The notes beneath the pieces were generated by a model. The model was not told where the DNA came from, did not search any database, and saw only the letters and a program-made list of their open reading frames with translations. Source: Ylistrum balloti (taxonomy: Eukaryota). Taken from it: a DNA stretch of 64,000 nt. Positions within the stretch are counted from its first letter, which is position 1, and each line of letters opens with the position of its first letter. The translations under genes and the position numbers were made by a program. This document shows positions 1-64,000 of this stretch, in pieces. Location of the stretch: NCBI RefSeq assembly GCF_031769215.1, contig NW_026781904.1:248001-312000 (forward strand), written 5' to 3'.

Positions 1-1329
1 TAATGGGAAGGTGATATTGTCGACCGCATACCATGTTTGTCTCTTAGATATATAATTAGACAAAAATAACTCGGACGATCGTTACCAATGTCGACCCCCT
101 TACCTCGTTTATCTTTGATATTTACTAAAGCTGGGGATATTCAAACAGGGAACTCTAACATCGAAATATGTATGTGCATTGCTTTAGGCATTGGAGAGTT
201 GATATTACCAAGAATGGTGTCTCTGAGGTAGGGATTGCAATATTGGAAATTGTCAACTATGTAACTATGTGTACACTTGTATGTCCAGAACTTGATCTAA
301 CTGCAGCTTGAATATACATGTATTTAATAAAGGAATAATTAGTACTGACTATGTAACTTATGCATTAGTTTCCTTTCTAAGTTGTCCTATAATCTTCGCC
401 CTTAAGTGGAAGCTTATGCCTTCCTTTAGTGCAATCTCTACTGTTGGGTACAGTATTTAATTGAGGGGCCGGAGTGAAAGACTATAAAAAGACATACATG
501 TGAACAGTACATTTTAATACAAACTTAGAGTTAGTTACATCAGAGCAAAATAACGAACCATAACCTTTCTATTTTCTACGTCTTTATTTTATCCTCGAAA
601 ATAGAAAGAAACAGAAATCCCGTAAAAAATAATCACATTGACAGTATATGATTGATTTTTTTATTAATAGTACCTAAGGACCCATATTTTATTAACCAAT
701 TAAAAATAATTTTTAACATGAAACTTAAAATAAAATGATGCTTTTATACAACCATACGTTTAGGTTATAATTAGACAAGAAGCGAGTGATCTCTATGCTT
801 GGTAAATGGCGGTATCACCTTCAGCATATCTTCGATGTGAACCCAAATATATATTCAGTTAGTTCTCCACCAATATCATACTGTATTTTAATCTCAATTG
901 ATCGAGTTAACATTCTATTTAGGATAATTGTTCAATCTACAATTTAATTTCATGAGTCCTTTTCCAGCTTATTGTTAAAAACAACGGGCCCTATAATGGA
1001 TATGAAATATCTACAGAAATTGATCACAGCACACTTTTAAATAGTTTGTGCAGTATTGATATAAAATATCTGTACTTGAATAGTTTACAGCACTTGACAA
1101 TACACTTACACCATACGTATCAAAGGATGAGGGTGTGTTATCAAACAAACCCTACAATATAGAATAGTAGTTCTTATAACACAACACAATGATCTGTAAG
1201 TGCAGGTTTATTGATCTGGGACCGTGAATGTTTTCTCTCTGATCTATTAATTTGTTTTTTGGTTTTTTTTTTTTTTTCATTCTTGGGATTCCTCGTCTTT
1301 TTGATGTTCATTGAGTCGGATCCCAGTAC

Positions 1330-1500
1330 GTCAGTGCTAGTAGGCTCCACACTGTTCATTTGTCTGATGAAAGTGACCGTGTCGTCATCGAAATATCACA
1401 CTCTAATCTTTTACTGGTTTTGTTAAAAGATCTTTTTCTATTGACATTACCAACCCGATGAAAATATTCCAACATCTCCCACGGAATACTATTATGGGAC
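1330..1500 (+). mobile_element. Arm of a dispersed repeat carrying a minimal hammerhead motif (Penelope-like pseudo-LTR candidate), copy 1
   Basis: Aligns by eye with 13431-13558 (reverse complement), 46286-46360 (reverse complement) and 46524-46690 (direct), e.g. gtcatcgaaatatcacactctaa and ttgacattaccaacccga. Contains CTGATGA (1364-1370) - hairpin - GAAA TAT C. Confidence 0.6.
1361..1400 (+). ncRNA. Minimal type I hammerhead ribozyme motif with intact catalytic core (stem II closing pair decayed)
   Basis: tgt CTGATGA a [agtgac cgtgtc gtcatc] GAA ATAT C aca: core CUGAUGA, one extra A, stem II with 5 of 6 pairs, GAA, palindromic 4-nt stem III ATAT, C17, and 3-bp stem I tgt/aca. Confidence 0.55.
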
Positions 1501-4261
1501 ACATACAAATATGATAATTGATGTATTATATTTGAAGCATCCACTTGATGTCGCCCAAATTAATATCAGTGTTATATAAACGTTTGAACCCGGTGCTAAA
1601 ACCTATGGTCCCTATGGATCATCATTTGTTACCTCCTGTGAGGGAGAGCTTTCCAAATTAGTCTCGTTTTGTGGAGAGCGGCACATCATATACGTTTACT
1701 CCAAGTGACAGCAAATCAATATCATGTAGCCGGGACTGTCTCTCATTCACAGCTAACATGTTTTTTCTGTTCATGAATTCCCATTGGCATCAGTTATAGC
1801 GTTGTAAACGCTGTATCTACAGCAAAGTCACGAAAAACGTAGCAGCACTTTTCTCTCTGAGGTACATTATAATTCAATCTGATGTTGGTCTTTCGTTTTC
1901 GGATCAACAAAATAAATTTTACAGTGGTTTTGAGAAGCATTATGTGTTGAAATAGTAACCGACTTTAGATAAAGTTTCTGGTTCAAACGTTAGATAACGG
2001 TTCAGGTTCATTTTCCACCATAACTGTCTTTGGTTTATTAGAAACAGATATCGGGTAAAAGGCTGTGCTGCTTTATTGACGGGTTCACGTATAGGGGAAA
2101 AGATATGACAGGCGTGTAGCAATCAGATACCGGTTTTATATAACGCTTGGAACTCATTTCACAGATAGCGAGCAAAATCTTCTTCTGGAATAAGTTCCAA
2201 GTAGTCAATACTAATGGTGTATTGTGTGATCGCTATATTGAGACAGTTTGATTGCAGACTGCACTCAAGAGGAAACTAGAAACATCACAATGCTATAGTT
2301 TAACATGGACAGAAGCACTGTTTGGCCTTCTCAAAGATGTATGTCACCTAGAAATTGAGTACTTTCGGGAAATCAATGGTGCCTAGGTCGCTGTCAGTTA
2401 TTTGCGTTAATACGTAGTTGATTTTCGTGTTTGGAGCAGGATTTGAAGTTTCTCGGTATTTTAACTGACAGTGCCGTATTTTATTCTCGATGTTTGATTT
2501 TTTTTAAACGTAACCGTTTTAAAACGCTTTAAGGCGCCTTTCCAAGTGGTTAGGATATCTCTTTATTTTACAGAACAGATGGGTTTATACTAAACTCGAA
2601 TTATGTTCTTATACGTAATCCAAAGGTTGCACAAAAGAAAAAGACACACAATTGAATAGCACCTTTAAATACAGATAAAGAATTAGAAACATGTTCAGTA
2701 CAGTTAATCAATACATTAATCCGCAGAATACAGCTTATTTGTTCTTCTATGACTCGTCAGTAATCCTAAAAGTCCAAATTTTAAAACCAAGGAGGCGACA
2801 GAGAAAAACAAAAATCCATCGAATGCGTTGCCAAAATCTTGATGAGAAGCTGCATCAGCCCTTCAATTCGTGACAAAGAAAGTATTATATGGCACCTCAT
2901 ACCTTTTACTTCGAGGATAGGTTTATGTTCATTACTGGTTCAGTGCTCCCTCCCTTCTTTAATTTAACTTTAGTATAGTCAGTGTGCAGTTATCTTTTTT
3001 CCCTTCCTGAATTTTTTTTTACATATTTTAGGCCCCTATCTTCCAAGAAGAGTCTTTGAAAAAAAGGAGAAAACCAATATGCCAAACCGAGAAGGAATCA
3101 ACGCCATTTTATCGGAGAACAATGCACTGTTCATACATATATTTCGAAATCTGTAATGAAAATGCTTTCCAAGTCATTTTTTTTACATTATCTTGTAATT
3201 GTTTTATTTTTTTTTTTAATCTTTATTTTGTTTTTTCCCAATTCTGTCATGTCCTTTAAAACACGATGTGTTGATTACAATAAAACTTAATGCGTTTTAT
3301 GAAATGTAAATATGATAAAAAAAAAAAACCTTTAATCAATTTTTTATCATTTTATCTATGTTTTCTTAGTGAAGAGACACTTCATTGACTAAAACAAAAA
3401 CTCAGAAATTATTCATTATCTTGGTCATCAGCTGACTGTAATATTAATGTTGCAAAGAGCATGAAGTTAATGTTGCAAAGAGTGACTCATTTTTACAGAA
3501 TATTCTGACAACGTTCAATTATTTAAAAAAGAACACCACATTTTAAAATAGTTTGCATATTGCCTCGTTTTAAAACAACAAATACCGTACCCCTTTATTC
3601 CGCTTTAATAAATAAAAAACACAAAAAGAGCTGGTTGGCAAAAAATGCTCATAAAAATGCAATACATCCAGCGAAACTCAGACATATGTCTACTTTAGTG
3701 TCAAAATGGATTCTTGTGGGTGCCAAGAGACTTATCGACATTATAGTATAGACAAACCGTCTCTCAAATCATATATAAATACCGGATTTGCAATGAACTG
3801 CTTTAATGCTAGGATATTGTTATAGTATACAAAATAATGATATATATTTTAGTCATATTGATTCTAAGACTTCTGTAGAAATTGTACAATTGTGTCAAAG
3901 CAAAAAATTCCGGTATTCAAAAAATATGCAAATCTGTCAGATATGCTTTTCATATCGGATTATAGCTGTGATAAAGTCATCATTGTGTAATATTCTGTCA
4001 GAACAAAATAACTTTGTTCGATTATCAAAACATGCAAATTTCTTATCAATCTGTGACAAAAGGATATGACTGTATAAGTACATGATAATCGGGAATTTTT
4101 GTTATTGTTTCATAACGATCGGAAGATTTTAACGGTCGACATAAAGATTTCATTCGGAAATGTCTTATTTGTTTATGCAATATGAAGCTGGACGTGTTTA
4201 CTTGTTGGTTCTGTTGATGTATATCTTGTTCTTATTTCGAAAAGTGACATTATCGGTGTTG

Positions 4262-4400
4262 TTGATAAAGCAGAAGACGCTTATTCTTCAGGAACACCTG
4301 TTCTTATTCGTCTTGTGCTTTGTACAGAAATTTGCCAGTTAGTCTTTTTATGTTGATATTTTGCTGTATCTTTATTGAATATGAGTTTTGATTTTGACAA
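4262..4400 (+). repeat. Decayed 3' tail of a widespread bivalve retroelement (gcagRagacgcttaYYcttccggaacacctg motif)
   Basis: aagcagaagacgcttattcttcaggaacacctg followed by a T-rich tail ending tatgagttttgat; the same motif occurs in reverse at 55340-55372. Family recognised from memory only. Confidence 0.4.
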
Positions 4401-7002
4401 CAAAACGCGATATAAAACCAAGTGGACTACTGTTGAATTCCCTGAATCTATTCACCGATCATACAATTTCCTTCAATATAAAACATGTATAACCATTCTT
4501 AAATCCATTCTTATTCCCAATACTCCCTCCCTTTCTATACCATCTCTTAGTGACGTATCTGTCAAATATTGTCGACTCAAAAAAATCGCGTTAAAAAGTT
4601 GAAAGTGTAGCAATTTTACTTCCGCGTACATCAATGCATTTAATTATCCTCTTTTTTTATAGCGTTGACTTCCTTCATTCTTATTTCGGGAAACAAAAAA
4701 AATCGAAACCTGGTTTTTTAAGACCAATGCATATGCTTTGCGTTATTTTGGGGAATTGCCTTAGAAATTCTTTCTTTTCTTCAGAGCATGAAAATGCACA
4801 CCAGGGAACTTGTGCGTTATTACAATGACGCCTGGGCGGATCTGCAACTCCGCGAAAGCTTTTTTCTAATGGCCCAACATTTTATACGAGACAGCGGCAT
4901 AAAACGCTTATCAGACTGTTCTAGAATTCTACAATTTAATTTCTTTGACAGGCTTAAAGAGAGGAAGGAAACAAAACCCGAACTTTTAGCAGATCATGAG
5001 AGTCGAGAATGCTCTGGAGAATTTGTTTGCAATGTTTTCATTTACAAGGGGCTTTTATGAAAGCCGAAGTTGTATGGTATTTACGTGTTTTAGATGTGAC
5101 TAAGACTTCTTGTGCCCTGCCAACCTTTTAGCAGTTCTATACCAATGTATTAGGGAAAAGACATTCTGGCATATGTACAGACAGTAGAATGGTAATATAA
5201 ACCCTAATGACGTCACACCCCGGAATTCAGGTTGATAAAAAGAAATAATAGTTAATAAGTTTGAACTTTTCAAAATGTCTAGATTGAGCAATGTGAGAAT
5301 ATCATTGTTAGAGAAAAGGTCGTTTTTTAACAAGTAAGTTATTTCTGTTTGATCTGTTATAAGTGATATGTCATAATTAAAAGAAATATATATGACATCC
5401 TTTTTTAGGTCAGTGGAGTCAGTGCAATATTTCATATTATTTATATTCTTGTGACATATTCTCTTCCGCTCAACCAAGATGTGACAATTATTTCAACATA
5501 ACGTACAAAATATATGCGGTTATTACAGACTCAGATCAACGGTAATTGTCGTGTCGCTTGTAATTTGAATAATCCGATGTATTCCAAATGTCAGCGGTCA
5601 TTCGAATCACTCGGTCCGATTGTTGTGTGTTCGAGAGTATAGTGAGGTACACGTAAACAGATGACGTTTAAAAAGAGAAACAAAGTGATGATGCCAAATT
5701 ATCCTGAAATTAAAGTTCGTTTTTACTTTGATTGACGATTACAGCGCTGCCTCCCGTCAAAGACATAGATCTTTAGGTTATTAACAATAAAATATCAGCA
5801 ACGTAGATTAAAATTGTTTACGTAGAAAACCTGGCTACATGATTGGCATGATATAACCATCATAGCATTTTCGTCGTTACTATGGGACGTTAAAGAGGCG
5901 TGATTCACAAACGCACTGCTGTACACAAAAAGGGTACTGAATATGGAATAAGCGAAAGTGTTTTAACTTGAATCCAATTAATTGTGGTACAATACCACTT
6001 CTTTATTTTATGACTATAACAGTTGAACCTCATACAGACCGAAAACCAATTTGGAATTCCATGTATTATCTGAATATATTCGAGTGGAAAATTTTGTGCG
6101 AGATGCCAACTCTTATACAATGTGTATTTTACATGTATGCAGAGAAGCACTTCAAACAAACGAACACATTTTATATACATTTGTATGATAACGCATCGAC
6201 GCCATATTGTTTTGTGCTTAGTACCAACAGTCTGCTCATAGGGATCCGAAAATATCGAGGAACATCTCACATCTCCCGGAACACCTCTGTATTGCACTTT
6301 ATTGCAGTTTAATAAAAAAAAACTTATCAACAATGCTATTGTTCTATTCTATAAGATCTGAAAATCAATAGATATATTTTAACTTACTGTTAGCAATTAG
6401 GAATTTAGAGAAAATATTCTGAAAACTATGAAAGCGGTCCATGGAGGCATTATATTAAAAGTCACCAAAACGGAAATTGATCTGTAAATTGGCCATACAG
6501 TAAAACACCAATTGATGTTTTTTTTTTTTTTTTTCATTTTTTTCTCGAGAAGCAAAACTGACCGTTAAAGAATTATCACTATGTTAGTTTCATCTTCACC
6601 TAGGCATGTACTTCAAACCGTCCAACGATCTACCGAGATATTGCGGTGCCATAGAGATGTCGAGGGTCGTACTGTAGTGGACTGTAAGGTGATGACAGAA
6701 GGAATGATTTTTGTTGATGATAATAAAGCCTGTATATAGAATTATCGCACGGAATTCCACTAAAACACACTAACAGAATTGTACCATTATTGGTTCAAGC
6801 AATGCACTCTGTAGTGCCTCTTTTAGCGACGGCGGACCAAGTCATGCCTCTAAGCTGGTTTACAAATACGTCCAACGAATCAATCATTTCTATTCATATA
6901 TGAACTTCGGTTTCTATATAAATGATATCACAATAGACGTCAGCAGTTCCAGACGCATTTGAGACCCGGTTTACCATCTCAATAACAAGTCCTCAACATT
7001 CT

Positions 7003-7150
7003 TGTTCGCAGGCTCGGGGAGAACGTGGGGCAATCTCCAGAAACTTGCCGCACGTCGGTGTTTTTTTCTTAGGGACTCCGGGTTTCCTCCATCCCCCAAG
7101 CCTGGCATGTCCTAAAATTATCGTGGCTGTTGATAGGACGTAAACAAAAT
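7003..7150 (+). mobile_element. V-domain-type tRNA-derived SINE, decayed
   Basis: V-domain-like core ggtgtttttttcttagggactccgggtttcctcc; tail cctggcatgtcctaaaattatcgtggctgttgataggacgtaaacaaaa. The core matches the SINE at 29466-29598. Confidence 0.6.
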
Positions 7151-8260
7151 GGGAAAGGGGGGGGTGGGTAACCAAATTGTATTTGTTTGAACTAAGGAGG
7201 TATCCAATGACAATTTTGTCTGAATGGATCATATTTCTCTAGTCGTGATCGTTACTAAGTGGATGTATACCTGTAAAGCATTGAATTACGTAGAAAATTT
7301 CGTCACATATACTTCTTCGTCTTGAAAATTCATGTCCTTGCCTTGATTTGTTTTCTTTTCAAAGAAAGAGAATACAAACAGAAGTTCGGAAATTGCTTTA
7401 TGCTTTAAATCTAAAAAGTATTCATCGTATGTATATCAAACTAAAGACTTGTGATAGTCCCTGTAAACAGGACGAGCATGGTATTAGGTTTAACGAAGTT
7501 GATAGACTCCGATGTTGAGACTTTATTTGGAAATTTGTCATTATCAACAATTGTCAGAAATAAAATATCTTACATAAATAGTTTATGAAAATGTTACATT
7601 TGTTGGGAAAAACGGTAATCAGCTATTGAAAATACATGAATAACGGAGTTATCATTTCAGTAGTATTCTTTAACTGTACAATGAAGTTGTACATACACAC
7701 GATTCTACAAAGAACATGCCTATAAAAAACAATCAGGTAGCAAGTGTAACGACCGTCAGTTCATGCTGAGACAAGACTACTGACGTTAAACAATTGATTT
7801 TGTCTGTGTTTACCTAGTATACCAGCGTAACATTTCACCTGATTTGCAACTGTTTGGATTACAAACGAGCCCTTGATTGATTGCTGTCGCGACCGTTTCA
7901 GATGCTGGCTTCCCGACAGCCGACAGCCGTAGGTTTACAGGGGTCGAGGGTGGGTTCTGTTGACTTATAGTATATATCACCTCGTTGTAATGTAGACAGA
8001 TAATTGTCTCTGCCAACAACACATTGGGAGGTAGAACAATTATTTAGCTCCCGTACATTCTAGTCGTAAGAACTTGTTTGTTCAAAGTGTTAAATCAAAT
8101 CAATGGCACTTTTCCAATAACACTTGAACAGAAATAATATATACAACATTTGTAGTAGAATATGACGGTTGTTTTAGTTTGTTAATAAACTTTATCTTTC
8201 GGAATAAAATAATATTAGTTTTATTCTAACAATATCTAACACTGTTTGAATACATTTCAA

Positions 8261-8337
8261 AGGGAAATAACTCTGGATGGCTATTTTGCTAGAAAAATGT
8301 TGAAGGGAAGTAACTCTGTATGGCTATTTTGCCAGAA
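8261..8337. repeat. Two 43-bp direct repeats, internal repeat of a pearl/HINE-type element
   Basis: agggaaataactctggatggctattttgctagaa (8261) and agggaagtaactctgtatggctattttgccagaa (8304); the aagggaRataactc motif is typical of these elements. Confidence 0.5.
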
Positions 8338-9109
8338 GGACGTTATTCCTGACAATGACAATTTTTTCTACTTGCACTAACAGCTATTCAGAAACTTGGA
8401 TTAATCAAACGAAAAAAAGGAACTAAAAATTACATTGAGGCGTTAAACAAATAATTAAGCTGAGCTATTTTAAGTCTTACACATGTATCTTGGTTAGACT
8501 ATACTAATGTCATTGTCATGATATAAAACAGCGTCCAATTACAGGCGCCATATAACAATTCATTTCCTTTGCATGGAGCTTTCTTTGCATGAAAATGAAA
8601 TACAATGAATGAAGCAGGAGAGATCAGTATTAGTTTGAAATATAAAAAACAAAGTTTGAATTACGACACAACTGAAAAGTGGTAACTGCAGGTTTCTGTC
8701 GATTCTGCTGTGAAATACTGCGAAATATTTTGTACATATTTACATAATGTACATGTATGAGGGTCAAATATATGCCAAGTATTACTGTCCTTGTCTAAAT
8801 GGATAATTACAGTACAAGAACATGTATAGGGTAAGAATTTTGGAACTGCCCGGATTTCATCGACTCTTATTAATGATATCTCTACTCAGATAATTCTACC
8901 TTGGAGGAAAGTACGTAAAAATGTACTTGCTACGCCCATTTCCTGATCGTAAGATTATTATTTTCTAAATAACAATTTCATTTTCTCGACTCTCTCATTT
9001 TTGGACTGCAGTACCTCTTCGGAGTAAGTTTTAGGTTCTGCCCGATGACTGTGACATACTGGATTGTATAAAATGGTAGTTTTTACTCCCTGATTAACGT
9101 TAGCTATTG

Positions 9110-9365
9110 AGGCAGTGTAACGACTGGTCTGCTCGTTTCCGGTATAATGTGACTGAATGAGTGCCTGCTTGGTGCTTCGATGGTAAATTTCAGTGTGATA
9201 GCACTGTTAAGTCAGTTTCAATTCCGTACTATCACAACGAGCGTTACAAGTTCATATCTCAGCCTTCAGCAAACACGTGCCCTCGCCTCGCATAGGGCCG
9301 GGACATCCTTAAATGACCTTAGATGGTGATAGAACGTTAATTGAGCAATGCAACAAATCAAACAA
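9110..9365 (+). mobile_element. 5'-truncated bivalve SINE (Meta/MESC-like central domain)
   Basis: Central motif gactggtctgctcg...ggtataatgtgactg...ttcagtgtgatagcact; tail ccttaaatgaccttagatggtgatagaacgttaa followed by caaa-type simple repeats. Confidence 0.55.
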
Positions 9366-12300
9366 TTAAAATATAGAGCTGACGTTTCCGACATTTAACG
9401 ACAGTTCTAGTTAAATAATTACAACTGGAGGCAATATCTCTTCATTATCAACAGGGAAAATCTATCCTTGAACTTCAACAGTTTTTCCTCCAGGATTCGT
9501 TGTGCGTGCTTCAAAGAACTTCAATGGCGGAGATTGGAGCATTCATTATACATTCGGAATCAAAAACCCAAACGCAAAGAGCAGACAGATAGCACAGTGT
9601 TGGCAATGTATGCGAGATCTTACTGGAGGGAAGGGGAAATTGTCGATATGTAGTATTGACCATGCATTTAATACACTTCGACTGGTCAGTCTGCTCGACG
9701 TCCGGTCAGTAATCAACGTGGTGCGCGCGGCTATTCCCTACTCTGTAGTAGTGAAACAGACGACGTATATAAAATGTCGGTGTTAATGAGACGCTTGTCG
9801 GGCTGTAAACGACAACGAGGTCTGAGTGATATATTTTATATACATTATCTGTGCTATGTGCTGAACGCGACGTGCTTGTATTCGGTTTCACATGTGAATA
9901 CGTGCTGTTTATTGGTAATAGTAGACTCAGTCTAACAAATTGTGAAACAGAAGCAATCAAAGTCGGATTTATGTATATTACCAACGGGTCTTATATTGAT
10001 TTAGGAAAATCTGAAGTCAATCAAAATGAAGGGAAAAAAATGATCCCCAGAGAATTAAAGACAGCTTACATGACACATTGCATGTAACATTTGTTTGAGC
10101 TTACGAGTTCAATAGTGCACGTGACCGCACGTCATAAGGACCCTTGGCAGGTAGCCTCGTAGCCCACCTGTCATTTGTACTTTTCAGATAATGGCCACTT
10201 CACCTGTATTTATGCAATTAACATTCCATTGCCCATTAGAGCTAAGGTATGATTGACAGCAATACTACCATTCGGAGACGGATAGAATGAAATGATTACT
10301 TCTGAAGAGGTGTGAGATATTATTTTATAGCCGTCTCGTGCTTGTAATTCTTAATCATATCAACGATTATGCAATATGTACCTTTGCACAATGCTTGTAC
10401 CAGATATTAATGACTGACATTTTGCTTAAGGATATAGGTGATTTTAATGTGAAATAAACCATCTGCCTAAAAATTCAATGGTAATTGACACTAAGTAGCG
10501 AAAAGTTTTCAAACATACAATATGTAACAGTAGTATATATTGAGATTGTAAAATTTAATGATTTAACGCCTACTGAATATCATAGACGACACACTGTTAA
10601 AAAATATTGATCGCTACACTTCAATGTTCAAAATGTTCGTCAATAGATGACATTTTTACTTTTAAGTAAAATGTGAAAGATAGAGACATGGTGTATATGT
10701 GTTGATAAAGAGCAAGCTATGAGAAAATCGATGTTCCTACATTTTTTGCGTACGTAACTTAAGGCTGTATGGTGTAGTTAAGTAAACAGAATATCATTTC
10801 GACGGAGGAGAGCTCCTTACAGAAGCCATTTGTTGCATCACGAGCTTCGTGCATTAAGGTACATGTGGTAAAAACCTCTTGAGCTGAAATCGATTTTTTC
10901 CCCTCCCCTTCATCCGACCTCAATAATTTAAACAGTCAGAGGAGAGACAGTGAGAGATTTTGTAATTAGGCATTGAACCAACGGCGAGCTTTGGTTTATA
11001 CCATGTATACATCAAGATAGGTACGTTAATGCACTGTAAATTAAAGGGATCAAAATATTTGTTGACGTGTTGCATGTGATTCCGTTGAATAATTTTAATA
11101 TGGTTGCCGGTTCCAACCATTAGCTTTGCCGCACCTGTCTAAGCTATATTGAGACAAACCAACAAAGATATATTATATTTCTGTCACGTTGAGTGATATT
11201 TCTGGAAGAGCTTTATTTATTGCTAGTTTCTCAATCACTAAGGTACAAAATGGTGGAAGAGTATTTTTAGAAACAAATTGAACATATTCAATTCCGTAAG
11301 GAATGGACGTTTAAACAGCATGTGACATTTCAAAACGAGGCAGTGTTTTTTGTAAACGACGGCTTTTTGCGTTGACAGCAGTGGTGTATACTGTTAACAT
11401 ACATGTATGTATTTGTAAAACAAAATTGGTAAGGAACGTGTTTAACGTTTTCTTTTAGCATTAACGCATTTTAAACTCCTGGGACCACCAGAACTTTCCC
11501 TCAGGGAATTTTCTCTAAAGACACTGCTGTATACATGTAGTGTAGATAGGTACTGAAGGTCAAACCAAAACCAACCTCAAGACGATTTTCTTTGTATCGA
11601 TTAAAAGTGACCATTAATTGTATCATTCACATATTATCTCCGTATACATAATATATTCCACTCAATATTACCAACAACTTGTTCACAGTAAACAAATATG
11701 ATGATTATTCGGTCGACTTTGCTTTACCAGAACACAATTTTTCCTCGTTACGAATATTGTCTATACTCATTTCCTATCCTAATCAGCTGATTAGTTTTGG
11801 AACGTTTGGCAACACTTCACTTTGTTGCTAATGAAGTGGTTGTTTTTGTTCACCTTCGCTTCACACAAGACGCCATACATTACGTTTTTCGACGCATGCG
11901 CAGTCAGGTCCTTCTGAATTATATGAAGCGAATGTAAAGACCTCCTTTAAAGCGCTGGCTGACAGTTCGTGTTAGGGTTAACGATATGGAACGATCTTAT
12001 TAATTATCAATTATTTTGTCTATTTCTGGTAAACCCCTGGCTGTGTTTTTCCATGCGAACCTATAGCACATTTGTTAATGAGGAATTTGGGAAAAGGAGA
12101 AACCAATGTGTGCAATTATGTAAATTTTCAAGAAGAAATATGATTATACCGTTAATCGTCCATCTTTTCAGAAAAAAGGTCATTAGGTCTATGTAAACAT
12201 AAAACCGAAAGAAAAGATAAAAGGCAAACGCTCAACATTCTTCCACATGTTTTATCCACAAAGTAAAGGTAGCGGTATTATTCGGTACATAACTAACGCG

Positions 12301-12459
12301 CAGTAACCTTGAGGATTGTTATATGGATTAGGAATGATAAGTGTTTGGTGCTTGGCCCTTTTAAGGCTTTAGTTATATCAAACAGATACCCTAAAGATAC
12401 ATAGATAAAAACGTAAAGTAAAAGACAGGAAACAAAACTTTGAATAAATAAGTAGGTAA

Positions 12460-12790
12460 AGGAAGGAAGGAAGGAAGGAAGGATGGATGGAAGGAAGGAA
12501 GGAAGGAATTGTGGAAGGAGGGAGNNNNNNNNNNNNNNNNNNNNNNNNNNNNNNNNNNNNNNNNNNNNNNNNNNNNNNNNNNNNNNNNNNNNNNNNNNNN
12601 NNNNNNNNNNNNNNNNNNNNNNNNNNNNNNNNNNNNNNNNNNNNNNNNNNNNNNNNNNNNNNNNNNNNNNNNNNNNNNNNNNNNNNNNNNNNNNNNNNNN
12701 NNNNGATGGATGGAAGGAAGGGATAGACAGGAAAGAAAAGAAAGAGATAAACGAACAAACTGATAAACAAAAAAGAAATAAATAAACGAA
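12460..12790. repeat. (GGAA)n/(GGAT)n microsatellite interrupted by a 180-N assembly gap (12525-12704)
   Basis: Directly visible in the sequence. Confidence 0.97.
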
Positions 12791-13430
12791 TAAATAATGC
12801 AGCTATTTCATCGCCAAAGTTAATGAAACACTGTAGCAACCTTGATGAAGGGCTCACTTTTGAACCTGCAGGAAACAAGGCTTGTTAAACATACGAACGT
12901 TTGTTATAGTTAGTAAGGTATCGATCGCTTCGACGTTAAAACATTTTCACTATACCATACTGGAGTGAAGTGTAATAAAACCAGTGTGATGTTAATTGAC
13001 GAGGTGGAAGCGATGGAATTATCGCTTATTTATTTTTCCTGTAAATTACAAAACTCTCCTGTGTGTTTTCATTCGTTCATTTATAGAATCTATAACACTC
13101 GAAAGATCACCGATTCCTGAACTAGCTCGTTGGCATTTCCTAAACGACAAGAATGATCTTTTCACGAGTGACATGTAATTTTTAAAGTAAGAATGATTAT
13201 GATAAAGTGAAATTCAGAGAAAATGGATTTTACTAGAATGCTGATGGTTTTGCATGTACACTATAGTTTATGTATGAAATTGCGATCAATTTTTTTTACA
13301 TATTTTTGTTCTATTCGGCATTGAAGTTTATTTTTCATTTTATGCAAATCGAACTGTAACGAAGTTCTGTATGTACGTACACCGCATGAACGTCCGTGTC
13401 CTTTTACGTAATCATTACCACAAATCGTTA

Positions 13431-13785
13431 GCTAGATGAGAAATTCTTACACAACCAGTAGGAGGTTAGAGTGTGATATTTCGATGACTACATGGTCACC
13501 ATTATCAGACACACGGCCATTGTGGAGCGTGCTAGCACTGCTGAGTAGTGTACTAGAGGGTAAGGAATCGACAAACATATTCAGCTGTACTTTAATCCTA
13601 GGTACACTAAGGTCAAAAAAAGTGTGACGAGATGGTAAGGAATCGACCAACTGTTTCGGCTGTGCTATAATCCTATGTACACTAAAGGCGAAAATAGTGT
13701 GACGAGATGGTAAACAGACTATAGACGAAAACATACATTAGATGGTAATGTGGCACTGTAGTTAATTTGTCTTTGTTTAGAAATA
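13431..13785 (-). mobile_element. Hammerhead-bearing repeat, copy 2: left arm plus loop with a duplicated 75-bp unit
   Basis: The reverse complement of 13471-13514 reads gtgtgt CTGATAA t ggtgac catgta gtcatc GAA ATAT C acac. 13559-13785 matches 46362-46500 directly. The 75-bp unit starts at 13559 and 13634, with a third unit start at 13709. Confidence 0.6.
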
Positions 13786-16700
13786 AAGACAAATCTATTG
13801 AAAAAAACACCAGTTTGAGAAGGGTCACAGAATGATGTATAATTCTGTCGCGTCATATTGATTAAACACGCAAAAAAAATGTTCTATTGAAATAGTAAGA
13901 AATTGAGTACGGTTTTAAATGTCATTGCTGAAGATTGGAAATAAAGTAATCTTACCCCGACAATTTTCTGTCTCGCCCGGAAAGAAGTGAAGCATTCTAT
14001 TTCACTTTTACAATATAACGTCAGGTCGTATACTCTATTCCGCTAATGGATCGGTTCCTGCCAGACGTGCTGTAATAGCAAGCCGTGTCCATTGTGACTA
14101 TAACTTTGTAAAACGATGGACCTTGGATGTGATAAATAAGCCAGGATCCTAGCTGAACTACAAATGCATTGAAGACGACCTCAGACGTAACAAACTCGAG
14201 TTAATAGCCTTCGTAAACCTAAGTTCGCTGATACCGATTCTGCTACAAGAAAACGAAACGAGGGTCCGAGTAAGCGCATTTATCTAAAGCCGATATGATC
14301 TTTCTATATAGACGTGCTTGTTCATCCAGTGTTTTTACATCTAGGCTATTAAACATTCATCGTCCCCATTTCTCCGATAATACTATTCCCTATAATGATT
14401 AAGAGACGTTTTGCCTCAGTGAAGCACGCGTTATTGCCGTGTAAATAATTCAGTTATTCGATTGGCTGGGGACTCGAGTTTGGACACGCGCCATGTGGTA
14501 TGATAAGGGGAGATAATTAGGAAACTCCATCGGGAAGTATGTAGTCATGCACCAATAGCGTCAGAACCGATATTACAGAGTGTAAACATTGAATTTCGAA
14601 AATAAACCTATACTCGATATTTACATTTGAATTAACTCATGTGTTTATAAAAACACATCGAAAAAATGTGTCTGAGGCATAAATCCTCGTCTTTTATTTT
14701 CAACCTATGTACAATATATGTAGTTTTGGATTCGAATTTTACACAAGGTATATTGTGATAAAGCATATGAAATGTAATTTAAAAAAACCTGAACATGACA
14801 TTTGGATGTTTTAACAACACATGTGTTGTATCATTCTCTCCAATAAAGTTGTTTACGTCAAAAGACAAATTACACAATTTTTAAAATAAAATTTTATCAT
14901 GAATTTGTTAAGTGTCTGTACCAAATCAATTTTAATGTACATGTATTTGAGTGATATATAACAGGGGGGAAAAGTTGATTTAGAAATTTTTTAAAACTTT
15001 TATAAATCTATCTTGTGTATAGGAATGCATGAATTTTATAGCGAGAATATTATTTAGCAATGGAATTAAGACGAATTCTTTGTTTAAAACATGAAGTTTT
15101 GGGAGTGAAATAGTTGGAGAGTAAGAATAGTGTAGAAGGAGAAGAAAACGGATTATCTATATATTCATGTCCTTGAAATTATTAACATTGCTGATAATTC
15201 TTTTTGGCTTCCGCACATTTAATGCTTTTAGATAGTGTTTCCGCTTGGGAAGGCATGCGTGTACAGGTCCCAGCAGTTATACAGAGACTTGTGTCAATAC
15301 ACAAGTAGATACAGGTGAGACAGATAGACTTAGTCAGTGACAAAAAGGATTAAAACATCAACACCATTCTTTCTACAACTACTACGGGAATTTTACCAGG
15401 TACAGGTTTAAATTTGCACACGATTCGATTTGTAAATATAATTATCTGGAAAAAAGGTAGGTGGAAATTTCTAAAACTGCTCATATTTGTATTGAGTTGG
15501 GGATTTTTTTTTCAGATAATATCAATATATTTTATATGTAATACTGACTCATGCCTACGTGACTTGTCAGGTAGCCAAAAATGCAGCTTGCATAACGTTT
15601 TGTTCACGTTTAAAAGTGTCACCAAAGTTGTAAAGGTGAAACCATGGGTTTAAGGACGGGTGGGTATGAGTCAGGTTTCTGTAGCAGCTGTAAATATTGC
15701 TACTGTTTAATTCGATACTATTTCGTCTGGCCATGCCTAGAAATACAATGAATTGGATTTCATAAGGTCTACTTTATCTCTCAAATCAATAAGGCTTATA
15801 TGTGTTTCTGGCTTGTTATCACGAAAGCTTTTTCAATTCGATAGACAAACGATATTCATCCACCATATTTTTATTTCAATTTCCTCAAGTGATTTGTACA
15901 GCGCACTGTTGCAGAGAAATTTTTACCATTTCCTGTTTTGTTTTCATTTCAGTCATAAAATTTTATTATCTCCATAAACTACTATGAAACTTTAATTGTG
16001 GTATGAAACAATGATTAGAACTATCCTTGCCAATTGTGAGAATTAATTGTGCTTTCGTTGATATAAGAATACTGAATTAAGAATATTGTGGTGTAGTATG
16101 TATATATATTGGAGAAAATGCTGAATATCGACCAGCAAGTGTTTTACAATATTAATGCGTGGTTATTCCATAATCAGAAAATATTATGTTTTTTCAAGAA
16201 AATATGTACAGTACAGTTTATTAAAGCCGAGGCAGATGCACAGAATATTCTTGTTTAGGTAGGTGAATTTACGACAAAAATGTGTCCTAACATGTCATTT
16301 CTGTGAGTGCTCTCACACCAGTGGTTCAGTAGCACACAAAGTCGATACATGTAAATACGTGTACATAATGCTTATTCTCGTGTCGTGCGTGAATGTCACT
16401 GCAAAAAGCGCCCTCTGGATTTGTCGATAATTGATTTATGTCTCAGTATGATATGTGCATTAAGTATGCATAAATGTTTTACTGACATACATGATACCAT
16501 TGATGTTTTGTGTGTAATTATGTAAACGTGGCCGTGACCCAAATGTATAACAGCTTAAATCAATTTACATGATTAAGGATATCAATTTGTAATAATCTTT
16601 TTTAACAGGGGAAATGCTTACGTATTGACATTCTGCTGAAGGGCGACATTGTACGGTAGCGTCAATCTGTAAGCTTGAATTTGACTTACAAACTGTAGAA

Positions 16701-17650
16701 TTAAACATGAAAATGTATTGGGAAGTATTCCTGAGAGGGACCGGCGTCTTGTAGAAATTTGCTCTTAACGACATGTACTTTACACAACTGGATTTTTTTT
16801 ATTATTATTAAGAGAACATTTTGGATGAAAATGATAATTTTAAAAGCGTATTTTTGCTTTTGCAAAGCTTGAAACTTTTTTATGTTTATTTCAGAAATCA
16901 CAATGAATATTTAGTCAGTTACAACTTTTTATTTCTGAGAATTAAGAAAAATGAAGAATGCTGACTCATCTTTGAAACCATAAATTGACTACAATGAAAA
17001 AATATTCACATGGCAATTATCATTAAATATGAAAGCTTGCTTTGACAGATACAATGCTAACCCAATATGAACAGTAGAAATTCACCTTAACGGCCATATT
17101 AACAGAGAAAATGATGAGATATGTATTCTCGGCGAATTGTCCCCGGGCTTCTATGCATACTAATGGAATTGATTGCAAACAATGGCAAACAGCTCACACT
17201 GCAATCAATAACATTGTATTAATAATGAAAAACACATTTTTTGGTTCCATATCATTTTGACCTTGACATCCGAAATGAAAGAATACTGTACATTTTTTGT
17301 TTTGTTTTGGTTTTTTTTATTTTTTTTTTTTTTTTTTTTTTTTTTTATTTTATTTATTTATTTTTATTGTTTTTTTATATTCTTTTGTATTGTTTGAATG
17401 CTTCATACATTCGAGACTCATGACAAAAATTGAAGCAAACATGATATATATTTCATGCGAGTAGTGAAACAGACTGGGACTATTTCTTATATTTTCGTTT
17501 TGGCTGTATTTATTCGAAACTATCCGAAAATGTAAAACGCCGACACTGACTCCTTTATCGATGTTTGAACTCGCTTTATTGATTTGGTACATGAACATTT
17601 AAGCATTGAAATTTTTGTCATCGTCATCCCTGATCATCTCTGAAATGGCT

Positions 17651-17700
17651 CTGATGAAATTGGCATTCATATAGCCATGAATGCCAGTTGAAATCTATTC
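17651..17700 (+). ncRNA. Hammerhead-like catalytic core with a 13-bp stem II (stems I and III unclear)
   Basis: CTGATGA (17651-17657), then aattggcattcat-atagcc-atgaatgccagtt (13 bp with one G:U), then GAAA (17690-17693), all contiguous. Confidence 0.45.
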
Positions 17701-18788
17701 AAAGCTTATATTAATTTTTTTCAATTTTCATTTGGTTGTTAAGAGGGGGCGATCATTTCTTGTAATACTCCTCCTCAGATGGCAGTTCATGATCTGGTAA
17801 TACACAAATGACTTTAGAATGGTTACACTGCAGCAATGTCCTCACATTGTATGTATCACACGCTGGTATTCAGTATTGTTCAGTTTATAATTTCACCGTT
17901 CTTTGACAAAATGTGGTGTGTTTCAACTACTACACGGAGATACGCCTCATAATTATCTTGATGATTGACAGGGCGATACACTCAGCAAATAGTACAAAAA
18001 ATTGCTGTGGTTTGGGAAACTATAAAAATTCAATTTATCCAGCATTGTTCATCACGCGCATGCGCGTTCTTCTATACAGTTGTTTGATGCAATTAAAAAG
18101 CAATATGAAAATTTCAAAGAGAAAAAAGTCTTAGTACCTTCTAACGATGATAAGTTTTAAAAGTGTTGTAGTCAAATATGTTCCTCTAGATATTAGATAT
18201 TGTACACGCATGGGCAGTTGATTGATTCTAACAGTCCTTGAAAACAATATGTTTACACGAATGTATACTACTAAACCCGACAATGACAGATGTCAGTTTC
18301 CGATTTTATCGCGTTAAAGCGAGGTAAGTTGTACATTGTGACCCAAATGATGATATCAATAATATAGACATATTTTTTTGTTATACTGGTGCTACGGGCC
18401 GTGTATTGACTCATTTAACTCTCTTTCGCACTCATGGTTTTTTAAATGTTAATATTTATAAAAGATGACACGCGCACATTGATCTACGTCGACATCTGGT
18501 CTACAGGATTTGATTTCCCTGCGGAGGGATTTATCACGCACGTGAAGCAGTGACCTGGAAGGACTACTTTACGCCGGTCTTGCCTTTACCTATATCGGTT
18601 ATTTGTCATTCAAAAAATGATTTTGCTTCATAAATAATAAGTAAAAAGGACACGCTTTAATGAATACATTCTTAAAAAAAGTAGATTTCATATTCCGTGG
18701 AATGGCTGTAGTTTCATATCATGGTGACATACATTGAGGATACTCAACATATAAAAAGTATGTCATGACATCGATAACCTATATATTT

Positions 18789-19615
18789 ATTTAAATATCG
18801 ATATTGACCTACACTTATTTAGATATCGTTGATGACCTACACTTATTTAGATATCCTTAATGACCTACACTTATTTAGATATCGTTAATGACCTACACTT
18901 AATTTAGATATCGTTAATGACCTACACTTATTTAGATATCGTTAATGACCTACACTTATTTAGATATCCTTAATGACCTACACTTATTTAGATATCGTTA
19001 ATGACCTACACTTATTTAGATATAGTTGATGACCTACACTTATTTAGAAATCGTTGATGACCTACACTTATTTAGCTCTCGTTAATGACCTACACTTATT
19101 TAGATATCCTTAATGACCTACACTTATTTAGATATCGTTGATGATCTACACTTATTTAGATATCGTATTTAGATATCGTTAATGACCTACACTTATTTAG
19201 ATATCGTTAATGACCTACACTTATTTAGATATCGTTAATGACCTACACTTATTTAGAAATCGTTGATGATCTACACTTATTTAGATATCGTTGATGACCT
19301 ACACTTATTTAGATATCGTTAATGACCTACACTTATTTAGATATCGTTGATGACCTACACTTATTTAGATATCGTTAATGACCTACACTTATTTAGATAT
19401 CGTTGATGACCTACACTTATTTAGATATCGTTAATGACCTACACTTATTTAGATACCGTTGATGACCTACACTTATTTAGAAATCGTTGATGACCTACAC
19501 TTATTTAGGTATCGTTGATGACCTACACTTATTTAGATATCCTTAATGACCTACACTTATTTAGAAATCGTTAATGACCTACACTTATTTAGATATCCTT
19601 AATGACCTACACTTA
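18789..19615. repeat. 28-bp tandem repeat, about 29-30 copies
   Basis: Unit atttagatatcgttaatgacctacactt with few variants (gttgat, cctt, aaat) and one partial unit near 19165. Confidence 0.97.
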
Positions 19616-19990
19616 GTGGGTAATCTGAACCGAAGAGTCAGGATGACTTATAGCTATCGTCCGTTGTCGTCCGCCGTCCGGCGTCCCCCGTCTTTCGGTC
19701 GTTCGGTCAAATAACTTCTTCTCAAAAACCGAAACGCCCAGAATGCATACTATTTGGCCTATGATGATGCTGAGATTGAGGGTTTCCAAGTTTGTTGACG
19801 TACTTTCAAGCTTACAGGAGTCAAATGTGTTGAAATGTTCAAATGACTTCTCAATGATCAAAACGCTCAGGGTGCTGATATTGGGCCTGTAGTATGATGA
19901 GATAAAGGGTTAAAAAAATGAATGACCTTGACCTACTTGCAAGGTCACAGGCGGCAAATATGTGGCGGGTTTCATGTAGCTTCTCATTCA
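19613..19990. mobile_element. Helentron-associated non-autonomous element (HINE / pearl-like)
   Basis: Terminal hairpin ctgaaccgaagagtcag, (cgtc)n-type microsatellite cgtccgttgtcgtccgccgtccggcgtcc, acttcttctc motif, and internal tgaccttgacctacttgcaaggtcac hairpin. Confidence 0.65.
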
Positions 19991-22900
19991 AGTAGTCGCG
20001 AGCTAGATGTATAGGAAGGAATACATGTCTCGGAATTACCTGAAAGTTAATGGCTCGAAAAACCTACGTAACAAACACTCGAATAAACAATGGTATGGTT
20101 AGATCAAGCTGTACATTTGTTGGCTTAAGACTAGCATATCAACTTGTTAAACTGGTTACGACTGAGGGGCGTGGCGGTAAGGACATGAAATTGACATTCG
20201 ACTCTATAGTAAACCTTCTAAACAGTCTAACTATTCGCTTCCCTAGAAGTCCCGTCAATCTGATCAGAATGTTTAAGTTTAAATCTCATTGAAAGACAGT
20301 AATTACATGCGTTCGTTTGGCCTTCAGGTTTCTAAGAATTCAGTTATTCCACTAACAGCCAGCCAAAGACGGGTCATGACCAATCTGATTTGTTATTGAG
20401 TTTACTTGTCGCGTTTTACCCCTAAAAGACTGCTGCTATCATGCTGATATGAATCCTTATTAGAAACACATAAGGGCGATCGATGGTGCTCCAACCCGCT
20501 ACAAGATCTGTATTTTTGTGCTGGTACCTCATCACACAGCCTGTATGCTGAAACACTTAAATCCTCCGAAATCTCTTTTCTCATTAATTGATTAAGTTTC
20601 CATCGACTAAAACAAATACACAAATCGCATTCAAGCGTTGATTTTAAACTTAGACTTATGTCTTTCCGAAAATGAAAATCTGTCTGTAGACACAAAATGA
20701 TATTTTGAAATTCCCATAATTGCATTAAATCTACCGATATACTTTAAATTACTAATTAGTTTGCTAATTTCTAAAACAACCATACAGTATGTATATAATT
20801 ATAGATGCATGCTCTCTTGGTCCAATTATTGTCATTATCAAAATGGCGAAGAAAATTTTGTCATAGCTGATGTCAAATCATATTGCAGATTATTGAGAAC
20901 AATAAGACGTGCTTGAATCTAAAAAGGAAAAACACCACTTAAATCTATGTTGATATTTTTCCAAATCCATTGTTCGGATACATTTTACACTGCAGCAGGG
21001 GAATCACAGAGTTAATATGAAATATCTTAAAGAATAAAAAGTTTGTCAAATAAACAAAGTGGGTTCTTTAAAATAGAACCTTAAATATTTGCTTTCCATG
21101 ATTTTTGCATGAAAGATTCAAATTAATTTACGTATTTTAGATAAAGATATCTTTGAGTTCGTTGGATACAGTTCTCATATGCTTTTATAATGATTTCTTG
21201 TTAACAAACACATTTTTGTCTAATGTACTTGGTGTACGTATAGAATGGCTGATATATTGTGTATATAGTAAGGTGTTTAGATACATATTACTCAATATCT
21301 CATCAACATTTCTTTTTCTTTTCTATTTTTTTAATATATATATATATTAATATATATATATATATATATACATATATCAAACAAGTTATGTCAACTGATA
21401 CAAATCACTCTCACTCAGAATAGAAATTCTCAGGAGACCTTGTGTTCAGAGTACACGATCTAGGGGTCGACATTCCAGACAATATATATAATTATTCATG
21501 ACTCCAAGTTGCCAACTATTGATAGATGATTTCCCTGTGTTATTTGAGGCTTTCGAGCTCTAGACAGATGATACAGCAATATGATGCATTTTAATTTTTT
21601 TCACTCCTCTGTATCAAATTCTAAATTTGTAATAATTTGTCGTGTACACAACTTTCTACGTGTCGGGCTAGTTATGTGTACTTGTGTGTCGATCTTCCGC
21701 TCAGTTTATTAATTAAACCATTCACAGATACCATTATCTGAGTGTTCATGTGAATAATTTGGTGGTTAGCAATGATAACATTCCACTGATATCTGCAATC
21801 CTTATGTCTCAACCAAACACATTTACCAACTGCAGTCTTGAAATTCTGGAGGCTGTACTCTTCTACGAGCGAGTCTCAATTCCTGAAATTTCGATGTGTT
21901 ACCGCCAAAAGTCTTCTTGGATAAGAAAAATTTGCATGGGCATGGGACTGTAAAAGAAATTGCTGCGTTCCATTTTTCCAGTAATATGAATTATTGGAAA
22001 TGCGTGAACAGGTTTTGCCTCATAGATTCCGCCTTGTCATGGGTTTTGAATTAGCTGATGTTTTCAAGTCAAGTTTAAATGGATGTTTTCGTACGTCACA
22101 TAAAGATAATTTAATAAATGTTATTGAACGGATTTGCTCAGCTGGAAGACGAGTTATTTAAAGGATGTGTTTCCGTAACAAAGCAGACATGTCTTGTCTA
22201 AAAAAATTGTTTTTAAACTACAAAACTACGATAAGATAGTGGTTAAAATCCTGAGCTGGGAAATTGGATGGATCTTGAAATTGTCATTAACGACAACATA
22301 TCTCCAGTCATTACCGAAAACCTATCGACAATCAATATCAATTATTTGTACTTTCTGTTTTCTTCCAGTCCCTCATGCACTTCAAAGAACTGTAGTGAAG
22401 TGCTTCGGTAAGCCTGGCCGTTAAACAAGCGTCCTCTTCACTTGGATCGATATAAACAAGGTCCACGCGTACTTTACAAGCGTTTCTAAGATTATAGTAC
22501 TTGCACGCTCCATTGGTGTGTAAACTTAAACAAAAATATATTACAAGTTTTAAAAGTTATCTCCAGGTTTATAATATATTTGCAATATAGGAACATCTTT
22601 TCATTTTGGATCAAATTTCATACTTCCTAAATATCATTCAATAATTTATGCGTTATATGCGGTGATCAGTTCATTTTTCCTGTATTCCATACAATACAAT
22701 CTTCTGTAATGCAATAGATTTCCAAAATAATGGAAACACGTGGTGCGTGTAGTGTTTTACTATATCAGGGAGATATGTCAGGATTTTCTATCACGTTTCA
22801 GTTCCGTTGTTAAATATAATTAATGTTTATCGAGTCTATTTTTAAAAAAAGTTGATTTGATTTTGTTTAACGTCCTGATAGTATATATGGTTATTTAAAG

Positions 22901-23290
22901 ATGAACTCTGATTGTATTTGTGAGGTTAGTACATGTGTTGAGCGCTTGTGTTTTCTTCAGGCTATTTATTAGGGCAAGTCTCCATGAGATAATACGGAAC
23001 TGAGGTCGACTTTATAGTGTTACCTCACTGAAATACACTGCCAAAGTTTCGTTTTGAAAACTCTCGGCACAGGGGACATAATTCAAAATTTTCCTCACAG
23101 AGGCAAACGTCCATATAAAGAGTTATAGTTTTATATAGTTTCAATGGAGACATCCGGTATGCTTCTTACACCCTACCCTCAGTGCTACAATCATAAATGG
23201 ACATGAAAAATTAAATACAACCCTTAAATACAACGTTAAACCAGATTTACCAAACAAAAACACATATTATCACTTTAAACTCAAAGAATT

Positions 23291-23558
23291 ATTCGCTTTA
23301 GCAACTCCTACTTGTCTGAGTGATGTAAATAGATATTCGCTTTAAAAACTCCACACTTGTCTGAGTGATGTAAAGAGATATTCGCTTAGCGACTCCACAC
23401 TTATCTGTGTGATGTAAAGGGATATTCGCTTTAACAACTCCACAATTGTCTGAGTGATGTAAAGAGATATTCGCTTTAACAACTCCACACTTGTCTGAGT
23501 GATGTAAAGGGATATTCGCTTTAACAACTCCACACTTGTCTAAGTGATGTAAAGAGTT
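23291..23558. repeat. 45-bp tandem repeat, 6 copies
   Basis: Unit attcgctttaacaactccacacttgtctgagtgatgtaaagagat starting at 23291, 23335, 23380, 23424, 23469 and 23514. Confidence 0.95.
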
Positions 23559-24018
23559 ATTGTAAGTTACGTTTCCTGACACTAGTTAAACTCTCTAATT
23601 GCCCTTGTAACCGTTAATTCACGGTACAGATGAATCCAGATTATGACTACACAAGGCGTACATTATATAATTTCTAGTGAATACGGACGTCCTATAGAGA
23701 CATTAGTTTACCCCAGGGGGTGAGAGGGGGGAATCCCCACCAGGTGAAAAGACATTGCTCAAACTTCTCCAATATTGAGATCCGCTATGTCTCCAACAAC
23801 GGATTTTTCATTTTCCTTTTATCCTTGCTTACCTTCCTAGGAATGTAACTTATTATAATTGCTAGCATTGTTCATGTGGATTTAGTGACTTGCTGATTTT
23901 ATTTAATTGACGTCATACGATTCTATATATCCGGATAAGTGTAAAAAAAATTTCTAAAAATTATAATTTTCTTATTCGCAGATGACGTTTGGCGTTGGAG
24001 GCTCCATCAGACTACAAA

Positions 24019-24747
24019 ATGGATCCTTTAACTTTGGGAACAACAACGTTGTACTGGATGACTCTGATCTGCTCCAACATGATTGTCCAATCAGCTGCTT
24101 CGTCTGATCTGAATTTAGCAGCCGCCATCCCTTATGAAATCGTCACACCCTCGCCTAGTGACCCACTCAATGTCGTACCATATATGGTAACGACTTCGTC
24201 TCCAAATGAAAACGAGATTCTCGAAGTCACGTGGGAGAACAGTACCACATCATCCATCGCAATAAGTTGGCAATTTTCCAAAAGCTATAGGTCGAACGGC
24301 ACATTTCTGGGAACGCGTGTGGAATATTTCCTTAAACATGGTAAATTCAGATCGCACATATTACTTCCCTCAGTACACTCGTTTGTGTTTGAAAGCCTGA
24401 AGGTTGCCACTACATACAGATTTTGTGTTACAGCCTTCGAGAGTGTACACAATGGATTGTCAAGTGATACGCTTGAGCATGCGCGATGCTTTCGGTTACA
24501 AACTATTCCCTACATCCGGCGGGACACCGTACTTATTCTACTCCTGACGTTAAGTTATTTCCTGTTCATGGGTTGTATGGGATACTCTCAGTGGCGAAGA
24601 CGAGTTGCCCTCATTCGGAAAAGAGTGCGACGTGCTTGTGAAAACTCTTCGGAGCCCACAACACCAGTATTGCGATGGAGAGAGGTGGAAGAAAGGCAGC
24701 GACTATGTTTTCCGAGCTCCATAGAAGAGACACCACGTGATCTTTGA
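24019..24747 (+). CDS. Type I membrane protein, 242 aa: signal peptide, S/T/P-rich stalk, one fibronectin type III domain, TM helix, short basic cytoplasmic tail
   Basis: Uninterrupted ORF. ATG in aaaATGG context 37 nt after a splice acceptor (ttttcttattcgcag, ending 23981). FN3 hallmarks SIAISW, LKVATTYRFCVTA and C..L.T; TM TVLILLLTLSYFLFMGCMGYSQW followed by RRR; N-glycosylation sequons NST and NGT. Confidence 0.85.
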   Translation: MDPLTLGTTTLYWMTLICSNMIVQSAASSDLNLAAAIPYEIVTPSPSDPLNVVPYMVTTSSPNENEILEVTWENSTTSSIAISWQFSKSYRSNGTFLGTRVEYFLKHGKFRSHILLPSVHSFVFESLKVATTYRFCVTAFESVHNGLSSDTLEHARCFRLQTIPYIRRDTVLILLLTLSYFLFMGCMGYSQWRRRVALIRKRVRRACENSSEPTTPVLRWREVEERQRLCFPSSIEETPRDL

Positions 24748-27700
24748 TTCTATCATTAACATCAAGTTTGATATTCACCTGCAATTACGTAATATTTACG
24801 TCATCGTAATACTGTCCCGTATTACAGATCTCATGAAAAAGGATGTGAGGATATGACAGTGTAAATACATGTATCACTGGATCTCGTATTATATATCATT
24901 CCAGTATTTCATCTCTACCCTTGATTTCCATATAGTTCGATGACGTAAGCGTGACGTCATTCATGCAGTACGATGGCTTGGACACGAGATTACGTGCACA
25001 TTTTATTAATATACATGTACGGTTGTGGCTGTTTTTTAACTGCTGGGATATATATTGCATATTTTAAATATGGATAGATCATACTTTTGTTTTCTCCTCA
25101 AAAGTAATACTATTGCCTAGAGGCAATGTCATAGGTATATCCCTAGGGATTTATTTTAACAAAGCTTTCGGAATCTAAGAAGCGTTCCCTTCGAGTCTCT
25201 AAATCCTAAAAATATCAAGAGCGGTTCAGATGTCATTTTTTCTTGCAGATTTCTATTTTCAATTTTAGATGTAATGAAATAAATATTTAATATATGACCT
25301 GTTATCTAAGAAGTAGTAATTGATGTTTTGTATCCTCGTCATTGTGTTGGATCAAACCTGGACCATGGACCAGAAACACCATACCCTTAATGTGTTAATT
25401 GATAAGTTGGAAATTATTGTATAACTGTATAGGCCGGAATTGGCATTTTTAACCGAATTATGACGTAAATCTTAAATGACCTAAGAGTCAAGGTCACAGT
25501 TGTTTGTCATGCGTGATTGACAATGGTCAGTAAGTAATCCGAATTATAAATATCGAAAATAATGGAGCTGACCTGATTTTCTTTTAAATGTAAAATCGAT
25601 TTATCGATTTTTTCATAGGAAATCATGGTTCATGAGAGTATTTATTTACGATAGTGAATCATGTTTTACATCAAATTTCAATACAGCGCAAATCTTAAAT
25701 CTAGAGGTACCTTTACTTCCTCTTGATGTATATGATAAAAACAACAACAATAGATGTAAATCAATATTAGTTGAAGTCCAGCAAATTGGACAGTTTCCTA
25801 GGATCTTATTTAGCAGATAAATGTTGTGGTTTTAACTTGAATATTACATTGTAAAATCTTTTCAGAATAAATTATTATTTTACATTTCTTGCTTCAACCA
25901 ATTAAAGTTTCTAAAAACCCAATTGCAAACCAGATCTGACGTTTTGAAAAGTATACTATAAAATTGTACGTGCCATTGACTTGAGCGTGTCCTCATATTG
26001 AGAAATTATACGGATCACTGAGAGGTTGCGATCTGGCCGAAATGCTACTCAGTCTTTTATAAATAGGAAAATATCATAGATTTATAATTAATTTATCACT
26101 GGACTGCATGAAACTTGATGGAACTGAAAATGTTGAAATGTCTGTCTTCCTACACTGAGATATATATAGTGCTAATAGGACGTTATTACATTCCGAAACA
26201 TATTTTCATATTTTAAATATATTTTTCTTTCGCTTTTAGAAATACCATTTTTTCCATGATGTTTTTAATTTGATTGTGATTAATTCCTTTTTTCATTATC
26301 ATTATTTTTCTAAATATAGCTTTGTTTACCTGATTTTATCATATACGTTTTGTTGTCTAAGCTGACCGTGGAGTTCGCTTCTCATAAGGGGTTCTGGTTT
26401 AACCAGCAAGTACAGTGATTTTGTAATAGCGTTTTGATTGTAATTATTTCGTTTATATTAGAACGAAGTACTGTATATATAAAAGGAGCTAAGAATTTCC
26501 CGTACAAATATTATTTGAACTTGATAAGCTCGTTATCGCGTTGAAAACGGTTTCTTTCTGGGTTTTAGCAACAAGGGAGACAACTCTAATGCGAAATTCA
26601 CAAACATCAGGTTTCATGTACATATGCTATTTATCGCTGTTGTTTATACACATAAGTTGATTATCAAATATCTTATGATTTTATATATTATTGCTGATTG
26701 TGTATTGTTTGATGAATGTCGGTTGTAAGGAAGGGTTTCCGTTGATTTTTGTCCTTATTTCTTAATATAAGGTAATAGCTTTTTATTTTAACTTGAAAAA
26801 GGACTTTTCAAAAATATATCACAAAATATCACAAAAGAAATGAAATTTATTCAAAGACATATGTCCCAGTCGTGTTAATAACAGTGGTCAAATATGTTGA
26901 AACATTTCCTAATCAGCGGAAACCCATTGTTCAGAAATCTATAGTCACATACATAGCTGATATACATGTACCGAAATTGATTTTACCAAGACTTATGCAA
27001 TCTTTAATTTCGACAATCTCATATTTGTGTAAGTAAATATATATATATATGTATGTAGTATATGTTGTCGGTATCAATTTTGTTGTTTTGTAGTTATTCA
27101 TATTTATATGATTTCGAATTTATCGTGTCCTTTTGAAAATCGCACAAATAGAGAATATTATATGCACACAAATACAAATAAACACGTAGAATTGATATCG
27201 AGGTATCATTAAGCATTACATCCCTGATATTTTATGGTGCAACTTTTCCACACCATCGGTACTGTTTGAACTTTGAGGTTATATTTTATTTAATCATTTT
27301 CTCCGGTACCACCAACTGTCTAAGTTAGAGCCAAGGAATAAGATGCCGTGATAATATCATAAAAGGGATTTTTCTTCTTTTTTTTTTCAAAACTTTTATA
27401 AGTTGTTAGCTCCTAAAAAAATTAATTGGTTTCAGCATCATTCAGTATTAGGTACTGTGTATATCCACGAAAGAAAGTTTTGAGGTAGTTATTATGTTTT
27501 TGGAGGGGTTGTAAGAGGGGCGGGGTTCATTGTTTTTGGGGTTTTTTTTTGTTCTTTTATAGAAAAACGAAAAAGCTGATGATAAGAGGTTTCTCCTGTA
27601 AAACTTTTTTTACCAACAAGGATGATAAATATTCCAGACTTGATTTCACATCGAACATCAAGAAGTATGTGCGGAACTTCATTATCACGATTTCGGATAA

Positions 27701-29465
27701 CTGGACGGCAACATATTTATGTCAAATTTATATCAGTTAAAATTGAAGTTATGTTCCTTTTATTTCTTATTTTATCCCGAATTCTATTAAAACGATCATG
27801 ACCAATCAAGTTCCGACAAATTGACTTTAATGGTTTAGGAAGCATACGGAAAGCATATGCTTAATTTCTATTTAACGACGTCAATTATATTTAACCATAT
27901 TAAGTGTCTGACACTTCGGAATAACGAATCAATATATATGTATATGTTAATAAAGTATACATGTTTTTATTATCATTGTTGTTTGTGCTGATCTGCACGT
28001 GGAACAAGGGACACTATGCCCTATAGTTGAATGTTAGAGAATTATGTATCGTTACGGTTATATAACTAGTAGTTTTAGAAAGTTATGTTTAATAAATATT
28101 AGTTAAAAATACAGTTTTTTTTAAATATATGTCTTTTATACACTGAATCAGAACTCATGATCATACAACGTGTTGTGCTCTAAGCGTGATATATATCAAT
28201 AATGAATTATTTTGAATCATTAAAATTGTTGAAAATTGCAAAAAAAAAATTCTTTTAATTCAAAATACTGATTATCTGAAATAAAAATATTCAACAAAAT
28301 CATTCAATTACTATCCCATCCTATTTCAAGATTTCGATATTTGTGGCGATGAGAAATACGCTGAGTTTCATCGCAGCATGTTTTCACCAAATTCATTATT
28401 ATGTAAGACATCATCACTATGGCATTGACCAGAGAGTAACATGTTGTCTAAATTAAATTAATTTGATGTCTTAAAACTTTCTTATTGGGGTTCGTAGCTC
28501 AGTTTATATAGCGTTTAGTTAAGATAACAAATTTTCATTTTAAGTTTATTTTTGAAATTGAAATAAAATCATGCTTCTATGTGTTTTTTGTGTTCATTTC
28601 ATACACCTGTAATACATAATATCGCTTTGTTTACAGGAACATTTCAGGAAATTTTGAGCAGAATCCCACTAGTCGAACGACAAATACAATTAAGAAGATA
28701 CCACTGATATTGTCTACCTTATAACTTGCAATCAGAGTAATTACGTGTACCTGTACTTGGCACTTTGTACATTTGTGACAAACCAAATAGGTTTTACTTC
28801 ACTCAAGACATCAACTTATTATTACAATATATGTGTAAACAAAATCAAATAAAACTATACCCGTTTAACTCACAATGCATTTTGATTGGCTGATTTGGTG
28901 AACTTTGACCTTTTGTATTTGTAACTATGCTACGAAAGATAGTAAAGTCTGACACAAGTTAGAATTTATTTCCATATTTGTTTTGAGGGGAGATGTCGCA
29001 TTTAACATAAACATCAACGACACTGACAATATTACACCTTTTGTATATAAAAAAAACACAAGTGTCACTATATCACGTGATTGTGGAATGCAATGACTGA
29101 CTGACCTGTGAACTTGGGATAAACGCAAGGTCGCTTCACGCACCCGAGGAAAATAAAAACGCAAAAAGTAGTTCATGATATCTTTACGAATTTCAATTCA
29201 TTACATCAAAAAAAAATACAAAAGACACACAAATGATTAATGATTTATTAGTTGCTAGCTATAGATTGTAATGAGTTAGATAAAATATTTCAGAAAATTG
29301 CGGCATTTCATCACAGGTGATATTATTCATACACATCAAATGATATCGTTAACAAAACCCACGTGATTACAGAACAGGTCATTTAGTCGTCGAAATATCT
29401 CATTTATTGTAGTGGAAACAGGTCACAGTCTTTAGTTACTATTCAAAGAATACAAAAATTACTGT

Positions 29466-29598
29466 TGAAGGAAACCGGAGTACCCGAAGAAAACCCACGT
29501 GTTCTGGCAGGTGACCCTATACCTTTTCACCTCCGTTCCAGGAATCGAACTCCGGAAAACTAAGTGAAAGGCGAGTGCGTTACCTATGCACTACCCGA
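29466..29598 (-). mobile_element. tRNA-derived V-type SINE, 5' half
   Basis: Minus strand reads A box tagtgcatagg, B box gagttcgattcc, then gtgggttttcttcgggtactccggtttcct. Confidence 0.75.
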
Positions 29599-30289
29599 TT
29601 TCGTGGAAATACAAAGTAGTTAAATATTAAGCCTAAGAAATTCCACATATGTGATAAGTCGTGTTGGAACTTAACCGCTGAAGGGGCCATGAGTTTCCGA
29701 CCTCTGTATTGATTAAAAAATGTCCTGATATAAAAAGTTAAAAGAAAATAACAAATACACTTAACAAATATATACGTGTTCAAAAAGCATATTTTAGCCG
29801 ATCAGGATCAGTTCAAATTGGATTTCCTGTTCGTAAATTTCACACTAAAGCGCATCCTGGCGGAGACATCTTGTACTAAGGCAAGTAACCCAGCCCCGAT
29901 ACAGATATTACATCGCTACATTGTAGCTCACCGACAAATATTAACATACACAATTTATTCTGTTTTACTCAAGTTTGAGAGAAAACATGAATATAAAACA
30001 GCGTTTTGACGACTCAGTGTCTCAAAAACTGCTTCATTTACACTTGCATCTCATAGCATATCGATCTCATTGCGCTCGCTCTAAACAATGATATCATGCC
30101 ATTGTATCATTATATATCATATTATAATAATGTGTCTGAATTCTTTTATTTAAAAAAAATACACAAAATTATGTATAGAATAACTTTAAATGTCTCAGAG
30201 AATACAGTTTTAAGAGCTGTTTAAAAAAATCACGATACACAGAGAACCAGATAAATATTTAATGCAACAGAACCCATAACCCTAAATTA

Positions 30290-32405
30290 TTTTATAAGAA
30301 GTTCAAAAAGAGTTCTAACATTAAGCCTAACGCTAGTCTTGAAGATTTTTACCGACATTTAAAAAAAATAGCGGTTACGTATGAGGAGAGAAGTGATGTA
30401 CCGGAAAATTATGACTCTGATACTTTATACGACGAGATAGACTTCGAAATTACGGCAGAAGAATTTGAATGTCATTAAAAAGTTAAAAAGGGAAAAAAGT
30501 CATGGCACTGATGGAATACTTAATGAATATTTGATAGAGTTTAAGTACGTTTTTGTTCCCATTTTACAAAAGATGTTTAATGCTGTTTTTAATGTCGGTT
30601 ATTTCCCAAAAGTGTTATCTAATGCTTTGATTGTTCCAATATTCAAAAAGGGGATACTTCTAATCCTGGTAACTATCGTGGAATCAGTTTGCTTAGTAAC
30701 ATGTTAAAACTTTTTACGGGAGTTTTGAACGCCAGGCTAGTGAAATGGGCGGGCGATTACAGTATAATTACTGATGCCCAGTTTGGTTTTCGCCCTGGGT
30801 TGGGCACAGTAGATGCCATATTTGCACTATATTAATTGATTAACAAATCCTTATCCAATAAGAAAAGGCTATATTGTTGTTTTGTTGACCTTAAGAAAGC
30901 CTTCGACTCGGTTGATAGGTGCAAGCTACGGTATAAGATTTCTAAGCTTGGGGTCAGAGGTAAACTTCTAGATGTGATTAAATCGTTGTACACTAATATT
31001 AAATCAAGTGTTATGGTAGACAGGAATCTGTCGAGTTTTTTTGAAAACCAAACCGGAATTTTACAAGGGGAAATGATTTCCCCGATTCTTTTAAGTATGT
31101 TTGTAAATGACTGTGAAATGGATTTCCTTAACAACGGCGTTCAGCCTTTTGAATTGCAAGAGCAAGGCGTTATTTTTACTCATGTACGCTGACGATATGG
31201 TGCTGTTCTCGGAAAGTGTTGAAGGTCTACAGCATATGCTGGACAATTTATTATCATATACTAGTAAGTGGTCTATGTCGGTTAACGTTGAAAAAACAAA
31301 AATTGTGGTTTTTAGAAAGTCAGCAGTACTACTGGAAAATGAACAATGGCAGTATAATGGGGTAACACTTGAGTCTGTGAACTCCTTTTCTTACTTGGGA
31401 GTGAAACTTAATTATAATGGAAATTTTAACTTAACACAGAAACAGTTGGCCTCACAGGGTAGAAAGGCGCTTTTTTCGCTTAAGCGAGCCTGTAAGCCTA
31501 TGTTGTTGATTTTTTGTACCTTGTTGTCACTTTTTGATACGTACGTTTGCAGTGTAGCTAACTATGCCTGTGAGGTGTGGGGCTTTCACAAAGCACCGGA
31601 TATTGAACAACTCCATCTTGATTTTTGTAAAAATATTTTAGGAGTGAGTAGAGCCACTCCAAACGCAATGATATACTTCGAACTTGGTAGATTTCCTCTT
31701 TTAATTTCTAGAAAAGTTCGAATTTTGAAATATTGATGTAAGCTATTAAGTACAAACAACTGTATTTTAAAACCATGTTATCAAGATATGTATCGGGAGT
31801 GTGAAGCAAACCCACATTGTAAAAACTGGGTTATATCTATTAAACACGAACTTGGTTCTCTCGGTATGTCTAATTATTGGCTGTCGCAAAATAGTTTAAA
31901 CACCCAACAGTTTCTTGCTTAAGCAAGGGAGAGGCTCACTGATATTTTTAAACAGGATTGTGAAGCTTTTTTCGACACTACACAGAAGTGTCTGTTTTAT
32001 AAACATATTGTTGATCATGTCTGCTTACAACCTTATTTAAGTAAATGCTTTCCGCTTAAATATAAAAAGGAAATTGTAAAATTTCGTCTGTCTTCACACA
32101 ACCTGTTAATAGAAGCTGGAAGACACCGAAAAATCCCCCGTAACTTCAGATTCTGCCCATTGTGTAAGTCCGACGTAGAGGATGAATTTCATTTTATTCT
32201 GAAATGTCACTTCTTCTCAGAGTTAAGATTTAAATATATCAAGACATACTTTATCTTCCGGAAATTCTAAAGAATTAAATAAACGAGGAAAGTTCATTTA
32301 CTATGCAAATTTACTGCGATCCACTTTGATGGCTAATAAATAGTCAATTGACATGTAATATTGTTCAATGTCTTTTTTGTAAAGATGTGGCCATGAATAA
32401 TTAAA
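30290..32405 (+). mobile_element. 5'-truncated RTE-X-type non-LTR retrotransposon ORF2 (RT plus C-terminal CCHC finger), disabled
   Basis: Stitched translation: KSHGTDGI, VPIFKKG, NYRGISLL, QFGFR, FVDLKKAFDSV, GILQGEMISP, YADD, YLGV, YACEVWG, ELGRFPL, FRLSSHNLLIEAGR, CPLCKSDVEDEFHFILKC. Several frameshifts and stops. Confidence 0.9.
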
Positions 32406-33150
32406 TTGTGCTATATTGATTATAGAAGCACAAATTACGATATGTGTACATTTATTAATTATTAGATTATGCATACATATTAATTACATTAATTACTTGT
32501 GTGTGTATTTTCACACGAAGCTGGCCTGTATTAATATTAATATAATTATATTGCTTTGCTATATATCGATGAGATGAATTGCTCAAGATGAATAAAGAAT
32601 ATGAATATAAATTGAATATCTTCACAATTTTTTTTTTCTGAACTCTATTCCCTATCCTGGTACGTATCACGTTGTGCGACGCTCATTAAAATTTTACTGT
32701 GTGTATATCCCAAAAAAATGATACAGGAGTACTTTAAAATGATATTACGGTAAAAAGATTGTTTTATATCGAGTGCGCGTGTTTTATACTGTTATGTTTC
32801 TTTGCATTCCCGATATTCACAATAAAATCCCAACGTCCATTTTGAACATTCAATTTATTCGCGGAATCCCTGTCAAATTTAGAGCTAATAACACCACGTG
32901 ACAGTTTTTGAAAACGAGGCAATACTTTTATATAAACAAACTCGTGTGATGGCGGAGAAAATTGAAGTAACATAACACGTAATCTCTTGTTTTTCGACAC
33001 CCAGATCTGTTACGGGCAAGTAGACATTGTTTGACAATTTAGTTTAGAATTACGATAACAGTGACATTAAAATCTGTTGTTTCTGTGAAATATCACTCCA
33101 GTCGTAAACCAGTCTAATATTATTTCAACCGCGACCGATTCACTTGGGAA

Positions 33151-33223
33151 GCCATTCCTGTTAAAAGACGTGTTGTGCTGGGGTGTTCTCCGGGTGACAA
33201 CATCTTTTTAACAATAGGATGGC
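33151..33223. other. 73-nt imperfect hairpin
   Basis: gccattcct/aggatggc, gttaaaaga..tgttgt/acaaca.tctttttaac and ctgggg/ctccgg (with G:U) around a tgtt loop. Confidence 0.55.
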
Positions 33224-34619
33224 GTTGTTTTGGGAAAAAAGGCCAGGCAATTATATATTTTCATATAAGCTGCCCTTTTCTTACCTGGATTTTTATATGC
33301 GATTTACATGTGTTTCTCTTAACCTATCTCCATATGGTTGACATATTGAACTAAATATATTAATTTTATTTGATGAAAATACTGAATAATTAAGTTTGCC
33401 TTCATTTTGCTCTTAACATATATTGATAGATTAGATCATCGTGTTGGATGATTTAGCACTACACCCTAACATATTTCTAAAATTTCTTTATCATACCTGT
33501 AATAGAACTAATGCTGAACTAAGTGATATAACATATATGTAATAGTTTTTAGAAATGAAGAAAAAAACTTAAAAAACAACAAAAAAACAGTCATTCTGCC
33601 GCGGTGTCCCTTTTAATATTGTAAATAAGGTATGTCCACTTACTTTTCGCAACAACATTACTTTGCTGCATATTTACAATGGCCGCCACTGTACGGATTC
33701 TCTCTAGACTTTTTATTAAAAACCTACCGTTTACACCAATGTCACGAGAGTTTTCTTTTCGGTATGTGTAAAAGGACAATTACAGAGAGATTCCGTATAG
33801 TGACGTTCGCTGTAAATGTCGAGAGAAAATGCCAAGCGTCTAAATAAAATTGCCCATGGTTCCTAGTATTTCTGGTGAACAAAACACATGATAAAAATTA
33901 GCACCGGGAATTGGGATTATTTGCAAAAAAGTTTGAAAAAATTAAGGTCAGTACCGGAAATAGAGAGTTTTTAAAATTTTTTTACCTAATTTTGTTGACT
34001 TGCTATACAGTATATATATTGGACACCTGTTTGAATACTGTATTGTATCAGGCCTCTACAATCTTTATTTAATTATCTTATAACTACATCGTCATCCCTT
34101 CAGGAGGTCCTTATTATTGAGTCACCTCCCATATTTTTCTGATACTGTCTAGTTATGACAAATAAGTACGTTCAATGAACGATGGTTTGGTATAGGTATA
34201 CCAGGCGGGATAACTCCGATAGAATAACATACAATACGACTGTAAATGTAAGAGAGGATATAAAAAATGATCACGACCTATACATGTATTAGACCTATTA
34301 GAAATATGTATGACCTTTTCCAAAATTTTTAGTAAAATATTTTGTAAAACCAAGAAATACACATCGGACGCAAAATGGAGGGCAGCTACGAATATGAAGG
34401 CATTGATATCACACACATTTGTTTGTAGCCTACATATATGTACAGGTGTACCTAGAATTGACCAAATAACATTTTTTTCTGTTTTTGTCTTTTCTTAGTT
34501 AGTTTGTTTGTTTTTTGGAAACCTCTTCATATGGCCTATAAAACACATAAACAACACAATTTTAGAATATTATAAATGTAAAACACACACCAATAATGCT
34601 GCCGACAAACTGAACAGGT

Positions 34620-34868
34620 ACAAATTTGGCCTTCTAAGGTGTAGTCAGTCTCCTACGTTCCCGAATTATCACTAGTTCCAAAAGAACTTACTCCAAAATT
34701 AGGCAAAAGAGAGTTATGATTCTTGTACACTGCACCTCTCCGCTTAAAGAGCTATTTACCTATGGAGTTTCACCTCTTATAGTTTTTGTGGTATGCTCTG
34801 GTCAGAACTAGTACAGACAAACGGACGCACAAATCGGCGGCTAGATGCTCTACCTTCGGGGAGCAGGA
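34620..34868. mobile_element. HINE / pearl-like element fragment with terminal hairpin
   Basis: gagagttatgattcttgtacactgcac internal motif, cagacaaacggacgcac microsatellite remnant, terminal atgctctaccttcggggagca hairpin. Confidence 0.55.
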
Positions 34869-35055
34869 AAAGAAGTGGGTCAATGGTTGAGCCATAAGCG
34901 ACCACTTTAATTACTTCCAATCAGTCACCGCATTTATACCGAAGACCACCCTTCTGCTTCCTGCTGGTCAAGTATCTGGACAGCAGCTTCACAAACCATT
35001 GTCTTCAGTCTTCTTGATCAGCAGGCTGTCAAATGCATTAGACTAGCCTATCAGT
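34866..35055 (-). pseudogene. Decayed CR1/L2-type reverse transcriptase, downstream part
   Basis: Minus strand: YVATTLIG*SNAFDSLLIKK...YLTSRKQK...D*LEVIKVVAYGSTIDPLLF, matching the YVAxILMDLSKAFD, YLTNRKQ and GVPQGSILGPLLF motifs. Confidence 0.8.
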
Positions 35056-37174
35056 GTGGTGGCGACATACCTATGGCGACGACATACTCATGGCGGCGAC
35101 ATACCCATGGTAACAACATATCCATGGTTGCGTCATACCCATGGTGGCAACATACCAATGGCGACGACATACCCGTGGTGGCGCCATACCCATGGTGGCA
35201 ACATATTCATGGTGGCGACATACCCATGGCAGCGACATACCCGTGGTTGCGTCATACCCATTGTGGCGACATTCCCATGGCAGCGACTTACTCCTGGCGG
35301 CGACATAATCATGGTGGCGACATACTCATAGGCGACATACCCATGGTGGCGACAAACTCATGGTTGCACCATACCCATGGTGGCAATTATACCCTTGGCG
35401 GCGACATACACGTGGTGGCGACATACCAATGGTTGCGACATAATCATGGTGGCGACATACCCATGGTGGCGACATACTTATGGTTGCGCCATACCCATGG
35501 TGGCAATTATACCCATGGCGGCGACATACCCGTGGTGGCGACATACCCATGGTGGTGCATACACATACTCATGGCGGCGACATACCCATGGTGGCGTCAT
35601 ACACATGGCGGCGACATACCCATGGTGGCGACATACATGAGAGCAACATGGCGGCGACATACCCATTGCGGCAACATACTCATGGCTGCGACATACCCAT
35701 GGTGGTGACATACACATGGCAGCGACATACTCATGGCTGCGACATACCCATGGTGGTGACATACACATGGCAGCGACATACTCATGGCGGCGACATACCC
35801 ATGGTGGCGTCATACTCATGGCGGCGACATACCCTTGTTGGCGTCATACCCAGGGCGGCGACATACTCATGGTGGCGACATAAGCATGAGAGCAACTTAC
35901 TCCTGGCGGCGACATAATCATGGTGGCGACATACTCATAGGCGACATACCCATGGTGGCGACAAACTCATGGTTGCGTCATACCCATGGTGGCAATTATA
36001 CACTTGGCGGCGACATACACGTGGTTGCGACATACCAATGGTTGCGTCATACCCATGGTGGCAATTATACCCATGGCGGCGACATACCTATGGCAGCGAC
36101 ATACTCATGGCGGCGACATACCCATGGTGGCGTCATACCAATGGCGGCAACATACCCATGGTGGCGACATACCCATGGTGGCGTTATACCAATAGCCGCG
36201 ACATACCCATGGTGGCGTCATACCCATGGTGGCGACATACACATGGTGGCGTCATACCCATGGCGGCGACATACCCATGGTGGCGACATACACATGACAG
36301 CGACATACCTATGGTGGCGACATACCCATTGTGGCGACATACACATGGCGGCGTCATACCCATGGTGGCAACGTACTCATGGTTGCGTCATACCCATGGT
36401 GGCAATTATACCCTTGGCGGCGACATACACGTGGTGGCGACATACCAATGGTTGCGACATAATCATGGTGGCGACATACCCATGGTGGCGACATACTCAT
36501 GGTTGCGTCATACCCATGGTGGCAATTATACCCATGGCAGCGACATACCCGTGGTGGCGACATACCCATTGCGGCAACATACTCATGGCTGCGACATACC
36601 CATGGTGGTGACATACACATGGCAGCGACATACTCATGGCGGCGACATACCCATGGTGGCGTCATACTCATGGCGGCGACATACCCTTGTTGGCGTCATA
36701 CCCAGGGCGGCGACATACTCATGGTGACGACATAAGCATGAGAGCAACTTACTCCTGGCGGCGACATAATCATGGTGGCGACATACTCATAGGCGACATA
36801 CCCATGGTGGCGACAAACTCATGGTTGCGTCATACCCATGTTGGCAATTATACCCTTGGCGGCGACATACCCATGGTGGCGACAAACTCATGGTTGCGTC
36901 ATACCCATGGTGGCAATTATACACTTGGCGGCGACATACACGTGGTGGCGACATACCAATGGTTGCGTCATACCCATGGTGGCAATTATACCCATGGCGG
37001 CGACATACCCATGGCAGCGACATACTCATGGCGGCGTCATACCCATTGTGGCAACGTACTCATGGTGCCGACATACCCATGGTGGCGACATACCCATGGT
37101 GGCGTCATACCCATGTTGGCGACACACCCATTGTGGCGACATACACATGGCAGCGACATACTCATTGTGGCGCC
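35056..37174. repeat. 17-bp GC-rich minisatellite, about 124 units, with higher-order duplications
   Basis: Unit ggtggcgacatacccat (10/17 GC). The 17-bp period explains the rotating 17-aa peptide ORFs in all frames. Confidence 0.97.
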
Positions 37175-37510
37175 AATCCTTAACAAATCTCACCAGTGAA
37201 TGAACTCAAAATCCTAGTCAGAAAACTACCAGAAAAGATTATAAAATATTAAAAATTGATCCAGCAGCTCTCAGATATTTTAGAGAATCATGTTAGTATA
37301 CTCACTGGCCTTTTAATGTTAAACATCATTTTTCTTTAAAAACTGGAACAGCCTCTGAGCCTGGTGGGAAAGGAACTTTGTGTAACAATTCAAAGACCTT
37401 ATAAAATGAAATTTACATGATCACAGCATGCTGTAATATCTTAGGAAAAATCCCGTCAACATCTGTAGATTTCCCTGTATATCTTGTACAAACTGATTAT
37501 TATCTTACTC
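37175..37510 (-). pseudogene. Decayed CR1/L2-type reverse transcriptase, upstream part
   Basis: Minus strand: GKSTDVDGIFPKILQ...FP...AVPVFK...RPVSILT*FSKISE...LVRFVKDWRHNEYVAA, running straight into the array. Confidence 0.75.
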
Positions 37511-38761
37511 GGCAAATCTACAGAGATTGTCTGAAATGATAAACTATGAAAAACTAAAACACCATGAACTGGTACGGAACACAATAAATACAATATTCAA
37601 GGAAGGAAGAGTTAATTAAACATAAGGCTTAATTATAATTGTCGCCAAATATTTTGTCACGTCTGTTCACCACAATGAAATACACAAGTTATAAATATTG
37701 CAGAACGCTCGCTTTAAATGGCTTTGACGTAATTCATGTTATACGTGATATTTTTGTCACTTTTCTCTTTCTTCACAAGTGTTATGTTTAGGTTTTGCTT
37801 TGCAAGCTGCCCCGCTAAAATCCTTATGAATAATTACCATGGCACGTGAAGGCACAATTAAGATAAAAATGGCATGTGATGTGTCACAGGGATTTAATGA
37901 TATACAGTTATATATAGATACTTATCATCGCTTTGCTTTTATAATTAATAAACAGGAAATGATTAAAACAAAAAGTCCATTACGTCTTGCGGGGACTTTC
38001 TGATATTATGACAGTAAAATACGCGTAGTGATACGGAGTGGTAGAAATGTAGAAGAGTTGTCTCCCGTCTTACGTTGTTACAAGGATCTCTTTCAAGAAC
38101 AATGGATTTTTGCCCACGAAACAACTCAAATTAAAGTGGGTGATGTTTGTAACACTTTGAATGACTACCCATAATATTTAAAGATTTTTGGTGCACTCAC
38201 ACTGAAGTACATGCTTCAACTCTTAGAAAAATTGTCTTCACTGAGAAAATGTGAATAAATCGTACTTTTTTTTTTTTTTTTTTACAATATTTTTAAACAT
38301 AATTACCACTATATTGTCAAAGTGACTCTTGTTAATCAAACATTATGTATAATTTGGTAATGTATGCGATGGTTTTAGTCCTTTTTAATACGTTTTATTA
38401 TACTAAATGGGTCGCAGCACAGGCCCTATGGATCTTTTAAATGTTTTAATCATGGGTAGTCATTCAAGGTGTCACAAATACCACTCATTTTTATTTGAAT
38501 TGGTGCGTGGACATAATCACATTGTTCCTGAAAGAGATCCTTTCACCAGACATGTCTACATGGTCAACAATTTATTTTATCATACTACAAATGTACACAT
38601 TTTCTGCACTTTTCAAAGTTATTAGATACAAAATTGGGGACATTTAAATGTCTGTATGGCGTACATATAATTCTTTTACATAATCCGAAATGTACATATG
38701 TTATAATACTGCGAACAACTTTCACGAATGATACATTCATATACATATGATTTTACATATA

Positions 38762-38938
38762 CAACTGAACCTAATTATCTCGAACTAGTATAACGCGAAG
38801 ACCACGTTTAATTCGAAGCATTTCGTGGGTTCCTGCCTAACTTTCCACAAAATATTCAAACTCACTGAAGTCGAATACTCCGTTGTCTCGAAGTTTTTCT
38901 ACACTCCCGCCCGAGTTCGAAATAACGATGAAATGGAT
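38762..38938 (+). mobile_element. Tc1/mariner-type MITE, decayed copy
   Basis: ta-caactgaacctaattatctcgaa ... ttaattcgaagcatttcg ... aactcactgaagtcgaatact ... ttcgaaataacga; colinear with 59747-59922. Confidence 0.6.
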
Positions 38939-41848
38939 GACCTAGAAAAACTACGTAAATGGCGAATATTTTATGACGAAAATACGTATAAAACTTCACT
39001 TCGATGAATTTGACACAATTAGAGATGTAAGTGATTTATTTACATGTCAGCGTACTTGAAGATTTTTATCGGATTGGATTTTTTATCTGAGTAAGTCGGT
39101 GTGTACACTCCATGTTTGAGATTGCAGAGGGAAATCTACCTATACAAAATGAAAAAAAATATATACTTGTGCTTTGGTTACAAAGATAATATCTGTGTTC
39201 GTTTGTTAAAACCTTAAAAAATAAATAGTTAATGAGTGTGTATGGACATTGATTAATTCTAAAATGTCGAGATATTTACTGTACATATATGTCGACCTTT
39301 GAACCCTTACCACAAACCAAACCAACCAGTTAGTTCTTATATACAGTACGTTTGGTTTGGCGAAAGTAATGAAGTCTTTAATCAATTTTTGAAAAAAAAA
39401 TCACAGAAAGGGATTGACATTACAGCCCTGTTGTGAAAAAGACGTAAATAACCATCGATCTATTATAGCGGAAGAGGGACTCCATATTTAACCGTCACCA
39501 TAGGACAAATGCCATTTAACAAACAGCACAAGAAACTGTCATTGTCACTTGTGACAAAGGACAATGGCAGCCAAGGTCAAATTCAGAACAACAAAGAGTA
39601 TAACTTAGAGAGAGCTTCCCGCATCAAGGCTAAGATTGGAGTGGGTTTAAATCTATCCATCATATTTCAATGAAATGCCAGCGGCGAATCAATTTTTTTT
39701 CCTGTAGGAGGATCAGATTTTATGGCAGAAATATGGCGCTCCACAAGAGAACCATCTGCGGGGTGTCTATTCACACAAATTAGAACTAATATTAAATTTA
39801 TTGAAGGGATGAAGAAAGTCAGTCAAAATCCGCCAAAATATCGAACGCCACTGAGCATCATCTTTAACAAGATACTTTGAAAATAGATATGTGAAATAAA
39901 CTTCGTCTTTTAAATACAAAGTTATCAATTATCTATTTTTCATGTCACCTTGTGAAAATGCATTAAAGTTTGGTTTGTGATAAAAATTGCTCATTTATCC
40001 TGTGCCTGTGATGACGTAATGTAGTATTACGTAAGACGTGGCGTTATCAGTGGTACATAAAACAGTTTACACCTCCTGCTTTCACACGTGCTTGTAGAAA
40101 GTGTGAAACAAGTTACCTAAATGGCGGAAAACGTGATATGCGATTGATAAGTAACACTGCCTTCGGAACATCTTGGGTAATATTCATATAACTCAGATCC
40201 CATCGCAAAAATCTGTCAAAGTACTTGTAATTGTAACTAACATGATCAAGGAATTTCAAATCTGTTGACAGCTGTTGCTGTGAAAAAAATGTGCTCGGCA
40301 ATACAATATTGACAGTTTTTCCTGTGGCAACACAAGCTCAGTGACACGATGTGTGTGTACTGCAAATACAACCTGTCTATAACGACCATATGTCGTTACA
40401 GAAGAATCCGTCCTCATAAGATACCAGTCTTGTACAATTTTGTAATACTGGTCAGAAACCAATCTGTAATACCACCTGCATATACGGAAAGCAACAGATA
40501 AGTAAAATTTTGTTTACAAAACGATAAATCATCCATGAAAACTTTATTTAACACCCTTTCGCTGGTCCCTGACAGTAGATTCATGTTATATGTATTTCGC
40601 TTAAGCCATTAGCGTATAAAGAAGTTTTCTTGGTTCAAATCGAGTTCTGTTTTCAACTTCAGACGATGTACATTCTCCATGTGTATTGAAAGGTGCTGTT
40701 TAGTTTTGTGTCTTTTGTACAGTCCTCTGATACATGAGGACATTTCCAACCCCACTCTCCATTTTACAAGTACGAACTCTAGAGTTATTTCATGAAGTAC
40801 TATCATGTGTAGTACTCTGCAAGCCTTCCTTTTACAAACAATCAAGTTATCAAAGGTTTCATTAGTACAGAATTGTGAAACATAATCACTATAAATATTC
40901 ATATTGTTCCTCTAAAAGTTAACGTTTAAAAAGTCTAAATATAATTTGTGACAGTGTCTTTCCCTCTTTCATGGCGTCGTTATCGGTTTTTAAAAAGAAA
41001 CTGTCGAAAATGTGCGGTTGCGTCCTACATTTTACGCCGAGCCTCCCACACAATCCCGGTTCGAAGTACAGATAGGGCCTTGAAGATAACGGTCTCCAAT
41101 TACAACTCCGTCGCTTAGATAAATTTACCCTAAAAGGACACCACCACATGAAGTACTTAACACACGTTCCAGTCCTCCGGGACTTCAAACACGATTGTAA
41201 TCGGCTTATCGATTACTTTTCTCTTTCACACTTTGTACGGCAGCACAAAGAGACGAAAAATCAAAACAATTTTTCTAAATCTTTCTACTTCCGGTGTAAT
41301 ACTTCTGAGGACAGCGTCAATGGAAACGGGATATAACTGTTGTGAATTTCAATCTTTTGATGGTTGAAGATCGATAATGGAGAGCACACTTTGTCACAAA
41401 ATAGCAATATATATATCAGTTGGATTATAAGCAAAATTAATTATTTTCATAACTTGCTTAAGGCAATGGTGAGTAGGGGAATAAACATGACTTGCAATTT
41501 TGAAAACGAACATATTTCTTTAAAAGATTATACTCGTTCCACATGACATTTTGAAAAAGCCACGAAATTTCTTCAATTTATCAACATCTATTTCATTAGC
41601 CGAAGGTTTGTAGCTTGGACTGAAGTGCAAAAGTTTGATTTATGCATATGCCAATATAACCGAAATGTAAAAAAAATGTGCCAGAATTATTCATCATTTG
41701 ACTTTTTAATAAACGTAATGGAGAAGCGTAAAAAACGAGGACAGTTTTGTAAGTTAAGTGGAGATAAATGAAAGGACAGCTACAGTAAACGCACTTTCAA
41801 CTTGCATACGGGAATGTCGTAATATTTATTCTAATGCTGTATGAAACA

Positions 41849-42022
41849 CAGCCAAATTCGTTTCTTCGAAATAGTCGAGACCGCGGGAAACCATCGTGTA
41901 ATCCAAGTATTCCATTTAAGCGAGTTCAACTGGATGTATTGAAGTTTGTCCGATACGGACGAAATACTTCGAATTAAAAGATTTTTCGAGTTAAATGAGT
42001 TCGAGTTAAAGAGGTTCGATTG
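41849..42022 (-). mobile_element. Tc1/mariner-type MITE, same family
   Basis: Reverse complement caatcgaacctctttaactcgaa...ttaattcgaagtatttcg...cttcaatacat...ttgaactcgcttaaat.gaatact.g.attacacga; colinear with 59747-59922. Confidence 0.7.
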
Positions 42023-43744
42023 TGATAGGTAATGAAACATACAACTCGAATCCTGAATCGATACAAGGATTTAGCCTAGTCTATGTCCTGTCCAGTGTTC
42101 CATACAATATTCCGAGTATCGACGTTGTAATAACTGTCTCAATATGACACCTATCTTAAGAACGGAGATTCCAGTGAAAGACAACGACATCAAGTGCCGC
42201 TCGTGTGAGTAGCTACATGTACATGTCCATTCATAACTTTTCAGGAGAACGGTTTTATTATAAATTCTGATATCTCTAAGTTAAGCTAATTGAGTTCTTA
42301 GAAGTTTCTAGCTCCATGTCCATTCATGAATTTACAACAGAACGGAATCATTACAAATTCCGGTATCGAGAATTTAAGCAAAACGGTTCGTATTAGTCCT
42401 GTTCTTAAACTTGAGTATCCAGAAACTCTATTTCATCGTCAGGATGACAAGACCTGACATGACAGAAAGAGGTTGTAGTATAATTAATCGTTTCTTTCAT
42501 CTTTGTTTGTGATTTCATAATTGTACAAATGGTTTTTTCAACGATGAAGCATACATACAATATATGTATTTCGCTTGTTACATGCACCGACGTTCAGAAC
42601 TACAAGCCGGAACAGCTCTCCAGACGACTGCTAAATTTACGACGAGGTTTGGTGTTGTCGGAAATCCAAGGAGAGATATGGTCACTGTCATTATGTGCAA
42701 CGAAAGTATTGTATCTTTATGACGAGAAGGGATTTTGAGTGACAATTTTTGATTCACCATTTAAGGTCGCGTTTTAAATTTAAGAACGCTCCATTTACAA
42801 TAAATTTGGATTTGTATGAAACGCAATCTAGACCATCCGATCCTTTTGATTTCTTGATACCACGCAACTGAAATGCTTCTCATCCGCGCTGGTGTCGTGT
42901 TCTTTCCACTGGTACACCAATTTAAAAGATATTTTTATTTTTTTCCGCGTTAAAGATGATGATTGCAACTAAAAACGATATAATCGTTTTAATTTAATTA
43001 ATTGTGGTTTTTCCATTTGATACAGAAAATCAATTTGATTGAGAGTTTAACTGAATCAGATCCATTGGTAGCCGATATTTCGCTCGTGATAAAATCTCTG
43101 GCGTGGACATTTTTGCATAAATAGATATTTTGATAAATTCTTTTTAACAGATAATTACAAATACCGATCAGATTTTGTTATCAAGCCCCGAATATCTCAA
43201 TGTGTCGAAATTAAATATGTTTTTTCATCCTTCTGGTTGTAATCTTACAAAAATAAATCTCCGCGAAATGTTGAAATATTTCGATTAGGTTTTTATGTAT
43301 CAGTATTTCATATTATTGATGAGTTTATGTCATATTTGTGACTTTAATAAGAACTTTCCATGACAAATTCATTTAAATATATACATTTATATTGATTTTC
43401 TGAATAGTCTCTGCAGTGTTAACAACTTTATCCTCTTTTTTTACTACCAAGACAAGTCAACATTGTTTAAAAAACTGAAGGTTCTAAAGCATCTTATGAT
43501 TTGTTAATTAACGAAACGAAAACTCTCAAAAGCAAAGAAAAAAGAAAACGGTGGGCGAGAACATTCTGACATATAAGCACCGCCTTTGCAATTCCAACTA
43601 AGATTATATTCTCTTTCATCATATTTTGACTACAAACTCATTTCTGTTTTAAAGCAAAGAGGCTAGATGGTCGTCCTACATTTATTTTGAAGACTTTTTT
43701 TTTATTTCATTTGATAGTCTAGATATGCTGTCAAAGACTTTATT

Positions 43745-44040
43745 CATACATTTTCTGTTACCATGGAAACAGCTAACCCTCATCACACATTTCAATTTTT
43801 CTGTCCCTATGCTCTGAAACCATTCAAGATAATTGCTCAAAACTTACAACACTTCTAAAGCTAGTAGTATCTTTTATTGTGGAAAAGTTAACCATTTAAA
43901 TACTTTTTCTGTTACCATGGAAACAGATAGGCCAAATAACAAAGTTGAGTTTTATTTTTTAGACAAGTTCTCTTAAACCGTTCAAGATAATAACCCGTTA
44001 CTCAAAACCTTGTACGGGCATCAAGCTAGTACTCTAGTAG
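43745..44040. repeat. Two ~154-bp tandem units (HINE internal repeat type)
   Basis: Near-palindrome ctgttaccatggaaacag (ccatgg at 43761 and 43915); aaaccRttcaagataat and aagctagta recur in both units. Confidence 0.7.
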
Positions 44041-44334
44041 AATTTCTCATTTTCAATAATTTGTATGGAACAATTACAGATAACAAATAGAATTATCGTT
44101 GTAACATTAACATATATATATTATTGTGTGTCTTTCTTTTGAAAGCCAGGCTGCGGGGAAAATGTCATGCTTTGCGTTGTCTTGTCGTCTTTTGTTTTGT
44201 TATTCTTTGTCTTCATGTTGTATGATTGTATGTGCATGTCTTATTTACATATGGAAATTTTATCATTTCAAGTTATAAAAATCACACGTGTAAGCATGCA
44301 AGTGATCTAATTGTGGGAGGACACCCGCATCCCT

Positions 44335-44402
44335 TCAGGGAATCGAACTCTTGACGGCTAGGTGAAAGACAAGTGCGTTACAACTGTGCCACCAAACCAC
44401 CG
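44335..44402 (-). mobile_element. tRNA-derived SINE head only
   Basis: Minus strand ggtggcacagttgtaacgcacttgtctttcacctagccgtcaagagttcgattccc has A and B boxes; same head as 29540-29598. Confidence 0.65.
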
Positions 44403-46285
44403 CCTGATCACGATAACGCATTGTTTTCTAGAAGAAGAAGAAGATGAAGAAGATGATGCATCGGTACATATGTATGTGCCGATGTTTTGTTAAAATCTTG
44501 CAATATATAAAACAAATTTTAAAAACACGCTTCAGTACAGACATGTGCATATTGCTGACCAACTTGCGCTCGATTTTAGACAATGCCTATTTCATAATAT
44601 ATAAAAAAGAAGAAAAAGCGAAAAGCACATGACTGGAAATATGGTATATCATAGACGCGTGGTTTGACGTCAAACTTCCGTTTTGGATCGATTTTCTATG
44701 TCACTTCCGGTAATGAGGAACGGAAATTGATTCTAACACATTTGACAATGACATGTTAGCACATCGGCTACTGTCGGGGAGGGGAAGCCATTATATTCAT
44801 CCCTTCCAGATGACGCGCACGCACTTCCATTTTCTCATCGATCCACACTCGGGTGATGGTATGTTATATATACAGTGAACGGATGTATAACCAAAGCCGT
44901 ATCCTTTTGCCTTTGATCATTCCGTGTCGTGATAATGCAAGTCTAGCCAGAATTTTATTTTCCAATTTTGATTTAATCCATCAAACACAAAGATGGTTTC
45001 GGGGCCGCCATATGTAAAATCGATAACTTTTTTTTGAAAAGCATACAAGATCTTCCTTTAGTTGACAAGACACAGTTAGATACACCCCCGTATATGAAAA
45101 TGACATACAATAGAAACGATCTGGAAAGCGACAAAACAAAAAGGATTTCGAATCATATTAAGAATCTCTGATTTAACACAAATGAATACCATCTCATAGA
45201 AACGCAATATTGGAAAAACGGTTTTCTAGCTTGGATCCTCTTTTCTATTGGAACAAGACAAATGGGCTTCTACTAGCGTCATTTTCATTGAACAAGAACC
45301 GGAAGTGGCTTCAAAGTTTAAAAAGATCTTTTACAGTATTGTAGAATAACTTACACTCCGAACAAGACCATCAGTCATTTCGATAAAACCTTAGCAACCT
45401 AGCAACAGAACCATAAAAGGACTTATGAATGGCCAAAAATGTGAGGAATGCTACATAATTACCTTAGCCAGAACAGGTAGCAATATCCTGAAGTTGCGAC
45501 TTTTTAGTGAAGTCGTAATTTGATGACATGTAAGTCTACTTGTTACGATCTATTGTGAAATCTCGGCCATGGCCTACTGCAGCAACGTCGTCATTGACTG
45601 TCAAATCAATACTCCAAAACATGTCACGTGCTTTCTTTTCGACAGAGTTAGCAATACTGTAGTTTTTTCTGTCTGAATATGATTCCTAGCCTCTTTGGAA
45701 AAAGTTTATCTGAGTCAATCAAATTTACATCTGATTTCCATATTGATCTAGAAAACGGAATGAATGAAACAAGAAAATAGCATAGCACTTGTAAAAGCTT
45801 GTTATAAATTTATAATAGAACCTACTAAATGAGCGAGACTCGTTGTAGCGGTAGAACAAGAAGCCATATTCTTGTACGAGAAAGCAAAACTTGAAATAAA
45901 AATAACTGATTCAATTTGTTCAATTTAGAGAATATAATTTTCATTACCTATAAATATTCAGGTATCTATATACTGTTTTGAAAAGAAGTGGTGTAGTTTG
46001 ATGCATTACGTGTATGGATGAGGCGACTAACGTGTAACCACTTGGAAGTGGTCGCGGCGGTGTCTTTGGGCTTGTGGATGCTGTATCATAAAACGTTATA
46101 GCCGTGTATCATATTTCTGAAATAAAGCATATAGAACCCAATGTGGAACCGCTTTGTGTCCTGTACTACGGATACATCTTATGCTATATTTATATATACG
46201 TGTTTTCATATTCATAGATAATGTGTTGGTTATGTTAATTAAATTATGTCCAATCCCTTTGCATGTTTTGGCAATAAAATATATG

Positions 46286-46690
46286 TTTAAATGAAAAATA
46301 CGATGACAACACGATTACCTTCATTAGACAAATGACCAGTGTGGAGTGTAGTGAACGGAATGGTAAGGAACTTTTTTGGTTGTACTATAATGCTATGTAT
46401 TGTGAAGTTAAGATAGTGTGACGAGATGGTAAAATGGTCTTTTAAAAATATACGATATGCTAACCAAGTACTGTAGTCGATTCGGCTACTCTTTGTTTAA
46501 TACATGATCCTCGATATGCGAGAATCTCGTACACTACACACATTAGTGCAAGTACACTTCAAACTGGTCAATTTCCTAACCAAGATGACAAAGTAGTCAT
46601 CGAAACACCATATTAAAACTTTCTACTGATTGTGTTGTAAAAATTTCTTTCTACTGACATTACCAACCCGACGAAATTTTTCCGAAATAT
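46286..46690. mobile_element. Hammerhead-bearing repeat, copy 3: two inverted arms around a ~163-bp loop
   Basis: The reverse complement of 46286-46360 aligns with 46524-46620 (one ~17-bp gap). The right arm holds the perfect hairpin gatgac-aaagta-gtcatc followed by GAAA (46584-46605). Confidence 0.65.
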
Positions 46691-47472
46691 AAGATCTTGC
46701 ATATTGATAAATAATTTATCTTATTTATTGATTTATCAGTTCTGTTGTCTAAACTTGTTCTTTTGCTTTAAGTCCCTAAATGATTTTTTGAGTTTCAAAT
46801 CACAAAATTTGTTGGCGCTTGGAAAGTGCATACATGACCACTGCAAAAAGCAAACATTCATGTGACGTTGGCCTGCTAGATATTTCTTTAAATCTACAAG
46901 CCGAAAGACGTTTTTGTCGATTTTCATGATAGGATTCATGTAAAGACGATCCTGTAGTACATTATCATTGTCATGTTCAGATAAATCTTCATTTTACAAG
47001 TCGGACTTCGAACATTTTTCTTCTCTTCAAATATCTATATTAAATATTTGGCCTGACTAAGAAAGACGCGAAATGTATAATTTGTGTCCATTACGTTTGA
47101 CATTGAAAACGATGCTTTCAGACACTTTTGACAAAGAGATATATATTAACTGCTTGCTAAACATTTATTACAGTCCAAAACATGACCCGAGACCACGGTC
47201 AATGAAATGGTCGTCTTTGGTATAAAAATGCCGACATTCTTATACACATAATGTATCAAATCAGTTTGGTTGCGTATATTTTCTCTCTGGACAAATGTTT
47301 TTGAAGGCGTCTGCGATTTTTCTGCTTATTTATCTTGTTTTTTTTATGATATAAACAACATATTTATCACATCACCAAAAGTCCTTTAACAGCTAGGAAC
47401 CTTACAGAAATCTAAAGTCGACGTTCTCGTATTAGTAACAGCGTCAGATTTAGTGACTAAAGTATATGTATA

Positions 47473-48850
47473 CTGAGAGGAAAAAGACGCAATTAGGAAT
47501 TTCCAGGTCAACTACGGGAAATAGAAAAGGGTTTTATAATGTAATTATGGTGAAACTTGAAGATAGTTGACCACTCTGTCATATACGAGAATTTCATTCG
47601 TGTACGTGAAGTAAACCTTTTAAATTTGACGTTGATTCAAGAGCACCCCACTCAAAATGAAGTGTGTTCTGGACCCAACAATAACTGCACGAACTCTTTT
47701 GTGCATTGAATTGATCGGGGTATTAACCCTCCTCATTGGTATACGATTCCATTCCTCATCCAGCGCCAACGCCAACTGAGCGACGTTGATTTGAGGATTC
47801 GGCCTACGTCTTATCCTTCTGTCCAACTCGTCCCATAAATGTTCTATTGGGGAGAGGTCAGGAATGTATGGGGGCCAGTCTAGGGTGGGGACATTGTTTG
47901 CTGCGAGATAACCATGGCAAACCCACGCTACATGCGGCCGGGCGTTGTCCTGCTGAAACGTCAGTTGACGCTGCTGTACTAGAGGAACAACTTGCGGCGC
48001 TAGGACTTGATCTCTATAGCGGAAGGCCATGAGAATTCCCTGAATAACGATCAGAGGAGTCTTGATACCGTATGCAATCCCTCCCCATACCATGACCGAT
48101 CCTCCTCCAAAGCGGTCATTCTCTAGCATGTAAGCGTCTGCATAGCGCTCGTAGGTACCTCTATATACACGACGACGTGGACTCATCTGAGAACAGGACC
48201 CTTCTCCAACGTTGCATTGGGAAGCGTCTTACGGAATATGCGTTTAGCCATTACATTCGTCTGGCACGTCGCCGCGCATTAAGCTGTGGTCCGCCGCGGT
48301 CTTAGACCGAAGGCACCCAGTCGAGTACGCACTGTCTTTGGATCAATTGGAACTTGATAACGCCCAATTGTGTTCCTTGCTGTTTCCGTGGCCGTCAGAA
48401 AGCGATTGCGTAGGTGCGAAAGTCGCATTTCCCTATCCTGCCGACGCGTCGTTACACGAGGGCGACTGCTTCGGGGACGGTCTACAACCTCTCCGGTGAC
48501 ATGTAGTCTTTGGATGAGACGGAAAATGTTCGATGGATGGACTCCAAATTGATTAGTGACCTGATTTTGCAGGGTACATTGCATAAGAAGTGCAATGGCA
48601 CGACCCCTGTCAACTTCGGACAGTCGTAGATTTTGAACCAATCCTTTATACTGGGTTCGAGATATCGTGTTTTTGTCTCTTATTCTTTTGCACAAGCGGC
48701 GTGCGCAGTTTAGTTATGCATCAGTGATTTTAATACGGTACCATAGGGACCTAACTCAAATGCACACATTTGTCAAGTTTCAAGGGTGCACGTCAAAGAT
48801 TTGATTTACAATATTAGCTTTCTGCTAATTGCGTTTCTTTTTCCTCTCTG
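47473..48850 (-). mobile_element. Full-length (1378 bp) Tc1 DD34E transposon, transposase disabled
   Basis: TIRs ctgagaggaaaaagacgcaattag (47473-47496) and ctaattgcgtttctttttcctctctg (48825-48850), each flanked by TA. HTH region RLSEVDRGRAI...GRP-like SRPRVTT; FSDES, VMVWGGI, QQDNARPH, then 34 residues to PDLSPIEHLW. Deletion, stop and frameshift between 48186 and 48290. Confidence 0.95.
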
Positions 48851-50802
48851 TATATATTGGCACGCTGCTTCGGTGTGGTTCTCCAACGATTAGACAACTG
48901 TCATATCGTGCTTTATGCTTGTTTTCCATACAAGTAGATGTTTGAGAATATTGCTGATGATTGAAATGACTGAAACCGACACCAGTGTAAGATTATGTTT
49001 ATCATATAATTATATTTATTGTAGAATTTAAAAAAATGGCCAATTTTGACCCGGACGAGACTCTTTTACTGTTAAGACAATTACGTCATAGTGTTGAAAT
49101 GTAAATAATAACACGTGAAAATGATTTGCTGCGATAGTTTGTAACAACGATTATAACGCCCTTAGACCAGTCATTTGCATATCTAGCCCGGGGACTATTT
49201 TAAATGACACTAATGACCTTAATGGACCCTACAGCGTAAAAACACCAGGAACGTTAGCGTGACATCGAAAGTTCAAAGAAAGTTTTCGCGCTTTTCATTT
49301 GAACAGTGACACGTGTTTCATTTGAATAGTGACACATGTGCACATGTATCTAACTCACTCTAAAATTATCGGATGTATGGAAATTCCGAAATTCATTGAA
49401 ATATCGGACCAGTGCACCTCTTCATCCAGATTTTGACTTTTCTTTCAGTTACTTTGGACTTACCTCAGTTGCCTCTTAGGCTTCAAGATTTAGGCTTCAT
49501 CGACGAGTCCTATAAGGACGAAACGACTGTATAATGCAGTTTAATTCATTGTTTGACCCAACTTTATCTAACTCTAAATTTGTGTTTAACGATTCTATTC
49601 ACTTGTGTGTTTTTTTAATAATCTTAGAGTGTTACTCTTCACAAAGCCCAGATTTTTAGGATTATGAACAAAAGTGAACTGCTTGCTGTAAGTCTCGATT
49701 ATTAACATACGTCATCAGTAAAGCTAATTGGCTTCAATATAATCACGCGCCAAAACCTACAGAATACAATAAAAAAAATTGCAACTTTTCAATGAAGGTT
49801 TAAGTAGTAGAGCGAATGGTGCTTAAATAATATTTTGCTGAATTCCACTCCAGAAGTGAGTTCATAATACGAGAACATTATTTATATACGACCTTCAATC
49901 CATCGAGGACGTTAAGTTCCAAATAAACAATTTCCGTGACGTAATGGTAATGGATTCATTCGTTCTTGTTGCCGTTCTGCTGACAACTTCCGGTGACACA
50001 GCGATGTGAAATGTATGTCTTTTTGCTGCTACACTTCCTAATTAATTTTCGTTGACATCTTGGCAGTAAATGCGCTCTTGAGAAAGTGAGTTATTGAGAA
50101 CAAATGAAACGTTCAGCGCTCGTGCATCGTACAGCCAGAGAGGTGAAATATGACAAGATGAAATTTCAGTATTCGTGAGGCGTGTAAAGTGAACTGACTT
50201 CCAAACTAGAGGATGTAATAATAGTTGGTAATTATAGAGACATGCTTAATGTAAAACACAGATTTTTACACTATATTCACTTGTAATGGTAAATCAACTC
50301 GAAATATTGGTTTAACCGTATTACGCTAACGAATCTAACGTTTGCAATATGATATAAACGATTTTTGAAAAAAGCGATATTTTGCTAATCTATGTGGAAA
50401 ATGTTGGAGATATGATTCCATATCTCTTTTACAGATATTTTAAAAATATATTTTGTACATGCAAGCGGTATCTATATCTCCAAGAGATTGGGCGTTACGG
50501 ACACATTCTTATCAAATGGTCCCCTTGTTGTTTAATGCTTTTTAATATTTCTACTATATAGCGTTAACAAAGGTTTTATAATATATTTTTTTAAAAAAGT
50601 AGTTCAAACATATTTTATTGCCAATAAGCAGAAGGATTAACCACAAATTACACGAACATTATTGACGTCAGAAAAATATCATTGAAAGTGTGTTGTATAC
50701 AATATCTGATTGTCTTAATATAGGAACGAAGCGTTTGTGTGAAATCATTTTAGAAAATGTGTCATTTAATCAGAAACAAATATCAGTTATTCCTATCCGC
50801 AT

Positions 50803-51413
50803 GGACAGCACATTTCAAGGATAGCTTAACAACGTTCAAGGATAGGATAACGCCTTCCAAGGATAAGACAACACATTCCAATGATAGGTCCACGCATTCC
50901 AAGGATAGGACAACACTTTCCAATGATAGGACAACACTTTCCAAGGATAGGACAACACTTTCAGGACAACACTTTCCAAGGATAGGACAACACGTTCCAA
51001 TGATAGGGCAACACATTCCAAGGATAAGACAACACTTTCAGGACAACACTTCCCAAGGATAGGTTAACACATTCCAAGGATAGGAAAACACTTTCCAATG
51101 GTAGGACAACACATTCCAATGATAGGACAACACATTCCAAGGATAAGACAACACAATCCAAGGATAGGTTAACACATTCCAAGGATAGGTTAACACATTC
51201 CAAGGATAGGACATCACTTTCCAATGGTAGGACAACACATTCCAATGATAGGACAACACATTCCAAGGATAAGACAACACTATCCAAGGATAGGACAACA
51301 CGTTCCAATAATAGGACAAGACTTTCCAATGATAGGACAATTTCCAATGATAGGACAACACATTCCAATGATAGGACAACACATTCCAATGATAGGACAA
51401 CACATTCCAAGGA
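50803..51413. repeat. 21-bp tandem repeat, about 29 units
   Basis: Unit ccaaggataggacaacacatt / ccaatgataggacaacacatt, with a few shortened units. Confidence 0.95.
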
Positions 51414-51865
51414 TCTTCAAAGGATATATAGTTCATCCATTCACACAAGCACAACTGCCATAAATGTCTGTCTAGTACGATTTAAATTCTACACCATGTC
51501 AACACTACTTCTACTTCCATGTTATAATTGAGAAAGGTTTTGACTTGGTACCGTTTCATAATATAATTTTTATCAATTATATAAACACGGTTTATAATGA
51601 AATGATAAATAAGAACAGCAATTGGCGAAGAAAAACAACAATAAAATGATTTCATGTTTTGTTTTTTCTTATTGGCTGGCGTGTTGGGGGGTCCTGCCAT
51701 TAAAAAGCTGCTGTTTTAAAAGGCTGCTACTGAAACCAAAAGATCGCGGTTCTCTTAAAATATCGACGTCATGCTGAACGTAGTTCTCTAGAAAAAAAAA
51801 CCAGCAATACACTTTAACCTAAAATAATCTGCGTGGACATGGGTTTACAATTAGTTATATAATTT

Positions 51866-52372
51866 AATGTCTATAAGGGGTTATCTCTGCATTATTTCAT
51901 GTCGATAAAGGATTATCTCTGTATTATTTCATGTCGATAAAGGATTATCTCTGTATTATTTCATGTCGATAAAGGATTATCTCTGTATTATTTAATGTCG
52001 ATAAAGGATTATCTCTGTATTATTTCATGTCGAAAAGGGATTATCTCTGTATTATTTCATGTCGATAAAGGATTATCTCTGTATTATTTCATGTCGAAAA
52101 GGGATTATCTCTGTATTATTTCATGTCGAAAAGGGATTATCTCTGTATTATTTCATGTCGATAAAGGATTATCTCTGTATTATTTCATGTCGATAAGGGA
52201 TTATCTCTGTATTATTTCATGTCGATAGGGATTATCTCTGTATTATTTCATGTCGATAAAGGATTATCTCTGTATTATTTCATGTCGATAAAGGATTATC
52301 CCTGTATTATTTCATGTCGATAAGGGATTATCCCTGTATTATTTCATGTCGATAAGGAATTATCTCTTCATA
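51866..52372. repeat. Homogeneous 32-bp tandem repeat, about 16 units
   Basis: Unit gattatctctgtattatttcatgtcgataaag; gtcgataaag recurs at 51901, 51933 and onward. Confidence 0.97.
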
Positions 52373-52478
52373 ATATGAGAAAGAGCATTTTATTCATAGG
52401 ACCTAACAAAGAATATTCTTTAAGAAAAAAAAACAATAATAAGAACCATAGTCAACAGCGGGTTGTTTTCATAAAATC

Positions 52479-53062
52479 TGACGTCTGCAAGGGATTTCTC
52501 AAAATAACTTGACGTTGGAAAGAAATTTTCTTTAAAGATCATTACGTCGAAAAGGGATTTTCCCACAGAACATTTACGTCGGCAAAGGATTTTCTCAATA
52601 GAACCTGTCGTCGGCAAGGGCTCTCTCTGCATAAGCTCATGTCGACAAGTGATTTTATACAATGAAAACTTGACGTCGGCAAGGGATTTTCCTTACATAA
52701 TATTACCTCGGCAAGGGGTTTTCTCAATAGAACTTGAGGTCGACCAGGGATTTTCTGGAAGAGAACCTGACGACGGCAAAGGCTTTTCTCTACAGAACAT
52801 TACGTCGACAAGGGATTTTCCCTTCATAACTTTACGTCGGTTTTTTTTCTCGACAGAACATTGCGTTGACATAGGTTTTTCTCAGTAGAAAATTACGTCG
52901 GCAATTTTGTTCCTATAGAACATTACGTCGGCAAGGATCTTTTTTCAATAAAACCTGATGTCGGCAAGGGATTTTCTCTGTAGAGCAGTACGTCGGCAAG
53001 GATTTTCTCTACAGATCCTGACGTCGGCAACGGATTTTTCCACACTATTTGACGTCGACAAG
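52479..53062. repeat. Diverged ~32-bp tandem repeat, about 19 units
   Basis: Consensus t(g/t)acgtcggcaagggattttctctatagaac, unit starts about every 30-33 bp from 52479 to ~53050. Confidence 0.85.
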
Positions 53063-55334
53063 ATACTATTAACACAGAAGATAGCATCTGCAGAGAATTT
53101 ACTTCATACAAACATTTCTTACAAATTGGGAGGTAGTGTACGCATTTGTGAACAAAGGATTAGCGTTAGGAAATGTTCGAACGAGACCCGCACATGTATG
53201 TGTATGATTTATCACACAAACGACCCTTCTGTTGTATACTGACCGTGTCGATTCCATCCTACATTTCCTCACTATGCGTGTTTCTCCTGTTTATACCAAA
53301 GACGGTGTTTTATTTAAAGCCAACAAAACATTAAGTGAAACATACTTCATGAGTCAAAATGGTATTTTGTGTTCTAACGTGAATCAATCTTTATGAACGC
53401 CAAACTCACAATCTACCAGCCTGTTAAGTGTTTATACATGTCAATCCGGACCCGCTCACCTTCTCCGGTTCCAGCTATTATCAATTTCGGGCGTACTTGG
53501 GTGATAGATGTCCGACTGGCGTATCGTGCCCAATACCACCGATTCATCGGTTTTGTGAAGTACAAGCATGATGGACCATTGTCTCGCCTAAATGTCTAAG
53601 ATTCCTACAGGAGAGAACAAGCATAGACCACTTAGTCGTAATTATGGTTTGTTTTATGGTACGATCCGAGAGGACATTACTATATATACATTCCCCGTCT
53701 ACATACAGATAGCTATAAAAACGTAGATGTTTGTCTTTTACATCGTATTTCTACCGTAAATATCTACTTTGATTGTGGAACCGATATGCCAAGTCGACTT
53801 CAAGAACGAATAGATAATTCTTAAATGTTGGTAATTGTTTTACAATGTAGTAGTTATGCATACACTATGCTACGTTATTCAACAGCGTCATCAAATTTGA
53901 TGTATATTCAACACACATTGTTAAAAAAATTATGTTTCTTTCGCATCTTGAAAAACAGTGTCTCTTTAATTCAAGTGTTTGTTTCTTATGTTCGTTTTTG
54001 GTTTTGTTGTAAGTTTTTGTCAGAGAAGTACCTGGTTTAGCCATTACCATAAATTAATGTTATTTCGTGAAACAGAAAACATCAAATACATCCAAACGGT
54101 ACATATATACCCAGTACAACAATGTTCAATCCGCATTAACGCTCTATTTCTGATAACGGCCATCATGAATTGGGTTACAACCAAGAAAACATAGCTTGAA
54201 AGTTGATGAACAGATATTCAAATTAAAAAAAATAACAAATATACTGAAACTTGTCTTTGCCACTGTTCTCACGAATCTCCTATTTATACAAAAAAACCAA
54301 TCACAGGGATATAATTTTAAGCAAAATCTCACTATTTCAAACTTAATCTCAGTTTTACTATTTATGAGAGCACGGTATAAAAGGGACAGGGGTGAACGAA
54401 GAACGGTAAGCCCCCCTCATTATTGAATAAAAACTCCATGCTTGCTCATCCAGTTAAACAAATTCATCTTTACGTTTAAATGTCATGCGAAATAATATCG
54501 ACCATTTGAAATGGGATTTATTGAATAGCAACAGAAATCATTAATTGTGTATCGTAAACATTCCGCACATGATAGAAACGTTTCCTATGCAGCGCATTGA
54601 TCGACCAAAAGTCCACCAGCTATTCATACTAGATAATTATACTTAATGCGCATGCTCGTCCCTTTTATCTTTTATTGGCCACCTTAGTGATCGGTTGACC
54701 CAGTATGACCTCTCACTTTCATGCATGATGGGTAATTTTATCAACATTTAAACAGGCGGCGCTTACTTGAACTTAATGACCCCTGTAAAAAAGCAGACGA
54801 CAGATATTTTGTCTTGTGTGCGAATGATAAATTACACAAGCCTGCTATTTATTGATATTAAGCAATTCGTACTTAATGCTTCTTTAAGTCAATATGTTTG
54901 CCGTAAGATTCCTGTGCCATGATCAACGGACCGGCTATTGAATCGGAGGTGGGTAAGGAGAGTTATTCGATATACTCACGATGCTGTCTAATTTCCGTAT
55001 CAAGTGATATGGATTTGTGAAATTTTAAATGGTCACCCACGCACTCCATGCCCCCACCCCTTCCCCTTGCTCCACTGAGTGATACATTGCCTTCTTTCCA
55101 TGCAGTGAAATATGTTACAATTTTAATTATTAAAAATATGCATGATTCTTTAGTGGCGTTTTGAAATATCAGTACACTTGGTGTACATCGATATTCGAAG
55201 ACAGAAACCCAAAAAAACAAAGATTATACTGATATATCTACTGAATCGTTATACAAACTAATTTCGGTAAAACTATGACAAAATATGAACAAAACAAAGA
55301 TTAAAACAGAGACTCGCGAAAAAGTACAAGGAGA

Positions 55335-55390
55335 ATAAAAGTTGTTCCGGAAGGGTAAACGTCTTCTGCTTCATGGACGACACCATGTAA
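55335..55390 (-). repeat. Fragment of the same retroelement tail as 4262-4400
   Basis: Reverse complement gaagcagaagacgtttacccttccggaacaac. Confidence 0.35.
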
Positions 55391-56574
55391 ATCTGGGTCA
55401 ATCCAAGTAAGTAATGTTGCGTTCCAAAAAAAAAACAAAAAACAAAAAAAACTGGGGAGCAAAACGTTAGTCAGTTTCAAGGGAGGCGTTAAAAGTGTTG
55501 TTTAAGAGCAAAGAAAGACTTTGATAGCTTATTGCGATCATGCAATGGGGAGAGTGGGTACACCTTTCATAAAATATCTCTATAAAAATGAGAAATAAAA
55601 GCAAGTGCCAAAACTGTAAACAAATAACAATTATAACACATGCAATATTGTTACACGCCCCATTAGAAACAGAAATCTGTCACGTTTTACCAGAATCTTG
55701 CCAAAACACCATCGATCAAATGGATGGCAGTGTTAAAAGGGAGCCGAAGGATATGGCGCATATATGTGGACAATGATCAGCCAATCGCTAATGTGTTTAC
55801 GAGTAGGACTTGCCATGAGATAGAAATCAGTGCGAATATTCGATCTCGGTTCTCAAAACGATACTGATAAAGCTCTTACGAAATATCCCCGATGGGATGG
55901 GTTTAGAAGTACGATTGCACAACGCGAACATTAAGTGTTAAATATCTTCAGAAACACTAAATGCTTTTGTTACCTGTAGGTTTGATATGGGATTGATTAA
56001 GCTTCAACGTGTTGCTCCTGAAATGCAGAATGCTTGAATAATCTCCAGTAGTTCTCTTTCACAACGGCAAATACGTCAGGGTAGACATTTCTGATTTTGT
56101 TTCTTAGTTCATTCAAACATACCTACACTTTTGAAAAAGGCCACCGAGATATTCTATGATAAAAAAACAATCCGGAATGTAATGGGAAGCGTATCAGAGG
56201 GATATTCAAATATAGATAATTTTCTGCGGTTACAGATGCTATGCCTTCCACCTTATAGAAAATTTGTAGTATGGGGCATATATCGAATTCTGCCCTCGTG
56301 TGTGGACTGTGAACTCGGTACTTTCTCTATCTATTCAATACCAAATTCTTCACGGATAATTATAATGATATTTATGACCTTGGGAGAGGAAAATGACCTT
56401 TATAAACAGGTGTTTACTATATTCAGGTGACCTTTAAAACCGATTCGACTGTATCGGATACGAGGCAATACCAAGGCAATGGAAGAAGGAAACAGGTACA
56501 CTAAGCGGAAGGACAGACGCCGCCATTAATCTGTCTCGTAAGACTCAACAAAGTAGCAGACATCTTCGATAGAA

Positions 56575-56925
56575 ATTTAGCGTGTGGATAAAATCCAGTG
56601 AACATGCTTTTGGGCTGAATTGATAACCCTGGTATATTTGACGTAACTCGTACCCAAACATCTCCAGGCTGTAGGTATAAAAATACAGTCACCGAACCGT
56701 AACCCTATCAATTCGCATCTCCATTACCGGTAGTGTGGTATTTAGCCTTTGTTCATTGAGCACTATTTCTGTTTCCAGTCTGTGGTCAGGCTCGTAGATT
56801 CGGACGCTCCCCCGGAAACGTATAGTCATGGTTTCCCACATGTAAATACGCCAGGTTTTGCTTGATATTCTGTTCCGATGTTTGTTTTTATGTCCGAGTA
56901 TGGGAGGATATGCCCACTGCTAGGA
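56575..56925 (-). pseudogene. C1q globular-domain pseudo-exon, paralog of 61902-62314
   Basis: GHILPYSDIKTNIGTEYQAKPGVFTCGKP*LYV...RLETEIVLN...**GYGSVTVFLYLQPGDVWVRV...SMFTGFY; stops at 56826-56828 and 56705-56710 plus frameshifts. Confidence 0.88.
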
Positions 56926-57408
56926 CTAAATAGGGAGAACGTATACTTTGTATACCACAAATTAATTTAGAAATCCATGAAGAGTTTGCCAGAAAAACTT
57001 TATATCGGCTTGCATATCTTATGTGTACCAAATCATCAGATCAAACACCTTGGTATTATTCTGACAATTTCTTGATGTGTGAAAGCTGTCTCACTATCCA
57101 GCAACAAACCACAAAGTCAGGTTTACCCTGGATGACTGTATGTCAAAGTCTTGTGATACAGATTTTCTTGTTATGAGGCGTTGCTTTAAATACAGCTGGG
57201 GGTACAAAATGTTCGTTTCGCTAAGCATTGTTCTTTTGGGATAACATATACGGCTTTCAAGTCTGATGGTCAAGGCAACAATATTGGGCCATTCTCGGCC
57301 CATATCAGCTTTCAAGCTTATCGCTATAACCATCTCACTGAATGAAAAGAAGGACAGTAGTTCTGGAAAGGGATATCAGAATGCATTAGGGTGAAGTTAG
57401 GGATTCTT

Positions 57409-57700
57409 TCAAGGCCATGTTTCGCACGCATACGTCCCATCTTCCCCAGTCGCTTTGTCAGCAAGTGCACGTCTTTTGTACATAGTCTTTAGTTCTGTCA
57501 GTCGATTGTTTAGCATTTGCAAATCTTTTGCACGCATTTTCTCAAATATTCTGAGGCGATTGGTTAGAATTTGCACGTGTTTTGCACGCATATCCTCCAC
57601 TTCTGTCAGGCAATTGGTTAGAATTTGCGATTGTTTTGCACGCATATCCTCAACTTCTGTCAGGCAATTGGTTTAGAATTTGCAAATGTTTTGCACGCAC
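57409..57700 (-). pseudogene. Coiled-coil pseudo-exon remnant (54-bp / 18-aa repeats), paralog of C1qDC exon 1
   Basis: CLTEVEDMRAKHVQILTN RLRIFEKMRAKDLQMLNN RLTELK; tttgcacgca at 57527, 57581, 57635 and 57690. The last step is 55 bp (frameshift) and the 5' part is missing. Confidence 0.8.
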
Positions 57701-59381
57701 TACAATTGATTTATTATTTCATAAATATCTTAAAGTCACAATAAATTCATAAATTCTTTTTTATTCCAATTAATTTATTGTAATTATTGCGACGATATGG
57801 AATTTTTAGTAGAAGTTTCACGATTTCTCAGTCATGCGGAATATCACACTTTCAATGTTGTCGATATGCTTTCATGAGTTTGAAGCGTTCGGAGAGCGGA
57901 GTGAGGAAATAACCTAATATCAACAGTATGAACTGTGGAAGGAATTACTTATCAAAACATATTCATTTTCTTTGCAAGCGTTTCACAGGAGATAAAGATA
58001 ACAGACAAACAAGAAACCAAAAATGAATACAAAAACACAAAAAAAATCAAAAGACCTTTTTGCGTTGCAATGATAAAAACTTAAAAGGAAAGTAAAAAAA
58101 AAAAAAAAAAAAGTGGTAAGTAAATCTGTATTTCGCGATGATCCAATGAGCCGGAAACTAAAAACTTTTTTGTCATTGTTTATTATAATCCGCGGTTCCT
58201 GATCAAGCTTAGACCGGAAATATCCAATTTCTATATTTAGATATGTTGTCATATTTGGACATATGTTTGAAGTCCTGTTTAGAGGCAAAGACACGCCCAC
58301 CATCCTCCCTTTGGTGTATTTCTTATACGTGTTTCATAAAGTCGTCTGTGTAGGTACACACTCATTTGCATACATGGTGCTGTTTTACTTAAAATCCCAT
58401 ACAACTACTAAAACCAATCTATCGAGAGGTATTCGAGTTAAAAATAACCAACTACGTAGCAACATTTTCACGAAAAAGCTGAAATATTGTGAGATTTTGA
58501 AGCTATTGTGTTCTGGTGTAGCGGATCTGTTTTACATACGTTCGATAAACGTTGCCTATACCGTGATACACAATGATATCATGTAAAAATAATTAAATAA
58601 AATTAGTTAAACGGATGTAAAGACCGAAATTTATTTTCACAATTTACAAAATGCAATACCAGACATTGACTTCAATGTTTGATATCGTTGGCATTCTTGA
58701 AATAGTGTATTCGGAATGAATAGATTTCAAACACCGCGTTTAAGACTTTTTCCTGTTGTATATATAGAATACCAAAGCGAGTCAGGACACGTCTTCAAAA
58801 TGAAGTCAAGCGTGATTTTCCTGGCAAGTCTGGGCTGTCACGTGAACAAAGCTCCCGAAAGTAGTATTCTCCTAATCCCCTTTCCTAGTCGTTTTTATGA
58901 AGGTGGCCATAGCATATCCGTTACGGTCTGATTACACTCCTTGGGGATCCTTGTGAACGCGTCATGACTGTTTCCATGTTTCATGGTATTTGTTAATGAA
59001 TTTCTATTATTGTTTGTCCATGAAGTAAACTACAGGAAATGTGCAATTTCAAAAAGGTCGGTCTTTTAATTTTAATTTTTAATTAACTGCCGTATATTGC
59101 ATTCTGTCAATATGTTTTAGGACCTATGACCCCTTATTATGAATGTCAGGGTTATGTCAACACACTTAATTTCTCTGACAGAGGACGAAAGTCAGTAAAG
59201 ATCCAGCTTCTAACAAAACATTGTGAAGGTTTTAAAACATTTGATTTAAAGATATTTTGTTTCAAAGAAATATTTTTAAAAAATTAACATAAGTTTCCAT
59301 AACTGGTCACAGTATAAACAAACAGTAAGTCAATAAGGTAATTTACGTAATCATAGTAAATGATAGTCTTTTGTGGAATGG

Positions 59382-59465
59382 AGAGAGAGTGAGAGACAGA
59401 GAGAGAGAGAGAGAGACAGAGAGAGGGGGGAGTGGGGAGGAAAGAGAGAGAGGGGGAGAGGGAGA
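59382..59465. repeat. (GA)n / polypurine microsatellite
   Basis: Directly visible in the sequence. Confidence 0.9.
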
Positions 59466-59746
59466 TTTATTTTTTTTAAAATAGATTTTGGTTCTGGACG
59501 GTAATATGTTAATAATTCATTTTGATTAAGAAATGGAACTTTCTCAATGTTAGAACCAGGGCAATCACCATGTTTCGAACTTCACAACGTAGTAAAAGGT
59601 GTTGCCCGATCAGATGCAGATCATGAAACTTTATATGCCAACCTAGGAACCGTGATGAAAATAAGTCTTGATTTGTTAATCTGTAGGATCCTATGATTTC
59701 TTGTCACGAATTTGGATTACTGAAATTCTACCAAGATAATCATATA

Positions 59747-59922
59747 CAGTCAAACCTCATTATCTCGAAATAACATAACTGGAAAACATCGTTTTGTTCC
59801 AAGTATTTCTTCGGTCCCGGCCACACTTCAATACATATATTTGAACTCACTTAAATCGAATACTAGAATTACACGAAGTTTTTCCGTGGTCCCGCCGATT
59901 TCGATATAACGAGGTCCGACTG
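59747..59922 (+). mobile_element. 176-bp Tc1/mariner-type MITE, best-preserved copy
   Basis: TA-cagtcaaacctcattatctcgaaa ... tttcgatataacgaggtccgactg-TA: 24-bp TIRs with 4 mismatches and a TA target duplication. Confidence 0.85.
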
Positions 59923-60544
59923 TATGTATGTATTTCTTATCGTCGACACCTGTATAGAACTTTGGAAGATTGATTACAGTATTTGATTAGTATCTTGGGC
60001 AAAATATTTTTGTCGATATTTTCCGTAGTTTCAGAATTTCTCTGTAAATGTATATCAAAATTTAGGGAATCTTTCATATTCTGTATTTCGTTTTAGTTAA
60101 TATTATCTTAATTCCTGATACGCCTAAAGTCTGTCAAACTCTGTGTTAACATTGCCTTTGTCTCGTTCAATGCAGCATGGGTCAGGAATTCCAATCTTCT
60201 TCATGAAATGCCCCCACCTGTGGAAGTTAAACACAAACAGATGGCCTCTTCCTTTGGTTCTTGTTTTTGTTCTTTAGAAAACTGTATATATTCTAGTCTT
60301 TATACTACCATTAGATGATAGATAACATGACGTCATTATCATACAGATAAAACACTGGTCTTATTGGGAAGATGAAGAACATTTGTGAACATGATATGCC
60401 ATCTGTTCCCAGTGCCTTTTCTCGTGTGCTCTGGTATCATTTAGAAGTTGTTAAAAATATTTTTACAAATGCACTTTTAATGTTTCGACCACGGAAACAC
60501 TCCGACTATAACCCTTATCACTCATAACAACTGATAAGAGAGTA

Positions 60545-60706
60545 CAGTCGAAATTTGTTATCTCCAATTCTTACAACTCGAAGACCCCTTTTAATTCGAA
60601 GTATTTCGGTGGTCCCGGCCTGACTATACACCACACATTCGACGTCGCTTAAATCGAACACACATATTCCTACGGTCTCGCCGATTTCGAGTTAACAAGG
60701 TTCAGA
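60545..60706 (+). mobile_element. Same MITE family, decayed right end
   Basis: ta-cagtcgaaatttgttatctc...ttaattcgaagtatttcggtggtcccggcc...cttaaatcgaa...gccgatttcgagttaacaaggttc. Confidence 0.7.
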
Positions 60707-60724
60707 TTTCCTTTTCTTTTTATG

Positions 60725-60950
60725 TTGAAAGCAATTCAAACTTTAGTCGTGGGAGTAACAGTTGAAAATTTGGGTCTGTCATTTTTGGAAGAATGAGTAC
60801 CAATGAAGAAATACACCAAAGTGTCAACTCATAAGAATACAACCGGACTCAAACTGCATTTTGGAGACTGTGAAATCCATGGGAGAACAACATCAATCAG
60901 AATGAAAGCATTAGAAGACCACATCATACCCAAACCAAAAGGAAGTTTAT
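60725..60950 (+). pseudogene. Possible decayed 3' coding end of an RTE-clade LINE
   Basis: With frameshifts reads ENLGLSFLE..TNEEI...LKLHFGD...KALED.I.PKPKG, resembling the RTE C-terminal RRILGISW.D.VTNEE...LK.FGH...EG...RPRG pattern. Heavily decayed. Confidence 0.35.
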
Positions 60951-60977
60951 TGTTTGTCAACAGATCACGAAAAAGAC

Positions 60978-61901
60978 TATCTAGCTGAGTTGGTTGAATT
61001 TGGTCGATCTCTAGCTGAGTTGTATGAATTTGGTCGATCTCTTTCTGAGTTGGTTGAATTTGGTCGATCTCTTACTGAGTTGGGTGAATGTGGTCGATAT
61101 CTGCCTGAGTTGGTTGAATTTGGTCGATCTCTGGCTGAGTTGGTTGAATTTGGTCGATCTCCTGCTGAGTTGGTTTGGTCGATCTCTTTCTGAGTTGGTT
61201 GAATTTGGTCGAGCTCTTACTGAGTTGGGTGAATGTAGTCGATATCTGGCTGAGTTGGTTGAATTTGGTTGATCTCCGGCTGAGTTGGTTGAATTTGGTC
61301 GATCTCTGGCTGAGTTGGTTGAATTTGGTCGATCTCTGGCTGAGTTGGTTGAATTTGGTCGATCACTTTCTGAGTTGGTTGAATTTGGTCGATCTCTTAC
61401 TGAGTTGGGTGAATTTGGTCGATATCTGGCTGAGTTGGTTGAATTTGGTCGATCTTTTTCTGAGTTGGTTGAATTTGGTCGATCTCTTACTGAGTTGGGT
61501 GAATGTGGTCGATATCTGGCTGAGTTGGTTGAATTTGGTCGATCTCTGGCTGAGGTGGTTGAATTTGGTCGATTTCCTGCTGAGTTGGTTGAATTTGGTC
61601 GATCTCTTACTGAGTTGGGTGAATGTGGTCGATATCTGGTTAAGTTGGTTGAATTCGGTCGATCTCTGGCTGAGTTGGTTGAATTTGGTCGATCTCTAGC
61701 TGAGTTGTATGAATTTGGTCGATCTCTTTCTGAGTTGGTTGAATTTGGTCGATCTCTTACTGAGTTGGGTGAATGTGGTCGATATCTGGCTGAGTTGGTT
61801 GAATTTGGTCGATTTCTTACTGACGGATGAATTTGGTCGATCTCTTTCTTAGTTGGTTGAATTTTGTCAATCCCTTGCTGAGTTGGTTGAATTTGGTTAA
61901 T
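60978..61901. repeat. 30-bp tandem repeat, about 31 units, occupying the C1qDC 3'UTR
   Basis: Unit ctgagttggttgaatttggtcgatctctgg, in exact register from 61201 to 61810. Begins at the base after the stop codon; a minus-strand AATAAA lies just past the array at 60951-60946. Confidence 0.97.
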
Positions 61902-62314
61902 TTACTGGTGCACAAGAAATCCCGTGAACATGCTCTGTTGGTTTATGCTAACGCCTTCAGTTTTAGCACCAGTCCGTACCCATACCTCATCCCCTGGCTG
62001 AAGGTTCAAAGCTACTGTAGCAGAACCGTAACCCCAAAAACTGTTGTCCCCACCACCGGAAGTGTTGTACCCAACATCGCCACCGTTGAGCACGAGAACT
62101 GTTTCAAGTCCGTGATTAAATTGGCTGATTCTGATACTCCACGAAAATACATATATTCCGGCAAATTTACAAGTGAAAACCCCCGTTGTTGGATGATATT
62201 CGTTGTTACCGATGTTTGTTTTCATTCGAGTGAAACGGATGATATGTCCAGGTATTGGATTCGACGTCGTGGCTTGAAGTATTGCATGGAAGGCGACCAT
62301 ATCTGTTCCAAGTG
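61902..62314 (-). CDS. C1q-domain-containing protein, exon 2 (globular C1q domain)
   Basis: VAFHA...IIRFTRMKTNIGNNEYHPTTGVFTCKFAGIYVFSW...GSATVALNLQPGDEVWV...SMFTGFLVHQ*. Phase-1 acceptor ttttgatccccgtttcag ends at 62315. Confidence 0.92.
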
Positions 62315-63021
62315 CTGAAACGGGGATCAAAATTACGTGGCTTCTCAGGAGAACCTTTCAGGTACTTATAATCTTACAAAGGTACTTTTTCTAAAGACAA
62401 GTTCACGTGTAACGGCTATTGACACAAATATGGAAGAAATATTTTAAATTGGGATTGTTTACGTTTTGATAAAGGAGTGAGAAAGGAAATAAATTGGCCA
62501 ATAATCACATTGCCACCCGAATATAGTTCAGCAAAAGATGTGTTTTCCATATCAGAGTAGTAATTTATTTGCGATGCAAAATTAACTTTATTTAACAATT
62601 TAAGCATGTAAGAAAATATTCGTTTCGTAAATTTTCAGCACAAATTTAAATGTCAAAAAAGTTGTTTTTTTCCCTTATGGCACAGTGTATTTACTTCAAA
62701 AGTTCTCACTTTACATTACTTTTTAAATCATTTCGATATTTTGCCCCACCCAAGAACTATATTACAGCCGACCGTTATGTCACATTACGAACCCCGTTAG
62801 ACAGTAAACAAATACAAGTTTTATAAGAGATGAAATACTACTGATATACTACAAGTATTTAGAACACAGAATTTACTACATCTAGGACCTTTTCCCATAA
62901 TATGAAATATGTAAATGTTGGGTACATACATCATTTTATCTAAATAAATGAAAAGAAATATTACGCAATGAAAAAATATATATTTACCATACCTCTTTGT
63001 TATCATTTATTTCATACTTAC

Positions 63022-63844
63022 GTACTCTTGGATGCCTTAAAGATGTTGTACGCTTGGTCGGATTTTCAACGATTTTCAAATTTTGAGATTCGTTTTTCCA
63101 CCGCTGAACGTTTGTTCCGGAAGTATTATTCTTAGTAACCGTTGAATGATTGGTCAGTCCGCTTTTATCATTGTTGTGCATGTTTTCCACATCTGAAAGT
63201 CGACTGGTCCGCACTGGTTCATTTTTGGCGTGAATTTCGTGGTGATTGTACGTGGTTTGCACAAATTTAGATCGTATTTTTTCCTTGTCCGAGAGACGAT
63301 TTTCCACTTTTTGCATATCTTCCCTACACCTATTATCTATTTCTGTCAGACGGTTTGTCATCATCTCCATATTTTTTGCATGAATTATCTCCCTTTCTGC
63401 GAGACGGTCGTTTAGAATCTGCACATCTTGTGCATGCTTAGTTTCCACTTCTGTCAAGCGTTTGGTAAGCACATCCACTTCTTTTGTGCGCTTATTTTCG
63501 ACTTCTCGTAGTTGTTCGGTAAAACTCTGCATATCTTTTGCGCGCATATTTTCTAATTCTGTCAGGCGATGTGCGAGCGCTACCATATCCTTAACATTCA
63601 AATTTTCTTCTTTTAAATTCCGATTTTCAACGGTCTGTAAATCTTTGACGGTAGAAACATCCCCTGCTGTCTCAGTATTTTGCATAATTGGTATATCAAC
63701 AACTTGAATGAATTGTCTTTGTAAAATAAACTGTTCAATTGCATCCTGTACGTCTTGTGAAAGAGGAATGCTCACTGAAACATGAAAGTGACAAAAATGA
63801 TGTAAGCAAACGAGGGGAACGATATTAGAAAACATGGCTGACAA
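63022..63844 (-). CDS. C1q-domain-containing protein, exon 1 (signal peptide plus 18-residue-repeat coiled coil); spliced product 411 aa
   Basis: Long ORF with a hydrophobic N-terminus and repeats of type RLTEVETKHAQDVQILND. Phase-1 donor C|GTAAGT at 63021 matches the exon 2 acceptor phase (823 + 413 = 1236 nt). Confidence 0.85.
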
Positions 63845-64000
63845 CCTCTTCTCGACTGTTTAGTGTGTTGATAAGTCTGTTGTGTTGTTGCTTATCTATT
63901 GATACAGAAATGATATTGACTAAAAGGCGGTCTGGTCGTATCCGTTTGTATACAATTTTTAAATAGTTTATTTCACTATATCAGATATTTTCGAAGATGG

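What the first reader, a model, noticed from the sequence alone, without database searches (positions are those of the whole stretch)
1361..1400. Dispersed repeat family whose consensus is a minimal self-cleaving hammerhead ribozyme
Seen: four homologous arms, all read in arm orientation. 1361 (+): tgt CTGATGA a agtgac cgtgtc gtcatc GAA ATAT C aca. 13514-13471 (-): gtgt CTGATAA t ggtgac catgta gtcatc GAA ATAT C acac. 46331-46290 (-): tgt CTAATGA a ggtaat cgtgtt gtcatc GTA. 46576 (+): CTAACCA a gatgac aaagta gtcatc GAAA. Their consensus TGT-CTGATGA-A-GRTGAC-loop-GTCATC-GAA-ATAT-C-ACA has every hammerhead element: core, G10.1-C11.1 stem II, palindromic stem III, an AUC cleavage triplet and a short stem I. 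Stem II pairing persists across ggtgac/gatgac variants. Established: Penelope-like elements and metazoan retrozymes carry minimal type I hammerheads with palindromic stem III that cleave as dimers, often with one extra base after A9. Inference: this is an uncharacterised ribozyme-bearing mobile family. Each copy here has at least one damaging change; the 1361 copy keeps the full core.
Basis: partly seen in the sequence, partly recalled or inferred. Interest (0 to 1): 0.85.

Follow-up and report, generated by a model that had tools for sequence, protein, structure and literature searches.

The report
Dead Penelope-type minimal hammerhead repeat copies
Four old, broken copies of a small mobile repeat carry the remains of a minimal self-cutting RNA (hammerhead ribozyme) of the type long known from Penelope-like retroelements of animals, so the motif is real but ordinary and inactive here.

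Summary
Four homologous arms (57-80% identical) lie at 1328-1480(+), 13390-13797(-), 46215-46512(-) and 46525-46692(+).

The hammerhead resemblance is not chance. Against a 26-constraint minimal-hammerhead descriptor, the only sites in the window with 4 or fewer defects are the 1361 and 13511 copies, each with one defect. In 2000 shuffles no site had 1 defect or fewer.

The two defects differ (A at 10.1; A at G8), so the common ancestor of these two copies was very probably a complete motif. The other two copies are heavily decayed.

The architecture matches the "min-HHR" of metazoan Penelope-like elements (Cervera & de la Peña 2014):
- one extra base after A9
- G10.1-C11.1
- a 6-bp helix II
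- a 3-4-bp helix I
- a palindromic AUAU with no loop 3
- AUC at the cleavage site

The copies share a 3' end, are cut short at different 5' points, and one pair lies head-to-head. That is the Penelope style of insertion.

Not supported: stem II covariation (0 compensatory changes), any Rfam hammerhead hit, a Penelope ORF in the window, or activity.

This is a new member of a known kind. Earlier notes of this scan flag many similar hammerhead repeats elsewhere in this genome.

The parts
1328..1480 (+). Copy c1: a 5'-truncated 3'-terminal fragment (~150 bp) of the repeat family
   Evidence: BLASTN matches it to 46540-46688 (72%) and 13540-13439 (80%). See also the alignments A1 and A2 and nhmmer E=2e-51.
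1361..1400 (+). Hammerhead-like motif of c1. Helix I 1361-63/1398-1400; core 1364-70; extra A 1371; helix II 1372-77/1384-89; GAA 1390-92; palindrome ATAT 1393-96; C17 1397. The predicted cut would fall after 1397. Its one defect is A at 10.1 (an A.C pair).
   Evidence: 1 defect of 26 constraints. The hammerhead-type fold is -3.1 kcal/mol against an MFE of -6.3 kcal/mol.
13390..13797 (-). Copy c2: the longest copy, comprising the 3' arm plus about 240 bp of upstream family sequence
   Evidence: (13621-13779 matches 46338-46499), alignment A3.
13471..13512 (-). Hammerhead-like motif of c2. It has a 4-bp helix I (GTGT/ACAC), a 6-bp helix II, the ATAT palindrome and C17. Its one defect is A at the G8 position (core reads CTGATAA).
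   Evidence: The hammerhead-type fold is -8.0 kcal/mol against an MFE of -10.9 kcal/mol.
13547..13713 (-). Internal 75-bp tandem duplication (2.2 units, 83% matches) just upstream of the c2 arm. Copy c3 has a single unit.
   Evidence: (D18).
46215..46512 (-). Copy c3: the left, longer member of a head-to-head pair. Its 3' end is approximate. The hammerhead remnant at 46330->46299 reads CTAATGA in the core, has an A.C mismatch inside helix II, reads GTA where GAA is expected, and has lost the palindrome.
46525..46692 (+). Copy c4: the right, 5'-truncated member of the head-to-head pair. The hammerhead remnant at 46573-46612 reads CTAACCA in the core, keeps helix II intact (GATGAC/GTCATC), keeps GAA, and has lost the palindrome and helix I.
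   Evidence: hairpin -7.7 kcal/mol, z = -2.6.

Best explanation
These are four old, inactive insertions of a short non-coding retroelement module. They are most likely 5'-truncated or non-autonomous derivatives of a Penelope-like element (PLE). The 3' part of the element carried a minimal type I hammerhead ribozyme (min-HHR).

How it would have worked (inferred from the literature, not shown here). In a live element the sense transcript folds helix I (3-4 bp) and helix II (6 bp) around the CUGAUGA/GAA core. There is no loop 3, so the palindromic AUAU at positions 15.1-16.1 can pair only with the same tetranucleotide of a second ribozyme. Cleavage after AUC therefore needs a dimer, which in practice means tandem copies. 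The cleaved RNA would be processed to unit length and copied back into DNA by a PLE reverse transcriptase and GIY-YIG endonuclease supplied in trans.

What the sequence shows. That way of insertion leaves a shared 3' end, variable 5' truncation, and often an inverted 5'-truncated twin beside the main copy. All three are seen here. All four copies are now dead:
- c1 has an A.C pair at 10.1-11.1.
- c2 has A at G8.
- c3 has A at G5, reads GUA where GAA is expected, and has lost the palindrome.
- c4 has three core changes and has lost the palindrome.
For: 1. The match is far beyond chance. c1 and c2 each meet 25 of 26 descriptor constraints, and no other site in 128 kb of strand meets even 22. Shuffles gave 0 of 2000 windows with 1 defect or fewer. 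My analytic estimate for a perfect motif is about 8e-7 per window.

2. The two defects are at different positions, so the common ancestor of c1 and c2 was complete. c3 and c4 support G at position 8 and at 10.1.

3. Features that a core-box search does not force all match the hallmarks listed for metazoan PLE min-HHRs in PMC4209133:
   - an extra base after A9 in 4 of 4 copies
   - G10.1-C11.1 in 3 of 4
   - a 6-bp helix II with 22 of 24 cells paired
   - a short helix I
   - palindromic positions 15-16

4. Insertion anatomy. The copies share a 3' part but start at different 5' points: about 150, 168, at least 290 and at least 400 bp. c3 and c4 lie head-to-head with their hammerhead remnants 245 bp apart on opposite strands. 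This matches the 'inverted 5'-truncated copy adjacent at the 5' end' of PLEs (PMC8557442) and the 'dual min-HHRs 100-700 bp apart in opposite strands'.

5. The hammerhead is on the strand whose 5' side is truncated, as expected for a retroelement's sense strand.

6. Nothing points to a coding sequence. There was no protein relative among 1.84 billion representatives and no meaningful Pfam hit.
Against: - No copy is intact, and only four copies could be examined.
- There is no compensatory change in either helix.
- G5 is a 2:2 tie in the consensus.
- No Rfam hammerhead model matches at any threshold tried. However, a complete motif of the same build in metagenome contig L002 is missed as well.
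- There is no PLE ORF and no tandem copy in the window.
- The hammerhead fold is 3 kcal/mol worse than the MFE in both c1 and c2, and the AUAU self-duplex is worth only -1.4 kcal/mol.
- The descriptor geometry was fitted after seeing the family. I allow about a tenfold look-elsewhere factor for this.
Confidence: 0.77

Rival explanations
1. The element is a non-LTR retrozyme in the strict sense. It would be a small (~250-400 nt) non-coding element that lives as tandem genomic repeats and as abundant circular RNAs, like the mussel retrozymes, and not a truncated Penelope end.
For: - The longest copies are about 300-400 bp and non-coding. That is the size of the mussel retrozyme units of 350-390 bp (PMC7229834).
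- A 2026 preprint argues that animal retrozymes derive from PLE pLTRs, so the two readings overlap.
Against: - There is no tandem unit of the family in the window.
- The 3' end does not run on into the 5' start, so there is no sign of circular permutation.
- The ribozyme is the loop-less minimal type with a 3-4-bp helix I, not the canonical type I with loop 1/loop 2 contacts reported for invertebrate retrozymes.
Confidence: 0.12
2. The hammerhead look is a chance resemblance inside the inverted arms of a foldback or MITE-type DNA element, and has no ribozyme ancestry.
For: - c3 and c4 form an inverted pair, and c1 and c2 are inverted relative to each other (I2).
- There is no covariation.
- There is no Rfam hit.
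- A bacterial coding region (L003) matches the core plus stem II pattern by chance.
Against: - Two homologous copies with 25 of 26 constraints each, against 0 of 2000 shuffles.
- The arms of the c3/c4 pair differ in length and join at their 5' ends, with the shared 3' ends pointing outward.
- c1 and c2 are solo arms 12 kb apart with their 3' ends converging, so they are not the termini of one element.
- The L003 chance hit lacks helix I.
Confidence: 0.07
3. The arm is the decayed 3' end of a protein-coding sequence, and its conservation is at the codon level.
For: - One sense frame is free of stops through the motif in all four copies. It reads roughly S-A-S-x-L-H-T-G-H-L-S-D-E-G-D-R-V-V-I-E.
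- pN/pS in that frame is 0.66, against 1.0-1.2 in the other sense frames.
- c2 has a 95-codon ORF.
Against: - phmmer of the 95-aa ORF against 1.84 billion proteins found nothing.
- Pfam gave nothing above noise.
- Open runs of this length are common in this window: 31% of codon positions lie in runs of 44 or more, and 6% in runs of 97 or more.
- c3 reaches its open frame only through a frameshift relative to c2.
- The antisense frame that shares the wobble positions gives a similar pN/pS of 0.55.
Confidence: 0.04

Closest known systems
Minimal hammerhead ribozymes (min-HHR) of metazoan Penelope-like elements (Cervera & de la Peña 2014, PMC4209133; dimer cleavage reviewed in PMC6765202)
   Same: - Type I topology with CUGANGA and GAA boxes.
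- An unpaired base between A9 and 10.1.
- G10.1-C11.1.
- A long helix II (6 bp) and a short helix I (3-4 bp).
- No loop 3, with palindromic positions 15-16.
- The motifs occur mostly as single copies in truncated elements, with some pairs a few hundred bp apart on opposite strands.
- The motif is expected to need a dimer.
   Different: - No PLE ORF or pLTR context can be shown in this window.
- All copies are mutated.
- Helix III is an all-A/U tetranucleotide (AUAU), so the dimer contact would be very weak (-1.4 kcal/mol).
- With four copies, no covariation is visible.
Drosophila virilis Penelope hammerhead variant and the related 'small palindromic helix III' variants (PMC4209133)
   Same: - A 6-bp helix II with a bulged base at its 5' end.
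- A very short helix I.
- A 2-nt palindromic insertion between A15.1 and U16.1.
   Different: - The D. virilis motif has a bulge inside helix II and only a 2-bp helix I.
- It sits next to an intron end in a defined pLTR.
- It is nearly invariant among copies, whereas these copies are 20-40% diverged.
Non-LTR retrozymes of invertebrates, for example Mytilus galloprovincialis (Cervera & de la Peña 2020, PMC7229834)
   Same: - A bivalve host.
- A non-coding unit of a few hundred bp.
- A type I hammerhead.
- A low G+C content.
   Different: - Retrozymes are tandem repeats with more stable, monomer-active hammerheads and abundant circular RNAs.
- Here the copies are solo or inverted, and the ribozyme is the loop-less minimal type.

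Membership tests
Metazoan PLE min-HHR | Catalytic boxes CUGANGA and GAA | tested here: met
   Both boxes are intact in c1. c2 has one change (position 8), c3 has two (position 5 and GAA reading GUA), and c4 has three in the core. Parsimony gives a complete core for the ancestor of c1 and c2.
Metazoan PLE min-HHR | One unpaired nucleotide between A9 and 10.1 | tested here: met
   Present in 4 of 4 copies: A, U, A and A.
Metazoan PLE min-HHR | Conserved G10.1-C11.1 pair closing a long helix II (6-8 bp) | tested here: met
   G-C is present in c2, c3 and c4, and A.C in c1. Helix II is 6 bp, with 22 of 24 cells paired.
Metazoan PLE min-HHR | Short open helix I (type I) and an H17 cleavage site | tested here: met
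   UGU/ACA in c1 and GUGU/ACAC in c2, with AUC before the cleavage site in both. Lost in c3 and c4.
Metazoan PLE min-HHR | Palindromic positions 15.x-16.x with no loop 3 or a tiny one | tested here: met
   AUAU in c1 and c2, absent in c3 and c4.
Metazoan PLE min-HHR | Consensus families with covariations and compensatory changes in the helices | tested here: inconclusive
   There were 0 pairs with changes on both sides and 2 one-sided changes. Four sequences are too few to decide.
Metazoan PLE min-HHR | Location in the pLTR or 3' part of an element encoding RT plus GIY-YIG endonuclease | tested here: inconclusive
   No PLE ORF is in the window. The only RT is a LINE-type fragment at 30465-31736, plus a Tc1-like DDE remnant. 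The literature says most genomic motifs sit in truncated copies. The insertion anatomy (5' truncation and a head-to-head twin) fits a PLE.
Metazoan PLE min-HHR | Self-cleavage as a dimer | not testable with these tools
   Only thermodynamic folding was possible. The hammerhead fold is not the MFE, and the AUAU duplex is worth -1.4 kcal/mol.
Rfam hammerhead families (Hammerhead_1, _3, _II, HH9, HH10) | Covariance-model score at or above the gathering threshold | tested here: not met
   There was no hammerhead hit at the gathering threshold. There was none at E<=10 on the whole window, on 301 nt or on 81 nt. A complete motif of the same build in L002 is also missed, so these models appear blind to this minimal type.
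Non-LTR retrozyme | Head-to-tail tandem units of 170-400 bp, each with a type I hammerhead | tested here: not met
   There is no tandem copy of the family and no circular-permutation signal.
MITE / foldback DNA transposon | Equal terminal inverted repeats at both ends of each copy, flanked by target-site duplications | tested here: not met
   c1 and c2 are solo arms. The c3 and c4 arms differ in length (at least 290 bp against 168 bp) and abut at their 5' ends. No target-site duplication could be defined.

The most novel reading that the evidence does not exclude
The family is a scallop-specific, non-autonomous, Penelope-derived lineage whose ribozyme module repeatedly seeds local minisatellites. 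Two features in this window suggest it: the 75-bp duplication inside c2, and the 45-bp array at 23283-23561, which aligns to the arm as a shortened derivative. If so, ribozyme modules would be a recurrent source of satellite DNA in this genome, and perhaps still active elsewhere as tandem dimers.
Probability: 0.15. Interest if true: 0.45.

Novelty: new member of a known kind. Interest (0 to 1): 0.22.

Why it matters
It adds one more decayed family to the large catalogue of Penelope-type minimal hammerheads in invertebrate genomes. I found no paper in the held library on hammerheads in scallops.

Its practical value is for annotation. These arms should be masked as retroelement remains, not read as MITEs or as genes. 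It also shows that Rfam models miss this minimal class, so descriptor-based searches are needed. It opens no new question by itself.

Tried and rejected
- **Rfam scans.** Run at the gathering threshold and at E<=10 on the whole window and on 301-nt and 81-nt pieces, plus the 45-bp array. No hammerhead model matched. I treat this as weak evidence, because L002 is missed too.
- **Coding reading.** Rejected after the frame and pN/pS analysis, phmmer against 1.84 billion proteins, and Pfam.
- **Circularly permuted or tandem unit.** The 3' ends do not align to the 5' starts.
- **The arm as one more diverged copy of the upstream 75-bp unit.** Not significant, except weakly for c4 (13 of 500 shuffles).
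- **More copies from public collections.** An exact 21-mer found nothing in the metagenome collection. A degenerate motif pattern found two unrelated metagenome contigs (L001, L002), one bacterial chance hit (L003) and nothing in viral contigs. None is homologous to the family outside the pattern.
- **The scan's own index by sequence.** It returned nothing.
- **A first, looser descriptor that required pairing at 10.1-11.1.** It found no complete motif in the window.

Full report
**1. What is there**

The window is AT-rich (about 35% G+C) eukaryotic DNA, full of minisatellites and transposon debris. Earlier notes of this scan call the genome the scallop Ylistrum balloti; I did not verify that.

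They belong to a real repeat family.
- Self-BLASTN links 1328-1475(+) to 46540-46688(+) at 72% identity.
- It links 1332-1433 to 13540-13439(-) at 80%, and 1345-1431 to 46346-46263(-) at 74%.
- It also links 13621-13779 to 46338-46499 at 67%.
- A profile built from the four arms finds these four places and nothing else in 64 kb.

**2. Anatomy of the copies**

All four copies share the same 3' part (arm orientation is the hammerhead sense strand) but begin at different 5' points.
- c1 starts at about 1328 and is about 150 bp long.
- c4 starts at about 46525 and is about 168 bp long.
- c3 runs from about 46512 down to about 46215.
- c2 runs from about 13797 down to about 13390. It contains a 75-bp tandem duplication (13547-13713), of which c3 has only one unit.

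c3 and c4 lie head-to-head, with their 5' ends abutting at about 46512/46525 and their 3' ends pointing outward. c1 and c2 are solo copies 12 kb apart with converging 3' ends, so they are not the two ends of one element.

A shared 3' end with variable 5' truncation marks copying from the 3' end of an RNA. An inverted 5'-truncated copy directly beside the 5' end of another copy is described as typical of Penelope-like element (PLE) insertions (PMC8557442).

**3. Is the hammerhead look more than chance?**

I wrote a 26-constraint descriptor with these parts:
- helix I of 3 bp
- CUGANGA
- one extra base
- G10.1-C11.1 plus five more helix II pairs
- a loop of 4-8 nt
- GAA
- an A-N-N'-U palindrome
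- a non-G base at position 17

On both strands of the window, the only sites with four or fewer defects are c1 (start 1361) and c2 (start 13511). Each has exactly one defect. In 2000 shuffles of the window, no site had 1 defect or fewer, and sites with 2 or fewer occurred 0.001 times per window.

From base composition, I estimate a perfect motif of this geometry at about 6e-12 per position. That is about 8e-7 per window and about 0.01 per gigabase. The geometry was chosen after seeing the family, so I allow a tenfold look-elsewhere factor.

The two defects differ: A at 10.1 in c1 and A at position 8 in c2. c3 and c4 carry G at 10.1, and c3 carries G at position 8. The common ancestor of c1 and c2 was therefore very probably a complete motif.

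c3 and c4 are much more decayed.
- c3's core reads CUAAUGA. It has an A.C mismatch inside helix II, GUA where GAA is expected, and no palindrome.
- c4's core reads CUAACCA. Helix II and GAA are intact, but it has no palindrome and no helix I.

**4. What the motif does not show**

- There is no covariation. On the four-copy alignment no pair has changes on both sides. Helix II is paired in 22 of 24 cells, with two one-sided changes (G.U to A-U and C-G to U.G) and two breaks.
- No Rfam hammerhead family matches at the gathering threshold, at E<=10 on the window, or on 301-nt or 81-nt pieces around c1.
- That negative is weak. A metagenome contig (L002, 930-969) carries a complete motif of the same build, and Rfam misses it too. 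Its build is GAAC, CUGAUGA, U, GGUGAC, a 5-nt loop, GUCAUC, GAA, ACGU, C, GUUC. Its helix I, palindrome and C17 were not part of my search pattern.
- A bacterial hit to the same pattern (L003) lies in an apparent coding region, lacks helix I, and is best read as chance.
- Thermodynamically the hammerhead-type pairing is not the preferred fold. It gives -3.1 against -6.3 kcal/mol for c1 and -8.0 against -10.9 kcal/mol for c2. The AUAU self-duplex is worth only -1.4 kcal/mol.

**5. Rival: a coding sequence**

One sense frame is open through the motif in all four copies, and pN/pS in that frame is 0.66. Several results argue against a coding reading.
- The antisense frame sharing the wobble positions gives 0.55.
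- Open runs of this length are common here.
- c3 reaches its open frame only by a frameshift relative to c2.
- The 95-codon ORF of c2 has no relative among 1.84 billion protein representatives and no credible Pfam hit.

I reject this reading.

**6. Comparison with what is known**

Cervera and de la Peña (2014, PMC4209133) defined the metazoan PLE "min-HHR". [quoted passage not shown] G10.1-C11.1 is highly conserved, and positions 15.2-16.2 are palindromic with no loop 3.
- Such ribozymes should act only as dimers and cleave poorly in vitro.
- Most motifs are single copies in truncated elements.
- Some occur as pairs 100-700 bp apart on opposite strands. c3 and c4 are 245 bp apart.
- The D. virilis variant has a 6-bp helix II with the bulged base, a 2-nt palindromic insertion in helix III and a 2-bp helix I.

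The family here fits every structural hallmark that can be read from sequence.

What cannot be shown in this window is the PLE context.
- The only reverse transcriptase is a LINE-type fragment at 30465-31736.
- There is a Tc1-like transposase remnant at 47620-48695.
- There is no GIY-YIG ORF.

The family does not meet the definition of a non-LTR retrozyme. There is no tandem unit and no circular-permutation signal. A 2026 preprint nonetheless argues that animal retrozymes derive from PLE pLTRs.

**7. Mechanism**

The dimer-dependent cleavage, the processing of the element RNA and the reverse transcription in trans are all inferred from the literature (PMC4209133; PMC6765202). None of it is shown here. 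All four copies are inactive by sequence.

**8. Verdict**

- It is wrong that covariation supports the motif, and it overstates the novelty.
- This is a new, decayed member of a known kind.
- The same scan has already noted many hammerhead repeats, 45-nt hammerhead minisatellites and inverted Penelope-type pairs on other pieces of this genome, and the c3/c4 foldback in this window.
- I folded only the natural copies, not a repaired or consensus version.

Noticed in passing
window 23283-23561 (+): A 45-bp minisatellite of 6.2 units with 88% matches. Its unit shares CTCCACA..TGTCTGA with the arms and aligns to arm c2 as a shortened derivative (score 33 against 17.2 +/- 3.6 in shuffles, 1 of 500). 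It has no intact hammerhead boxes and no Rfam hammerhead hit. It may be a collapsed relative of the 45-nt hammerhead satellites noted elsewhere in this genome.
   Followed up: partly
window 13547-13713 (-): A 75-bp tandem duplication (2.2 units, 83% matches) inside copy c2, just upstream of the ribozyme arm. The homologous copy c3 has one unit, so the duplication arose locally at the DNA level.
   Followed up: partly
window 30465-31736 (+): A LINE-type reverse transcriptase remnant. Pfam RVT_1 matches two adjacent ORFs (E = 3.5e-10 and 8.6e-11), and a YADD box is present. It is not Penelope-type and is unrelated to the arms.
   Followed up: partly
window 47620-48695 (-): A Tc1/mariner-like transposase remnant, with weak DDE_3 (E = 3.4e-6) and HTH_29 matches. 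It lies 1 kb to the right of the c3/c4 pair.
   Followed up: no
window 23989-24747 (+): A 252-codon open frame with a fibronectin type III domain (E = 6.6e-7). It is probably a host exon.
   Followed up: no
window 34982-37200; 18787-19615; 50762-51414; 51794-52421; 60851-61925: Five large minisatellites with periods of 17, 28, 21, 32 and 30 bp. The 17-bp array raises local G+C to 45% and carries long spurious ORFs.
   Followed up: no
window 38082-38175 / 38449-38542, and 41858-41986 / 59784-59912: Two other inverted-repeat pairs: 94-nt arms at 82% complementarity, 273 nt apart, and 129-nt arms at 78% complementarity, 17.8 kb apart. They are probably other transposon families.
   Followed up: no
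L002 930-969 (metagenome contig Ga0126343_10293145): A complete minimal hammerhead of the same build as the family here, in an AT-rich, ORF-poor contig. It has a 4-bp helix I, an extra U, GGUGAC/GUCAUC as helix II, the ACGU palindrome and C17. It is not called by Rfam. It is probably eukaryotic DNA in a metagenome.
   Followed up: partly
window 12525-12704: A run of 180 N (an assembly gap or mask), left untouched.
   Followed up: no

What the first reader, a model, noticed from the sequence alone, without database searches (positions are those of the whole stretch)
34866..37510. A 2.1-kb minisatellite born inside a reverse-transcriptase motif
Seen (minus strand): RT motifs KSTDVDGIFPKIL, VPVFK, RPVSIL.FSKI and LVRFVKDWR run into cgc cac aat gag tat gtc gct gcc at (R H N E Y V A A). 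About 124 units of g(a/g)gtatgtcgccaccat follow, then tat gtc gcc acc aca ctg ata ggc tag tct aat gca ttt gac (YVATTLIG*SNAFD) and on to YLTSRKQ and GSTIDPLLF. The unit is therefore the codons for (E/G)YVA(A/T) that precede LMDLSKAFD in CR1/L2-type RTs, with cgccacaat/cgctgccat microhomology as a plausible slippage seed. Established: transposons can seed tandem repeats. Inference: both junctions are preserved, giving a base-resolved record of satellite birth from RT coding sequence.
Basis: partly seen in the sequence, partly recalled or inferred. Interest (0 to 1): 0.85.

Follow-up and report, generated by a model that had tools for sequence, protein, structure and literature searches.

The report
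Minisatellite grown inside dead LINE remnant
A 2.1-kb run of about 124 copies of a 17-base unit sits exactly inside the decayed reverse-transcriptase gene of an old jumping element in a scallop genome and most likely grew there from the element's own sequence, which is a clean but ordinary example of a known way that tandem repeats arise.

Summary
A 17-bp array of 124.5 copies lies at 35057-37172.

The flanks are a heavily decayed LINE reverse transcriptase (RT). Pfam finds nothing. A profile built from 120 real RT proteins makes the downstream flank the best non-LINE hit in the window (E=0.0026). The two flanks form one colinear match once the array is taken out.

The array sits just before the catalytic-Asp strand of motif A. 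Both flanks read the unit as Y-V-A in the same frame. Collapsing the array to about 1.5 units gives an RT of near-normal length.

A related genome (coded organism A) has the array at the same junction. Neither the array nor this LINE occurs elsewhere there at 80% likeness or more.

Growth in place from RT sequence is therefore the best reading (about 0.7). No second copy of this LINE could be found, and the profile score hardly changes when the unit is included, so the unit's origin stays circumstantial. About half the length comes from recent block duplications of 0.85-1.0 kb.

Tandem repeats derived from LINE ORF2 are already published. The scan's first readers noted four similar cases elsewhere in this genome; none has been checked. 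Interest is low to moderate.

The parts
35057..37172 (-). Minisatellite: 17-bp unit, 124.5 copies, minus-strand consensus GGGTATGTCGCCACCAT
   Evidence: TRF, unit table, pattern scan with 0 expected by chance. GC is 54% against 34% in the surroundings.
37164..37475 (-). Upstream LINE RT remnant, from the K-S-x-x-x-DGI motif to ...VKDWRHN. It is read in two frames with several stops.
   Evidence: Translations and coordinates. RPVSIL.FSKI.E matches profile positions 39-59 at 8.4 bits. HSLVRFVKDWRHN fits best at profile position 89 at 8.5 bits, shuffle p about 0.08.
37164..37172 (-). CGCCACAAT: the last 9 nt of the upstream flank (codons R-H-N). It matches the unit's 3' half CGCCACCAT at 8 of 9 bases and is a candidate direct repeat that seeded slippage. 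TRF counts it as the array's terminal half unit.
   Evidence: Sequence and unit alignment.
34861..35069 (-). Downstream LINE RT remnant, starting in the last unit: YVATTLIG*SNAFD ... YLTSRKQ ... GSTIDPLLFLL (motif A to motif B region)
   Evidence: Best non-LINE tile of the whole window: profile positions 138-184, 15.7 bits, E=0.0026 among 6336 tiles. YVATTLIGXSNAFDS fits best at profile position 107 at 11.7 bits.
36770..36993 (-). Local 69-nt (4-unit) higher-order repeat inside the array, marked by an 18-nt variant unit (TATAATTGCC)
   Evidence: Identity is 86% at lag 69 against 61% at lag 17. There are nine 18-nt variants, spaced 69 nt (4 units) or 120 nt (7 units) within clusters.
36577..36870 (-). 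Recent block duplication inside the array. This 294-nt block is 99% identical to 35725-36018 (lag 852).
   Evidence: Ungapped lag scan. Other pairs: 36861-37046 with 35940-36125 at 98.4%; 36389-36569 with 35370-35550 at 98.3%.
35725..36018 (-). Second copy of the 294-nt block
34663..34860 (-). High-copy dispersed repeat that abuts and ends the LINE remnant. No RT signal lies beyond it.
   Evidence: Summed contig depth above 1000 in 34679-34875, with repeat-family loose ends at 34690 and 34741. The single-copy contig of organism A skips or replaces 34663-34930. No profile hits below 34861.

Best explanation
An old LINE (non-LTR retrotransposon) copy decayed on the minus strand. Only part of its reverse transcriptase survives, from motif 0 to the motif B region.

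Inside it lay the stretch that coded the loop and beta-strand just before the catalytic Asp of motif A (...K-D-W-R-H-N-E-Y-V-A-T-T-L-I-D...). That stretch held two imperfect 9-nt direct repeats, CGCCACAAT and CGCCACCAC, 17 nt apart.

The inferred history is:
- Replication slippage or unequal sister-chromatid exchange between those repeats made the first 17-nt tandem duplication.
- Further slippage and unequal exchange grew it into an array whose units diverged to about 76% match.
- A 69-nt four-unit higher-order repeat formed locally.
- Intra-array block duplications of 0.85-1.0 kb (97-99% identical) then roughly doubled the array to 2.1 kb.

The array does nothing known. It is a locus-specific minisatellite in junk DNA.

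Shown: the array, its hierarchy, the RT identity and colinearity of the flanks, the shared frame, its presence at the same junction in a related genome, and its absence elsewhere.

Inferred: that the unit is the RT's own codons, and that the 9-nt repeats seeded the first slip.
For: Array.
- TRF and the unit table define the array.

The flanks are RT.
- With a profile built from 120 PF00078 proteins, the downstream flank is the best tile in the window outside a neighbouring intact-ish LINE (15.7 bits, E=0.0026 among 6336 tiles).
- The upstream flank is the third-best locus (8.4 bits).
- With the array excised, an automatic chain test gives a colinear pair of 23.7 bits. The next best chain outside the two LINEs scores 9.5.
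- Non-overlapping read-throughs with X at every break score about 26 bits. They form one domain over profile positions 27-184 when one unit is kept.

The array sits at a single RT position.
- The upstream flank ends at about profile position 98-101.
- The last unit's Y-V-A-T-T-L-I-G aligns to positions 107-114, where the family has F61/Y40 at 107 and D at 114.
- The profile expects 13 residues between W and L, and 1.5 units supply about 9. The neighbouring LINE is also 3 residues shorter in this loop.

Frame.
- The TAT of the first unit (37160) and of the last unit (35069) are 2091 nt apart, which equals 123x17 and 697x3.
- Each flank's own frame therefore reads the unit as Y-V-A.

No room for foreign termini.
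- RT-like sequence resumes within 3 nt of the last unit, and the upstream RT frame runs without a break into the first unit.

Locus-specific and old.
- In four runs of a related genome, a single-copy 786-bp contig joins the same upstream flank to the array at the same point (37168).
- Depth over the array is 0-43 and over the LINE flanks about 10-15, against about 15 for single-copy DNA.

Published precedent.
- LINE ORF2 sequences have seeded tandem repeats before (PMC9659126).
Against: - No other copy of this LINE was found, so the 17-mer was never seen as a single copy in a parent.
- Keeping the unit in frame adds at most about 1 bit to the total profile score. An earlier gain of +3 to +4.6 bits was inflated because my first stitch read 17 nt in two frames. 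At the fixed offset the gain is +1.7 bits.
- The frame agreement has a 1-in-3 chance under a random insertion.
- Pfam RVT_1 does not detect the flanks. Pairwise alignment to the neighbouring LINE's RT is not significant.
- Arrays with a unit matching at 14 of 17 bases (GGAGGGGACATACACAT) exist in unrelated, non-RT flanks in other public assemblies. I judge these to be coincidence after a search of 5.8 billion proteins.
- The unit count and the 97-99% blocks rest on one assembly.
Confidence: 0.7

Rival explanations
1. The array grew from, or arrived as, sequence foreign to the LINE and merely landed in the RT remnant. Possible sources are a short filler insertion, a re-integrated extrachromosomal repeat circle, or ectopic conversion from another array. 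Its RT-like reading would then be chance.
For: The unit adds at most about 1 bit to the RT profile score. This copy has other small deletions relative to the profile, so a loss of about 11 residues at the site is not implausible. Similar 17-mers occur in unrelated flanks in other assemblies.
Against: No other locus carries the array in the window or in organism A's contigs. No transposon termini or target duplications are seen, and RT-like sequence abuts the array within 0-3 nt on both sides. Frame, length and the aromatic residue at column 107 all fit the RT. The L001-L003 arrays are only about 70% alike, lie in 50%-GC DNA and share no flanks.
Confidence: 0.13
2. The tandem repeat, or a short version of it, was already inside the LINE when this copy inserted. 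It would then be a family-wide internal repeat rather than something born at this locus.
For: No other copies could be inspected, so this is not excluded. Internal tandem repeats are common in mobile elements of bivalves (PMC7492417).
Against: A 17-nt repeat shifts the RT frame, so a carrier could not encode its own RT. At 80% likeness or more, neither the LINE flanks nor the array have extra copies in organism A. The recent block duplications show that growth continued at this locus.
Confidence: 0.07
3. The array is real, but its length and the near-identical 0.85-1.0 kb blocks are assembly artefacts, such as haplotypes or reads stacked in tandem. The true array would then be about half as long.
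For: The blocks are 97-99% identical over 124-294 nt. No reads from the assembled individual were available. The runs found hold only 5-6% of the sampled words.
Against: The block pairs have different lags (852, 921, 1019, 609, 1461) and carry their own substitutions. That looks like biology rather than a simple duplication error. The array exists independently in organism A's contigs.
Confidence: 0.08
4. The flanks are not RT at all, and the motifs are chance look-alikes in AT-rich DNA.
For: Pfam finds 0 hits. The word-based homologue search finds 0 hits. The alignment to the neighbouring RT is not significant.
Against: The window-wide tile test gives E=0.0026 for the downstream flank. The upstream hit lies on the same strand, in the right order, next to the array. 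The chain scores 23.7 bits against 9.5 for the next best.
Confidence: 0.02

Closest known systems
Tandem repeats derived from LINE ORF2: Pvc20 minisatellite of the harbour seal and PROsat of Phodopus roborovskii (both L1 ORF2), and the chicken HinfI/SCR1 repeat (CR1 3'UTR plus partial ORF2), as listed in PMC9659126
   Same: The repeat unit is taken from the coding region of a LINE's second ORF. The parent is a dead retrotransposon. Growth is by tandem duplication of DNA, not by transposition.
   Different: Here the unit is very short (17 nt, about 6 codons). The array is at a single locus and still sits in its parent with both junctions readable. The host is a scallop, and the RT is not L1. 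The homology between unit and parent is inferred from position and frame, not from alignment to a family consensus.
Satellite-like arrays carried by Helentron/Helitron non-autonomous elements in oysters (PMC7492417) and other TE-borne tandem repeats of bivalves
   Same: Bivalve genomes hold short tandem arrays scattered in or beside mobile elements.
   Different: Those arrays are part of the mobile element and are spread with it to many loci. This one is not dispersed and lies in a coding remnant, not in an element's repeat module.
Minisatellites copied from exon-donor junctions ('mirages'), reported for this same scallop by an earlier follow-up of this scan (s1-258768, unchecked here)
   Same: Local sequence of any kind is turned into a tandem array in place, and the array edge stays in register with its source.
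   Different: The source here is a dead transposon gene, not a live exon end. No splice signal is involved.

Membership tests
Non-LTR (LINE) reverse transcriptase, Pfam RVT_1 (PF00078) | Significant match to the curated Pfam model | tested here: not met
   hmmscan found 0 families, even at E up to 10, for the pieces and for the X-stitched flanks. The copy is too decayed.
Non-LTR (LINE) reverse transcriptase, Pfam RVT_1 (PF00078) | Significant, colinear match to a profile of bona fide LINE RT proteins | tested here: met
   The profile was built from 120 PF00078 proteins. The downstream flank scores E=0.0026 window-wide. The colinear chain scores 23.7 bits against 9.5 for the next best. The stitched flanks score about 26 bits as one domain over positions 27-184.
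Non-LTR (LINE) reverse transcriptase, Pfam RVT_1 (PF00078) | Intact catalytic residues (Asp of motif A, Y/F-x-D-D of motif C) | tested here: not met
   Motif A reads L-I-G-stop-S-N-A-F-D, with Gly where Asp should be. The motif C region is missing, because the remnant stops at ...DPLLFLL. This is a dead fragment, not a working gene.
The 3' part of the element is absent. Only generic LINE motifs are seen (NYRP.SL..SKI.E, SKAFD, YL..R.Q, GVPQGS.LGPLLF).
Transposon-derived minisatellite or satellite DNA | Head-to-tail array of a defined unit | tested here: met
   TRF: period 17, 124.5 copies.
Transposon-derived minisatellite or satellite DNA | Array embedded in the element, with both flanks colinear in the element | tested here: met
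   The upstream flank ends at about profile position 98-101, and the downstream reading starts at 107.
Transposon-derived minisatellite or satellite DNA | Unit homologous to a stretch present once in other copies of the element | tested here: inconclusive
   No other copy was found. The indirect support is shared frame, length fit and Y at column 107. The profile score gain is at most about 1-2 bits.
Satellite DNA family (abundant, multi-locus) | Many arrays or high copy number across the genome | tested here: not met
   Summed contig depth over the array is 0-43, against about 15 for single-copy DNA, in four runs of a related genome. There is none elsewhere in the window.

The most novel reading that the evidence does not exclude
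This locus may be one instance of a genome-wide habit of this scallop. Short imperfect direct repeats in any sequence would be turned into kb-scale minisatellites unusually often, and decayed LINE RT coding sequence would be a recurrent seed. First readers noted four other 'born from an RT motif' arrays, besides exon-junction and ribozyme arrays. If so, the set of arrays still embedded in their parents would give a natural series for measuring what sequence features start a minisatellite and how fast it grows.
Probability: 0.2. Interest if true: 0.5.

Novelty: new member of a known kind. Interest (0 to 1): 0.25.

Why it matters
This is a tidy case of how a tandem repeat can start from a few codons of a dead transposon gene. 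Both edges are still readable against the parent protein. A hierarchy is visible: 17-nt unit, 69-nt higher-order repeat, then blocks of about 1 kb. A related genome shows that the array is older than the split between the two.

It supports the published view that transposon remnants feed the pool of tandem repeats. It does not change that view. Its main use would be as one data point in a genome-wide survey of array births in bivalves.

Tried and rejected
- Pfam on the RT pieces and on the X-stitched flanks: no hit.
- Word-based homologue search with the stitched flanks: 97 candidates, none at E up to 1. Full-length ORF2 proteins were outside that tool's length range.
After that I sent it to no outside search and used it only in scripts on the closed machine.
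- Local alignment of the flanks to the neighbouring LINE's RT: not better than shuffles.
- My first stitched protein read 17 nt (37202-37186) in two frames. I found this and redid the scores. The '+3 to +4.6 bits for the unit' should be disregarded.
Only the 120 real proteins it returned were used afterwards.
- BLAST of the flanks against the window: no second copy.
- Exact-pattern scan of metagenome contigs for a two-unit pattern: 0 hits.
- Search with the 275-aa plus-strand ORF that runs through the array: two Logan proteins. Their contigs (L001-L003) hold 17-bp arrays about 70% like this one, in unrelated 50%-GC flanks with no RT signal. I rejected them as relatives.
- The long plus-strand ORFs in the array (187-275 aa) have no Pfam family. 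They exist only because the unit lacks stop codons on that strand.
- Rfam and tRNA scans of 32000-40500: nothing.
- Cluster look-up for names of the profile proteins: none carry a telling name.
- The scan's own index by sequence: blank.
Full report
**1. What is there**

On the minus strand, Tandem Repeats Finder reports one array at 35057-37172. It has period 17, 124.5 copies, 76% matches and 2% indels. The consensus is GGGTATGTCGCCACCAT.
- All 74 matches with up to 2 mismatches lie inside the array, and dinucleotide shuffles give none.
- The array is 54% G+C in a 34% G+C neighbourhood.
- A unit-by-unit alignment shows sharp edges.
- The 5' edge (minus strand) reads ...AAG GAT TGG CGC CAC AAT | GAG TAT GTC GCT GCC AT...
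- The 3' edge reads ...AGGTATGTCGCCACCAC | ACTGATAGGCTAGTCTAATGCATTTGAC.
- The last 9 nt of the upstream flank (CGCCACAAT) match the 3' half of the unit (CGCCACCAT) at 8 of 9 bases. TRF therefore counts them as a half unit.

**2. The array has a history**

Units differ from the consensus by 0-8 positions.
- An 18-nt variant unit (TATAATTGCC) recurs nine times. Within its clusters it is spaced 69 nt (4 units) or 120 nt (7 units).
- In 36993-36770, identity is 86% at lag 69 against 61% at lag 17. This is a four-unit higher-order repeat.
- On top of that lie long, near-identical internal duplicates:
  - 294 nt at 99% (36870-36577 with 36018-35725, lag 852)
  - 186 nt at 98.4% (lag 921)
  - 181 nt at 98.3% (lag 1019)
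  - 152 nt at 97.4% (lag 609)
  - 124 nt at 97.6% (lag 1461)
- So roughly half of the 'about 124 units' come from recent block duplications of an older, already diverged array.

**3. Are the flanks a reverse transcriptase?**

The copy is badly decayed: two reading frames, at least five in-frame stops, three frameshifts, and Gly plus a stop where motif A should have its Asp.

The standard searches failed:
- Pfam finds nothing in the pieces or in an X-stitched read-through.
- The word-based homologue search finds nothing.
- Alignment to the RT of a better-kept LINE 4 kb away (30.5-32.2 kb, plus strand) is no better than shuffles.

Only the returned proteins were used. From them I built a 228-position profile.

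I cut the whole window into 6336 translated tiles and searched them with the profile.
- Outside the neighbouring LINE (103 bits), the best tile of the window is the downstream flank: 34998-34861, profile positions 138-184, 15.7 bits, E=0.0026.
- The upstream flank (37323-37264, profile positions 39-59, 8.4 bits, E=0.43) is the third-best locus.

An automatic test for colinear pairs, run with the array excised, gives 23.7 bits for this locus. The next chain outside the two LINEs scores 9.5.

Read-throughs with X at every break, and with no nucleotide read twice, score about 26 bits (E about 2e-10 for a single sequence). They align as one domain over profile positions 27-184 when one unit is kept.

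The flanks are therefore two adjoining parts of one LINE RT.

The clade (CR1, L2 or other) could not be determined.

**4. Where exactly the array sits**

- The upstream 13 residues HSLVRFVKDWRHN fit best with H at profile position 89 (8.5 bits, shuffle p about 0.08).
- The downstream YVATTLIGXSNAFDS fits best with Y at position 107 (11.7 bits, or 10.0 without the unit's residues).
- In the family, column 107 is F (61) or Y (40) and column 114 is the catalytic Asp.
- The array therefore lies in the loop and strand just before motif A.
- Between the last clearly non-repeat residue upstream (W, about position 98) and the first one downstream (L, position 112) the profile expects 13 residues. The array collapsed to 1.5 units (26 nt) would give about 9.
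- The neighbouring LINE is itself 3 residues shorter than the profile in this loop.
- The TAT codon of the first unit (37160) and that of the last unit (35069) are 2091 nt apart, which is 123x17 and also 697x3. Each flank, read in its own RT frame, reads the unit as Tyr-Val-Ala.
- RT-like sequence resumes within 3 nt of the last unit, and the upstream RT frame runs without a break into the first unit. That leaves no room for the termini of a carrier element.

**5. A correction**

My first stitched protein read 17 nt (37202-37186) in two frames. With that error, keeping the unit seemed to add 3-4.6 bits. With clean stitches it adds at most about 1 bit to the total, and 1.7 bits at the fixed offset.

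The profile therefore cannot tell whether the unit's residues are RT residues. That inference rests on position, frame, length and the aromatic residue.

**6. Elsewhere**

- The window holds no second copy of the flanks or of the unit.
- One search for sequencing runs found four DNA runs of a coded 'organism A', each holding 5-6% of the sampled words.
- Their single-copy contigs differ from the window by about 1-8% in unique flanks. Organism A is therefore a close relative or a divergent population.

In all four runs:
- A single-copy 786-bp contig joins the upstream LINE flank (37605-37168) to about 370 nt of 17-mer array. The array is thus at the same junction in that genome and predates the split.
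- Summed contig depth is 0-43 over the array and 10-15 over the LINE flanks, against about 15 for single-copy DNA. Neighbouring dispersed repeats reach 400-1200.
- At 80% likeness or more, neither the array nor this LINE has further copies there. This argues against an inserted, dispersed satellite. It also means no parent copy could be inspected.
- The same contigs skip or replace 34663-34930, which covers the last RT piece and the adjacent high-copy repeat.

**7. Dead ends**

- A search with the 275-aa plus-strand ORF that runs through the array found two proteins from Logan assemblies.
- Their contigs L001-L003 carry 17-bp arrays (GGAGGGGACATACACAT, 14 of 17 like this unit, about 70% array identity). 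The DNA is 50% G+C, with unrelated flanks and no RT signal.
- After a search of billions of proteins I take this as coincidence, but I list it as evidence against.
- A two-unit pattern found nothing in metagenome contigs.
I did not send it to any outside search afterwards and used it only in scripts on the closed machine.

**8. Mechanism**

The most likely sequence of events is:
1. A LINE copy decays.
2. A 26-nt stretch of its RT holds two imperfect 9-nt direct repeats 17 nt apart.
3. A slip or unequal exchange between them makes the first duplication.
4. The array grows and diverges.
5. A 69-nt higher-order repeat forms.
6. Blocks of about 1 kb duplicate recently.

The structure, the colinearity, the frame and the shared junction in a relative are shown. 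The seeding event and the unit's descent from RT codons are inferred.

I put this reading at about 0.7. The rivals are:
- foreign seed or inserted array (0.13)
- repeat already in the LINE before insertion (0.07)
- length partly an assembly artefact (0.08; this concerns size only)
- flanks not RT (0.02)

**9. Comparison and novelty**

- A review of transposons as sources of tandem repeats lists repeats derived from LINE ORF2. These are PROsat in Phodopus and Pvc20 in the harbour seal (both L1 ORF2), and the chicken HinfI/SCR1 repeat (CR1 3'UTR plus partial ORF2) (PMC9659126).
- Bivalves are known for tandem arrays associated with mobile elements (PMC7492417).
- This is a new member of a known kind.
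- What is a little unusual is the short unit, the single locus, and the fact that both edges can still be read against the parent protein.
- The scan's first readers noted four other 'minisatellite born from an RT motif' cases in other pieces of this genome. An earlier follow-up described arrays copied from exon ends in the same scallop. None of these was checked here.
- Taken together they hint at a general habit of this genome, which is the only route to higher interest.

**10. Verdict**

Interest is 0.25.

Noticed in passing
window 30500-32250 (+): A second, much better preserved LINE on the opposite strand. Its RT runs from K-S-H-G-T-DGI through FVDLKKAFDSV to YADD and beyond, with a 209-aa open frame at 31107-31736 (Pfam RVT_1, E=8.6e-11). 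It scores 103 bits against my RT profile and carries a few stops and a frameshift.
   Followed up: partly
window 34663-34860 (core 34690-34741): A very high-copy dispersed repeat (summed contig depth above 1000 in organism A) that abuts the end of the LINE remnant. The single-copy contig of organism A skips or replaces 34663-34930. No tRNA or Rfam match was found.
   Followed up: partly
window 37437-37660 and 38619-39012: Two more high-copy repeats just upstream of the LINE remnant (depths of about 400-600 and about 700), with many small joints between 37531 and 37667. This suggests a variable internal repeat.
   Followed up: no
window 38082-38187 and 38439-38542: An inverted repeat with arms of about 106 nt, 80% alike and about 250 nt apart. 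Organism A's contigs show an 'opposite strands' joint at 38131/38451. It may be a foldback or MITE-like element.
   Followed up: no
window 35073-37199 (+): Four open frames of 187-275 aa run through the array on the plus strand. The unit has no stop codon there, and the frames have no Pfam family. They are a by-product of the repeat, not genes.
   Followed up: yes
window 23989-24747 (+); 47620-48186 (-); 61285-61830 (+): Open frames with a fibronectin type III domain (E=6.6e-07), a DDE_3 transposase fragment (E=3.4e-06) and a decapeptide-repeat region (E=3.5e-15).
   Followed up: no
L001 558-843, 1406-1958, 2205-2393 (Logan contig of another sample): A cluster of several different purine-rich minisatellites (periods 12, 14 and 17) side by side. 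The 17-mer GGAGGGGACATACACAT resembles this window's unit at 14 of 17 bases, but the flanks are unrelated.
   Followed up: partly
   Followed up: no
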